Source: Stylophora pistillata
Taxonomy: Eukaryota
Direction: 5' to 3'
Assembly: GCF_002571385.2 (NCBI RefSeq)
Contig: NW_019217952.1
Coordinates: forward strand, 137,938-201,937
DNA: 64,000 nt
Of the stretch, positions 1-64,000 are shown one piece after another. The position numbers and the translations under genes were made by a program. Numbering within the stretch: position 1 is the stretch's first letter; the number at the start of each line of letters is the position of its first letter. The notes under the pieces were generated by a model, which worked only from the letters and a program-made list of their open reading frames with translations, had not been told where the DNA came from and made no database searches.

Positions 1-31
1 ACAGATGAATATGTAAATTACTTAGTCTTAC

Positions 32-3000
32 TTGATAAACACACCGAACAAACAAATCCAATATCAACGAGTCGTCTGTGGCAGAAACAAGCGGCTCTGT
101 AGTCAATGTGCATCGATGAAGGAAGGATTAACTGATTACGGACTGTTGGCTCTGGAAGGAACACCCACTGAAATGAAATAAGCATGCATGTATATTAAGA
201 ATAGAGCATTTGGATTTAACATGATATTTCAAGAGAGACACTCTGAGTTGTTAGTAAAGTTTTTACAATTTACCAGAGCAATAATCTCTCCACCGACTGA
301 AAATGTGCCAATGTCATTAGTGCCATTATAATTAGATTAAATCAAAACCTCACCAGGAGGTATTGAAGCAATGCAAGAGTCTGTGGCACTTTAAGGTACA
401 TTCCACCGGTAATGTCAGCAGCCTACAAAAACAAAATAACCATTTCTGAAAATTCATATTAAGTAACAGTAATATTATTAGCTCAAAAAACACATCTATT
501 AATTCATTGTCAGTGCTGCACTGCACACCTGCTGCAAGAATCCTGAGTGTTCATCCACCACACAAGCATCAATCATTGTATTCTGGAAAAATCAATAAAT
601 GATTTCAAACAAACTGAAATTAAGGTTGAAAATATGCACTCTCATTCTTAGCAGTCCCACTTGGATATTTTAAAAAATCTCAAAACAGATCATTTTAGTC
701 AAACATCCCAGGTTTTGATCAATGGATTCGAAGTATGTTGATGATTCTACGATCTCTAAAATAATACCTAAGACACAAGCAAGCAACATCCAAACCGCTG
801 TGGATGCCTTTGCTTCGTGTGCTGCATTGGACAAGTTCCAGCTAAACGAGACAAAGTGTAAGGAAATGAGGATTTGTTTGAGTACAAAGGAGACTCTTGA
901 TCTCGATCCTATTGTTATTAATGACAAGCAAATTTATATTGTTTCTCATGCTAAGATCCTTGGTGTAAATGTTTCGAGCGACTTAAAATGGAACCATCAT
1001 ATTGCTGAAGTTGTTAAGAAGGCTAGCAAACGCCTGTTTTGTCTCTCTCAGTTAAACGGCTCAGATCTAGGTTCTGATGAATTAGTACAGTTCTATCATA
1101 GCAGCATTCACCCTATTACTGAACATGCCTGCCCAGTCTTTCATGACAGTCTGCCTGTGTATCTTTCTTGTCAGTTAGAGGCAGTGCAAAAGAGGGCCAT
1201 GCATATTATTTTTCCACGTTTTCCTTACGACGAAGCACTAGTTAATGCAGGACTTGTATCTCTGTCAGGCAGAAGACAAGCCCTGAGGGACAAACTTTTT
1301 AAGAACATTTTGGAAAACAAAGACAGTAAGCTTAAGAATTTACTTCCCCCACAAAATACCAAGTGTTATAACCTCAGGAAGTCACACATGAGAAACAATC
1401 ACTTCACAAGCTTTACTTTTACTAGTTTATCAGGTTTGACGGCTAGGAATAGATTAACTGATTACAAGTACTTTTAAGTTTAGAGGAAACTGAATGTTTT
1501 ATTGTATTATAGTTTCTTATTTAGTTTGAAATGTGTCTCAGTATAATCATAAGTTGGCTAGATACTATTTTGTTAAGTACACGCCCCACAAGCTTTTTAG
1601 CTTTAATTCTTATCGTGTATAAATAAAGAATCTACTACTACTACTACTACATGTTCAATGCGGTTTTCAAGACTGTGAGATTTCGCAAAAGTTTCATGAT
1701 TGTTTCAAATTTCTGATCCCATATTTTAATAGTTTGCACTTGTAGATATAGTTTTAATCCCTTTAATTATGTAGGGATTTATATATATATATATATAAAT
1801 GTGAGGGTAGAGCCTACCTTGGCATAAAGTGCTCAATGCTGCATTAGCAGAGCTGGGTATACATTTATTTTAGTCGTTTTTTTTTACCATGTAAATATGA
1901 TGTAATTCAACTTTTGGGTTGCAAAGTTATANNNNNNNNNNNNNNNNNNNNNNNNNNNNNNNNNNNNNNNNNNNNNNNNNNNNNNNNNNNNNNNNNNNNN
2001 NNNNNNNNNNNNNNNNNNNNNNNNNNNNNNNNNNNNNNNNNNNNNNNNNNNNNNNNNNNNNNNNNNNNNNNNNNNNNNNNNNNNNNNTTTCTACTTACAC
2101 TTTTTTGAGCAGCAAATATGCAGTTCATTATCGGCATATACTGTGTAGAGACATCTGGTGCAGCTTTGAGAACCTAGAGGTCATGAAAGATTAGAGCACT
2201 TGACTGTCAACCTTTCACTTGAATTGCACAACCTGATTGATAATTTGTCTTTGTAGCTGCTATGCCTTTCCTGGTAAATTATTTTGGGGCCACATCAAGA
2301 CAACAATCAATAGCAATCTATCCCCATTGCCCTAGCAGATTGAAGTACATTTTTCTCACTTCTGGGAGTGCTGTAACAGTGTAAATGTTAATGAAAACTT
2401 GAGTACTGAAAAATGTAAATATGTTTGGTACAGTATAGGTACAAACAGCATCTAACAATAAGTATTTTCACTTACGTGTAGAGCTTATTCATTTTTTTTA
2501 AACTTTGGTAATCTCTTTATTGTGCTTACCAAAATGCGAGACTTGATCTTCTGTCCAACTAATTGAAGCATAAGATTTTTAGAAAAAAGTAATTAGTACC
2601 AATTAACTAAACACACTAAAACTAACAATTTTGCTTGCAATGGGTAATCACAGACTTAAGTTTGAGAAGTGGGTGTCTAAAATATAGTTTAAGAAGTAGC
2701 AGCTATGATGTTTCCAAGCAAGTGTATTTATTTGGATAAGGATTGGGTGGAAGTTTGCATCAAGGATAAAGGGTAACAGTTCATGGAGCACTACAAGTAG
2801 CTCCCAACTGTGCACAGGTACAATGGATAGCTGAGAGACTTGGTGGCCTCATGGTTAGTGGTTAGTGCACTTGACCTCAGATCAAGTGGTCAGGGTTGGA
2901 GCCCTAGGACATTGTGTTGCGTTCTTAGACAAGACACTTTACTCTCACAGAGCCTCTCTTCACCCAGGGGTTTAAATACTGGGGGTAACCCTGCGATGGA

Positions 3001-3746
3001 CTTGTCTAGCACCCCATTCTGGGAGAGTAGAATACTCCTAGTCACTTAATATATGCTCTAAAAGCCAGGGCTAAGCACAGGTCTGATGGGCCACTTGGTT
3101 CGTAAAAAGACTTTTACAATGTAGAGCCAAGGTAAGCATAAGGGAAGACCTGGCAAGGAGCCTTTGGTTTGTATCCCCTGACAAAGTTGGCTACATTTCC
3201 AATAACAGGCCTGCCTTCAGGCCAGAGTACTGCATAAAATAAAAAATTACAAATCAAAGAAAGTCATTGACTGTAATAAAATTACATGACTTGTATACCT
3301 GTGCTGTCCATCAAGTTCTTAAACTTTATATAATGGTACATAAAATATAAATTGTTACCTGGGCATTCTTTTTCAGCTCTGTGAATGTCTAATTTCTGTT
3401 AAGATTTAAAATAAGTCATTTTTTTTTCTCCACTGAAACACTCAATAAAAGGTTCTGATTCTTATAGGCCACTTTAAGAAGGGTCTACAGACATTATTCA
3501 TAGTACCCCAAAATTTGTTGAGCATTTAAGATATATTTCATTGTAAATTAGTTATTATATAAGAGAATAAGAGAACTGCCTTCCGGTTAGCTCAATTGGT
3601 TAGAGCGCCAGATTGTGTTGTGCGGGAGGTCGAGGGTTCCAGCCCCGGCCAGACCGATACTCATGGTCTTAAAATAAGTGAGGAGAATTTGCTACCTTTC
3701 TATACTTCTCGGATAAGGATGAATAAACCGTAGGCCCCATCTCCTG

Positions 3747-3817
<71 letters not shown>

Positions 3818-6160
3818 TAGAATTCCTTTTGGTGTTGTACCAAGTTAACACCAGCTGATAAGCTTGTCTCTTCTTATTACCTGTTAGCAGATAAATGGAG
3901 TAAATGTGTTTATAATAAGGATAAATAATGTTGTGATCACTTCTTGGAATTAAATGCTTAATCCCTGTTAATAAAAGGATACAGCACAAGGCCATTGTTA
4001 AGGCATTGGCAAGAAGTGTTGGAGGCAATTCTGTGCTTTGGCTATCTGTTGGACAACAATAGAATATCTTCTTAAAACTGCTAATTTAAACACATTTTAC
4101 ATTGTTAAACAAAAATACAGGGGAGTAGACAAGGACTGTGAGTGTATCAGGTATTATGACCTTAAAAACTTATCCATGAGTGATGTGTGATAAACAGATC
4201 AAAAGAACTTTGAGCTTTGAACTTGAACTTTATTTTTATTTTAGACACGGTAAATCTATCAGATAAAATAATAATATTATTACAATCTATTATTACAATT
4301 ACAATCTACTTTAATCTATGTAAACATGATCTAAAATTTAAAAGTGAAATAGAAAAAATAAAGAAATTCTGCTTTACATAGATGCTGTGTGCGTTTTGTC
4401 GATTCAGACGAAGAAATTGCGACAACCATTTCAAAAAGATTGAAGTGATTTTGCTTGCCGCAATTCAGGGGAAAAGCTATTCCAGATAACCGCACCGTTA
4501 TAGCTAAAGCTATTTTTCAGGAAATTGGTGCGGGGCAATGGAACAGCTAGTTTGTTTTCAGAGTTCCTTAGGTTATAAGGAGGATCATATTTAGTGAAAA
4601 GAGAACCAAGATAGTCGGGCGCAAGACCATGTATAGATTTATAGACCATGGTGGCCACTTGTATTTGTTGCTGAGTATCTAACCGTCTCCAGTTAAGTTG
4701 CCCAAAAAGAATATAAAATAATATAATTATGTACATGCTCTTATTGAAAACGATTTTAGGCTAGAACAAGTTAAGACAAGTTTGATCTTATTTAATCATT
4801 TTGACCAAGACAGATAATAACTTTCATCAACATGCTGGGTTTTTTACCTGTTAAATCTTCTGTAGACAACAGACTCTTCATTTCTGTAATGATTGCATCA
4901 TTTACTTCAGCAAAGCCTTCATATTTCCCATCTGTTAGAAGCTCTTTTTGACCATTACCACTGATATCCTCACCAGAGTCTTCTTTTGGAAACACAAACT
5001 TACTATTTGAAATACAAAATTTTTCTCATTATTAAATCTTTGATGGGTCTTTGACAATCTTCAATGATCCTTTAAGATCCTGTGAGGTTTTTCACCAGGG
5101 ATGACCCAGTTACACCCAAAACATGGGAGTTGGTAATGACAGACTGACACTACATATGCACCTGGCCCTGGTTGTTCGAAGGTTATAAATAAATAAAATA
5201 CAATCCAGTGGATAGCACAGCATGTTTTGCTCTAATTACTTATCCACTGGATAGCGATTTATCTGTTGGAAAGCATTATCTGCCCCTTTATATAACTGGG
5301 CCTTGCACATTACATCATCTGCTAATAGATTAAGAAACTGACTTATGCCTGACCAAACCTTGTATTGGTGTGTGAAATGATAAAAGAAAGGCAGTTGCTG
5401 TGCTGCATCATCAAATGTGCATTACAAAACACCATGAGACTGTCCACACAGTGTGTCAAACTGATCTGAAATGCAAAATAAAAATCACCTTCACCACACC
5501 TGAAAAATAAGACCTAGGTCATGAAAAAAAAAAACTTGACTGTCTCATTTCAAACTAGACAGACCATCAAATCTCCGGAACTTGCCAAAGGCATTCCTAA
5601 ATTATGTCAGCTTAACCCCCTAGCTCCCATGAGGGATCAATACATGTCAATTCTCCCTACAATTTCAAAACAGTGTAAAGCAAACGGGTTGTGAGAATTA
5701 AACAAAACATCAACTAGAAGATTTTGTTTGGGTATATCATCAAATTTTCTGGAGCAGCTCAAGGAAGCTAAGAAATTCACGATCGATAGTTAAGAGAACT
5801 CGTTCCATCGTTGATCTTGGGACTTAAAACTACAGTATAAAAGATTGCAATAAATTCAAAAGTTACCTATCAGATATTTGATAGAGTGGGTTTTCTACAC
5901 TTATATGTTTCTCTCAAATTAGTTGCTGGCACAAAACTCAACCTGTTCTAAAATAAAAAAATATTAACTGGGCAGTCTAACCCGTTGTTGCTCTTCGTTA
6001 CTAGTTCTTCCCCACCACACTGGATTGGCGTCAAGAATAACCACCAAAAGATTTGAAATATTTTCTGAAAAAAAAAACCTTTCATTTAGAATCATAATCT
6101 TTAAATATATATATAAATTTGGCATATAATTTGGGGAGTCTGAGTCTCACCATCCGCCAT
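32..6160 (-). CDS. GTF2H3: General transcription factor IIH subunit 3 (p34/Tfb4), spliced, 3'-partial. Exons: 6151-6160, 5982-6064, 5359-5465, 4848-5002, 3983-4045, 3359-3388, 2530-2558, 2099-2173, 529-582, 354-422, 32-167
   Basis: GT-AG exons join in frame to [22 protein letters not shown]...DGKYEGF...[15 protein letters not shown]...[29 protein letters not shown]...[12 protein letters not shown]...[25 protein letters not shown]. This matches the TFIIH p34 vWA domain plus the start of the C4 zinc finger. Confidence 0.95.
722..1650 (+). mobile_element. 5'-truncated CR1/L2-group LINE (RT C-terminal part, 3' UTR and microsatellite tail) in a GTF2H3 intron
   Basis: ORF 722-1477 has KYVDD (YADD-like), [25 protein letters not shown] and LEAVQKRA. 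It is followed by AATAAA at 1622 and a (CTA)n tail at 1632-1650. Confidence 0.85.
1932..2087. other. Assembly gap (N run)
   Basis: Run of N. Confidence 1.
2833..3115 (+). mobile_element. Degenerate tRNA-derived SINE (cnidarian SINE2-like)
   Basis: A-box-like TGGCCTCATGGTTAG and B-box-like GGTTGGAGCCC, followed by the core GTGTTGCGTTCTTAGACAAGACACTTTACTCTCACAG. Related fragments occur at about 15050-15170 and 26430-26520. Confidence 0.7.
3575..3810 (+). mobile_element. tRNA-derived SINE ending in a (GT)n microsatellite
   Basis: GGTTAGCTCAATTGGTTAGAGCG (A box) and GGTTCCAGCCCC (degenerate B box), a non-tRNA body, then about 30 GT repeats at 3751-3810. Confidence 0.7.
4205..4703 (-). mobile_element. 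3' end fragment of an L2/CR1-group LINE
   Basis: [14 protein letters not shown]...YNLR...[25 protein letters not shown] is the typical post-RT tail. It ends with AATAAA and a short (AAGTTC)-like repeat tail. Confidence 0.8.
5164..5302. mobile_element. MITE-like element (GGCCC..GTTGTTC / AACTGGGCC termini); related copy at about 26273-26416
   Basis: Imperfect terminal inverted repeats and internal TATCCACTGGATA palindromes, shared by both copies. Confidence 0.6.
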
Positions 6161-6338
6161 CTTGAAACTTTGATTTAGTCACTCATGTAAAGAATCACGC
6201 TTTCTCTATCGTGGTCAACAATTTGCGTGACCACAGCGTCACCATAGGAGCATTGAAGCGAGGCAAATTCAAAGATCAAGAAAAGTGTCGCGCCATGTTG
6301 ATCACCGCTTTCTTTTCCGGAATCGAAATGAATGAAAC
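6161..6338. promoter_or_regulatory. Putative bidirectional promoter shared by GTF2H3 and HECTD4
   Basis: Only 178 bp lie between the divergent ATGs (6160 minus, 6339 plus). The interval is relatively CpG-rich. Confidence 0.7.
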
Positions 6339-9300
6339 ATGACAAATACCGTTACAACTGACTCTGATGCCTGGTCTTCTGTCACTGAACAAAGTATTTT
6401 TCTTGACGATGGCCTTAAATTTCTTGTGGGGGTTCTCCAACCGCCTGCTATGTCTACAGAGTGCTCCACATTCGTGCAGCGCATTTCGGAGCACGAGTTT
6501 GAAACTTCTTCAAACACGGAACTTTGCCGACGCCTTCTGGATACATGTGCTCTACAACACAGCTCTTACTACAAGCTTTTTGATTATCGTCAGCGTGCTT
6601 TGCTGGGCCTCTGGCAGTCACAGAACTCCAAGTTAACAACATCATCGAAAAATTCTCGCCCTCCTGCTGTTGATCCATATCCCAAAGACGCAAAACCGAA
6701 AGTTCCTTTGCAGGATGTTTCTTTTTCGTCCCATGTTAGCCTTCTCCTTCTAGTTCCTATTTTAGAATCTCAAAGTCGGACAGATCCTTCTCTAGCTGGA
6801 CAGTGTTCAGAATTGCTACTACATTGTCTTCAAAATTGTGCTCCAAACTCTCTCGCAGCTGAGCCTACAAGCTGCATCAAAGGTTTGGCTGATTTGTTGT
6901 GCAGTTGGCTCCAACAAGCCAACGATGAAGAGGATGTCAATAGACAGGAAGAACTGGCTCGGTGTGGAGTAAAGCGAGAGAGTCTAGTTGCGGCTCTTGT
7001 CGCTTTAGCTTGCGCGAGGTAACAAATGCATGTATTATGAAATAGCAATAATTGACAGTTGACATGTTATTGATTAAATAAGTGTAGTTTGTTATTATCG
7101 GCTCAAGTTTCATCATTGCCGACCACTTGACCCACTCACACATAGGGGATTGAGTCCTCTTTTAGGGATTCACATGATATATGTAAATTCACCACCATAG
7201 TAATACTAGTCAGTACTTGAGCCTTGATTGTAACAGGTGTTTTTCATTCTAAGACATTTTCAATTATACACAGGAAGGATGCTTATACGGGAAAGTAAGA
7301 GGGGTATATTAAAAGATAGCATCTTTCAGAATGGGATCTTTCTTTTTCTCTGTCAAAACTTATTTATCCTTATCCATTAAAGCTGTCAATTTAGTTCTTG
7401 TGGGAAGTTACGCAAACAAATAAAGCAAACAAATAAAGCATAGAAGTCTTAACCTGAAAACGTTTTTCTAGCTCTAAAAAAATGAGAATTTATGAAGTAT
7501 TCGATATTGCAGTAGTGGTGGATCAGAAAGGAACTCAGTAATGAAATATGTCCATACCAAAATTGTTTTGGGTCACCAAAACTTAATTGGTCAGGTTCCC
7601 TTCACCTTAAGTTCTGGGTCAGCCACTTTTATTATTATCATGATAATTATTTTATTACACCTTTTATCAGTATCAGTATGAATGGTAGTACTAACCTTTA
7701 TGAAGACTGAAAAAGAATTATTTTGCCAAATTTATGCAAGCTATGGTGAACAAAGCCTTTGATGTACAATATACATTGCACGCCATAATTAACAAACCAT
7801 GTTACTCATTGAATTGATATAGCACTAATCATTTGCAGGCTGTCTGGGCACCTATTTATTCAAGTACTTGATGTCCTTCTGCAGCAGAGGACTCCACTGG
7901 CTAAACTACCTGTTGGTGCCGTACTGAAGAGAATGGCAGAATATGAAAGGAAAGGTTCATTCAGTGAACTTAGTGTGATACAAACTTCTCGGTTTATCTC
8001 TAGCTGGCAATTTCACACAAGTTTAACTGAATTTGATGATTCAATATACAACAGTGACCAGATTAATACTCTTGCTTGTGATGGAAAGTTCTTGTACCTT
8101 GTAAGCAGGGAAAGTAAAGGGCTTGTCAAGATTGGTACTGGAAAGTTGGGAACTTTCAGGTGAATGTAATATGCAGGGTTATTCTGCACCATGATAATTA
8201 GTTCTTTTAATAATGATGTTTTTATCTAAATGTAAATGTATAGCTGCATTTACTAGTCAGGTTTGCTTCTAAATTATTCGCATGCCCATAGGGTGAAGTT
8301 AGCTGATGAACCTGTTGATGCAACTGGTCAGATCCTATTTTGGTTTCAATAGCATGATGCAACCACACTCCCATCCATAATTAGTTGGAATACTTCTCCA
8401 TGGTGTTCTTTTGTCCCTCACTTCCTTCTAATACTGTTTGTTCCCAATTGTTGTGGCCATCTTGCAGACCAACACTAAGAGGTGTGGCAGGCTGTTTGGG
8501 GTCAAATAGTTGAATTAGGGTTGAATAGTTGAATAGATTCTTGAATGGTTGAATGGGGGTGTTGAATGGTTGAATTGGGATTGAATTGAACGGTTGAATT
8601 GCAGTTGAATGGTTGAATGAAAGAATTTTTTAATATTGCTACAAACAGCCTGCAATAAAGAGGGGCTAGGAAGTAGGTGTCCCAACAAATTTGTCTGGAA
8701 GTGTGGGAGTGTTACCACTTCCCCTGGATGGATAAATATTCCTTTACCAGTAACTCCAGCTATTGCCAGGTTTCTCTGACAGTTAGCTGTGGGGTGTACA
8801 TGTATGTACTCCTGGGTAGAACGAGGTACTATGAGAGTCCAGTGTCCTTCCCCTTGAACTCTACAGACCTGATCAGGGCTCAAATGTGGAGCTTGTAACC
8901 CTGAGAGCATGGCATGCCAACTGTACGTTAGGCCTCTGTATTGCTTACACTTCCTGAGGGAGTTTACTGAAAGTAGCTTTGTACAGGAATAATCTACTCC
9001 TGGATTGATATATTAAATAAATTCTTAAAATTACATACAGCACTTGTAAACTATCATGGAAACCTGAAAATCACTGAGGGTAGCTTACACAAACTTTTTA
9101 CTGAGATGGGACATATATCAACTCAGTCTCTGATTTGATCTTGATGTGTTTTTTGTTTTTGGTTCCTATAGGGGGGCTATATATGCCCGAAATACTGATC
9201 TAAAGAACGGATGGCTAACTTTTGTACAACAGTGGTTGTTATTTCGACCAAAGCAATTTGATAACCAACCTGCAAACTTATGTTATGTTCTGGATGTAGT

Positions 9301-12300
9301 GTCCCTGAAGGTAATTTAATCAAACTTAAATTCAGGACATTTTCAGTGTATCCTGTAATCAGTTTTGAAGAAGGTAAAAAGCTTGAGGTGAATTCCTCCT
9401 TGCAATGATGAGGCCAATGGACTTGATAAGGAAATCAAAGGCCAACTAAACACATTTTTTTATAAGATAAGAAAACTCAAAGTGAAAATTAAAATAAATT
9501 CAAGAAATGACCATAACCTAAAATCTGAAAAAGCCATTCTCCCCTCCTGAGTTTGGTTTTCTTTTTTATTAGGTCTTACAGACAATAGCATTTAGGGATG
9601 CAGGTGAAGCAGGAGATGATGAAACCCAAGCTCTGCAATGCAAAACAATACAATTACTGAGTGATCAGGTTCATTTATTTTGGCTGTGGTGTTCAAAACC
9701 ATCAGAATCTGCCCGTCAAGAGAGTAGAAAAGTGGATTTGTGGCTACAAGAATTCAAATTAGAAGCATGTGATGATAGCTTAAAAGCCTCTCCTTGTAAA
9801 GAACCAGTTGTTGTGTCAAAGAGGGAAGAACCTCCTTCTTGTTTGTCATCACCATTGCCTGTCAGACATTCACCTACAACACCTACTGGACAAAAAGATA
9901 CTGATGGTAACTCATTACCTTCTTTGGGGGTGGGGTTTCAATGCAGTCAATATCAATGATACATTTTGAACTACAGCTGAATGTCACTTTTACTTGCAAT
10001 GAGTTCTCACCACTAACAAAAACACTTATCTTGGGATCTGTTGTTACAATATAGGGTACTGAATGATAGAACAAACTGTAAATATTATTTCTAAAAGGAT
10101 TTTTTAATTCATTCATTTTCTCACCATGCTACATGTATCTCACTTCCTCTTTCAAGGCCCCAAATAATTTTTGAGCTCACCAAGAAAGTTACCCATTACC
10201 CTTACAATTCTTCAAATTTTATTTTTATAAACATACCAGGCAAAAAAGAGATAAAATTCAAGTTTTCAAGATTGTTGTGTTCTAATATTTAAAGTGTGTG
10301 ACATCTCTGACATTAAATTTGTTTGGTTATCGATGGATTTTAGATATTGTCAGCTGCGGTGTATCAATGACTACTCTGAAGCAGTCAGCCATGTTCATCA
10401 GTGGTGAAACATTGGTCATGGTAGTTCCACATCTTACCAGTCCATCTGGTCCCATACTGCTGTCACTTAGGGGACAAAAAAGTAGGGCATATAAATTATT
10501 TTGTTAACACACATGTGGACATTGATCTATTTTTTTTAGATATTAGATCTCTTTATGTAATATCTGCAAGGCTGTGCTCTAAGGAAAATTGAATGGAGCC
10601 TATTGCTCTGAAACTGTGAAATCCAGGGTGCCCTGCATATACTTTTTATGAAAAAACTAAAATTCCTGAGTCGCCCAAGAACAAAAGTAAGGCGCCAGGG
10701 GCCACCGGGCGCTGCTAGACCACAGCTTTGATCTGTGAGTACTGATACAGTATTTCTCAGTTCTTTCTAGTGAGTCCTCTTTAACTTTTAAAAAGTAGTA
10801 ATGATATTAAAGATGATAATGATAATGATTTTAGTAATAATAATTATGAGATAAAAATATAACAAAGTAAGCTCTCTGTATAATGACATGACCATCTTAT
10901 TTCTTTTTGAGAGGGAGTTGAATGAGAAACCCAATGCTTTAGACATTTTTTTTAGATCTGAATTTGTCTGGGTTTTCTTTCTTTTCTAGATCCAACGAAT
11001 TATTGTTTCTCAACTGTGGATGGTTCTTGTGTTAAGCATGAGATTGTTGTTAACTCAGCTTCACCAAAGTGGCAAGATTTAATAGCACCAGGACTAAGTA
11101 AGTACACTTCTAATAACAATAAACTTTGTAAGCAGACCTTCTATTATGCATTAGGCAGGCATCAGCTTAAGTCCTGATTTTGTTTGTAACCCCATCTTGA
11201 CCAGACTATAAAATTGACCTCTTTTCAGTGGAAAGTTCTATTAAGTGGACATGGATATTCTGATCGAATCATGTTGTAACCCAAAGTCTGTATTAGGAAG
11301 ACATTTGAAGACATTTTATTCACACTTTAAACTTGTTGGTGAACTCACCAGAGTTAATAATGGACTCACCTATCAGGAAGTTGTCATTGACAGAAGTCAT
11401 CTAAGTTTTTGGGAAACTAACATAAGTTGTTAGTAAACTTACCTAAAGAAGGTTGTTAGGAAACCAACACTGTTGTTAGGAAGCTTACTTAATTTGTTAG
11501 CAAACCAACACTGTTGTTAGGAAGCTTCCTTAATTTGTTAGCAAACCAACACTGGTGTTAGGAAGCATACTTAATTTCTTAGCAAACCAACACTGTTGTT
11601 AGGAAGCTTACTTAATTTATTAGCAAACCAACCTAAGTTGTTGGAAAACTCATCTGAGTTGTTTGCAGACCAACCAAAAGCTTACCCAACCAATAAGCAA
11701 CGTTTATTTAGGGAACGATCCCTTAGCACATCAAAACTTGAAAGATACTAGTTGTAATGTAGACTCAAAAAAATCAATTCACAGGTGTCTGTCATGATGC
11801 AGTTAACAGTAGGCTGTGGAGTTATTGCTGCAGTCATATTGGTGAATGGGTGGCTGGTGGACTTCCATCCTGCAGTCAAATATCTCAGCTACTGGGAACT
11901 TCAAGCTCTCAAAGTGCAGGTTAGGAAATAACCTTAATTTCATTTTTGGAGATTCTTTCTTGTGAGACCTGTTTAATGGACAACAACAGAAACAAGTTCA
12001 AAAAGCCAGAAGAAGAATATCATTCACTGTCATGATTTTTGTTTTTAGTAAATTATATTTTGTTTCGTTTTTATTATTTTTTTTACCAATAGCAGTAACT
12101 ACACAAGATTCAGTTGACCCAATGGAGGCTTCTTCGCTACTAGCACATCACATAACATACCTCTGTAGACGACAAAATGCTAAGACAAAAGTGGCTGTAA
12201 TAGAAAATGAGGAGATTTATTTTGGTGATACTTCTGACTTTTGTAGCATAAGGCATATCTGCAATGTTTTAAATGCTGCCATCACCAATGGCCAACATGA

Positions 12301-15300
12301 TGTCACAATAGCCATGCTAGTTGCACTACAAACTCTTTTGATACAAGTTAGTAAAAGCACAATCAAGCTTGATGACAACTCTGTTAAAGAAGTAAAGCAT
12401 CTTGTTTGGAAACTGGTTCAGTCTCCTTCTGATTCCATCGGAGCTGAAATCAAGCTCGAAGCTTCTAAGGTGTTGACAGTTGGCATGGAAGTGTTTTATT
12501 CCACTCCACTGGAGAGGAGTGCTCTGCTAATGCTTCTATTGTCCGAGGGAGAGTCTTCTTCAGACATGGCAATACTATTGAATTTTTTACTCACAAATTT
12601 AACTGAGAACTTAATGAGTCATAAACCTGAGGCATCATCTAAGGCAAGGTAAAGTCCAAAGTTATATGTGATAGCCATAAATGATAAATAGTGTAAGGAT
12701 CAAACATTTTAGAAATGAATTATTATTGAGGAGTGTAGCCAAAGACAATGACCTCATGATTTCACTTGATGACATTTGTCAGTTTTCTACTGTCTGAGAA
12801 TGCTTAATTTTAAAGAGAGAAAGGGAGTGGCAAGAATCTTCTCATCCCCCCTCCCCCTTCCTTGATTTGGGCATGGCTGGATTAAATTTTATAATGTTTG
12901 TGTGGATGAAGGTGGTAGAAAAGGGCAGGACTTTTGAAATTGAGATGAGTCTTGAAGAGTCATTGTCAGATTTACCAGTAGATGATATTTGGTTTATAGC
13001 AGCTATTACAGAATGGTAATTGAACTGAGTGGAGTGCAATTTGGGCTGAAATCATACACGTGATTCAAAATCGAACGAGCACGCAGCACAAGTTCGATTT
13101 GAAATCACAAGTATCATTTCAGACCAAAATTGCACAACACGAGGTTCAATTACTGCTTTATTACATCCATTTTGAAATCATCCAAATACAGGACTTGGTC
13201 AATTCAATTATTTTGTTGATGCAGTACTGAGCCGGTTTTTTCAACAAAAAGCGGAACCGGAAATGCTTTTACATCTTATTTTTTATGCAAAACAGAAAGA
13301 CTGATGTCATGTGTCAAAAACTCAGTCAAGCATAAAATGATGCAATTTAGAGCAAAAAATGGTGCGATTGGTGAATAAATTGCACCAATTAGAGCCAATC
13401 AGATTACAGGGACCACCAGTGATTTCAAAATGGATGTAATAAATATATTTATCTTGCATAGCTTAAATTTTGAGAGAGAGAGCCATATGGAAATCCTGCA
13501 TTGCACTCTAGAACCTGTTTCTGTATTGGTCGTGAACCAGCCAGATATATTTTGGGGTTATATAAAAAGTTGTACTGTTTCCTTAGATTTGCAGAAGATG
13601 TTGTGTTTGCTGCTCTGAGAGTATCTGTCAAAGAGTCATGTAACATGATCAGGCAGTGTAGTCATCTGGAGGATGAACCATTTTGTGCTCTGGTCACCAA
13701 ACATCCAGTTAGTCAATTATAATCTATGTTACATAATTTGTAAATAACATCTCTATAATGTCCAGCCTTTTAATGAAGATCATCTGCCTGGAAAGACAAC
13801 TTGATTGAGGATACGATTCCCTTTGAAAGAGGTGGATATTTCTAAAAATTTGGATCTGACTTTTGTAAGTTGTCTCATGGAAGTATTTTTTAGCATTCCT
13901 TGAGAGTCTGGCTGGGAGTCAAGACTGAGGAAATCAAGTTGGATCGAAGTCCAAATGTCTAAAGAAATACATAGCAAAAGTAAAATTTCAAACATTACTT
14001 GTGATTGACAGTTAAATTTCAATTGAATTAGTTATCAGTATGCGGTAAAAAGAAAACATTATCATCAAAACATTAATGGAAATGAAACCAATATATGGCA
14101 TTAAATCCTCCAGATAACAAGCCTACTATGTACTATGTACTCTTGAAAGTTTGGCAATAGCTTTGGGCTTTGGCAGTTAATAAGTTTTGTGGGGCTCTTC
14201 AGACCTTTAACTCTATGAATTGTTTAAACTGACCTGTTTTGTTTTGTATACAGGAACTTTCTCCTGTTCTGCACTATGTCACAGCTGTCTTTATTAGAAA
14301 CTGGAGAGCTTTTGTGCTCTCTGAGGAGCAGGAATCAGATCTCAAGGTTAAACATGTTTGTTTCACATTTCTGTTTCTATCAGCGAACATAAGTGTGAGT
14401 TGAGGTGCATGTTCTCTTTGGTAATGTTTCAGATGTCTTTGTAGCAAGGAATAATGATATTACTGATACTGACAGTGTCTGAATAGTCAAAGAGTTGTGA
14501 TAGTTTCATAGTTAATTTTGTGTTTCAATTATTCATCAGGTTTCTGATGATGCTGTAAAACTACATGTAGCTGAATGCCAGGAGCTCTCATTAAAAATTC
14601 TAGAAGCTTGTCAACAGGTCAGTAAGTCCACCAACACTGTCTGATTAAAGCTCAAGTTATACGAGTTAGATCCTGTGAAGGTATTAGAGGGATTTAATAC
14701 TGCGTTTACAGTACGTAAAACGTGAATGGCAAGAGTGACCACCTGACCTTATGTTTCCCTGCAGTTTCTACTTGAAAGTAATCTGTTGGCGTTTGCCGTG
14801 TACGTAAGATTTTCTTTACTTTTTCTCTTACAAAGTAGAAGTTAGTTGGCGGGAAAGGGCACAAAAACTATTTCTTGTAAGTCATACAAGGGCGCCTTCA
14901 AATCCACTTTGACGTGAGTTCACGCCAAGCTAAAGCAGCAAGGTGAAAGGTCCAGAAAGGTCCAGAAAGGTCCAAGGTGAAACGTGAAAGGGCCAGCTCA
15001 CGTTTGCTGTTCCACGTAACCGTGGTGCTAAATCTCCCTATTGTCAGGAAAACCTGACAAAATTAGGTTGGGGGAGGGGGGGGGGTGGTAACTTGCCATG
15101 GACTAGTATCTCATATAAAGGAAGTAGTGGTACCCCTTTGTTACTTTATTTCCATAAAACCAAGATTTGTTGTGCCAGTACTTTTGGCCAGTAGGGTTGT
15201 ATAACATGGATGTAGAATAGTTCATTTTCCCCACGGATAGATGTATTATTTGCAGTGATAGCTCAAATCTTATTCCAAACTGATTTTCCCCCTTTATTTC

Positions 15301-18300
15301 CCATTATTTTTAAGTTGTTAGTATAAGGTTCTCTTCATTTAGATTGAGATTGTTTCAGTAATATTTATATGTATGATCTTTGTTTTCTTTAGATTCTTGA
15401 TGTTGTTCTAGAAGTTCTCTCCAAGCTGTCAGAGGAGTGCAAAGGAAATGTAAAATCAAGAGTTGAGGGACTCGAGCATGTGATGAAGGCCACCCTTGTG
15501 GGACAGACTCTCCCTGTCCTGGCATCAGTCGTGTCCTCTGAGAGATGTCTCACACTGTCCATGGCTAAGATCTTTGTACAAAGTGTGACCAACTTAACAG
15601 TGACTGCAGCAAGGGTCAGAAAATGAATTATAACATAAGCAAAGTAAAGCGCGCGCTCTGATTGGTCAATTTAGCGTCCCCCATTTGCCCATGGGTGTAC
15701 GCTGCTGACGTGAGCAAATGCAAAGACTATTTTTCCGCGCGCGCTTGTTTTTTCTGGTCGCGTAAGATTTGTTAAATAAAAGGGAACTCTTTAGCTACAA
15801 TGTATCAATGTTATGTTATAAAACAAATGGTAAACACCACAGCGTACACTATTGAGTTATGGATGCACTTGGGAGGTTTGCTAAGCACTCAAGAAGCTAG
15901 AGTCGCTCTCGGCTATCGCCTCGAGCGACTCTTACGCTTCTTTCGTGCTTAGCAACCTCCCGCGTGCATCCATAACTCAATAGTGTACGCTGTGGTGTTT
16001 ACCATTTGTTTTATAACATAACATTGATACATTGTAGCTAAAGAGTTCCCTTTTATTTAACAAATCTTACGCGACCAGAAAAAACAAGCGCGCGCGGAAA
16101 AATAGTCTTTGCATTTGCTCACGTCAGCAGCGTACACCCATGGGCAAATGGGGGACGCTAAATTGACCAATCAGAGCGCGCGCTTTACTTTGGTTATGTT
16201 ATAATTTTTTCTTCTATTAAAAGATCTATTTCTTTAGAGCTTATTAAAAAAAAAAAAAAAGTTGATAATAAAACTAATTCAATAGAAACAAGCATAATAA
16301 TAAAATGTCCTCTATTTAAAATTATACCCCAACTCCCCAATAAAAATAAAATAATAATAATAACTAAGTATTTATAATACATTTTAAATAATTTAAATAT
16401 TGAACGTATTCATTTAAACCAACTCCCTTTATCACAATTGGCATAAAAGAATGATTTGCCCCACAAATTTCAGAACATTGTCCAAAAAAAACCCCGGCTC
16501 GTTTTATAAAAACACCAGTTTGATTTAGACGACCCGGAACCGCATCAATTTTTAACCCCAAAGAAGGCACTGCAAAAGAATGTAAAACATCTGCCCCAGT
16601 AACTAAAAATCTTATATGTGTTTGAATAGGAATTAAAAGTTTATAATCAACTTCTAACAAACGATTCTCTCCAGAAACTAAATCCGAAGTAGGAATCATA
16701 TAAGAATCAAACCCTAACGTATCCCCTTCATAATCAGAATATTCATAGGATCAATATCATTGATGCCCAATAACTTTAATTGTCAAAGCTGGAGAAATAA
16801 CCTCATCCATTAAATATAATAATTTAAGAGAGGGCAATGCAATAAAAATCAATATAACAGCAGGAATAATCGTTCAAACAATTTCTAAAAATGTACCATC
16901 GATTAAATGACGATCATAAAACTTATTTTTAAAAGATTCAACAAAAAGTCATAAAACAACAGTAACTATAATAATTAATAAAAACATAACTTGGTCATGA
17001 AAAAAAACAATTTCTTCTACAATAGGATCCCCAACATCTTGAAACTCTAAAAGTCAAGTCTCTGGACTGTCCGAATAATAAAGATGATTAAACCAGAGAA
17101 CAGACAACCAAGCCAAAACATTTATAAAATATCTAAAAAAAGTAAAAACAAAAAGATTTTGCATTAAAGAAGTTTTTATGAGCCTCATCAATAAATACAT
17201 AAATATAAAAATAATCAAACCACATCGACAAAGTGCCAGTATCAACTCGCGGCCTCAAACCCAACATGTTGACGACGAGTAAATTGATTAGAGAGTAAAC
17301 GTAAAAAACAAATAAAAAGAAAAGTAGTACCAATTATAACATGTAGTCCATGAAACCCTGTCGCAACAAAAAAAGTGGCCCCATAAACAGAGTCAGATAA
17401 AGTAAAAGGCGCCTCATAATATTCAAATGCTTGCAACCCCGTAAACATAACACCCAAAAAAAGAGTTAAAAATAAAGCAAGTTGAGCCTCTTTTTTTAAA
17501 CCACAGAGTATTGCATGGTGCGCCCATGTAACCGTTGCCCCAGAACTTAATAATACAGCAGTGTTTAATAAAGGAACAGAAAAGGGATTTAATGCAACAA
17601 TTCCTTGTGGAGGCCAAACAACTCCAAGTTCAACAACCGGTGCTAAACTACTATGAAAAAAAGCCCAAAAAAAAGAAAAAAAAAACAAAATTTCTGAAAG
17701 AATAAATAAAATCATACCATATTTAATCCCTTGTTTTACAATTAAAGAATGGTGACCTTGAAAAGTTGATTCTCGTATAACATCTTGTCATCAAACAAAC
17801 ATAACTCCAACAACAACCAAAAGCCCCAAATATAAAAAAAAACTAAACCCATAATGAAAAAAAACCACTGCACCAACAGTAATAAAAAAAGAGCCAATTG
17901 CTCCAACAAAAGGCCATGGAGAAGGCTCAACTAAATGATACGAATGAAACTGCATCAAGAGCCAGTTCCCTCACTCTTACTATGTTACGACTTACAGCCT
18001 ATTTCTGGGCTGGCGACGGGCTATTTGTACTAACATTGTTTTCACGTTCATTGAAACGCACTACTTTTCAATTACTATTAAATCCAACTTCATTATCTTA
18101 TTTTAAAAACAATCCGAACCCCTCCTTTTCTAAGAGAAAAATGTAGCGCGCCTAACCCCGAAATATAAGGGTCATAATACCTGACTTCAACCTTGATAGG
18201 ATTAAACCCCTTTTTGTCTCAAACAGAAATTGACGACGGCCATGCAACACCTGTTAATAAATTCAAACTTCGGTAAGGTCTCTCGCGGATTATCGAATTA

Positions 18301-21300
18301 AGCGACGCGCTCCTCTAATTAACAACCGAACAGCCAAGTCTTTTGAATTTCAATCTTGCGACCGTACTACTCAAGCGATATTCTTTTACTGTATAGACTA
18401 CCAGGGTCTCTAATCCTGTTTGCTCCCAAAACCTTCGTATTTAAGAAAAAAAAAATAAATTATTTTCATATAAAAAATTCTTTTTTTCATTCCAACATTT
18501 CACAATTACGAAAAAAATTCTATTTATTTTTTTTTTTTTAAAAATCCTTAACACGCTTTTTGCTTTTTATTAAAAAATAAATCCTTAAGTTTTACCGCGT
18601 CTGCTGGCACTTATATTTGACAGATTTTTTTTATCCCACCTATGTCTTACTTTCGTATATTACATAAAATCCATTACTGCTGCCAAAGGTTTTCTTTTGT
18701 TTCAGTGAAAATGTGGTTAAACTATGCATCTTCAAAAAAAGAATAAAAAACTTTTCTTTTTTTAATACAACAAATAAAAAAAATTTTTTTATTTTATCCT
18801 CACCTGTTCGCATACACTAGCATGTATAACCTAGACTAAATATTTTTTTTTCCCTAAAACCCCAGGACTAACCCCCTGGGCTAAAAACAAGACTATTTTT
18901 AATTAAATCAATAATAGGAAAAGGCACAATCCCCCCCCCTAAGATAATTAAAAGAAAAGGAAAAATTACAAAAATCTCTCGTCGACTTAAGTCTCTATTA
19001 AAAAGTAAATAATTAGATCCCCCCCCCCTTTTCCAATCTCTCTGGTGCTTTCAAGTTACACCAGCTACATAATGGTTGAATCACGAGGAGCTATTCGAGT
19101 TACGAACAGGCAATTGATTCTAGTTTTGCATCTGATTAGTGGAGAGGGTGGTACGAGTTTCCTTGACTAATGGAATATGTCTTCCAAATCATTGTCCTTT
19201 GTTTTTCAGGAGCACGAGGAAAAACCTCCTAACCTGTGCTTCTTTGCTTTTCAGGAGCACGAGGAAAATTCTTCTAACCTATCGTTCTTTGCTTTTCAGG
19301 AGCACGAGGAAAATTCTTCTAACCTATCGTTCTTTGCTTTTCAGGAGCACGAGGAAAAACCTTCTAACCTGCCGTTCTTTGACGACTTGTACCTAAACCT
19401 CTCGGTACTCACCCACAGCCTGCTGATGGTTAGGTACCAGGGCCCTGCAAACACGGAGGCCGAAGATGCTTGCCAGCATTTACTCGACTCTAAACTATTA
19501 CAAAGGTGAGAAGACTATTTGAAAAGTACTTTACTCCGTGTTAAAGGCGTGTTACCTTGATGGAGAAAGTTAAAAAGTGGTATAAGCCTGACTGAATATG
19601 ATTCGATGTGTTATCGTCCACTTTTCTTTATATGCAAATATAGCATACTTCTTTTTCTTGTGCTTCTTGGAAGGGCCCACTCGAAATCCTCTTTAAAAAG
19701 TTTTTTTCCTCAAGATTTCCATACCTCCTTGTGTTGAAGTAATAGGGACCTTAAGCAGTCAGGACGGCAACGCCATGGAAGACGTCAATTAAAAAATGAA
19801 TTTCTACTTTTAATTAGAATTTAGAAAATGGCTGCATGTGTTTACCATCTCATACGGCGCCACAACTCAGACTCAACATAACGTATTAAAGTAGCGTTGA
19901 GTTGTAAATGGAAATTGAAATAATTTGCCGTTGCGGTTTCGGTTCGCAGACGACGCAAATTTTGCTGATTTTACGTTATCGTTTTGCAAAGGACGGCTGA
20001 GAAATGTACTAAGTTTTAAAATGCACGTGCTGAGCTATTGTTCTGCTAATTAGATCTATTGTTTTTCCACGTTCTCGTTGCCGTGCCGTCGTGGTTTGCT
20101 TAAGGTCCCTAATATATCTCACAACGCCGTACATTACAAATCAACACAGTATTTCTATCCTCACATAACAATTAATGTGATGTAACTGCGGATGTAACTG
20201 CATCTTCGGAGCCCCTGGTATACCCAATCCCCACATTACCCCAGAACCTTGATAGTTGGGAGATACTCAGGGGTTTGGAGCTTTGACACCGACCTTGTTA
20301 GCCTCGGTGACCGCGGTACGGGACTCCCCTTTTACCCCTGAAACTTGAAGTTACACCCAGAGACTGATAGCTTGGAGGTTGTAGATTTGACGCCAGCCCT
20401 GTTAGGNGAATTAATTTGATGGCCTGCTCCCAGTTGGCTTGTTAGCTCAATTGGTAGAGCGCTGCACTAGTATCGCAGAGGTCAGTGGTTCGAATCCCGT
20501 ACAGGCCTGAATTTTTTTCAGGTCTGATTTTCACTATTGATTAAATAGTGCTTTACTGCGAAGGATCGTGCACATATACGTTAGTTCTTTTATTTTGGTT
20601 TTTATAGGAGTAGGCGGCTCTTCCAGATAAGCGTGCGGGCTTACTATCAATGGATAAAGTACTTAGTATCCATCTCACTGTTTTTAAGTGTGGTGCATTT
20701 CTCTATTTTTGTTTCACAGGCCAAGAGTAAGGAGCTTGAGTTGTTGTGTTCACTTAAGAATGTTGAGTTTGATCCCATAGAGCAGGAAAAATCGGTGGGC
20801 AAACTGATGTGAGTAGAAGAATGTGATCTAAGATAACAATTTGTTATTCCTGTTTTAGATCTTGAAGATAATTAGTAAATTAAGGAGAAAGACACCAAAA
20901 GGATTTGTGACAGGTCCCTACACTGTGACACGAACTTTTGTATCTCCTCTGTCCCACAAGAAACAGATGAGCATCCTGAGCATGCTTCTCGCACCTGACA
21001 GTTGTCTTAGATGGCTGTTAGGCCTACGAAGTGTGCCAAAGCAAACCAGGATCTAAGTGAAGTTTTATAGCGTCTTGCCATGAGAAGACTTTAATTTAGA
21101 CCTGGAACAATTCATCACGTTGATCTAATGCTAATTCTAACCCCCACCCCCACCCCCACGTCAATAACATAACTTTTAACCCTTGAACTCCTTAGAGTGA
21201 TTGGTTTTTAAAGTCCCCTTACATGTAACGGTCACGAGAATAGAAAGTCACTGATTGTCAAACAAATTCTCCCGGTCAGTACCAGAAGAAATGTAGAGAG

Positions 21301-24300
21301 GACAGTGTGGAGAATATCAATGCCATTGTAACGGTTATCTCTTGTTTGGAGAGATGCGGCCTAATGATGTTCCCTTGTCGGCCGCGTCACTGTGTTGACA
21401 GGCAGTAAAGGTACCGTGGGCGCTTAACTCTTCACTGTTGTTTTGTATTTCTTAACGTCTTCTTCTCAGAGAGTGGCTGGATACAGAAGCAAAAGCAGAG
21501 CCCCAAAAAGCTAAGAGTTGTCTGGACGGGATGCCAGTCACCAAGAAGTTTCTGTTTTCTATTATGGAGTGTGCAGAGCTGCTTTGCAATGTGACTATTG
21601 AGGCGAGCGGCAAGAAACCTCTACCAGAGAGAAGTATCTCGCACTATAGCGTTGCATCGCATCACGATCAACAATCCAAACAAGGTGCGTTTTTTATCCG
21701 TTGTAATCGTCCTTGTCCTTAACTCTCATCGGTATTTTATGTTTTCTTTTTATACTAGTCACCTCCAAGGGCGAGAACCTTGCTCCTTCTTCGCCACTTC
21801 TCAGTCGGTCATTTTCAGAGCCATCCACCTTGGATCAATCCACGTCACTTCAGGAAGGCATACATGACGTACGTAGATTGCAGCGCTGGAGAACGAACGT
21901 TCAAAAGAAGCACAGTCGGGCTTCATTTGAAAATCAGACGCATTCTGATGCAAGAACTTTTGTTTCAACTGTGGCCGAGATTTTCACTTTTATTGGCAGC
22001 GATCCAGATAAAGCTGTAAGTAGGGGATTTCCTTGTGAACACCAAGGGTACTGCATTCGTTGATAAACTGTTGTAACAGTTGAAAAGCATTTTGTTTGTG
22101 TTGTAAAGTGAATTTTAGTTAAAACAAGCAAACTTCATGACGTTGGCGGAAGCTCTATAGACTGATCACTGTTTACAGCGAAGTGAAACTACTGCTGTCT
22201 TCAGTTACTTTAGACATTCAGTTGGAAATTGTGAGAACAGTAAGCGTATTCATTCGCGAGCATTTATGATCGGGTAATAATGGACACTAAGTGTTTTGGC
22301 ACAGTAAAGAAGGGCAATAGTTCATTGATCCCTGCCGACAGACTAAGCCACATCTACTCATAGGCCATTCTGATTTCAATTTTTTTTCCTGGTATTTACG
22401 GAACTTATTTTCCTTACTCTTTGTCAGGTGACCTGTTCCAGTTTTCTCGCTGCAGCTCGCGTCCGTAATAAACGAGGGTTAGACCGTGTACAGGCTCTCC
22501 AATTTATGATAGAACTGGTTACAGTTTGCTCCCGACTTGGTTTGCATTTGCCTTATGTAATGTCTGCCGTGGCCTCCATTCTTGGTCTAGGTCCAAGGTG
22601 AGCTTCGTTATATTTCCATTTACCGACTAAGGGCTCAGTGAGTCTTGAAGCATGACTCGTGACACTTTCTCAGCCCTCAGTTGAAGACCTTACCGAACCT
22701 TATTATCATTTGAAGGGGTCCTTCTGTAGGCGTTAACTTCGCATTTGTTTAAAAAAACAAGATCTGCCCATTCTGACTCTGCAAACCCTCTTGATGAAGT
22801 CAAAGTTGTCTTGCATGAATCCACTGCACACTTTCCTTAATATTTCTTGAAACCATGCCTACGAAGTGTGCATCCTTATACATCCGTGTTTTTTTTTTTT
22901 TTTCGTTTCAGGACTGAAGAGCTTAAATGCGGAGGCATGGTGCGAGAGGTTCGCGACATGTTCTCTGCTGCGGTCCAAGCCGTGGTCCAGGGGGCGTCTT
23001 CTGAGCCTGCAGTGTATCGTGACAGCGTATTAGTGCTCTCTGTCTGTCCGTTCTCGTGGCACGAGGAGCGCTGTGTAATGAGGAGCGGCTTGGTGTATCT
23101 ACTGGATAAACTGTGTTCTATGAGAAGCAAAAAGACTGACATAGCAGTGAATCTGTCCGCTATGGCTTGGGCGGGTTTTCAGGTGCTTTTGGATCTGATA
23201 GTTCAGTGGGAGAATGGTAAAGGTGAGAAGTTAAACTTCACTTATGCTGCGAATATGCCTCCGATGGCTATAGTTTCCTCTGCAGCCATTTTTTGGGCTC
23301 GTCGTGTACCACGCTTTCTCTCCTTCTCCCCCTCCCCCCCCTACACCCCCTACACCCCCTTTCAGCTTTAGCACTTGGAGAACAATGTTGGCGACATCTT
23401 TCGGCTCAAACAATTATCGTGAGGCAATGCCACCATACATTTGCTGAAGATACCTTGTATAGGATCGGATAAGAAATTTACAGTCTTGGGGTACTATTAG
23501 TTGTAATGAACTTTGACATGGAATGAAAAAACCAAGTTACAAGGGATGGAGAGAAGGTTAAACCACCCATATCTTGCCAATCAGCTGCAAATTTTGTGTT
23601 AAACTGCACAGTGGTTTCCATTTCTCTGTTTAGATTTCCGCCCTGGTGCTATAGAATGGTCTGGCTTAGCCCATCAAGTTTCTAGTTTGTTGTCAAACTA
23701 CCTCAGCTGTGTACTGGAGGAGAGCCGTAAGGACAGTGCTGCTGCTAGAGACGCTCTGCAATACGTCATGGAACTGTTACACGGAATTAGCAGGTTCAGT
23801 TGATTACTCGGTTAATTACTCAAAACCTGAGGTTACAGCAAGTGTCAGTTGGGTCTCGTTAGTATTCCGGTACTGCGATGGTTTTTGTTTATCACGTATG
23901 ATGGGTGGTCTCGAAAACTCGCGCCACTTTACCAGCGATCGCGCTCTCCTTTCGCGGAGGGAGCGTCAAAAGTAAACAAACTAATCGCAGGTTGTTTTCT
24001 ACCCTCTTAGCTGATCAAAGGCAACAAGATAAAAGATTGGCCTTGCGAAATTCCATCGAACGTACCTTTATGACCAAATATGTAACCACTCCCCCCCAAA
24101 GACACATTTTAAAACTATTTTAACTCTTAGATTCACACATCCCGATATAAATACTTTATCCAGGGAACACGTGGGGTTAATAAAAGAACTTCTCATCAAA
24201 TGAATGTTCTCATGAAATGATAACAGATGATAATATACAAGGAATAAGAACCTACGGATTAAGCTGACTGAAGTATCACAAAGTGATTAAGATCACTCAT

Positions 24301-27300
24301 TGTGTTTTTTCTTCTGGGAATTAGGAGTAAACTTGGAGAAGGAATTCTTCGTGAGCCACGCACCATCTCCACCCTCCTATCGCTCCTACTGGATCGCCAA
24401 GCGCCTCCTAAACTAATATTAATCGTGCTCAAACTCTGTTGCTCGGCCTTGCCACTAATGAGCGCCAAGACCTGCGAGGAAGTGGAGTTACCCTCCTCTG
24501 CCAAGTTTTATTTTGGAGGGAAACATGAAGAGAGCCTAGAAGGGAGCTCAGTGTTCAGAGTAGCTAAACTGCTTCTTGCTAAGCTGGGTGACTTTGTGCT
24601 GCCTTCACTGAATCCGGGAAGCGAAGAAGATCAGGAGGAAGATATGGACGAATATGACGACAGTGAGATCGCAGACAAGGATGGAGACCGCATGTGTTTG
24701 TATGTACATAAAAGAGATGACCAGCCGGCGCATGAAGTGGTTCAAAAGTTTCTCAGGTACAGTTTGAAAATTAAGTGTCAAAAGAAATCCAGGATTCTAA
24801 TAGAAAATGTGTTGATGCAACGAAACATTCTCAATTTCAACAATGGCCTTGGAAGAGTTACTAACTAGTTACTAACTAGATTGCCTGCCTAACAACATTT
24901 GTATTTCCCATTCAGTACGAGCAGTATGGGCTTTATCTTTATCGTTGGACAAGGTTCGGAGTTGGAACGCGCGGTCAAGCTCGACCAAGAGCTGACTGAG
25001 TTCGGTCGCGGCGTTCTTCTCACCGACACTTTGTCAGCGTGCTTAAAGAAGGCGGCTGAATGGGCTCAGACAGGACTTGTGGTCAGTGTTGGTCCTGCTG
25101 CCCTGTTGGAAAGAGGTGGAGGGCAAAGGAAACCTTCAGAGGGTTCCGGAGACCCGGAAAGAGTCTGTAAAGCCAGAAACAGCCGTCTGTCAAGGTTTGT
25201 CTGATTTACTTTGCAGTCCAGGAGTCATTACTCGCCAACCCACACATTGACAATTTATCCATTCTTAAAGGAGGCATGGCGGCAGAATGCAATATGAAGA
25301 ATTTCTAGGTCACTTTACAGCCAGATAAAGCGTTTATCAACCGTTAAGATACCTCCGTTCTGTTGCATTTCCTTTCTCAGTCGAATTAGTAACACTCGCA
25401 CATCAACGCCGAAAGCGAAATCCGTTGCTTTTTATTTTCCTCCCAAACACTGTAATATTTCCATGTTCGCATTTTCACTTCCTGCAGGGTTCTGCAAAAT
25501 AAAAAAAAATTTTGTAATTGGCTTCCTTTTATTACCTGCCAATGGCTTTATTTGTTAAAATGTTTGTTTTTTTACAGGACCGAAACCAGCCGTCCATTCA
25601 TGAGTGGTCAAGTAGCTCACAGCATGGCTTCTGAGGTAATCTCTCTGTTGCACAGCTTACTAACGCATTCCACTTCTGAGACCGCTAAGATATGGGCTTC
25701 TTCCGTGCGGGATGTGTTGTGTGAGGCGCTTAATTATGTGCCCGGCTTGGTTAGGACTCTGGAAGCGGAAGGAAGGATCTTATCAGATGGCGTCCAAGCG
25801 GCCTCCCAAGAACTGGAGCCTGAAGTTGATGGGAAGACTGGTCATGAACAAGAGTGGTTTTTCAAAGCTAGGAATATTATGGCGTCTCTCTGTGCTCTGG
25901 GTGGTTTTGGCCAAAGTGTCCACTCAGGGTGCACAGTTCAGGTAAAGAATTCAGATTGGAGCCGTAACTCTCCCTTCTAGCTTTTATATATTTCGATCAA
26001 AGGTAGACATGAGAATTTAGCGTTTTATTAGGATAGCACCAGTGTACTGGATAGAGTATCGCTCCACCTCACTCTTGGATTTGAAGATGAAGGGGTTATG
26101 ATGTTACGAGATTATCTCATTTAACTGAGACGTCAATAAAAGATAACACAAAACTGAGTAGGCGGATAATGCTGTGATGTGCTTCCAAGCTGTTTGCAGA
26201 AGCGTTTTAAAATTGTCCCCCGCTAATGCTAAAGAGTTGGAGTCGTGATGGCGTAAAAGTTAGCGCGCTGAGTCCGGTTGTTCAAAGAGCGAATAACGCT
26301 ATCCAACGGCTAAATCGCTAACCAGCGGATAAGTGTTACCAAAATGTACTGCGCTATCCACCGGTTAGAGATTTATCCAGCAGATAGTGCTATCCATCCT
26401 TTGAAAAACCGGGCCTGGACTCTAAAGGTCCGTAAGGTCTGAGCTTAGGCCTGGGACTTTGTGTCACGTTCTTGTTCATTTCCACAATGACTCTCTCCAC
26501 CCAGGAGTTTAAATGGATACCAATGAAGTGTCATTACTCTCCTTGTTAGCCCAATCAAGTTTGAATACTAATGAATCTATTGTAGTTTGATTTCTTGTCA
26601 ATGCCTTGAGCATGCGATTTACCGGCTGTTAGTCTCTTACAGATAACTGGAGAAGATATGGTGCGTACACCAGGTGAAGTTGTCAGTGTGTCCGAAAGGC
26701 AGGGTGTGGCTACGGTACTTCTGGACAAGGGAGGGGAAACCTACAGCGATAGGGTACAGGAGATACCACTGGCAAGGCTTAAAGTTGCGAACGCTCAGGT
26801 ATAGCTCCTTTGTTTGAAGACTTTCCTAGCATTTAAACTTTCTTGCTTCACAAGGCCTTAATTCAAAGCGATTTGATAGAGTTTCCTACTTTTTACTGCG
26901 CAGCTTTTTTCCAAAGTTATCAATAGTTTAACGGTCTTCTTGATCCGCGCGCTTTCAAGCTTTTAGTAAAAAAGTTCCTTTCCATCACTAGGTTGTGTTT
27001 CTTAGCGAATTGTCTATGGAAGAACAAACTGTTGCTGCTTTACTTACTATTTTAAATTCGAAAGAAGTGATTCTTGATAAGCTTTTGGAATCGGATCAGA
27101 GTGAGAAAGTTGTCCTCACCTCACCTGCAGCAAGAATACTGGCGGAAATGAAAACAAGGTAAGTGAAGAAGTTTTCTTCATTTCGTGTTTAAGGTGTTTG
27201 TAGTTGTGCTGGGCCCAGTCAACTAGGATACAAGAAATTGTACATAGAGTAGTCCTCTATTCGTTGGCTGTATGTAACTACATTCCGTGTATTAATATGG

Positions 27301-30300
27301 CCATCCGTTATTGATAACCATGATGTATCGCATCTGCCAAACATGTAATTTAATATTTGCTTTTCCACCAAGGGGTTCCGCATGCGTCAACTTTTAATTG
27401 TTTTTCTACCATACTGCACCAATTAGAGTTCTTTTAAATCGTGAACTCGTTACTCGTGTGTGTGAAACGAATTTCTTGCTTAAATTGCTTCTATGTGATA
27501 TAAAGACCAATTATTGAGTGACGCTACTTAGGCAGAGACTTCTTTTCAGTGCTACGTATTAACTACTTCTATTTGATCTTGTAATTTACAGAGCAAGTAT
27601 GGTGTTATCTTGCCAGATACATGACTCATCCTTTATCACGGCCATTTTAAAAAACCCGTCACTCGAACTCATCTCTAGATTATCAGGGGAGTGCGATCCA
27701 GGCTTAAGACTCCCTGTAATACAGAAGCACTGCCAGCAGCTGCGAAAACTCTTCAAAGACTTCGTCAAACCTTCCGAGCCACCCAAGAAAGTAACTAGGA
27801 GCGAAAAACAGATAGTGCTCGACGGAAGTCGGGTCTTCCCTCCCGTGCGGGGATGCGTTTTTACCGAGGGGCACACCTGTGTCCACTTCATGGCCGACCC
27901 TACGGCAGGTTTCGGACTTCCAAGGGGGACGTTTGTGTATGCAAGTTCTCCATTACCTCAAAAGGTCTGTTAGATTATAAATTGCGTGCATGTCTGTATT
28001 ATCCAATGTGCTTGCATTTACTTTGAGTCCTCACTGTCCCTTGGTCGTATTTTGCCTTTGTTTTGTGGTTAGTGTGGTTATGGTGTTGCGTCATGGTAAT
28101 CATTCATTAACCTCTACGCCGAAGCCATCATCTTCCGTTCCGTTACACCGCGCATATGTTTATTATCACGAGCCTCTCGTGTGAACGAATTTCAAACGAT
28201 GAAGTTCTACGTGTGAAGTACAATTGTTAACCTAGCTAAGTACATAAAGTACTTTTGAAGTTATGTACACTATAGAGAGCAGAATGGAAAATCGCCGTTC
28301 AATTGAAGTGGAATATTTCCTCGTTTTTCGTCAGCAGTTCTGTTGAACCGCCCGGCTAACTTCAGCTTTTTTTTAAAGGCACCATCCTTTTACTGGGAAG
28401 TCGAACTTTGCTCCCTGGGAGACAAGGAAGATCAAGAACCGGGACCTTGTATTTCTGTGGGATTTGCCCCTAGGACAGATGTGCTTGCCAGTGGCTGGGT
28501 AAACCCTGTGGGCTCATGCCTCCTACACAGGTTTGCTCCATTTTAATTACTTTTACGTCTCGTGGGGTGCTGTTACCTAAAGCAACCTTTCGACGCAGTT
28601 CGAAAGAAACAAGAGTACATAACTCTTCATAGTAAACAAAGGTTCCTCCTAAGAACAGACAACGAAGGAACCTTGATATGTTTGACTTAACAGGGGGGCG
28701 CAGGCACCTTATAACCCCCTCCCCTCTTAGCGACGCCTTTGTTCAGCTACAAGTGGGTTTCGCTTCTTCTTTTACTGAAACAAAGGTTCCTCCTAAGAAC
28801 AGACAACGAAGGAACCTTGATATATTTGATTTAACAGGGGGGCGCAGGCACCTTATAACCCCCTCCCCTCTTAGCGACGCCTTTGTTCAGCTACAAGTGG
28901 GTTTCGCTTCTTCTTTTACTTAAACAAAGGTTCCTCCTAAGGACAGACAACGAAGGAACCTTGATATATTTGATTTAACAGGGGACACAGGCACCTTATG
29001 ACCCCCTCCCCTCTTAACGACGCCTTTGTTCAGCTACACGTGGGTTTCGCTTCTTTTACATTTTTTAAATGTTTTTCCTTTGACCTATCATACTTGTGAA
29101 AACTGAATGTTAACAGCAATGGCCGTGCAGTGCTCTACAGAACAGGTGGGCTTCTACAATGGAAAACTGTCTCGTTGAATATTGTGATGAAAGAAAAAGA
29201 CGTTATAGGGTGCGGATATAAGAGAGCTGAAGATCAGGCCGATAAAGGAACGGTGTATTTCACCTGCAATGGCGAACGGTTAGCTGAAAGCCTAGACGGG
29301 GTGCAGAGTGGTCTGTGGCCTGTACTTCACATTCAGAAGAAGGTAACACATCTTAAACCACTAAAATCACTTGCTTCTAATTTCTTCCTCAAAGTATCAC
29401 CCTCAAATCAAGTGGAAAGGTCACCAGAGTGAAGCAAATAATCACCAATGTAAGAAGTTCCCCATTATTAAACAAATTCTCTTTCTTAGAACCATAGGAA
29501 AGCTTCTGTACGATTCGTTCATATATGCTCCGACTGGGCCCAAAGGGTATCTTTCCTAGTTCTAAAATATTTTCTGGAAGGATAAGAGCAAACCCGTTCT
29601 TGTGCAAATAAGTTTTAATGCGCTGGAGTGGTGAATTAGTATTTTTTTTATATATATATATATATATATTGTAGGTTTCGCACATACTCTATTTGAAAGA
29701 GGCAGGCTTTGGGCGTCTCGAAAATGGTCTATTTGTATACAGTTTGCAGAAAATGAAACTTGGATTTAGATATGAATTTCATACGTAACCTTATGATCCC
29801 TGAAGAGAATATCCTTCGAGGTCTAAGGACAATCGTCGAGGCACGCTCCCAGCTGAGCCGGATAATCAGAAATCATTTGGAGTAAATTCGGGAAATAATT
29901 ACAAAGCCGTTCTGTTAGACTCTCATTGCCAGGTTCTTGATGCAATTTTAATCAGATCGACTACTTTACTGATTGTTTTCAACCCTGGGTTATGCAAATG
30001 CCTTACTTTACTCTCTATTCCCCCAGAACGTGCGTGTTCGCGTGAACTTTGGTGCTCGGTCGTTCTTCTACGCAGAGGGTTCCAAACACCGTTTGGCGGC
30101 CGACTTGTGGAGTGACTCGCTAGTGGATGTCAGACAGGGATTCACTGAGCTTCCATTTGCTCTCGAACCTGATCAGGATGAGGATATGAAAGGAAAAGAG
30201 CCTCCTAAAGTTTGTAAACCCTCTCCGCCTAAACCTGCACCTCTAAATATCCCGAATGACTCAGCTAAAGGTTAGTTAATGGTTCGTGGAGTTCGCATCT

Positions 30301-33300
30301 CTGTTTTTTATGCAGTGCCCGAGTATATAGGACAAGCGTGTACAGTTCCCTTCGAAGCTCTTACATAGCCTGTGTGTAGTTGCATTCTTAACCAATGCTT
30401 TACTGTCAGTAGTGAAATGTTTATCTCTTCAACTGGCTCAGTTTTAGCCATAATTAACAGCATTGTGTTGATGTAGTCTATGACGATGACGACGATGACG
30501 ACGCCGACATCAAAATATTCGAAAGCGACCAGAACAAACACGAGGACGTGATAAAGATGGCATTTACGATATCAAATGGGGTGGCGGCGATGATTAAAAC
30601 TTAAATCAAAGAAAGACGATCAAGATAAGTTATGGTTACGAAACGGCTCATTCTTCTCAAGCTTATTAAGAAGTGTAACACCAAAACAAACGTATTTGCG
30701 TGAAGTCCCAGTTCTAATACCTCTATCGAATCCTGTTATCAAGTTTTCAACGAATACCTTAACTTCCTAAATATATATTATTACACGACTCGGGCAGTCA
30801 GAGGGCCAATAACTAAAATCAACCAATCAAAATGCTCTATTGCCGGTCAATATTCTCTCAGTATTGGACCGGGCACTGTCCCGAATGGTCCCGAATGATA
30901 CCGCACTTGTGTCCCTTTGAACTTCAGTCGTATAATAAATCTCTTATTAACCAAGCTTGCTCGGGACCGTACTGGAAGAATATCGGCCCTCGGTTTTTTT
31001 TGTACGGACCTTGCTGCGCTCGGTCTGTACTGTCAAGACGTCTGACCGATATTCTCCCAGTACGGCCCTCGCGCTTGGTTAACAAGATATACGTATTTCA
31101 GGGCCACTTCAGAGATTGATTCAAACTGTGCCTCTTGACAATTGCAGAATATGACCCACTGTCCTGCCTTCAATACAAACTGACAAGTAGTTACCACAGA
31201 ATGACGGATGTGGGACCGGTAACACCTCTCCGCGCCAGTGAGGAGGGGAACAGCCGGTGGGGAGAAGCCCCGCCAGTAGATCCCGCTCGTTTGTTGGTGA
31301 AAGCTTGGGAGGAGAAGGTGTTTCCCGTCATTAGAAGACGATTTCGTTCAAACACTGACCGCCAGTCGGGGCTTGAGCAAATTAAGGGAGCTCTGCTTGC
31401 AGGTATGGGTAGACCTATATTGCATCTCGTCATATTGATGTGAATATATTATTTTTGGGGAGCCATTGTTAATAATAATTTTTCAAAGTCTACTTACCAT
31501 TTGACGCGTACTCAATAATTCTGGCTCCTTATTTCAGGAATGATAGAGATCGCAATAGCAACAGTAGCTGATTTGTACGAAGATAATGGCGGTATCCCTA
31601 CAACCCTTCAATTTCCCACCCTCGATGACGTCAAGGCCGACGTCAACAAGGTGAGCGCGGGGGGACTGAGGCCAGGTCAGGCTGTATTCATAAACAGCCC
31701 TACTCTGAACCAGGCCGCCTCTCTACCTGGCTTTGCAGTCCCGGATATGAAAAAGACGTTCGGACTTACAGGGGTTGTGAAGAATGTTGACAAGGTAAGT
31801 CTTTATAACATGCGTTTAGCTTTATTCCACAATTGAGCTTAGATTTAACATTTTTACCACACACCACGCTTTCAGCATTGCTGATTCTAACAGTATGCAG
31901 TCCGTATGTCACATAAAACTTAAACAAAATAATTTGCCTTTCCACTTGTCTCTACGGACTTAGTCTTTGTGATTACGTAATAAGTATGGTTGAAGTTGAA
32001 GTCGTTATTACTTCACTTGTTTTTCTTAAGTATTTTTTCAAACAATAGCTCATAGAAATCGAGAGGTTTGAAAATATCGACGTATGAATCCTGTTTTTGT
32101 TCCAAGCTCATGTCAGCCATGGCTCTCCTTGCATATCTTTGGTGACAAATTTTTTTCATATTTTCCTCCAACAAGGTTTCTAGATTAGACTTGCTTGACT
32201 CTCGTGTTCCATTTTCCTTTCCGTGTTTCTCCTTTGTGAAGCTTGGACCGCCTTCTCTTCTCTTCATTTTCAATGTGACCATTAAACCATCCATCACTAG
32301 AAAGTAATACTTGTTGAAGTTATAGCACTAACTCATTCACCCTATTTTGAATATGAACTTGAGGTTAATGCACAGTTTATATAACATCAGTGAGTTGTTA
32401 TGACGTTTGGAGTTAGGGCGAGATGGGTTCAAAAATCAGAAACTGTTTTCTGCTTGATTTCCTTTTAAGGAAGAGTGGGTGTTGAGCTACGGTGTTGAGA
32501 ACAAAAGACTAACTAGCTGTAGGCGGTGTGTACAAAAGTATTTTTTATGTCTTTGCAACTAGGGTCAATTATTTAGTTTCTTCTCCTTGTAAGAAAGGAG
32601 TGCGGCACTGTTTGAAACACTAAGGACAAAAGGAGTGAAAAACTGAAAAACAAGCGGCTTTCGTTTGTTATCCACGAACTTGCCATTAGGGCCAGGGAAG
32701 TCGAAACGAGTTACGTTGTTTTTTTATTCTCTTTAAGTTGAGAATTTCTACTCCATTTCAATCTTCTTCGTTCTCTACTCTCGCCTTCACCGTTTATCTG
32801 TTTATTCTTTCATTTCTGGTGTTTAACCATCTTACGAAACTAATATTTTGAAATGATTCAAAACACCATTTCGGATTTCTGCATTCTCCTGCTACAGGAA
32901 AAATATTACGTCGTCTTTAGTGTTGAGAACAAGGACAAGATGAAAAACAGCCTTGATTTTTGCGTCTTACTGAAATGATGTTGTCCACCCAAAAACCGTG
33001 ATAAAGCAACGAAGCGAAAAGTAACAAAACAAAAAGCCAAATATGGTGTGTGGTATTTTTCGCCGCACTACATCAACCCCAAGTCACTGATGTGATCTTT
33101 GGTTCAGAAAGATAAAAAAGGAAAGGAAACGCTCGTAAATAGATTTGAATCATATTAAGCACACGTTTTGGTAATTCGTGGTAAGATCATGAAAAGGTGA
33201 TTTACACGCTGCATCCATATGTTCAGCAGTCGAGCACGATCTTGAATGAACCAGTGGAGCTAAATGCCTGGAAGTCACTGAACGGTTCTTTCAACCGTCT

Positions 33301-36300
33301 AGAGAATATTACGTATTTGTCTAGAAATGTGATGCTACAATAAATGACTGAGAGTGAGTTTTTTCGCAGCCAAAGCTACAGTACGGCTCACTCCTACTGC
33401 AGTAATTTTTCACAAGCCGCTCTCGTTCTGTAAAAAATCGCATTCACAAAAGCGGTGATGCTGGTTGAAAAAAAGGCCCTTATGGACTGTTGCGAGATAC
33501 GAAGCATCAACGACGAAATAAAACTCTCATCGTGTCAAGATTAGGTCTGTTGCTTGCGTCAATGTTCCGTTAGCAGCAAAAAGAAATTATAGATTTTTTC
33601 TCTTTTCGGGGAATAAAACTCCGGGCCTTACGATGTTGTGGTTGAATGGTCTCTCACTAGACTACACACGCGTTGGTAAGCTATCCGTTACGAGGCTCGA
33701 ATGTGACAAGCGTTTTTCGTAATGTTATCAGCAGTTATGTCTAAAACGTCGTGAATGTATAAAGATTGAGAAAGGTGGTACAATTTGAGTAACTAACAAC
33801 GAAAGTTGTTTAAAACTTCGTTAAGGTTCATTTTCTTGATGCAGCCTCAAGGATTAGCCGAAGTAGAGACATACAACAGAGAAGAAGGAACACTAATGAG
33901 ATTCTGGTATCCTATCAATGCTCTTGAGCGGCCAACCGCTGGTCTGGCACGTTCGTCATCGCTGGCTTTGTGCAGCGAAGACCGCACCCGCGCGGATCTT
34001 TATTGTGAGCTGCTCCGAAATGAGGCTAGTATGACCCGGATGTACTGTAGAGAGGCGCATTCCAGGTTGCTTTCAAAGCTGGCGGAGAATCATAACCAAA
34101 TGTCAGGTAAAATAGGTTGGGTGTGGGGTAAGGTGGATATCGTTTGGTTCGCCCCCAGGGTTCTCGGTTGTTCCGTTTGTTTGCCCCAAGGGTACTCGGT
34201 TGTTCCGTTTTTTCAGGTCAGCTTTAATGACGAAAACAGTCAGTTCTATGGCTGGTGGAAGTCTTGAGCAGGTCTACGTTTCTTCTCGATATCTTGTTTA
34301 GTTAACAGAGATATTTCGTTTAATTAACATTTTTTTTTTTTTGCCTGAGCTGTTAATTTGCCAATACACGTGTATTTTGATATTAAGTTTAACAATATAA
34401 AAAATATTCGACTACCTTTACCTGCTTAAGGGAGCTTGTTTCTAGCCGATCTCGGCATATCCGTCTAGGTATGAAGAGTATTGACCTCCATGTTTTAAAT
34501 TCCTAGATATTTTATCACTCCTCCAAGCCCTCGCTGTCCAATTATTGGCTGTGCCTCAGTCCAATGGCACCATCATTATGACGTCACCTCACTCAGCCTC
34601 AGACCCCCGTCACTGCCTCACAGCCAACACTTTGCAACCAAGCACTGTATTCTTCAGTGAACCTGCGATGCTGATTTCTGAGGTTCGTAAGCTACTGTGT
34701 TTGGCAGTCGATCAGGACGAAGAAGAGGTCCTAAGGATGGTGAATACTATGTGTGAAGTGCTGAAGTGTCCTTCCTTGGGAGTCCACCACCGTGAAATGT
34801 CAGTCATGGCGGGAAAAGAGGACGAAGTGGTGTACTTTCCTGGCGCGGCGGTGACGGTGGTTTCGTGTCGAGAAGATCCCGGATGTTTAAATACAGGGTA
34901 CGTATGTGCCTATGGCTTAACAGTGTGACGCAAAAAAATTGAAACACAAACGGTCGAGGCAAGAAAAGAATGGGCGCACATCCTAATCGTCCTCTTACAC
35001 ACTGACAGATTTTGCACCTAATAGCTCCTCACAGAAAAACATGATGCAACGCTATTTCCTGTAGCTTTCTGTAATAATTTATTGCTCGATTGATTCATTT
35101 CTTTCAGGGGCTTGTCAAACCCTAAATCACCGTGTGTGTCCATTTCATGTTATCATGGAAACCAGAAAGTCAACAAAGATGGCCAAGTAGCTCGGTACAA
35201 GGTTGTTCAATATCCTAACACAGCCGAACCAAACTGTTCAGCACCAGCGGGAGCGCATCTTTATCCAGATGTTATTCTTCCATGCAATCGTCTTGATGTT
35301 CGCTGCTCAAGCTCCGCTACCGAAGGACTCGTGCTCCATTTAAACGCTTTTCCTGCGGAGTTCTTTTTGTCACTTGTCTTCATTGAAGTCTTTATTTCAT
35401 TTTACGAGGAAAATTCCGTGGAGGGTTTTCGAAATTCGAAGAACACCAACACGAGTGGCGTCGAAGATACAAGTAGCCGGAGAAGTTTGAATCAGAAGAC
35501 CGTTGTGGACAACTTGATTGAGATTCTCAGTTCTTTTCTGATGAAGTCGGATTTGCCTGCGGTTGTCAAGGAGATTATCTATCACTTACTGGGACAACTC
35601 ATCAGAGTATGTCACTTTGTGGAGTCACAGGCAAACCAACCTCATAGTGCCGATCACTTAAGCGCATTGGACCACGCCATGTCGCGATTGAGTCCTCTAC
35701 GAGTTGAGCTGCAGAAATTGTTAGAAAAAGAACTTTCGGCTACGAACACTGCAGCGCTGGATTTCATTCTGAATTGTAACTTCGAACACAGTGAGTTCTC
35801 GTCTTACCTGCAGGCTCTTCTTGGGTTGGTTTCAGCAACCAATGAAGTATCATCAAGCCAAGGAAAATCAGGCAGAGGTTTGTCCATAAAGGAGGTTCGC
35901 GAGGCGTTACAGGTGAGTACAGAGACTGATCGGGTTAAAAGCGCGCAATAACGATATTCATCCCGTCCCCTGGGTGTAAAACATACGTAGTTTGCCGGGT
36001 TTTTTTTTTTATTATTATTATTTTATTTTAATGCTTTATTTCCTATTTTCTTTTTGTCTCGAAGCAAATTATGATGTAAGCAAACTTATAAGCCACAAGA
36101 AAAATAGAGGTAACACAGACCTTAACCTTGGTTCCGTTTTGTTTAGGATGCGGTCTCTTCGGATAAGACTGACAATGTAGTGAGGTCTGCTCCACCAACA
36201 AGTGTCGACAACATGTTTAACTTTGAAGCGGAAGCTGCTATTCCTCCTTCGGCCACGGAGACTGCGGCCACGGAGACTGCGGCATCGTCCGGTCCTCCTT

Positions 36301-39300
36301 CCCCAAAGGTTAAGGCGAGCGAAAGGCGTGGCAGCGTGCGTCGGCGAAAAAGAGGCTTCGGACACGGCGTCACGTCTCCCACAGAGAGCATGCCTTGGTT
36401 TGATAAGGTCGTCAGCACCACACTGCTATTGAGAAATCTCATTCATAAAGATTCAAGGGGATTGTCCCAACTCTCTGATAGTTTGGCTGCGGTCATTGCT
36501 GCCAAAAGTACAGCACTGCAACGCCTTCTTGTCATCACTAACATTGCCACCACCTTGAGTAAGAAAGAAGCTGTGGAGGCTATTAAGAAAGCTTGCAGAG
36601 CGAGCGGAGGTATTCACGAAAGTGTGGTGTACATCCCAGAGGTCGAGTCGCGGGGTAAAACAGAGGAGCCAGGCAGTGAGAAGGATGGCGAAAGAGTGGA
36701 TTCCAGGGTAAAGTCAATGACGGAACTCTTACCCAGTGCCCAGAGAGAAAAGTCCGACAAGATACTGGGTTATGCTGTCGTAGAGTTGAAGAGTTCAAGT
36801 CAGCTTGACCTAGTGTGTCAAACCTTGATGTCTAGTAAGACGTTAAAGGATCCGTCTTCGACAGACTCCAGCGTTGGTGTTGCCAAGGTCAACTCTGAAC
36901 TTCTTATGGAAGGGACTAACGAGCTCACCGCGTTTGCAGTTTTTGACGAGTTTTTAAACGCTAGATTGTTTACTGATGATACAGCCAAATTGCTGTCTGA
37001 ATTGGCCAAGACAGCTCTGGCTGAAATTTTCTCGAGTTGTGCCCGCGTTTCTAATGAGGATTCCTCACATGCCACAGAGGCTAGATCCATTAGTGTGGAC
37101 AGTGTAACTGACACAGCCCTCCAAACTGCTGCTGTAGATCTACGGAGAGCTGACACCGCTAGTATGGGCAGCACAAACAAGGCAGAAGATACTGAATCTC
37201 AAGTTCGAGCAGAGATGGAATCAAGGTCACAGGAAATTCCTCGCCAAGATATAGATTTGTTCAGTAGCAATAGTGTACAGGGAGTAACGAAGTCTAACCA
37301 GATCAACCTTACTTCCATAACGGAAGTATTGCTGGCTAACGATCAAATTTGTAGGGTTACACCCGGGAACTTGCTGCTATCATTTTTCAACGCCGTGCGT
37401 CACGCCAAAGAATCAACCATACAACTTGTTACCCAGATCTTAAGGAATCACGGAAACCTTGTTGAAGGAACCGATGAAAGAGTGCTTGGACTTGATGGGT
37501 TTCTTAACTGGGCGTTGTCTCGTAGTAGTCAAGGTGTTCGATCGATATGGAGAGGGCTTATAGCTTGTGGTTATGATCTACAATTCAAACGGTAAAGTCT
37601 CATTTCTCGCTTTTATGACATCAGTGGAACGCCCCTAGCTCATTAGTTTGGAATTCTCCTTACACTGTTGGCTTACTGAATTGTTAATGTCGTGAGGAAA
37701 ATTGATTATTTAATTACGTATAGGTTGTAAAGAATGAAATTAGAAGTAAACGACTAAATCTTGACCTTGAACTTACGACCACATTTCTCAAGTTTGAAAT
37801 TATGTTACTGTGCCATGATAAAAAATCTAATTGTCTCTATAGTTAATGGGCACTTAAACTCACTTGCTAAACCAGCACAAATGATATTGCAACGAACCTA
37901 TTTGAATTAAACATAGCAAGGGCCGAATCTGCCGCCGGATTCAGGACATTTTCTACCTTTACGTGTTCCAGTTGTAAGATGTTTCAGGTGGTTTTTGGAT
38001 TTTTTTTTCCACAAAACATTAAAGAAACCTATCATTTCTGCAGCTTGGAAGGCTTGTGCTGTGGTCCATTGCTTAATTTACAGTGATAGATAGCAGTTTC
38101 GTGGATTTGATTTATTCTTAGGTGTTATCGCATGATCTAACTGCTTGCACCATGTTTATTGATAGGTGCACACACTTCCTTCCGTCAGAGATGGAATCAG
38201 ATCATGCTAACTGGCCTGTAGCACGTGACCACGCCCTTGTTCTATACGTGGATACCTTGTGTCGGGCCTGGTCCACCACTCCGTCCCGTCTGATGCCAGA
38301 TGAACTCCTTCTCTCTGAGGTGGACCTGACAGGAGAAGATTTCCATCAACTACAAGGTGAGGTTTATTGCAGATTTCTTGATCTCTATGCAATCCTCTTC
38401 TCGAGAAAAAAACATGATTATCCTTTCCAAAAGTTGGTGAACTCGCCAAAAAATGCAGCTAGGTTAATAGTGTTCTCCAGAAGCACCCTAGGCACTTCTA
38501 CTACAATATGATGAAAAGAAGACACAAAATTGTCAGCCAGAGGGTGTAATCTTGACATAGCACCGAATTCTGTCCACCTTTTTCCATAGGAAAGCGACAT
38601 AGCACCGAATTCTGTCCACCTATTTCCATAGGAAAGCGACATAGCACCGAATTTCGTCCACCTATTTCCATAAGAAAGCGACATAGCACTGAATTCTGTC
38701 TACCTATTTCCATAGGAAAGTGTAGTAGCTAGAAGGCAGAAGTACGAATCAACTATTAGTAGTTAAAGAATTGTTTCATTGTGTCCCAGGTGTGTCCCTA
38801 AGAAGCCTGAGAAGTCGTTTTGCGTTCCTCAAGTCATTAAACGCAGACGTAGAACGCCTATTGTTGCCTGTGACCGACTTTAGAGCCGCTGACTCTTACA
38901 ACCTGAGCACCGCTGCCCTTCTGAGAGATGCTCGCGGCCTCCTTTTCTATCACACTAAGGTGGCGCTGTTGAATCACGTGCTCAACCACACTGCCCATCG
39001 CGAAGCTGATGATCCGCCGCCTGAAGTCTCCATAGATCCACTGCAGTCCTTGGAAGGTTTGTTTCATTGCCATGGCATGAGGTCGTAACTAGAGCTGCAC
39101 TAGAACTATCAAGCAATTTCTATCCTGACTAGATTTCTTTCCTAACATTGCGCGTGGCAACACTGTCTCCTTGAAAAGTTAACTTGCCAGGTGTACATCC
39201 CAGCTTTTAGTTTAATCGCCACTTTAAACACTTAGTACTGGCGCGTTCCATGCAACTCCGGTTTTTGGCGAAGTATGCAAGTTTTGTAGGCGCAAAACCT

Positions 39301-42300
39301 GAAAAAGAGGTTTAAACCTCAGAGGAGTAGATGTAGGGTCATCTATTGCCTGGCAAAGAAAACTTGTCCCCCCACTTCTTTCCCCTCCCCCTCCCCCTGT
39401 GATTCTGCAGTGTCCCGGATGGCACTGAGCGTTGAAATCAGTCAAACAGTTGCTCAAGAATTCTCAAGAATGACTCATGATGCAACTCGGCCAACTCCCC
39501 AACATTCCTAATGATATACAGAGTCTATAAATCCTTTTTACTCTGCTTATAGTTTCAGCGGATAAGGTGTCTTCAGCCGGGCCGCAGTTTTGTCAGGCCG
39601 CTCACAACATTACTGCAATTCCTTCCAGTGGACTCAGAGTCAAGGTCGCCACCGGTGGAGACCCAGTCTTCCCTCTGAAAGTTGTACTCCAGGGAGAGCA
39701 GGTCCTGGGGTCAGGTAATGCTAAGGAACATTTCGTAGCGCGATATGCGTCATTATTTCATACCTTCTATCCATTAACCTGGGTTTAGATATGTACAGTG
39801 TTCCATGTGAAAACTTTAGATGCTTTATTGGCCATGTGATCAATTCTAAGTTTGAGGTGACATTCTATCTTTTTGATATTGGTACAATATTTAACAATTA
39901 TTCTTTGAAATCGAGGTGAATAGTGGCTAAATATTCCCGAAAGCCACTATTCACCGAGATTGAAAAGAATAATTGTTTTAGTATATACACACGAAGTGAT
40001 CTCGACAAAATTAAAAGAAGCCATTTAAAGGCAATTTCTGCTTCTGAAACTTTAACGAAACGCGAGTTTACCCCCGCTATTTTGTTTTTCACATAATCCA
40101 CTCGCTCGGAGGTGTACATTGTTGATTAGCCCGAGATGGCGAACCAATCAGATTGCTTGAAACGCCAAGATCACTGAGTGTGTATATACTAATTATGTTT
40201 GTACGTCTGCGTGCCTGCCACACATTTTGTGCCTCATCTTGCTAGGTTTTGACCTCTTTATACTCAGGATCGTGCGACTGAGTAATTCTCCCTTTTTAGC
40301 CGCCAGTCATTTCCCTGTAAATTGACGAGGGAAATTTTTTTTACATCAGGATAACACCCATAGGTTAAAACGTCTATCAGTTTTTATTGCTTATGTGTTA
40401 GAAAGGGTAAAAATTACACAACGTTTATTGCACATCAAACTAATTACGTACGTGTCTTTTTTTTGTCTAGCTTCACTTTGCATTCCATATCTGATATGAT
40501 CTCCGCGGTGGCGATTACCGCACTGGCTGACTTTCTGATTGCATGCCACAGGATTTACATCTTTTTTGCTTCTTTTATTTCAGGCGGCTCATTCCGTCAC
40601 TTCATGTGGCTGATGGCGCGTGAACTCCAGGGTACCCATGTGGGGCTTTTAGTACCATGCCCTAGCACTGCTGCTAACAAGAACAAGGTGTGTCATCTGA
40701 AGTGAAATTACTTAAATCAGCATACCAGGGAACCCCTCCAAGGGGACTCAATGAAGGAGCCAATTACGTAGGAATTTTCAAGGCTTTGCCGTTCGTTACA
40801 CTTCTTTCTTTCACATTTTTTTCTTCTTTCCTCAGTTATATGACATAGTAACTCTTAGTATAGATAGGCTGTTGAAAATGAAATTTGATGGCTTTTGTTT
40901 TTCCTTTATGCTTATTATAGGGAAAGTTTATTTTGAAGCCGGGTCCCATGACTTATACGGAGGAGGAATTACTTATCTTTTTTGGACAGGTAAAGTTGAA
41001 CTTTTTATGTATTTTTAGTTGAGAAAACCACACTTCTGTTAATCTTGAACATGGAAGTCCTTAGCCACTTGTTGCGAGGAAAAATATGATATCGCAATTT
41101 GTTCTGTTTGACTTTTAAATCTATTTTTCATAACTGTGTTGCCACTCCTTAAAGGGTTGTAGAATTCCTGAAACAAGGCTGTGCTCTAAGAAAAATTGAA
41201 GGGAGCCCAGTGCTCTGAAACTGTGAAATCCAGGGTGCCCGGCATATGCTTTCTATAAAAAAGCTAAGATTCCTGAGTCGCCCAAGAGCAAAAATAACGC
41301 GCCAAGGGCCACCGGGCGCTGCTAGGCTACAGCCCTGCTGAAAGTTTACTTATTTAATATGTTAGCCTATCTTTCTGTTGTGCTATAAGTGTCCTTGTAT
41401 CAATAAATGAGATAAATTTGTAGAATAGTAATATAACACTTTCCAGCCGATTGGCTTGTCTCTGACCTCATCTGGGTGACGTATTGATACTATAGGAAGG
41501 AATTAGGTGTTATTCACTTTTTTCTACACAGCTACTGGGGATTGCACTAAGAGCTGATATTCCACTCGCACTGGATTTGTTACCTTGCTTCTGGAAAAGC
41601 TTGTTGAACCTGCCGTTGGACCCGCAGGACGACCTCAGAGAAACTGACATTCTCACTTATAACTACTTACGACGATTTTCAGAGGTAACGTTTACGTTTT
41701 GGGTGTATTTCTGGCATTAGGAGGCATGCTAAGTTGTTTTTACACCCGATGATTACTTGATTGTGCATTCCTGACAGACACGGAGGCTGCATGCTGCTTT
41801 GATGCCCTAATTTTCCCTAGTCGGCCACACCCTTGCTAGTTGTTCATCGTGGGTTGTCATTGTTGTCTCTGTTTGTAGACAGTTTCTCTTGGAGTCTTTC
41901 GATACATAGTTTTTGCCGGACGCTAACGGCGAACGTCCCCTCCTGGTCGTTTCTGCTCTTGATTTAAAAACTATCTGAATTTAAGTAAAAGTAAAGTAAA
42001 AGCTTTATTAATGTGTCGATGTATTTAGTTTTCACAACTAATTGGGGACGTTATTTACTGTTCAACGATCTTTTTGCGATTTGAGTAAAGGACATTTTAA
42101 CCAGATCAAACCCAGTTTTTTTTTCCNNNNNNNNNNNNNNNNNNNNTTTTTTTTTTTTTTTTTTTTTGCGCTATTTGATTGGAAGTGCCGTTGTACTCTT
42201 TCCACGGTAGATCCTTTCTAATAAAGATTTTTAAGCCGTTAAAAATTGTGTAGTGTCAATATCAACTACAAACCAATGTATTTAAAACGAGACAGGCGAC

Positions 42301-44860
42301 CTTGGATGGCATACGTGATGTATGTTTATTCTTTTTTAGGTGGAAAGCGCGGAGGAATTTCAAATGTTGTGTTTTGAAGCTGATCTGTGCCCATATCGAT
42401 TTGTTTACACCTCCCTCGACGGCGAAGAAGTAGAACTGTGTGAAAATGGAGCTGATGTAGCCGTTACGTAAGTAAAAGGTCTACTGTGGGGATCTGTATC
42501 CAACAACGTGCAGAGTAGACTGAGCACAGGAGAAAACCAATCGATAATATATATTTTTTTTACCAGGACAAATTCATGAAAAGTATATGTTAAGTTTGAA
42601 ACCCAAGTAAGACAGAAGTTATGAATCCATCAGGTCCTTAAATGGAGTGTTAGAGGACGAATAGTTGTTGAGAATTCAATCGATCGAGCTAAAATAAGGT
42701 TTTTGTAGATTATGAACATTAAGTGAAAAATAATTTACTTTTCGTGGATAAGATAACCCAACTTACGCCCTTTCTTATTAGTAGAAAAAGAATTGTTGTC
42801 TCTCTCTGCCGTAGATGGGAGAATCACAGATCATACGTACAAGCAATTAGAGATTTACGACTCAAGGAGCTGCGATGTGAGTCACGTATGGCGGCTGTTC
42901 GTTGTGGTCTGTCCTCAGTGGTCCCTCTGCACGTACTCACAGTCATGACTCCGCTGGACATGGAGATTCGAACGTGCGGGCAACCCTCTCTTGACCTAGG
43001 ATTTCTCAAGGTTTATCACTCTATTCCATCATTTTACATGATTTATAGTCGTACTGATACTTTGGCACAGTATGGAAGTAGAATTCGAGGGATGTTCTTG
43101 TGATTTTCATGTTTTTCACGAGCATTTTTTATTATTACGATGCCCCTAGGTGCCTCATGGAGAAACAAACCCATTTACTTTAACTAGAGACAAAGCTATC
43201 TTGGCTGGTCAACGAAATTGGAACAGAATGCTTTTTTGGTCGCCGGTCGTAAACCGACAGCAAAATTATCAATACAGCCAATCAGGAAAAAGGTTAACAT
43301 TGTGAGGAGCCAATCAGAACTTGAGAAAATACGTGCAAATTACAGATTAAGGCGCCGCCCAAGTGCTTGTAAGGAACGAATTTGTAGACTGATAAATGTT
43401 TTTTTTTTTCCTTTTCTTTTTTGCCAGGCCCACACTTGCTATGTAGCAGGGGTGAAAGATACTGATGTGCACATTGAATACTTCTGGAACTCAATGGAAA
43501 GTTTTTCTCAGGTTTGTGATTCAACCCTTAAACTTTTAAGCTGTGATTAATAAATCTTTCTCTTAGCTGCTTCATGCTAACTTACAAATCAGTTCAGAGA
43601 ATTGTTAGTTACATCATCATCTACCCTTTTACCACGAGATTACTTGAGGACATGTCAAAACTGCGATAGAGGCTACATGTTGATCCGTTATTGGATTTAT
43701 AACTAGAAATGTGGCATTTGTACGTACAATTTTGTGCCGTACTTGGGTGAATATCTTTTGGCTGTTATATGTCGGCTTTGTGATGGACCCCGAGAAGGAG
43801 AATCAGAGAGAAGATTGGCAGAAATGATTTCGGTCTTTTTGTGAGAAAATCAAACAAATGAAAGGAAGCCAAACTCAAGTCTCTCTTTTTCAACCTCGTT
43901 TAGCCAAGAAACAAAAAGCCAAGTAACTATAAAACTAGAACGGAAGGACAAAAATCAGATGGCATTAAGAATGTCATCACATAGACCGCATTCAATTCAC
44001 AGCTCTTCACTTAAGTTTGTTCTCTTCTTCGCTCTCAGGACCAGCTGCGAAAATTTGTGAAGTTTGCTTGTAATCAGGAAAGGTTACCAAGCCGATGCAC
44101 TTGTCAGGACGGCAATCCTAACACAGCTGATGTACACGTCCCGCCATACCCCATGAAAATTGGTCCCCCTGACGGGAGAGGTGAGTTGCAACTTTTTGTA
44201 ACAGTGTACATTGTTGCTCTTGTGAGTGAATAACAGTGTTATTGCTTGACAGTGGCTAGCGGAATTTCCAGGTTTTTTTTAATTGTATACATTAATTGGT
44301 TGTACAGTAATAATTGCCCCCCACAAGTTTTCCAGCCCAGAGGCCAGTAATTAGTAAATTGTAGTAGTACATGGTAAATTTTCTTACTTCTATTAGTTTT
44401 CTGGAGAAGAAGAGAGAGGGAATTATGAATAATCCAAGTTATAGTGCTTTTGTGGAGCACCTGGATTGATTAACAACGTACTGATGGATATGATTCGAGC
44501 TGAGCTTGTAGGGGCGTCGGGGAGGGGGGAATTTTGGAAGTAGGGATACTCTTCAGGGAACATTTGCAATAATGGCTGTCTCTGTTTTAAGTTTGTCCGA
44601 TCAAGGCTACAGTTACAGCGAAGTTTCTTCCCAAATCGAGTGTAGGGTAAAGCTATTTTTGATTGTTTGTCTGTAGATTTTTTATCACTTTCAGTTCCGG
44701 GTTGATTGACATTTCAGGTCCTTCAGACGCGCGGTACATACGGGTAGAAACATGTATGTTTATGGTGAAACTACCTCAATACTCGACCCAAGAAATTATG
44801 ACTGAGAAGTTGTTATATGCTATAAACTGCCGTGAAGACCCACTGACGGATATCACGTAA
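6339..44860 (+). CDS. HECTD4: HECT-domain E3 ubiquitin ligase HECTD4, spliced. Visible exons: 6339-7018, 7839-8159, 9172-9310, 9573-9906, 10344-10481, 10990-11097, 11785-11919, 12093-12648, 13587-13707, 14254-14346, 14540-14617, 15393-15614, 19210(or 19255/19300/19345)-19505, 20720-20808, 21470-21684, 21759-22015, 22428-22597, 22912-23222, 23634-23793, 24325-24756, 24916-25194, 25578-25941, 26643-26798, 26992-27158, 27592-27964, 28379-28530, 29117-29342, 30027-30270, 31148-31401, 31538-31794, 33845-34106, 34507-34897, 35108-35912, 36147-37591, 38166-38356, 38790-39056, 39553-39714, 40584-40687, 40921-40989, 41532-41684, 42340-42467, 42815-43010, 43428-43511, 44039-44180, 44718-44860. Some exons appear absent near 15615-19209 and 20407
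   Basis: The N-terminus [15 protein letters not shown]...SQSRTDPSL...ALVALACAR matches HECTD4. A central SPRY domain ([10 protein letters not shown]...DVIGCG...VRVNFG) and a C-terminal HECT domain ending [18 protein letters not shown]...REDPL with the catalytic Cys are present. Splice phases agree except across 19505-20720. Confidence 0.95.
8505..8620. repeat. Degenerate (GTTGAATG)n-like simple repeat
   Basis: Repeated TTGAAT(G/A)G units. Confidence 0.7.
10567..10730. mobile_element. 164-bp MITE, copy 1
   Basis: Termini CAAGGCTGTGCTCTAAG...CTAGACCACAGCTTTG, flanked by an ATCTG direct repeat. A homologous copy lies at 41174-41337. Confidence 0.75.
11461..11632. repeat. 41-bp minisatellite, about 4 copies
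   Basis: Unit AAACCAACACTGTTGTTAGGAAGCTTACTTAATTTGTTAGC, with degenerate 20/21-bp subunits on both flanks. Confidence 0.85.
14685..15040. mobile_element. MITE-like element with TA ends
   Basis: TAGAGGGATTTAA ... CTAAATCTCCCTA imperfect terminal inverted repeats. Confidence 0.55.
15626..16206. repeat. 581-bp foldback palindrome (non-autonomous element)
   Basis: Arms 15626-15868 and 15964-16206 (243 bp each) are reverse complements with one visible mismatch. The 95-bp spacer is itself an imperfect hairpin closing on GGC-TATC-GCC. Confidence 0.95.
16212..16382 (-). CDS. nad4L: Mitochondrial NADH dehydrogenase subunit 4L, 3'-truncated at the junction
   Basis: [40 protein letters not shown]; overlaps cox2 by 19 bp; lacks the C-terminal AAAES motif. 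Confidence 0.9.
16364..17164 (-). CDS. cox2: Mitochondrial cytochrome c oxidase subunit II (801 bp, open in genetic code 4)
   Basis: FQD...FFHD...GHQWYWSYEY...DVLHSF...[15 protein letters not shown] (CuA ligands), with an N-terminal extension from the ATG at 17164. Confidence 0.95.
17176..17955 (-). CDS. cox3: Mitochondrial cytochrome c oxidase subunit III (780 bp, open in genetic code 4)
   Basis: [15 protein letters not shown]...[12 protein letters not shown]...[12 protein letters not shown]...[22 protein letters not shown]. Confidence 0.97.
17956..18867 (-). rRNA. rns: Mitochondrial small-subunit (12S) rRNA
   Basis: SSU motifs on the minus strand: GTGCCAGCAGACGCGGTAA, ACAGGATTAGAGACCCTGGTAGTC, GTTGCATGGCCGTCGTCA, AAGTCGTAACATAGTA. 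Lies between nad4 and cox3; ends are approximate. Confidence 0.93.
18868..19028 (-). CDS. nad4: Mitochondrial NADH dehydrogenase subunit 4, C-terminal fragment
   Basis: [51 protein letters not shown] (DLSRRE motif), immediately upstream of 12S. Confidence 0.88.
19203..19381 (+). repeat. 45-bp tandem repeat x4 spanning a HECTD4 splice acceptor
   Basis: Unit TTTTCAG|GAGCACGAGGAAAA..CT.CTAACCT...TTCTTTGC; exon starts possible at 19210, 19255, 19300 and 19345. Confidence 0.92.
19743..20111. mobile_element. MITE with 15-bp perfect TIRs
   Basis: TAGGGACCTTAAGCA ... TGCTTAAGGTCCCTA. Confidence 0.8.
20421..20580 (+). mobile_element. tRNA-derived SINE-like element next to a single-N gap at 20407
   Basis: GGCTTGTTAGCTCAATTGGTAGAGCG...GGTTCGAATCCC boxes followed by AGGCCTGAATTTTTTCAGGTCT. 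Stems are imperfect, so it is not called a functional tRNA. Confidence 0.65.
28634..29060. repeat. 144-bp tandem repeat x3 (intronic)
   Basis: Units start at 28634, 28778 and 28922 (AAACAAAGGTTCCTCCTAAG...); near-identical. Confidence 0.92.
38554..38720. repeat. 42-bp minisatellite x4
   Basis: Unit GACATAGCACCGAATTCTGTCCACCTATTTCCATAGGAAAGC. Confidence 0.92.
39888..40193. mobile_element. Palindromic non-autonomous element
   Basis: Hairpin AACAATTATTCTTT..GGTGAATAGTGGCT / AGCCACTATTCACC..AAAGAATAATTGTT, plus the inverted pair TTAGTATATACAC / GTGTATATACTAA. Confidence 0.65.
41174..41337. mobile_element. 164-bp MITE, copy 2
   Basis: Homologous to 10567-10730; flanked by a CTGAAA direct repeat. 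Confidence 0.75.
42127..42146. other. Assembly gap (N run)
   Basis: Run of N next to poly-T. Confidence 1.
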
Positions 44861-46614
44861 CGCTGTTCAAAGGAAACTCTGAAAATGAAAACAAAAACAA
44901 AAAAACAGAAAAAAAACCATCATCAACTGATCAGAAGGATTAAAAAAACAAATGGAGCGAAAACTGTAGGTGTTGTTCATTTGGTGGTTTTTTGCGCAGA
45001 GTAGCCGCGGAAGGCATTGGAAGGAAAAGACAATGACTTTGCATTCTGTTTCTTTGGCGGATTAACTGCACCTACCTGCTAATGATATAATGTCCTAAAG
45101 ACAAGTGCGTGCAGTATTTTCTACAAAATGACTTATAAGCAGTAATTATTACACAATTCAAGTTTCCACGATGATTTAAAACGAATTTGAAGCTCTTTTG
45201 GATCAGATATTTATGCTTGGCGTTAGAAAGATCGAAAATGTTGGTGTTTTTTAACGGACCTTATTTGATATATTAATACATTTCCATTCCTGTGTGTAAT
45301 GATTTCATTATGCATGTGGTTACAACTAATGAAGTAATTTTAAACCAAGTTTTTCCAAGCAAAAAATAGTAAAAGATTGCAAAGAGTAAGAAGTATTTTA
45401 AGATCATTGTGAACCTTGCCTCGAAGTGATTATTTTCTGCAAGAAAAACAAAGTGGATATTTTACAAGTATTACGATGATAGAAAAATAAACTTGATAAT
45501 TTAAAGTTCCTTCTCTTGTTTATCTCTCATCTTATTCTGTTGTAACTAAATTTTGATTTTCTGGGCCACTTTTTCTTTGTTATTTCCTTTTCCTGTATTG
45601 ACTGTCAGTGTAAACGTAATTTTACCGGGAGAAGGACTCAAATAATGATCGTCAGCTTGTAAACAGGATTATGTCAATTAAACAAGACATTTTATGGCGC
45701 TGTTTACGTGAAAATGGCCATTTAACCAGGGAGCTGTTCACAAAAGAATATTTCGCGTTCCATAATGCGTTCACCTGAAGCAGCAAAAAAAAAATACTTG
45801 AATTGCAAATTACAACATGAATATTCAATTTTTCCCTCCGCAAGACCCAAACGGATCGCTCAGGAGGCCATCTTCGAACCCAACAATGGAAAAAAAAAGT
45901 TTCAAAGTCGACGTTGCCATCGTCACCAGTGGCGTATATCGTCGTGCTTCGAAGAATAAAGAGGTGGGCCATCAACTAGTAGCGTACAAGAACTCCGCGA
46001 TTAAGTAATGGCCTCAGACACGTGCTTAGCATGTAAAATGTCTTCAAGAAATTGTTCGTGGAAACATTTGAAGGAAGGTAAGAAAACAACCTATTTTTTT
46101 CCTTGTAGATATTATTTTAGCGATATTAGATCAACATTTAGAATAAATGTGCTCAAACGTTTACCAAATACAAGTTGACTAACGGTCGTGTCATCATAAT
46201 ATTGATGAGGACTGAGAGGGGTGGAGTGGAATAATTCTGGGGGAGAGGGCGTCTTGGTTTGCACGAGGTTTCCATAGCAGTAAGAAATAAAATTCGTAAT
46301 TGAATACTGTTACTAACCCAGTACAGTACATGGTGCTGGGCGAACAAACTATGTCCACTATGTGGTCTACCCTATTCGCTTTATGAAAGAAAACTTTCTC
46401 GAGACTCTCGTCGACTAAAATTTGTTAAAAAATAATTTGTCCTAAACCGGTAATCTTCCAACGGCAAAGGTCAATGTTGTGCCAACTACACTTAAGTATC
46501 ATGTTTTGATAGGTCGCAAATATGTTCTAAGTTGATATTAGTTTTAGTCAGACAAAAAATAAATTTTTGTGGCCACTGCCTCCTATAGAATAGGAGTAGC
46601 ATCACTATAGAATA

Positions 46615-46900
46615 GCAGTAGCCTCACCAGTAGATGTAAAGCAAACAAGCTCCGCGTCCCCAAGAGCAAGCTGAAGAACTATGGTGATCTAGCGTTTGCA
46701 GTCGCAGCTCCTGGCCTGTGGAACAATCTCTCTCCGCAAATAAGATCAGTAGAAACCTTGTTCAAATTTGGTAAGATTTCCGTATAACCCCATACTCATT
46801 ATGCATTCATTCTTGGATTAAGGAAGCAGAGGCAAAACAATAGATTTCCTTTGGGACTACGGCTTTGTTTTTGATTGGTATGGGGTTATAGGCGGATTCA

Positions 46901-46932
<32 letters not shown>

Positions 46933-47470
46933 TGCATACGGCTTTGCGTAAAGAAGGAAGCATGTTAGATACAAATTGACTTCAGGCAGCTAAAGAGCTA
47001 GAAAACCTCAGTACATGGTGAAATTTTTAGCTCTTTGGGTGTAATATTCAAGGAGAAATGGTCCATCAAAAACTGCAAAATTTCTCGGTGGCAAAAGCGC
47101 TAATGAGCTCATACATTCTATGTAAAATTTTGAGTTTTTAAACCCGTGTTGCACAAAAAGTATTCAATGCATCAGGCTCGTTTTCATTGGCCGAGTTAAT
47201 CGTACTTTGACCTTTCGATATTCCGAACTGATTTATTTTTAGCTCCATCAGAAACTGAATTGCTTATGCTAATGAGGCAAATATTGTAAACAAGGATTCC
47301 CCTATACGGAAATCTTTCCGTTTTCTGATGGTAATATTTTATTTCTGAGGGTGTCAACTATTATAATTTTATATGATAGGTAATAATGTAAATGTATTAT
47401 CATCGTTAGACGTTTGTAAAGCGCCTAGAACTTTAGGATTAGGCGCTGTGCGAGTAATTGAATTATTATT
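46615..47470 (+). mobile_element. L2-type LINE 3' fragment interrupted by nested inverted-repeat elements (46770-47319)
   Basis: RVPKSKLKNYGDLAFAVAAPGLWNNLSPQIR fragment; 3' stem-loop GTAAAGCGCCTAG...TAGGCGCT and an (ATT)n tail; inserted block bounded by AAGATTTCCGTATA / TATACGGAAATCTT. Confidence 0.65.
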
Positions 47471-50400
47471 AAGAGGAGGCCAGTAGCCAAATATGTCGAG
47501 GAAATGTATGAGGGTATCGATAGAATGCCGAACTTCACCCGATTTTAACCCGATGTCACTTATTGTTTGTTTCGGAGTAATTGTGTCATATCAGTAGCCA
47601 CATGCAGTATCAGACAGCCCATTTTTCTATCTATCATCTTGAGTAGATATGTGAAAGGAGACATGCATAACGAAAATGGAACTTATTGCTTGTGAAATAG
47701 ACGATCACTTTGCTAATACATTATGGTTTTAGTCGTTGAATTTATCTTGGTTCTCATATTTTTCAATATACTCAATTTTCCTTCATCTTTCATCGGGCAG
47801 ATTTTGAATTCAAGAAAAACAAAGGAAAAAAATCAGCAGTAAATGAGAAAGGAATTGAAGAGAATCACAAGAGAGACGAGAGAGAAGAGACGAGAGAGGA
47901 AACGTGAGTTAATTGCTTTATATGATGTAATTTTTGTAACACCAATTTGATATTTGGTTACAGTCGGTGTATGCAGATTGCCGTATCAGTGTAAGGTTTT
48001 TAAGCAATATTTTAACATCTGTTTTTGTCTTGAAGATTTCTTAAAATAAAGTGGTGAAAATTCGAAAAAATCAGTGCATTAAAATTCCACAATAAGAAAA
48101 CAACCAGAACGAAGCGGAGACCAGTTGCACGAGCTTTTGATTAACAATTCTTGGCCATTTTTGGCATATGTCATTTACCATAAAATTGTTTTCCGATTAG
48201 AATTTTCCTACATTTTTTTTTTATCTCTGGGATATGGCTGTTAGACTGTAGCTTTTTCCTTATTTGCATCCATTTACAATTCATGAAAATGCATATCGTA
48301 GTAGTTTGAGTTGTAAAGGCAGTAAGGCATTCAAGATTCAATTAACACTCAAATCTTTTTTTATGCTATCGTTTAAATTTGTTGTTAAACATCGAAGCAG
48401 AGCAGTCCGCGCAAAACTCGTTTAATAGGTCATGGATAAGCAGTCTGAGTTTTGGCCAACGAGTTTTTCTGATTTCTCAAAAATTCTTTGAATAACTTTA
48501 CCATTCCGTCTGAGTTATTAGTGAAGTCAAACGGATGTGTCTAAATCATTGCAATGTTTTTCACATGTCGGTTTTGTTCGTACCATTATTCGGCATTTAA
48601 TATTCAAGACTGTTTCCAACGTTATTTGCTGGCAAGCTTCAGGATGGTAACTTCACTGATTTTATAGAGATGTGTTGATGTTTCCTTTCTGTCTTGAAAA
48701 AATGAGAATTTCAATCGACCCGATACACGCAAAATAATTATTATTGAGATTCCATGACACATACTTTTAGCGCCTTCTAATTTACATGTTTACAATTCGT
48801 TGCTCGTGAAAGTTTGCCTTTTCGCGAATTCCAAGGTTTTTTTGCAAAATCACAAAACTACATGTTGCACTCGGGTCAGTGTTACACAACAACTAATATG
48901 TCAGTGAACGATACAGAAACATGTTCGAATTTTGCTTTGTTTTGTGTCAAAAAATACTCTAATTGATAAGAGGCAAAGAAAGTCGTTCACGAGTTCTTTT
49001 TGGCTCGTGCATTTGTTGTAATGCGAAGACAATTTCACAGTCGTCTTGGAATAAGTTAATTATTTTACTAGACTCACGGCAATCTGCTTGTATCGGTTAT
49101 AGTTGTTTATCTTTGGATATCTAAATCAACCGTGAGAAGATGAAACGAACAAGAATATTATGAAGAGCTACATGACATTAACAGCCAGTTTGCATGGGAT
49201 TCTTTAATTTGAGGTTCGAGCGAATTCGAGTAATGATAAAGTTTGCTAGTTGGTTTGCCGTTGGAAGGATTCAATATAAATTTGAAATGGTGGATGTATT
49301 CATTAATTCTGTAGTTCCTCTCTCTCTCTCAGGTACTGAATTATCGACAACTGGAGTCAAACTCAAGCAAGAGGTAAAAAGAAACTCTAGAGAAGAGTTC
49401 CAATTTATCAAGGAGATTCTAAGCTGAATCCATTGCGTTTGATTTCCAAAAACCTTCATTTCGACTATTCTTTTTCCAACGTACAATTTCTTTGCGACTA
49501 GGACTGTCAGAAACTTACAGCTCAGTGCTTGGTAAACTTGATGTCGTTTATATTTGTTTCTTTTTTATTAACATCTGTTTAAAAATTATAATTTTCCCGC
49601 CAAAAAACTTAGGAAAAAAAACGGCGCATGCGTATTTTGGGCGCCTGTATTTTTCTATGCTGAATGTTTAGGATTCTGTATATTATTGAATATAATTCAA
49701 TAACCTCAACAATATTGTTTGCTGTTTTATAGTGATCTTTATTTTCTTCCTAAAAACATTTCAGACAATAAACAGTAATACAAGTATTTTGTTTTTCAAT
49801 TACTTTATTCTCTTCTAATATTATTTAATTAGTTGAGTGAATTTCCATTAAGTAGTCAAGAAAAATTCGTTCGAATATATACTAAGACTTTTGGCGGGAA
49901 AATTTGGAGCAATTTGCGCAGAATTTCCCCTGACAACATTTTCAACAAAAAATTCTAAATAGCTTCCCTTAATTTTTTCGCCAAAAGATGTGATCACCTT
50001 GTGCAAAAAATTTTTCCTAAACACTTTTGAACAGCTTAAGTGTCAATTTTTTTCGTAGAGAAATTCATCTTTCTTTCTCTAAAAGTTTGGTGTTTGAATT
50101 TGTTTTCTTTTGCATAAGGTGATATATATACTTTACTACTCTAGAAATAAGATGGCAACTACTAACTATGATGGCAAGCTACAATCAGCTGCTTTATAAC
50201 AACATAAAAGATACTTGCTATGCCGCTGCTCACAAGACCTTTTTCAGCCGTCGGATTATTTTTATTTGTTACACAGGAAATACTTTGACTCTAACTGATC
50301 AACATTTGTGATTAAACTTCAATCTTTCTTAGGAACCAAGTCAGTTGTATTGTTTTAGTCCCGACAATCTGGATAATTGCTTGGCTCCCCGTATCTTTGA

Positions 50401-53400
50401 AAAATTTTGGCTCAGTTCATTTACTATAACCAAAATAATCTTAAAATTATCTTTTTCATGGGCCGAATTGAGCACAAACTTTTTGTTGAGTTACCTTTCA
50501 TTTTTTTATCGGTGAATTCAGATTTCAATCTTCAAAATTTCCTGTGTTACTTTAAGTTCGGGGTGAAAAAGGTCTTTCTACGTTATAAATACGATAAAAC
50601 CCAATGTCTGGTTCAAAAAATATTTGTAAAGTTCAGCGAAAAACCTTAAAACAAGTTGTACAGACCAAAAACAAGGAAAAATCCTGAATCAGTCCTTTTG
50701 TTCACTTGTTTTTCTTCAAGGCAGGAACATTTAAACACAAAAATCTCTTCCACGTTATAGTTTCTGGCATATTTCTTGAGGAAATTCTCTTTTAATTTGT
50801 TATAACAACGAGGAATTGCATTTAATGACAATAACTTATTTGAACAGATGCTATTTCAAAAACGGAAAAAAAAAACAAAAATCTTTAAGTTCGTTGTTAA
50901 CCGAGCTCATCTTGAATTCCTGTCTAATTCTTGTAAACTCGAAAGTTGTGCAAGACAAAATTAGTTTAACGCGACTTCCACTTTATCATTTCGCTTTGGT
51001 TTGTCAGACAATTCTATTTTCTCATAGCTGGAACTGGGATTTGAAAGATCGATATTGATCTAAACCCTTCGAAGTCTCCTTAATTGAGTTCAAGGCAAGA
51101 AGTGTTTGATTTGTGATCATGTGTCCAGGTCCTCTAGTCCAATTGCCCTGCCTGTAAGATTTTAATTTCTAAATGCCTCTAGCTTTTTGACGTATTTTAT
51201 TTGCAGACAGGATAAATTCTTGTAGTCTGAATAACTATCAAAACAATACCTTTCAAGAAAATTAATTGGAGTCCCCTGAACCAGACATTTTGGTTTTATA
51301 TACTTAACTTGCTAAGAGACGCGAGAACGTTGGCATGTAAGTTTTCTCTGAGGCTTTTGTTTTTCAAGGAAATCACATTATTTCTCAATTTGATTTTTTT
51401 TATAGTCAATGCAAGAGTAAAAGTGAACAGTTTGTCGCCAAAATCAAGGTCAATTTCTCCGAGATATGATTGGCTGTAAGAATTACCGGTCGTTACCATT
51501 TGTCATTGGTCAATTGAAGTCGTTCCGTTTGTATCATTCGTTATGTTATGTCGTCCACAGGCATTTTTTAAAGAAGTCGGTACTTGTTGATCGAAATCAT
51601 CCGTGGTCTGCTGCTGTTCAAATTAACTCCATAAAAAAGCCAGAGCTATGGTCTAACGTCAAGCAGTGGCCGTGGGTCGTAATTCGAAGTGTTTTGACTT
51701 AGTCGAGTTGGCTTGCGTTTCGGTTCTTACCGAAGGTCGTAGCGAGCTTTATTTTTGTCTAAGTCAAACTTGCATTTTTTTTTTCTTTAAAGATCGTTTA
51801 CTTGTAAATTATTTAGTTTTATGTCAGAGAAAATTCTCAGGGGTATCACCAACTTTACAAATTCGTCTATCCGTCTCTTCAAATCTTAATATTCGTAACT
51901 TGTTGTGATTTCGGATTATAGAATAATATTTGTCTGATTAATCTCTCGGTTTCAGAAAGGTTTGGAATTTTCCAAGGAACTTAATGTCAGCTAGGTGTTC
52001 TGCTCGTCAATTTCGTCATTGTTTAGGGCGGCGAATGTATCGTTAACGTAGCTTCACCAAAGTGGGATTGTTTCATAACAAACGAATAGGACAAAGGTAT
52101 TCTTTTGTACTAGTCAGACAAAACGTATTTCAATAATTTTCCCGTAAAGCGTTATATGTTGCCAACGTTCTCTTGTCCATTGCAATAAAACTACAAAGAA
52201 AATATGTGAATCTTCTAAGGCGGCACTGATTATTGCATTGACAAAATTGTAGACGAATTACCCTTAAGAAATCGTATTTTTCCAGAATTAAAAAAAATTG
52301 CTTAAAACAAGAACAATGATTTTTTTCCTGAAAAAGTTTGTTGTGATATAAATAATGAAAGCATTTTCTCGGAAAAACTTCGATCAATTTGTTTCTCGGT
52401 TCTAATTTCACAACAATGACTGGATAATCTGTGCCTGTTTTAATTTTCACATTTCTTCTTTCAAAAGCCATTTGCCTTGCAGTGCCATCTTACAAAGTTT
52501 AGAATATCCAACTAAAAATGGTGGCTGCCATCACCTGAAGCAAGTCTTACATAAAGAATCCCTCCTCACCTTCTTTTACTCCTCCAACTCCCATTCGTAT
52601 TTGATGATTCAATCAGCCGAGGTTCACAAGCCAATTTAGAAATTTAGGCAGCCACCATTTTTATATAATAATAATATAATTAATTTCAAAGTTCTTCTTA
52701 TCTTTGTAGAATTTCTTTTGGATTCGTTGATTTCAGTTTTTTTTCTTGAATTCTTCGTTTTGCGGTCATCTTTATCACCTCATTCATCCTGTAAGCAGAG
52801 ATGAATAAAACAAAGTTTAATGTTTGGCTAATTTACAAGCAACTTTTGATAAAAAATTTGAAGAGAAAAGGAGAGCTCAGAAAATTAAAGTCGAACGAAT
52901 AATTTGAGTTGCAAAACGTGTTTTCAAAAAGAAGTTCATTTTAACAAGGTTACTGGTTTATGTTAAAAAGTTTTTGCCCCAATTTCTCCGCGCGTTCAGA
53001 AGGACAACCACCGAAGAGATAAAGTGCACGTGGCTTTGCTGTGCTCGCACTTCATGCTCCTTTGCAATTCATCGACATTTGTCTCAGTCGAAGGCGAAGC
53101 ATGAAGCGAACTAAAAACCTGTCTTCTTCCTTACTTAACAAGTTTATTATCCCTTCGGAAAGAACGATAAGATTATTCTGGCTTGTTCTCTAACACCATT
53201 GCTTACCTTCAAACAACTTTCAAGCAGATTCTTCATTTTATTGGCACAAACACAGAAACTTCACAGTGACACGTCCTCACTCGTTCATGACCTGTTTGCT
53301 TTGAGAAAACTTCACAAATTGTCATGAATATGGAATGAGAAGACTGACCAATTACTAATGAACAGTCACCGTTATGACGCCTGGTTTTTTTTTCCTCGCC

Positions 53401-53939
53401 TTTCGGGAATGCATTAGGAAAGCCCCTGGAGAAATAGAGTTTTCACGTGTTACTCCACGAGTTACCATGGTAGTAGCAAAATGTTTCATTGAATAATTAC
53501 GAGGAGAAATACTATTGATTAAAGTACGAAATCCAACAAAAACGCTTTCTGGTGAAAAGAGAAACACGGTTTTAACATTGGCATAAAAGTAAAGAGATGT
53601 ATTAGATATCGTAATATAAATATTGCATGAGAGCATAAAATAGAAAAACAAATAAATAAATACACAGAATACAAAATGAAATTCGATGTCACGTTCCCCT
53701 GACGATGATTTGTACCCTGACTAGGCGCGCTAATCGCGGTCCACCAGTCTCCCCACTGAGCTGCGGAGAACTTGATATACACATATATATATATATATAC
53801 GCAGAATAAAAAGGTACACCAAACGATGAGCTCCCAGTAGAAGGATCCAAGGAGGATACAGTGCTTCAATGTAAATTTTAAGTAAGTGTAAAACGATGAA
53901 ACATGAAGCAAACTTCTAACTGTTCCAGCTTTAATGTGG

Positions 53940-53968
53940 CGACGTTTCGGCCTTCGGCCTTCTTCAGG
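53940..53968 (-). ncRNA. Minimal type I hammerhead ribozyme (PLE-associated)
   Basis: Minus strand reads C-CUGAAGA-A-GGCC-GAA-GGCC-GAAA-CG-UC-G: conserved core, a stem II hairpin, and a palindromic ACGU stem III before the GUC cleavage triplet. Confidence 0.75.
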
Positions 53969-54112
53969 TGGAACGTATTTACATAAAAACTAAAAACTAG
54001 AAAAAAATTATATATATATATATATGTATATAGAAAGTTTAAAAATTGCAAGGATGGACAACTTCTGACGCAAAAAATATAAACAATTTTAATAAAAAAC
54101 GTTTCGGTCAGA

Positions 54113-54371
54113 NNNNNNNNNNNNNNNNNNNNNNNNNNNNNNNNNNNNNNNNNNNNNNNNNNNNNNNNNNNNNNNNNNNNNNNNNNNNNNNNNNNNNNNN
54201 NNNNNNNNNNNNNNNNNNNNNNNNNNNNNNNNNNNNNNNNNNNNNNNNNNNNNNNNNNNNNNNNNNNNNNNNNNNNNNNNNNNNNNNNNNNNNNNNNNNN
54301 NNNNNNNNNNNNNNNNNNNNNNNNNNNNNNNNNNNNNNNNNNNNNNNNNNNNNNNNNNNNNNNNNNNNNNN
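54113..54371. other. Assembly gap (N run)
   Basis: Run of N. Confidence 1.
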
Positions 54372-55636
54372 GGGCCCTTAAATGATACTAATCAAAATAA
54401 GATCCCTTGGCAGAGCCTCTGAGTCCAGTCCATACCTAAAGGGCCGACAAAATCCAAGAAAAGGGCCTTTGAACGATCAATTAGTAGCGCCTAATATAAG
54501 ATGGAAAATTAATTATAGCAAATTCTATTTTTCGAATGAAATTCCTTTCTTTTATTCGAACCATGGGGTGCCAAAGAGAACAACTGAGCACTCCAATAAG
54601 CCTCTTTTGTGATTAAAAGCCCATCGATCTCTACAGAGCCACTAGGGGCCTGTACCTGATCAATGCATTGGAACGAAAAATCGTCCAGGATGTGTGGGGT
54701 TTTGTTAAAGTGTATTGCTACTTCACAACTTGTTTTGTTTGTGAGCATAGCAGATTTGTGATTTCGAAATCTCACTTTAAAGTCGGTTGTAGTAGATCCC
54801 AAGTATTGCAGGAGACATTTCTTGCAGGAAGCCAAGTAAATCACATTTTTAGAGTCACAGGAAAGTCTAAAAGTCTTGCAAACTTCTAGCTGTTCCAGCT
54901 TTAATGTGGCGACGTCCTTTTATTTACGATAAATGAATCAGCATACAAACACATTTGTAGATAATCTTTATCAACGAAGTAAAAAATGAGAAACAAACGA
55001 ACACTAAAAAAATAAAATCATGAATGTAAAATCATAAACTATAACCTCCCTGACCAGGATTTGAACCCTGGCGTTGGCCGCTTTCGTTGTGTCTGTATAT
55101 AATACATCAACCACCGACTGCAGAGACCAACTCCAGAAACATGTGAAAGTAGGAGTGATTTACCTTAGATATGAGGTTTTAATGTTAACCACACAATTTG
55201 TATCCCATTGTGTCGAAATGCATTTCCTCGGTTGAAGGATGTACAAAAAAGTAAACTTGCGATTAACTGGGTAAATAAGTCTGTTCATTTACGAAAAAAA
55301 AAGCATACAGAACACTATTTATCAACGGGTTATGAAATGGGAAAACAAACGAACACACAAAATAGAATTAAAAATAAAATATCACAGACAAGTTCCCCGT
55401 AAACCCTGACTGGGTCCACTTTAGCGATACAATTCTCTACATATTGTCTTGCACGCGAATTTCACCAAATTTTCATCATTTATCCAACAAGTTGCTTGAG
55501 TACTGGGATCGACAAAAGCGGAATCAATGTCCACCCCCGTCCCCCCCAGGCCCTGGACGAGTAAGGAGATTCAGGATTTCCGCAGACCTCAGTTAGTTGG
55601 ATAGAAGTTTATGACTTATTGTGGCGTTTTTGCAAG

Positions 55637-55856
55637 AATAGTCCCTTTTACAGTTGTAGGCTTGGTGGCCAAGCCTTTGAACAGGAGTGAGGCTAAGGGT
55701 GACCCTGTTGTGATAGAGACCTGTATCTAGTTAGCATGATAACAAGGTAATTTGCATTTGAAAAGCAGCAACATATTTATCATAACAAGGTCACCCTAAG
55801 CCTCATTCCTGTTCAAAGGCTTGGCCACCAAGCCCACAACTTTAAAAAGGACTATT
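55637..55856. mobile_element. Foldback MITE with about 70-bp imperfect inverted arms
   Basis: AATAGTCC...GGCTTGGTGGCCAAGCCTTTGAACAGGA...GGGTGACC versus GGTCACCC...TCCTGTTCAAAGGCTTGGCCACCAAGCC...GGACTATT. Confidence 0.8.
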
Positions 55857-56244
55857 GGCCATTTTCTTTCAAGTTTGGAGAAAAGCTTAACATGCCTTCA
55901 ATTTGATAACTATAAATTTTTCGATTTTGAGGGAAAAACAAAAAAAAAAACTGGAAAAAATTGTAAAACAATATTCGAATATATAAAAAATAAGAGAAAA
56001 CAAAACAAAACAAAACAACAACACAACCGCAAAAAATTTGACTAGTTTCCCGCGCTTGGGTTTGGACTTTATTGGGGCGTCACGATGCTTCTCCAGTGAG
56101 CGGCGGGGGATATCGACTTTACGTCAATCAAGGAAAGTTGCCTGTTCATTGCCAGAACTTACTCCCGCATCATAAATATATCAGCCCATAGGACGAACAA
56201 AGCAATTTTACCAGATATCTAGGTAGAAAACTATCAATTTTTCA

Positions 56245-56464
56245 AATGAATAAAGGCTGATAGTTTCGAAAGAAAGTGTTTGGGGCTGCGTCGGTGGGAG
56301 TAACGAAATAATTTGGATATATCAACAAAGTTGAAATGGTAAATTGGCCACCGTAACGATTACAAAAGCTGACGTTTCGAAGGGCTAACGCTCGAAACAT
56401 CAGCTTTTGTAATCGTTACGGTGGCCAATTTACCATTTCGACTTTGTTGATATATCCAAATTAT
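56245..56464. mobile_element. Inverted pLTR-like (Penelope/retrozyme-type) fragment forming a 157-bp palindrome centred on a hammerhead remnant
   Basis: Arms 56308-56380 and 56392-56464; centre CGAAGGGCTAACGCTCGAAACATCAG; flanking 13-bp direct repeat TATCAATTTTTCA at 56232 and 56462. Confidence 0.7.
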
Positions 56465-56878
56465 CAATTTTTCAGTTAACTTTACAGGAGCAGCAGGCAT
56501 ATGGCATCTATGGCTTTCAAGTACATGTACATCATTCGTTTCCGACCGGTGTTAATTAGTTAGATATAAGTCTGTTGACTCAAATATGAACCAGGCATTT
56601 TCTTTATTCAACTTAAAAAGCTACTAATCCTTTTTTTTTCTTTTTTCTTTTCTTTTTCTTTTTTTTTTCACGCAGACGCGGATATCTTCTTGGTCCTATT
56701 TGTGCCTGCCTAACCACGCCGCCAGGGTCTGGGACCCACTGGTAATGTGATATGGAACGGATTAACCTCTGCACTTCCTCTAGAACATATGCTTTTTGTC
56801 GGCGCACTCGAAAATAGAATCTGAAGAGACACGCTTTTTATCAGATCATATAACTGTGAAGAAGAATTTTTCGCAATC

Positions 56879-59800
56879 ATGAACTTCCAACTGTTGACGA
56901 TCCTAGTGATTGCTGCCCTTTTCTCTCAAGCCAGAGGATATTGCGGTAAGAAATGTGTGGGGCTATTCCTTATACGAATCATTTAAGCAGAACATTTAAA
57001 TTATACAAGCTATGTTACAGGAATGCTAAATTAACCCAGCATATTTCATCACATCTGACGTGCGCAGTTTTCAAGGCAGCGACTTTTTCTACCTTTCCTT
57101 CGCTCTTTAAGCCTTACAGCTAAACATCTTACGCTCTGCACATTTGACGACGCGATACGCAGAGCTAAAGAATAAAGAAAGATCTCGGTATTACTTGCGT
57201 ACATGGTTTTTAACTTTCGCACAGTAACAATGCTTTCAAATCGGCTGATGTTGTTCACGCGAACGACTTAAGAAGCATGTCTTCGACTCTGTTTTCCTGG
57301 GTATTGATCGCTGGGATACAATTTTTACAGGAACGTGATAACTAAAAGATCAATCTCGGGCTTATAACGTTACCTTCCTCACGTCTATTAATTTACAGCA
57401 AATCAATTTACAAGTCTTATACATTTCACCGTTTACCGAGTAACTTCTGATTCACCCTGATGCAGATGAAAGACCACATATGAAACAATGAAACCCAACT
57501 ACTCGTATATGTGCAAAATAAATTTTGTTGCCAAATCTCATTATCACTTGCGTCATATTGGTAAACTTAAGTTATTTTCCATCTCTGCGTGTGGCAGTAA
57601 CCTTTGTTCTGTCATTCTGCTTAAAAAAAAGGAGGAAAAAACATTTGAAAGCGAAAATGAAACATGGATTTTAAATTGAGAGAAAAATATAAATTTAAAA
57701 AAGGGAGAACAGACCAGACTCCGAACTGACTATACTAGGTGCGAAGTTGGGCTGTTGGACTCATTATACAAATTTGCCCATCGTTTTAGCAATATGATTA
57801 ACATGCTTTTTATGTAAGTGTTAAATGAGTTAAGTCACAGCTTTCGCATCTGGAAGATTCAAGAACCACAACTCAGCACATTGTTAGGTGTCCCCTTAGG
57901 ATTTCCTTACCTTGCTAGCTTGAGGTAGACTCCTTCAGGGCTGTTTTTTTTTTTTTTTTTTTTTTTTTTTTCTTTTTTCATTTCATCAATTTCACAGTTT
58001 ATTTTTGAGTGATAATAGGCCTTAGTCCTCAATGCCTGTCTGAAGTTTCAAAAGCGAAAGCTGTAGCTCATTGTCCACAATTGACGCGTTTCAGGTGCCA
58101 GACTTCTGCGAACAAGCATCACGCGCGCAGCCATCAGAGCTGCCGAATGGTTAAAGAATCAACAAAACAAAAATGGAAGTTACGGGTTGGGTCACGTGAG
58201 TGCGTTTGCATTCAACTCTCTACGTCTTACTGGTCACTCTGTGAGCACTGGTGCTAAGCATCTGAATGCGGAGCTCACTAAAGCTGACATCGGTTCACTG
58301 ACCGGGGGAAGGGTAGCACTTTATATACTTGGAGCCTTGGCCACGTGCAAAGACCCCAGCCGCTTTTATGATGTTAATTTGGTTAGAAGCCTGAGAGACA
58401 AACTAAACAAGTTCCCTCAGTTGGGATTTAATCACTCTTTTCAATACAGCCTGGCTGTAATGGCTCTCTGTAGCAGCAACACAACTCTGAACAGGCAAAT
58501 GCTTGGCTATGTGGATGAAATCCGTAAGAAGGTGGTAATTGAATCGAGCGTTGCCAGTTACCATGTATCCGAGACGCTTGCAATGCAAATAATGGCGTTG
58601 ACCTGTGTTAAGAATTCCATAAAAGGACTGAACAAGAAGATACTTGAAAAGAAAATCCATAGAGCTGTTCATTTGGGAGGTAGAAAATTTCTCAAGGCTC
58701 AAATCAACGACAGCACGTTTGGGGGAAACGAAGTCACAGCAGCTCTTGCTTCTCAGGTACGTTACCAATTCTCTGTCACGGAAATTTTCTTTATCTTTGT
58801 CACGCAATCCATCTTGTGTGATTTTAAAGGGGAATGTCAAGAAAATTTTAAGAATTTTGAGCGTCTTAAGGAATTGCTTACTAAAAAATTATTATTACAG
58901 GTTTTAAAAACGCAAATTAAATTGGAAAATATCAATGAAAAAACCGACTTGAGAGGGCAACCCTAAATCGTAAAGAAGGAATTTCGCTACAGCTTACATG
59001 TACAGCAATGACGTTACACATACAACAAAACCGATAAGTCTCCTCTCAATTTTCTGCTGATTTCAAATCTGATTCTCCTTTCTGATTACCATACATATCA
59101 TCATTGGTTTGTCGTAGGAATTTAGCGTTTTATATAAATAACATCATATGCCAAATAATTTCCTTCCATTTGACCTATCAAGCTTGTAACGTATCGAATC
59201 TGTAGAGTGATTTTCTGCACTGATCACATTTCTGCATGTCCAGGCTCTTTTAGCAGCCAAAGGGAAGACAAAAAAGTGTTCTGAGACTTTACGCTGGCTG
59301 GTGTCTCGTCAAAAACCTGATGGATCCTTCATTAACTTGCTCAGCACACTATATGTCACACCGGCCTTGATCGGAGCACTACCCTACGATGTCAAAGACA
59401 TAGTGTGTCTTAAAACTACAGGTAATTGAAAACAGTGTTTTACAGGAAAAGTTGTGACCACTTTCCTACACTAGCTAACGACTTTAACCGAATCCGCTGC
59501 ATGTGCAGGCGCGTTGGCCTATTGTCCACCTGTGCTTGTCCCTTCTCTGACGCAAGAGCTGGTCTGCTGTGAGAGTAACAAAACTTTACCGGAGTTCTTT
59601 TCTTTAATTTGAATGGGTTTGTTGTGTGAATTCCTCAAGTTTCAGTTTCTAACGCGATTGAATTTTCCCTTTCAGATGAAAGAGAACAACAGGTGAGATT
59701 AGCAAGAAACAATTCATTTGATTTTTACTAGTTTGAGAGGCATAGAAAGTCATGAGAGGAGGTGGGCGGGGGCTATCTTCGTTATGCCCCCCACCATACC

Positions 59801-60299
59801 CCTCCCCCCCTTCATCGTGACACGGCGACAGCTCCGGACTGAATTTTAATTGAGACTTATCGCGACTTATTCGCTCGAAATTATGATTAAACATTTGTAG
59901 AACAGTAAAAAAAAAAAAAAAAAAAAAAAAACCATCTTTTTCCTTTTATTGCCTTAGAATATAACCGTCTGCGTTGAGCTCAGGTTCGTCGACACTAACA
60001 AAGACACCGAAGGAAAAACTCCTCCACCCACCAAGTGCGTGACAGTAGCAAATGGCACTAATGCTCACAACATCCTGAAAGAAGCCGCTAAAAAACATCC
60101 ATGTTATGCATTCACCACCCAAACCTCCACATACGGCCATTCGGTGACATCCATCTGTGGCGTCCAACGCAGACCTGTCGATAAATTCTATTGGATGATC
60201 TACATAGACGAAGAAACAGCCCCTGTGGGAGTGGATGAACTGAAGCCTGCTCATGGATCCACTCTCAGTTTTCGGTATAAACAACTGCACTGGCGGTAG
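56879..60299 (+). CDS. Secreted cobalamin-binding protein, transcobalamin/intrinsic factor/haptocorrin family (about 421 aa). Exons: 56879-56945, 58095-58756, 59244-59421, 59676-59692, 59958-60299
   Basis: Signal peptide MNFQLLTILVIAALFSQARG. Alpha domain: LTGGRVALYILGALATCKDP, FQYSLAVMALC, VSETLAMQIMALTC, TFGGNEVTAALASQALLA, QKPDGSFIN. Beta domain: FTTQTSTYGHSVTSICGV...FYWMIY...GVDELKPAHGSTLSFRY. Exons total 1266 nt in frame; AATAAA at about 60376. Confidence 0.85.
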
Positions 60300-61129
60300 T
60301 CAAGTTAAGCTGTGTGGACGCCCTGATGTGTTTCAAGTTCTTCCGAAATATAGAGTTCTTTCATCGGCAGAAGATAATAAACATTTAGATATATTTTGAT
60401 CTGATTTTTTTTTTTTTAAGGTGGGTGCTGGTTTTAAATAGGGTTGTTAAACAACAAATCTTTAGTTGCCACCTTAATTCTTGGATGAGTGGTAACTCTG
60501 AACCTATCCTAGGGAGCTAAAGGTACACGAAGCTAAAATAAAAGATATTTTAAAGAGTTTGTAGAATGAAGGTCTGACGTTCGTCTTAAACTTTAAATGC
60601 ATTAACAATTTTGCGAAAATTTTCTTATGTCTTTATTTCCTTGAAAACAGCATAGTTTAAGTTAGAAGCTTTTGATGAACTGTTCTTAACACTAAACAAA
60701 CCACACAAACAAAGAAATAACCAAGCAAAGAGATTAATTCGAGAAATAACCCGCGCAATTTATTTTTATTTGTTATTTACACCTAATATCTTAACGAATT
60801 TTAGTATCGATCAAAACTTAGAGAAATGAACACTTCTTATCGTGATTGTGAGTCCTCCTCAATGAAGTGTTTACTGTGCGAATTTTTGCCCTAACACGCT
60901 AGTATTACAGCAGGAAACATTTAAAGCGTCCCTTTCCTCTCTTGAATGCTGGTAAATTCAGTGGTTACTATTTCATGATCGTGTGACAGCAGATAGTGAC
61001 CAAAAGCTGTTGCGCGACGAACTGTGAAGAAGTCGGCGACTTGCTTCACAAAACTTTCTTGCAACCATATGTGCGCAGTTACCTCAGAGTGGTGAAGTTA
61101 ACAATCCACTTGATGCGATGAAACTTATT

Positions 61130-63572
61130 CTATTCAAATGCTGTTCTCCTCCTCGGAACAAACTACGGATGCAAATTGCCGTTGTCAAATTAAAGATAAG
61201 GCTTGAGGTGACTCTGTTTAAACTCGCAAGGTAACCCGATAAAAGACAGGGCAGAATGCCATCCAAGGTTGTAAAAATATTCCTATCGCCTCATGCCAGA
61301 GAAAACGGGGTAAATTTCGGCACAAATGAGCCTCTTTTTTTTTTTTTTTTCAGACAATGCCAACACACTATCCTTCAAACAGACGATAATAACAGCCCAC
61401 TACGTTTCTCGATTCTTGCCACCCATTTGTTGGATAATGCACATATATGTATGAATAAAAAAAATTACACGAAGCAAGCAAACTTTGAGTAAAGAAACAG
61501 TTCAAAATGTAGATGTTGCACTAACCCTTGCATGAGGTCCTCTCGCTTTCATATGATCTGCTTCATGTCTCAACATCCTATCATATCCCTCTTTCTCTCG
61601 CCTTCAACAAAATGTGTAATTTACACGCACATTGAGTCTATGTGTAAAACCAGTAAACTACTTAAACTACCTTACCAAAAACGTTTGAAAGTCGCTGAAA
61701 GGCATAAGGCAACTGCCATTTCAACTACAAGCAGCTTCCATGAGTTTCATGGAAACAGAGTTTCACCATCACTCAAAGTCATAAATATTTTATTGATGAT
61801 AAAAGCATTGTTACCTTTCCCGTTCTAGCTCTTCTCTCTCAATTTGTTGCATTTCTTTGGCCTTTTCTCTGCGTGAAGTTATCTGTTCAAGTTCGATAGA
61901 TAAAAAAAGATAGTGTTGGAAGGGAAAAATCAGTAAGAGACGGGTTTCTACGGATGAAAGTAAAAGTTGAAGGGTAACGAGCGAAGTTGAATGAACGGGT
62001 TTTTTATTTTTTCAGATTCGAACCTGTGCTTGAATTTCTTCTTCTCGCTCCTTCCGTAATCTTGCCTCTTCACTCTTCTCCCTTGCTGTCATTCTCTGAA
62101 CTTCTTCTAATTCTCGCAACAGTTGTTCACGACTTTCGATTGACTCCTGTTGCCGGCGTTTATTTTCCTCCATTTTGTTATCCAGCTGTTTTCTCCGAAC
62201 GTCTAAGACCTAGCAGAGGACAAGACAAGCTGTTAAAAAAAATATAACTTTATGAAGAAATCTCAAAAAACAGATGTAAACAACAATGCGCTCTCCTTAC
62301 TTCAGCCATCAGTCTCTCTCGGGCCAGTCTTTCCCGTTCCCACTCTGCTTCTCTCTTGGTCCACATTCGAGCTGCTTCATCTCTATGTATCACAAATTTA
62401 CGACAAATAACCCTTACATCTTTGAGAGTGACTAGCATCTAATTTCCCCTTACAACATCACCCCTCAACCACATATTATGGTCACGTGAATAAAGAAAAT
62501 GATCACCAACTACAGATGCTCAGGATTGTTAAACAAATTCTCCTTGTCAGCACTTTAGACAATGTAGAGTAAACAGTATCAGGGCTTAAAATAACAGCCG
62601 GTTAACGGCCAAAGTCCGGTCAAATAAACGCATGGTCCGGTCATCTCTGAGAAAGGGTGGACATTGTGTCCGGTTCATCACGCATGAAAAGAAGAATTTA
62701 AACCCGATCTAAGTTGGAGTTTTAAATGCTTTAAAGGTTCAAAATTATTGGCACTCTTAGGAAAAAAGAGGGAAAAGATAGATACTAGACCAGACCAAGA
62801 ACTTTTGACAACTTTTTAATAACGGATCACAACGACTGTACAGTAAGAAGGTATTGCAAATTTTCACTTTATCATTCATCTATTTGTCGCGACATTCAGC
62901 GAGTTTTCCGGATACAAGTGTCTATAATCGGATACTTATGTCTGAATCGGACACTAGTGCCTAAAATCGGACACTAGTGTCTGAAATCTGTATTTGCGCC
63001 TGAAATCGGACACTAGCGTCTGAAATCTGTATTTGTGCCTGAAATCGGACACTAGTGCCTAAAATCGGACATTAGTGTCTGAAATCTGTATTTGTGCCTG
63101 AAATCGGACACTAGTGTCTAAAATTGGAAACTGGTGACCACAATCAGACGCAAGTGTGTAAACTTAGTTAAGATTTTTTCCAACGAGTTGATAGAAGGGT
63201 GGAAGTTTGCTGTATGAACCTCTATCATAAACCAAAGTTAAGCAAACGCATCGCAACCTAGCATTAGTCTCCAAACTTGGTCACAACTGCTATGAATGTT
63301 ATATTAAGGCTTGTCAATAGTTACAAACTACAGTTGCAATATTGTTACCATTACCTGTAGAGCATGTCTAACTCTGCTTCCCTTTGTTGTTCAAGTTTAA
63401 GTTGTTGTTCAACAACCTTCAAAAGAAACATAATAAGTATATGTATCTCAAACTTCTTCCCAGAGAAAAACATTTTGAAATAAATTTCAAAAACTGTTAC
63501 CTGTCTCATGTATTCTGCGTCAGCGCGGGCTTTCTCTCGTCTTGAAGTCTCGATTATTTTATCTTGATCTTC
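61130..63572 (-). CDS. TCHP: Trichoplein keratin filament-binding protein, 5'-partial. Exons: 63501-63572, 63355-63416, 62301-62382, 62024-62209, 61815-61882, 61526-61601, 61130-61162
   Basis: In-frame join gives the coiled coil [64 protein letters not shown]...QQESIESREQLLRELEE...RRRTAFE*, matching the trichoplein C-terminus. Confidence 0.88.
62905..63160. repeat. 19/20-bp minisatellite array inside a probable DNA-transposon remnant in a TCHP intron
   Basis: Alternating GTGTCTGAAATCTGTATTT / GTGCCTGAAATCGGACACTA units. The upstream CAGGGCTTAAAATAACAGCCGG start at 62580 truncates another repeat. Confidence 0.8.
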
Positions 63573-64000
63573 CTATTCATTAAAAGAATTGAGACAAAGA
63601 AAACCAGCTTTCCACTTGCAAGGTTAGTAAACGAGTCTAACCATTTAATTTCTGGTCAATCTGTATAAGACCATATTCATCCTTAGATCTGTCATACCAA
63701 GGATATAAGCTAGAATGACGATCTTCTTTGGAACTGTCTTATAACCTTTTAAGCCTACAATACAACAGTTGCGTGTTGTTTACAAATTTTCATAAATCTG
63801 ATCTCCACATGATTTCTGTTAACACTGGTTGAGAAAGTTTTTCCTCATAGATATAGATTTCTTTTAAGAAAAATCTCGTATTTCTCGTATTTGGTAAATT
63901 GGGAGGAGAAATTAAGTTCTCTTCATCGGGTTGTGGCTTAAATGGTATGATCCTTTTCAAGCAGAAACTTTTAAATGCCCATAATTGGATTTATTAGTAA

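What the first reader, a model, noticed from the sequence alone, without database searches (positions are those of the whole stretch)
16212..19028. Intact 2.8-kb block of coral mtDNA inside a nuclear spliceosomal intron
Seen: nad4(3')-12S-cox3-cox2-nad4L(5') lie antisense to HECTD4. cox3 and cox2 are fully open in code 4 with no visible frameshift despite many homopolymers. Both ends break mid-gene, with no target-site duplication, and the right end falls in a poly-C run. Established: in scleractinian mitogenomes these genes lie inside the nad5 group I intron, and anthozoan mtDNA evolves slowly. Inference: a very recent, possibly polymorphic NUMT, or a mitochondrial contig wrongly joined in. 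If real it could confound 12S/cox barcoding.
Basis: partly seen in the sequence, partly recalled or inferred. Interest (0 to 1): 0.8.

Follow-up and report, generated by a model that had tools for sequence, protein, structure and literature searches.

The report
Mitochondrial DNA misplaced in coral scaffold
The 2.8 kb of mitochondrial DNA inside the coral HECTD4 gene is most likely an assembly error, not a nuclear insertion: it is letter-for-letter the colony's own live mitochondrial sequence and sits where two real HECTD4 exons, stranded on a small unplaced scaffold, belong.

Summary
Window 16212-19020 (minus strand) carries the nad4 3' end, 12S rRNA, cox3, cox2 and the nad4L 5' end. cox3 and cox2 are open in code 4. 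The block lies antisense within HECTD4, whose identity I confirmed.

It is not a decaying nuclear copy:
- Its 1.2% difference from the assembly's mitochondrial contig (C5513) is haplotype divergence: 12 synonymous against 2 non-synonymous coding changes.
- In four public runs, contigs at mitochondrial depth match the window version with no differences over 16368-19020. They run on as ordinary mtDNA past both ends.
- Public mitochondrial contigs are 100% identical over 16212-19020.
- The left join follows a MITE-like repeat with more than 2000 first-look matches in the genome. The right join is a C10 run.
- No contig covers the right join in the two runs whose depth can be accounted for.

The decisive point is synteny. 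A relative coral's orthologous locus and a 4420-aa bird HECTD4 both place two conserved exons exactly in this slot. Those exons are absent from the window. They sit on unplaced scaffold C3200, whose first contig starts inside the same repeat and ends in a C run.

Verdict: a mitochondrial contig wrongly placed in a scaffold gap (about 0.85). A genuine, very young replacement allele remains possible (about 0.1). Interest is low, but the error damages the HECTD4 gene model.

The parts
16212..19020 (-). Block of mitochondrial DNA (2809 bp), identical to the live mitochondrial haplotype; read as a misplaced mitochondrial contig
   Evidence: 98.8% identical to the assembly's own mt contig C5513. 100% identical to public mt contigs L038 and L041-L043 where they overlap. 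High-depth contigs of 4 runs match it with 0 other letters over 16368-19020 and continue as mtDNA beyond 16208 and 19020.
18868..19020 (-). nad4 3' end, cut mid-gene
   Evidence: Code-4 frame ending ...SLVFSPGG plus stop. Matches the end of the nad4 open frame of C5513 (8644-10116).
17943..18875 (-). 12S (small-subunit) rRNA
   Evidence: Rfam SSU_rRNA_bacteria, 263.3 bits, E 5.8e-81. The ends are approximate.
17176..17955 (-). cox3, complete, open in code 4
   Evidence: Translation. The 157-aa part is Pfam COX3 in the public mt contigs. 5 synonymous and 1 non-synonymous differences from C5513.
16364..17164 (-). cox2, complete, open in code 4 (start codon inferred)
   Evidence: Translation. Pfam COX2 in public mt contigs. 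5 synonymous and 1 non-synonymous differences from C5513.
16212..16382 (-). nad4L 5' part, cut mid-gene
   Evidence: Open frame starting MYYKYLV.... The same start is called as the 99-aa Oxidored_q2 gene in public mt contigs.
16205..16211 (.). Seven letters (TTTTTTC) at the left join that belong neither to the repeat nor to mtDNA
   Evidence: Comparison of the window with live mt contig L038 and with other repeat copies.
19019..19028 (.). C10 homopolymer at the right join. It is nuclear sequence; mt identity ends at 19020.
   Evidence: mt contigs stop fitting at 19020 (loose ends). A nuclear-depth contig of X16 fits from 19019 rightwards and has 7 letters on the left that do not fit the mt block. 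C3200 contig 1 ends ...CTTCCCCC.
15626..16204 (.). MITE-like palindromic repeat, long form. The short form ends at about 16010, which is where C3200 contig 1 departs from the window.
   Evidence: >2000 first-look candidates and 90 scored matches at 94-100% (forward-strand copies 98-100%). Termini. Short-form ends and C3200 1-90 = window 15921-16010.
15352..15623 (+). Last stretch conserved with the relative coral before the slot (HECTD4 exon region)
   Evidence: 82% DNA identity to L046 11990-12264, 87% at protein level in one frame.
19339..19506 (+). First HECTD4 exon after the slot
   Evidence: 86% amino-acid identity to L046 15393-15560. Aligns to bird HECTD4 residues 1153-1241.
6357..44848 (+). 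HECTD4 gene span in the window
   Evidence: tblastn of P0080 (named HECTD4 by NCBI) is colinear over residues 16-4419. Residues 1063-1186 are the exception: they hit C3200 instead. HECT Pfam hit at 44720-44830.

Best explanation
The block is not part of the nuclear chromosome. It is a 2.8-kb piece of the sequenced colony's own mitochondrial genome that the short-read assembly put into a scaffold gap of the HECTD4 locus. The gap lay between a high-copy MITE-like repeat and a poly-C tract, two places where short-read contigs break. The real sequence for that gap is about 1.1 kb and holds two HECTD4 exons, which align to residues 1063-1186 of the bird protein. It was left out and survives as the first contig of unplaced scaffold C3200. 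A third exon on C3200's second contig maps, by synteny, further right between window 19559 and 20684. The apparent 1.2% 'decay' arises because the mitochondrial contig attached to the assembly (C5513) is a different haplotype from the colony's own. Shown: identity to live mtDNA, the nature of both joins, the missing exons, their location on C3200, and the absence of a laid contig across the right join. Inferred: how the pipeline made the error. That paper describes khmer depth normalisation, ALLPATHS-LG, then three rounds of SSPACE and GapFiller.
For: (1) Identity to live mtDNA. Contigs at mitochondrial depth fit window 16368-19020 with 0 other letters in X1, X16 and X13; X5 differs at only 2 sites. 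Depths are about 486x against 17x nuclear in X1, and about 8900x against 100x in X16. All these contigs run on as nad4L and nad4 sequence beyond 16208 and 19020. Public mt contigs L038 and L041-43 are identical over 16212-19020 where they overlap.
(2) The differences from C5513 are 12 synonymous to 2 non-synonymous (P about 3e-6 to 1e-4 under neutrality). X5, L040 and L044 share two of the C5513 states, so these are live haplotype variants.
(3) The left join abuts the end of a repeat with more than 2000 first-look matches. The right join is a C10 run.
(4) Depth bookkeeping for X1 and X5 leaves no contig over 19021-19034. The nuclear-depth flank contigs stop fitting at 19035 (X1) and 19019 (X16), and their remaining letters do not fit the mt block.
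(5) The relative's locus L046 is colinear with the window. Between the matches to window 15352-15623 and 19166-19559 it carries two conserved exons that are absent from the window.
(6) Those exons exist once in this genome, on C3200 (E 1.5e-36). C3200 contig 1 starts inside the same repeat (bases 1-90 = window 15921-16010), departs where the repeat's short form ends, and ends in a C run. The ordered pieces map colinearly on L046.
(7) Bird HECTD4 aligns to the window over residues 16-4419, except residues 1063-1186, which hit C3200.
(8) Four other mt blocks sit in nuclear scaffolds, none overlapping another on the mt map. Two are near-identical to the live haplotype and one abuts a single N.
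Against: Both joins are written without N, and 7 letters at the left join belong to neither partner, as filler at a real end-joining site would. Only assembled contigs (Logan) could be laid, not raw reads. Such contigs always break at sequence shared with high-depth mtDNA and drop rare variants, so a missing junction contig is weak evidence. The left join could not be assessed at all. It is not certain that X1 is the source sample. Some other mt blocks in this assembly have clean joins in unique DNA, and one (C821, 165 bp) looks more diverged, so true NUMTs may exist here. C3200 could in principle be the other haplotype of a heterozygous locus.
Confidence: 0.85

Rival explanations
1. A genuine, extremely young NUMT allele. 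A fragment of mtDNA was captured at a double-strand break next to the MITE end and replaced about 1.1 kb of HECTD4, including two exons (459 nt, an in-frame loss of 153 codons). It is carried on one haplotype of the sequenced colony. C3200 represents the normal haplotype.
For: No N at either join. There is a 7-letter filler on the left and a 2-letter overlap (CC) on the right, as at end-joining sites. In X1 the right-flank contig has lower depth (6.45 against about 17) and a different left continuation, which hints at structural heterozygosity. The repeat family is young (copies 98-100% alike), so it may still cause breaks.
Against: No contig carries the right join in X1 or X5. In X16 a full-depth flank contig does not continue into mtDNA. 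There are zero differences in 2809 bp. C3200's second contig (third exon) also interleaves with the window further right, which points to left-out contigs rather than an alternative haplotype. At least two other zero-divergence mt blocks occur in the same assembly and few if any old ones, an age profile not expected for steady NUMT gain.
Confidence: 0.1
2. A fixed, real NUMT lying in an otherwise intact HECTD4 intron, as the title says.
For: This is how the scaffold reads.
Against: The 'intron' lacks two conserved exons that both a relative coral and bird HECTD4 place there. An independent sample at about 100x (X16) does not continue into mtDNA at the right join.
Confidence: 0.02
3. An older NUMT that has diverged 1.2% from the mitochondrial genome. 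This is the naive reading of the comparison with the assembly's own mt contig.
For: 30 substitutions and 2 one-base deletions (4 BLAST gap openings) against C5513.
Against: The live mtDNA of four runs and several public contigs carries the window's states, not those of C5513. Coding differences are 12:2 synonymous.
Confidence: 0.01

Closest known systems
NUMTs (nuclear copies of mitochondrial DNA) in cnidarians
   Same: A stretch of mtDNA with several genes, cut mid-gene at both ends and written inside nuclear sequence. Exonic and intronic mt fragments carried together within NUMTs were reported for Nematostella (PMC3716686).
   Different: Reported scleractinian NUMT content is tiny: 1 NUMT of 86 bp in Acropora digitifera, and 24 of up to 1836 bp in Nematostella (PMC3716686). 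This block shows no divergence from live mtDNA, no junction support, and displaces real exons.
Organelle contigs mis-scaffolded or gap-filled into draft nuclear assemblies
   Same: The block is identical to the sample's organelle genome. Its joins fall at a repeat end and a homopolymer. The true sequence for the slot is left as a small unplaced scaffold. The published pipeline used depth normalisation followed by iterative SSPACE and GapFiller (PMC5730576).
   Different: Both joins are closed without N, which is less usual for a pure scaffolding error. The exact step that made the join is not known.
Scleractinian mitochondrial gene order (genes inside the nad5 group I intron)
   Same: The order nad4, 12S, cox3, cox2, nad4L matches C5513 and the public pocilloporid-type mt contigs.
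   Different: Nothing differs. The block is ordinary live mtDNA of the sample's haplotype.

Membership tests
NUMT | Sequence of mitochondrial origin | tested here: met
   98.8% identical to C5513 and 100% to live mt contigs; 12S by Rfam; cox2 and cox3 open in code 4.
NUMT | Physically joined to nuclear DNA, with junctions present in reads of the organism | tested here: not met
   Right join: no laid contig over 19021-34 in X1 or X5, and the X16 flank contig does not continue into mtDNA. Left join: not assessable, because repeat depth swamps it. Only contigs were available, not raw reads.
NUMT | The nuclear locus is otherwise continuous around the insert (flanks adjacent in the empty state) | tested here: not met
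   Two conserved HECTD4 exons that belong between the flanks are absent from the window and lie on C3200.
NUMT | Evolves as a nuclear pseudogene, with differences from live mtDNA that ignore coding constraints (typical, not obligatory for young copies) | tested here: not met
   0 differences from the live haplotype over 2809 bp. Differences from C5513 are 12 synonymous to 2 non-synonymous.
Misplaced organelle contig (assembly artefact) | Identical to the organelle genome of the same sample | tested here: met
Misplaced organelle contig (assembly artefact) | Joins fall at sequences that break short-read contigs | tested here: met
   End of a repeat with more than 2000 first-look matches and a C10 run.
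Misplaced organelle contig (assembly artefact) | The true sequence of the slot exists elsewhere in the same assembly | tested here: met
   C3200 carries the missing exons. It begins in the same repeat and ends in a C run.
Misplaced organelle contig (assembly artefact) | No read pairs or long reads of the source sample support the joins | not testable with these tools
   Only Logan contigs could be laid.
HECTD4 (host gene) | Colinear full-length similarity to a named HECTD4, with a C-terminal HECT domain | tested here: met
   P0080 (NCBI name: putative E3 ubiquitin-protein ligase HECTD4, a bird) aligns over residues 16-4419. PF00632 hit at window 44720-44830.

The most novel reading that the evidence does not exclude
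The block is a real, very recent NUMT allele. It was captured at a break beside an active MITE end, replaced two in-frame exons of HECTD4 on one haplotype of the reference colony, and is one of several simultaneous zero-divergence mtDNA insertions in this coral lineage.
Probability: 0.1. Interest if true: 0.6.

Novelty: not a real feature. Interest (0 to 1): 0.15.

Why it matters
As a biological finding it is ordinary: there is no good evidence for a NUMT here. It matters in practice for anyone using this reference genome.
- The HECTD4 gene model on this scaffold lacks at least three exons. Two of them (153 codons) are replaced by mtDNA.
- Mitochondrial reads will pile up on this nuclear scaffold.
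- Surveys of NUMTs in corals that use this assembly would count this block, and probably the blocks on C500, C638 and C2, as large young NUMTs.
- The mitochondrial contig attached to the assembly is not the haplotype of the sequenced material. It differs by 1.2% over this stretch. The misplaced blocks preserve the real one.

Tried and rejected
- A scan of metagenome contigs for the unique right-flank 30-mer found nothing.
- Exact-product look-ups found nothing on record for the open frame that spans the left join (62 aa) or for two open frames in the right flank.
- The look-up of the 206-aa HECTD4 exon returned only a 932-bp contig.
- Pfam gave no family for the HECTD4 exons tested or for the C3200 exons. 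PDB sequence search and the protein atlas gave nothing for the 482-aa exon.
- A second, more distant coral locus (L049) did not reach the slot within 10 kb, because a retroelement and another gene are nested there.
- The anchor window 19096-19171 to L046 13674-13749 was rejected as orthology. That stretch belongs to a dispersed repeat with dozens of copies.
- Joints that link the repeat to 18479 or 19741 were set aside as other repeat copies or low-complexity matches (short side 20-22 letters).
- The five mt blocks do not overlap on the mt map, but this would happen by chance with P about 0.12, so it is only mild support.
Exons were searched one by one by reference.
- No N was filled. I state only that, by synteny, the third C3200 exon maps between window 19559 and 20684.
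Full report
**What is in the sequence**

Window 16208-19026 aligns on the minus strand to the 17,177-bp mitochondrial contig of the same assembly (G000:C5513). Identity is 98.8%: 30 substitutions and 2 one-base deletions (BLAST counts 4 gap openings). Rfam finds small-subunit rRNA at 17943-18875. In genetic code 4, cox3 and cox2 are open. The block begins in nad4 and ends in nad4L. The composition changes at both ends.

**The 1.2% difference is not decay**

I laid the contigs of four public runs from four studies on window 15300-20300. Contigs at mitochondrial depth fit the window's version of the block with no other letters over 16368-19020 in X1, X16 and X13. Depths are about 486x against 17x for the nuclear flanks in X1, and about 8900x against 100x in X16. 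X5 differs at two sites. These contigs do not turn into the nuclear flanks. Their loose ends at 16208 and 19020 read on as nad4L and nad4.

Public mitochondrial contigs, found through the cox3 product, are 100% identical to window 16212-19020 where they overlap (L038, L041-L043). Only 16211, 19021 and 19024 differ, which fixes the true ends of the mitochondrial stretch.

Of the 14 coding differences from C5513, 12 are synonymous (P about 3e-6 to 1e-4 under neutrality). X5, L040 and L044 share two of the C5513 states. So the block is the live haplotype of the sequenced material, and C5513 is another haplotype.

From memory, not tested: 17,177 bp is the length of the published Stylophora pistillata mitogenome from a different lineage. 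The genome paper types its colony as clade 4 (PMC5730576).

**The joins**

The left flank, 15626-16204, is a palindromic MITE-like repeat. It has more than 2000 first-look candidates in the genome. The 90 scored matches are 94-100% alike, and forward-strand copies are 98-100% alike. Seven letters (TTTTTTC) follow that belong neither to the repeat nor to mtDNA. At the right end, mitochondrial identity stops at 19020 inside a run of ten C. Unique nuclear sequence follows.

In X1 and X5 the depth of bin 18974-19140 is fully accounted for by the mitochondrial contig ending at 19020, plus in X1 one flank contig starting at 19035. Nothing is laid over 19021-19034. In X16 a contig at nuclear depth (95.9) fits 19019-19232 and has seven further letters on the left that do not fit the block.

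The left join cannot be judged, because repeat depth swamps it. Only assembled contigs were available, so this is evidence of no support, not proof of absence.

**The decisive evidence: the slot belongs to two HECTD4 exons**

The word search with the 206-aa exon led to a 40-kb contig of a related coral (L046). It is colinear with the window at 78-82% DNA identity over the conserved pieces.

Between its matches to window 15352-15623 and window 19166-19559 it carries two conserved, splice-site-bounded exons, at L046 13098-13337 and 14367-14602. Neither has a counterpart anywhere in the window.

The first of these exons has a single good match in this genome, on the unplaced 2059-bp scaffold C3200 (E 1.5e-36). 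C3200 also carries the second exon and, after an N gap, a third.

C3200's first contig starts inside a copy of the same repeat: its bases 1-90 equal window 15921-16010. It leaves the window's sequence exactly where the repeat's short form ends in other copies (...CATTTGTTAA). It ends ...CTTCCCCC, in a C run. So it fits the slot that the mitochondrial block occupies, from the repeat to the C tract.

Placed in that order, the pieces of window and C3200 map colinearly on L046. The third exon falls between window 19559 and 20684. I filled no N and built no joined sequence.

**Confirmation from a full-length protein**

An exhaustive search with the second C3200 exon found full-length proteins of 4100-4400 aa. 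The best of these, P0080, is named putative E3 ubiquitin-protein ligase HECTD4 by NCBI (a bird).

It aligns colinearly to the window's plus strand over residues 16-4419 (window 6357-44848). The exception is residues 1063-1186, which hit C3200. On the window these fall between the matches at 12571 and 19261, that is, at the block. A HECT domain hit lies at window 44720-44830.

But the 'intron' holding the block is an artefact: the scaffold lacks 153 codons there, and they exist elsewhere in the assembly.

**Context in the assembly**

Four more mitochondrial blocks sit in nuclear scaffolds: C500 (1.7 kb), C638 (1.35 kb), C2 (1.05 kb) and C821 (165 bp).
- The C500 and C2 blocks are nearly identical to live contig L038. 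The C2 block abuts a single N.
- None of the five blocks overlaps another on the mitochondrial map (chance P about 0.12).
I confirmed only that block's identity to the live haplotype, not the missing exon (one search was uninformative).
- The published pipeline normalised read depth with khmer. It then ran ALLPATHS-LG, transcript scaffolding, and three rounds of SSPACE and GapFiller with all libraries (PMC5730576).

Normalisation removes the depth signal that normally keeps mtDNA apart. That this produced the misplacement is my inference.

**Verdict**

The best explanation is a mitochondrial contig wrongly placed and sealed into a scaffold gap (0.85). The main rival is a real, very young allele in which captured mtDNA replaced the two exons on one haplotype, with C3200 as the other haplotype (0.10). 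Three things speak for it: the N-free joins, the filler letters, and an odd low-depth flank contig in X1. Three things speak against it: the missing junction contigs, the full-depth non-mitochondrial continuation in X16, and the interleaving of C3200's second contig further right. A fixed NUMT in an intact intron, or an old diverged NUMT, is contradicted by the data.

Known cnidarian NUMT surveys found one 86-bp NUMT in Acropora digitifera, and 24 of up to 1.8 kb in Nematostella (PMC3716686). A 2.8-kb zero-divergence NUMT would therefore have been exceptional, and the artefact reading removes that. The practical consequences are a broken HECTD4 model, spurious 'NUMTs' in this reference, and a mitochondrial record that is not the colony's own haplotype.

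Noticed in passing
window 15626-16204 (short form 15626-16010); copies e.g. L006-L010: A MITE-like palindromic repeat. The long form is about 579 bp and the short form about 385 bp, ending ...CATTTGTTAA. Termini are TTATAACATAACC...GGTTATGTTATAA. There are more than 2000 first-look candidates; forward-strand copies are 98-100% alike, so it is very young. In some copies (L006, L010) the flanks are reverse complements of each other, so the palindrome extends beyond the element.
   Followed up: partly
G000:C500:48841-50559 (L017), C638:67012-68359 (L018), C2 about 87937-88990 (L027), C821:28175-28339 (L028): Four more blocks of mtDNA inside nuclear scaffolds. The C500 and C2 blocks are near-identical to live mt contig L038, and the C2 block abuts a single N. 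The C821 block (165 bp of cox1) has 5 differences from C5513 and may be a true older NUMT. These probably have the same kind of origin as the block studied here.
   Followed up: partly
G000:C5513 (L003+L004) against window 16212-19020: The mitochondrial contig attached to the assembly is not the haplotype in the reads of four runs. It differs at 27 substitution sites and 2 one-base indels in 2.8 kb (excluding the three junction positions), mostly synonymous or in 12S.
   Followed up: yes
G000:C3200 (L047) and window 19559-20684: The unplaced scaffold C3200 holds three HECTD4 exons (326-559, 883-1107, 1778-1944) that are missing from the window's scaffold. By synteny the third maps to an interval of the window that contains a single N (20407). 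No N was filled.
   Followed up: yes
window 19177-19400: A unit of about 45 bp is repeated four times, each copy ending in a ttttcag acceptor-like motif, just upstream of and running into the HECTD4 exon 19339-19506. The relative L046 has one unit. This could be duplicated 3' splice sites or an in-frame repeat expansion.
   Followed up: no
G000:C1037:562-1193 (L030): A cox1-like sequence only 67-83% identical to the coral's cox1, on a small contig. It may be another organism's mitochondrion (a contaminant or associate).
   Followed up: no
G000:C92:413043-413996, C676:3282-4499, C145:505309-506816 and others: Nuclear tandem arrays 70-77% similar to mt 6212-6353, with short pieces similar to mt 4552-4605. 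This may be T-rich low-complexity resemblance or an old mt-derived satellite.
   Followed up: no
window 58085-58963 (+): An open frame with a eukaryotic cobalamin-binding domain (PF01122, E 5e-19), downstream of HECTD4.
   Followed up: no
run X13 ('organism B'): A run labelled as a different organism holds a 6.4-kb mt contig identical to the block, plus low-depth pieces of the repeat, but none of the unique flanks. This looks like host DNA carried over into another organism's library.
   Followed up: no

What the first reader, a model, noticed from the sequence alone, without database searches (positions are those of the whole stretch)
56879..60299. Full-length two-domain transcobalamin/intrinsic-factor-like protein in a coral
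Seen: signal peptide, alpha-barrel motifs with conserved cysteines, a linker and a complete beta domain, about 421 aa and quite basic. Established: this family is characterised mainly in vertebrates, B12 is made only by prokaryotes, and many dinoflagellates need it. Inference: a host B12 capture or delivery protein that could broker cobalamin between bacteria, coral and algal symbionts. This is the best candidate here for an undescribed functional system.
Basis: partly seen in the sequence, partly recalled or inferred. Interest (0 to 1): 0.7.

Follow-up and report, generated by a model that had tools for sequence, protein, structure and literature searches.

The report
Coral vitamin B12 carrier gene
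This spliced, transcribed coral gene encodes a relative of the human vitamin B12 carrier proteins that likely binds B12 for the coral's own cells; its relatives in animals without algae make it an ordinary animal gene rather than a symbiosis invention.

Summary
Five exons (56879-60299, + strand, one of 17 nt) give 421 aa with a signal-like N-terminus, Cobalamin_bind and DUF4430 domains, pI 9.7. RNA shows all four introns spliced, and the model folds like intrinsic factor, haptocorrin and transcobalamin.

It is not undescribed as a gene: it is letter-identical to RefSeq XP_022792085.1, 'gastric intrinsic factor-like', Stylophora pistillata. It is the only alpha-domain locus found in the genome. 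Relatives occur in Nematostella and the jellyfish Sanderia (no algal symbionts, recalled), amphioxus, acorn worms, a brachiopod and a horseshoe crab. The host has its own B12 enzymes and amnionless.

Best reading: an ancestral secreted B12 carrier serving the coral itself (0.72). Binding was not measured. One near-invariant Asp is Glu here, and the model's domains are not closed. Nothing ties the gene to symbionts, though lysosomal delivery into the symbiosome is not excluded.

Side find: elsewhere in the genome lies a tandem cluster of signal + two-beta-domain genes ending in a GPI-like tail, a candidate surface B12 catcher. No paper on cnidarian members turned up.

The parts
56879..56945 (+). 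Exon 1: ATG, signal-peptide-like stretch (about aa 1-20) and Cys22
   Evidence: intron 1 joint in RNA
58095..58756 (+). Exon 2: most of the alpha6/alpha6 barrel (aa 23-243), with C107, C148, C193, the NHSFQ motif (135-139), H179, E182, N234
   Evidence: PF01122; PDB hits to IF, TC, HC; model
59244..59421 (+). Exon 3: end of the alpha domain (aa 244-302), with C255 and C298
59676..59692 (+). Exon 4: 17-nt micro-exon encoding the interdomain linker (aa 303-308)
   Evidence: phase fit; its letters lie between the joined exons in RNA contigs of 2 of 4 runs
59958..60299 (+). Exon 5 coding part: beta-grasp (DUF4430) domain, aa 309-421, and stop; Y367, G368, Y386, W387, G399; four Cys (313, 335, 357, 375)
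   Evidence: PF14478; PDB hits; TM 0.87 (target-normalised), rmsd 1.9 A to TC beta domain 5no0
60300..60560 (+). 3' UTR with AATAAA at 60376 and 60537
   Evidence: RNA depth continues over it

Best explanation
The gene encodes a two-domain protein of the transcobalamin/intrinsic factor/haptocorrin family, predicted to be secreted, which likely binds vitamin B12 and likely carries it to the coral's own cells. Shown: gene structure, splicing, both domains, the fold, and a place outside the vertebrate three-way split (quick tree). Inferred from the vertebrate proteins: the two domains stay apart until cobalamin binds, then clamp it between them; the complex is taken up by receptor-mediated endocytosis (an amnionless gene is present; cubilin was not tested), degraded in lysosomes, and the vitamin supplies the host's methylmalonyl-CoA mutase and methionine synthase. 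Inferred site: the gastric cavity or mucus, where food and bacteria release B12. Predicted selectivity: intrinsic-factor-like, with poor cobinamide binding (one bulky beta-hairpin residue, Y367; no TNYYQ motif).
For: Both Pfam domains over cut-off. AlphaFold mean pLDDT 91.8; the 11 top VIA rows are IF, HC and TC, Z 23.1-27.5 over about 360 residues; Foldseek E 7.5e-15 to 1.1e-13 for the first 13 ranks. Family columns kept among 67 aligned rows: W387 66/67, G368 62/67, G399 59/67, N234 56/67, Y/F386 64/67, Q139 39/67; C107, C148, C193, C298 in 62-66/67. Six alpha-domain Cys match three of the four disulfides listed for rat TC (PMC11107200; five mapped, C22 by position). Transcribed: 18 of 24 listed runs hold exon 2, 12 of them on record as RNA, 7 studies. 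The host genome has multi-exon MUT, MetH and amnionless. Two-domain relatives in Nematostella and Sanderia, amphioxus, Ptychodera, Saccoglossus and Lingula, and an alpha-domain relative in Tachypleus.
Against: No binding was measured. The column that is Asp in 63 of 67 rows is Glu182 here (Glu in 3 of 67), fixed in all 12 further cluster members that cover it. R95 and Y280 stand where human TC has Gln (roles recalled). Only F and Q of the TNYYQ motif remain. The model's domains are not in the closed arrangement (rmsd about 16 A to holo structures), so the assembled pocket is untested; terpene cyclase barrels score Z up to 22.9 on the alpha domain alone. The genome also has a B12-independent MetE-type domain, which may lower the host's need. 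Cell type and receptor are unknown.
Confidence: 0.72

Rival explanations
1. The ancestral carrier has been co-opted to supply symbionts: carrier-B12 is endocytosed by gastrodermal cells, lysosomes fuse with the symbiosome, and the algae receive the vitamin.
For: Symbiodinium sp. CCMA128 is a B12 auxotroph in culture, and sequenced symbiont genomes have only a truncated metE (PMC11197592, passages). The Aiptasia symbiosome is a phagolysosome that fuses with lysosomes (bioRxiv 10.1101/2025.10.09.679812, passages). Mammalian TC-Cbl is degraded in lysosomes (PMC6257451, passage).
Against: The gene is present in cnidarians without algae (their lifestyle is recalled). One alpha-domain locus in this genome. 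The symbiosome proteome's main text has 0 hits for vitamin, cobalamin, B12, LMBR or cubilin; a S. pistillata single-cell bleaching preprint has 0 hits for vitamin, cobalamin, B12, intrinsic or cubilin. Their supplements were not seen. One Symbiodiniaceae species (Effrenium voratum) is listed as not requiring B12.
Confidence: 0.12
2. It is mainly a haptocorrin-like scavenger in mucus or gastric fluid that withholds corrinoids from microbes or mops up analogues.
For: Soluble, six sequons, strongly basic; 9 of 12 coral rows have pI above 8, as do the Nematostella and Sanderia-cluster proteins, against 4.3-5.3 for amphioxus and acorn worms, which could suit retention on acidic mucus (inference). 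The best profile hit in the PDB is haptocorrin (E 7e-26). PMC4350170 proposes a broad-specificity ancestor.
Against: The haptocorrin signatures named in PMC4350170 are absent: S365/Y367/S370 against R357/W359/Y362, and NHSFQ against TNYYQ. Two coral rows have pI 6.2-6.6, one of them partial. Amnionless suggests an uptake route exists.
Confidence: 0.1
3. The fold is kept but the ligand has changed or been lost in this lineage.
For: Glu182, R95 and Y280 differ from the vertebrate residues; four beta-domain Cys are common in corals but rare elsewhere in the alignment (10-17 of 67).
Against: Beta-domain residues W387, Y386, G368 and G399 are the same in 12 of 12 coral rows; the other 11 coral rows keep Asp. 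Human IF itself lacks the Gln of the alpha motif. Most beta-hairpin contacts are by backbone atoms (PMC1796856, passage).
Confidence: 0.06

Closest known systems
Human gastric intrinsic factor (CBLIF; PDB 2PMV, 3KQ4)
   Same: Two-domain fold (Z 27.5, 21% identity); one bulky aromatic at the haptocorrin-359 position and none at 362; amnionless present in the host.
   Different: Not an ortholog of IF alone: the coral protein lies outside the clade holding IF-like and TC-like rows. Cubilin binding untested.
Transcobalamin (TCN2; PDB 2BB5, 2BB6, 4ZRP, 8IXU)
   Same: Fold; Cys pattern of three disulfides; a His (H179) just before the conserved acidic residue, where TC has the His of its cobalt-binding loop.
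   Different: About 20-23% identity; the His is in that column in only 3 of 12 coral rows; Asp is Glu; no Cys pair for the fourth disulfide; CD320 not tested.
Haptocorrin (TCN1; PDB 4KKI)
   Same: Best profile hit (E 7e-26); several glycosylation sequons.
   Different: Lacks TNYYQ and the R357/W359/Y362 set linked to cobinamide binding.
Invertebrate pre-duplication Cbl binders (amphioxus, acorn worm; insect CG3556-like)
   Same: Same architecture, predating the vertebrate duplications (PMC4350170, PMC1796856).
   Different: Cnidarian members are mostly basic and often carry extra beta-domain cysteines; I found no assay of any.

Membership tests
Eukaryotic cobalamin-binding (TC/IF/HC) family | N-terminal alpha6/alpha6 barrel matching PF01122 | tested here: met
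   90.4 bits vs cut-off 25; helical barrel in the model
Eukaryotic cobalamin-binding (TC/IF/HC) family | C-terminal beta-grasp domain with beta-hairpin insert (PF14478) | tested here: met
   31.9 bits vs cut-off 23.8; rmsd 1.9 A to 5no0
Eukaryotic cobalamin-binding (TC/IF/HC) family | Secreted: signal peptide, no membrane anchor | tested here: met
   Hydrophobic N-terminus, hydrophilic C-terminus by hydropathy only
Eukaryotic cobalamin-binding (TC/IF/HC) family | Cys set for three conserved alpha-domain disulfides | tested here: met
   C22, C107, C148, C193, C255, C298 (PMC11107200); bond distances not measured
Eukaryotic cobalamin-binding (TC/IF/HC) family | Ligand-contact residues conserved | tested here: inconclusive
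   Q139, N234, Y367, G368, Y386, W387, G399 kept; Asp to Glu182, Gln to R95 and Y280 changed. The TC contact list is recalled; the model is open.
Eukaryotic cobalamin-binding (TC/IF/HC) family | High-affinity cobalamin binding with domain closure | not testable with these tools
   Needs recombinant protein
Intrinsic factor proper | Descends from the gnathostome Tcn1/Gif lineage | tested here: not met
   Coral rows group with Nematostella (SH-aLRT 98), apart from the 12-row clade (100) holding an IF-like and a TC-like row; quick tree, midpoint root
Intrinsic factor proper | Uptake by cubilin-amnionless | tested here: inconclusive
   Amnionless exons found; cubilin and binding not tested
Transcobalamin proper | His of the alpha7/alpha8 loop coordinates cobalt | tested here: inconclusive
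   H179 lies at a matching place but is poorly conserved in corals
Haptocorrin proper | TNYYQ motif and R357/W359/Y362 set | tested here: not met
   NHSFQ and S365/Y367/S370 (motifs from PMC4350170)
Symbiosis-specific host gene | Restricted to, or expanded in, alga-bearing hosts | tested here: not met
   Present in Nematostella, Sanderia and bilaterians; one alpha-domain locus here
Symbiosis-specific host gene | Expressed in alga-hosting cells or located at the symbiosome | not tested
   Single-cell and proteome supplementary tables were not seen

The most novel reading that the evidence does not exclude
Corals run a two-part B12 system unlike the vertebrate one: this soluble carrier plus GPI-anchored tandem beta-domain proteins (G000:C194, about 60-78 kb) that catch B12 at the cell surface. 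Both feed the lysosomal route that fuses with the symbiosome, so the host meters an essential vitamin to its B12-auxotrophic algae.
Probability: 0.1. Interest if true: 0.75.

Novelty: new member of a known kind. Interest (0 to 1): 0.25.

Why it matters
If the best reading holds, it shows that the animal B12 carrier predates the cnidarian-bilaterian split, and it gives a named, expressed, single-locus gene for testing how corals take up B12. That is useful but expected. It would matter more if knockout starved the symbionts, since host control of an essential algal vitamin would be a new lever in symbiosis and bleaching. The tandem beta-domain genes with a GPI-like tail are the less ordinary lead.

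Tried and rejected
Undescribed gene: rejected, it is annotated in RefSeq, GenBank and UniRef. Mis-spliced model or pseudogene: rejected by RNA joints; a second possible acceptor for the micro-exon at 59646 does not fit the letters seen in RNA. Paralog family in this genome: PF01122 gave 1 match among 2 candidates; the P0001 search gave 4 matches at this locus and 2 beta-only matches on C194; these are lower bounds. Terpene cyclase or prenyltransferase: same barrel fold (Z up to 22.9) but no beta domain and Pfam scores below cut-off. Basic charge as a fixed trait: pI spans 6.15-9.66 in 12 coral rows. The careful tree did not finish; the quick tree is reported. 7 of its 14 'coral' rows are unnamed and were labelled by similarity. 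Literature: transcobalamin+coral+cobalamin gave 5 papers and transcobalamin+cnidaria 1, none about a cnidarian carrier by their listings; searches listed none either, and the accession had 0 occurrences in the 10 rows shown of 2,181. Earlier scan findings: none by sequence or by words. The ESM Atlas gave only a 0.75 hit for P0301, a lead at most. No complex prediction was run, since cobalamin is not an offered ligand. The full structural contact lists (Wuerges 2006, 2007; Furger 2013; Mathews 2007) were not seen.

Full report
Observation. The window holds a five-exon gene on the + strand from 56879 to 60299: exons 56879-56945, 58095-58756, 59244-59421, 59676-59692 and 59958-60299, all with GT..AG introns and matching phases, giving 421 aa. 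The protein has a hydrophobic N-terminus, computed pI 9.66, ten cysteines and six sequons. Four RNA runs were laid: the intron 1 joint appears in 2 of 4, the intron 2 joint in 4 of 4, and the exon 3 to exon 5 joint in 4 of 4, with the micro-exon letters printed for 2 of 4. In the two raw-read runs depth is low (about 2-24 in 2% of each run) and mostly from one strand. Of 24 listed runs, 18 hold exon 2, 12 of them on record as RNA, from 7 studies; these runs were chosen for holding the gene, so they show presence, not level.

Identity. The translation equals P0001, recorded as XP_022792085.1 'gastric intrinsic factor-like [Stylophora pistillata]' and in UniRef. Pfam gives Cobalamin_bind and DUF4430 over their cut-offs. 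A profile of 9 close relatives hits only haptocorrin, intrinsic factor and transcobalamin in the PDB (8 of 8 sequences, E 7e-26 to 3e-14). The AlphaFold model (67 rows, pLDDT 91.8) matches the same three proteins best (Z 23.1-27.5 for the first 11 rows; Foldseek). The rmsd to holo structures is about 16 A because the domains are not closed. That fits the report that the domains assemble only with ligand (PMC5599065, passages), but it leaves the pocket geometry untested.

Binding site. In the 67-row alignment the query keeps W387 (66/67), G368 (62/67), G399 (59/67), N234 (56/67), Y386 (Y or F 64/67), Q139 (39/67) and four near-invariant cysteines. Against this, a column that is Asp in 63 of 67 rows is Glu182, the same in all 12 further cluster members that cover it, and R95 and Y280 replace glutamines of human TC. 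That these are ligand contacts in TC is recalled, not read. By the motifs in PMC4350170 (parts 1-3 of 4 read) the protein lacks the haptocorrin set (NHSFQ for TNYYQ; S365/Y367/S370 for R357/W359/Y362) and has the single bulky residue typical of intrinsic factor, so I predict weak cobinamide binding. H179 lies where TC has its cobalt-binding loop His (PMC11107200, section 4 and passages), but in only 3 of 12 coral rows.

Distribution. The profile finds 799 representatives at E<=0.001, of which 150 were listed; I looked up names for 20 of them. Named ones include Nematostella vectensis, Sanderia malayensis, Acropora cervicornis, Branchiostoma, Ptychodera, Saccoglossus, Lingula and Tachypleus; Pocillopora, Porites, Oculina (two copies) and Orbicella came. 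That Nematostella and Sanderia have no algal symbionts is recalled. In a quick 70-row tree the 14 coral-like rows (7 named) form one side of a branch (SH-aLRT 99) next to Nematostella (98), with Sanderia in the next group (100). A separate 12-row group (100) holds a TC-like and an IF-like row. So the gene is a pre-duplication relative of all three vertebrate carriers, and the 'intrinsic factor' label is only a best hit. Invertebrate members are already in print (PMC4350170; PMC1796856, passages).

Host context. The genome gave one PF01122 match. It carries multi-exon methylmalonyl-CoA mutase, B12-dependent methionine synthase and amnionless, so the coral has its own use for B12 and part of an uptake receptor. 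It also has a MetE-type domain, which may lessen that need. Neighbours in the window look unrelated: a large HECT ligase gene upstream and a convergent coiled-coil gene downstream.

Mechanism. Most likely (0.72) the protein is secreted, clamps B12 released from food or bacteria, and is endocytosed and degraded so that the vitamin reaches host enzymes. Gene, transcript, domains and fold are shown; secretion is predicted; binding, receptor and tissue are inferred. Co-option for the algae (0.12) has a route: a Symbiodinium strain is a B12 auxotroph (PMC11197592, passages; PMC10915500, passages), and the symbiosome fuses with lysosomes (10.1101/2025.10.09.679812, passages). But no call links this gene to symbiont-bearing cells, and neither that text nor a S. 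pistillata single-cell preprint (10.64898/2026.07.18.739195, term search) mentions B12. Their supplements were not seen and could change this. A mucus scavenger role (0.10) and a changed ligand (0.06) are the other rivals. PMC3331988 and PMC6257451 were seen as passages only; other papers as search listings only.

Side finding. The searches for paralogs found beta-domain-only genes on G000:C194: two genes with two beta domains each and a third with at least one. One is P0301, 'uncharacterized LOC111332411'. It has a hydrophobic N-terminus, two beta-grasp domains (model pLDDT 80.3; best folds are TC beta domains) and a short hydrophobic tail after an SSG-type motif. One search found 13 relatives, among them three in Oculina and one in Desmophyllum (no algae, recalled). 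I profiled 11 of the 13: 10 have the hydrophobic tail, and the Desmophyllum model, which looks like two fused genes, does not end in one. A GPI anchor is my inference from that pattern; no predictor was run and transcription was not tested by reads. Beta-only B12 binders are known (PMC11107200; teleost forms in PMC4350170); I saw no tandem anchored animal form in the papers read.

Verdict. A real, expressed, already annotated member of a known family, most likely doing the family's usual job for the host. Interest 0.25. The symbiont-provisioning reading is testable but unsupported.

Noticed in passing
G000:C194:60500-77750, - strand (L013, L014): Tandem cluster of transcobalamin beta-domain-only genes; two have two DUF4430-type domains and a GPI-like hydrophobic tail (P0301 = LOC111332411). 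Relatives in Oculina (three copies) and Desmophyllum. Candidate cell-surface B12 catchers.
   Followed up: partly
Proteins P0109, P0174, P0211, P0130: Other proteins with 2-5 tandem beta domains; P0109, P0174 and P0211 (unnamed) end in a hydrophobic tail, P0130 (Actinia tenebrosa) does not.
   Followed up: partly
window 16367-17976, - strand: Mitochondrial COX3 and COX2 sequence, open under genetic code 4, inside the span of the large HECT gene: a recent nuclear insert or an assembly chimera.
   Followed up: partly
window about 6300-43500, + strand: Large multi-exon gene ending in a HECT domain (PF00632); HECTD4-like by recall.
   Followed up: no
window about 61300-63600, - strand: Glu/Arg-rich coiled-coil exons of a convergent gene; opposite-strand RNA reads at 60843-61000. 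No Pfam hit on the two exons tested; resembles CFAP45/trichoplein proteins by recall.
   Followed up: no
window 56240-56465 and 55640-55850: Two palindromic, MITE-like elements upstream of the gene; the first draws very deep repeat-derived RNA coverage.
   Followed up: no
G000:C69:571272-583367: Three matches to the B12-independent methionine synthase C-terminal domain (PF01717) in the coral genome.
   Followed up: no
window 60239-60251: Linked allele E402D/K404T/A406G near the end of the beta domain, seen in RNA reads and in 6 of the 12 further cluster members that cover it.
   Followed up: no
window 719-1474 and 54512-54919: Decayed mobile-element remnants (weak ALKBH8_N and GIY-YIG hits below cut-off).
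   Followed up: no
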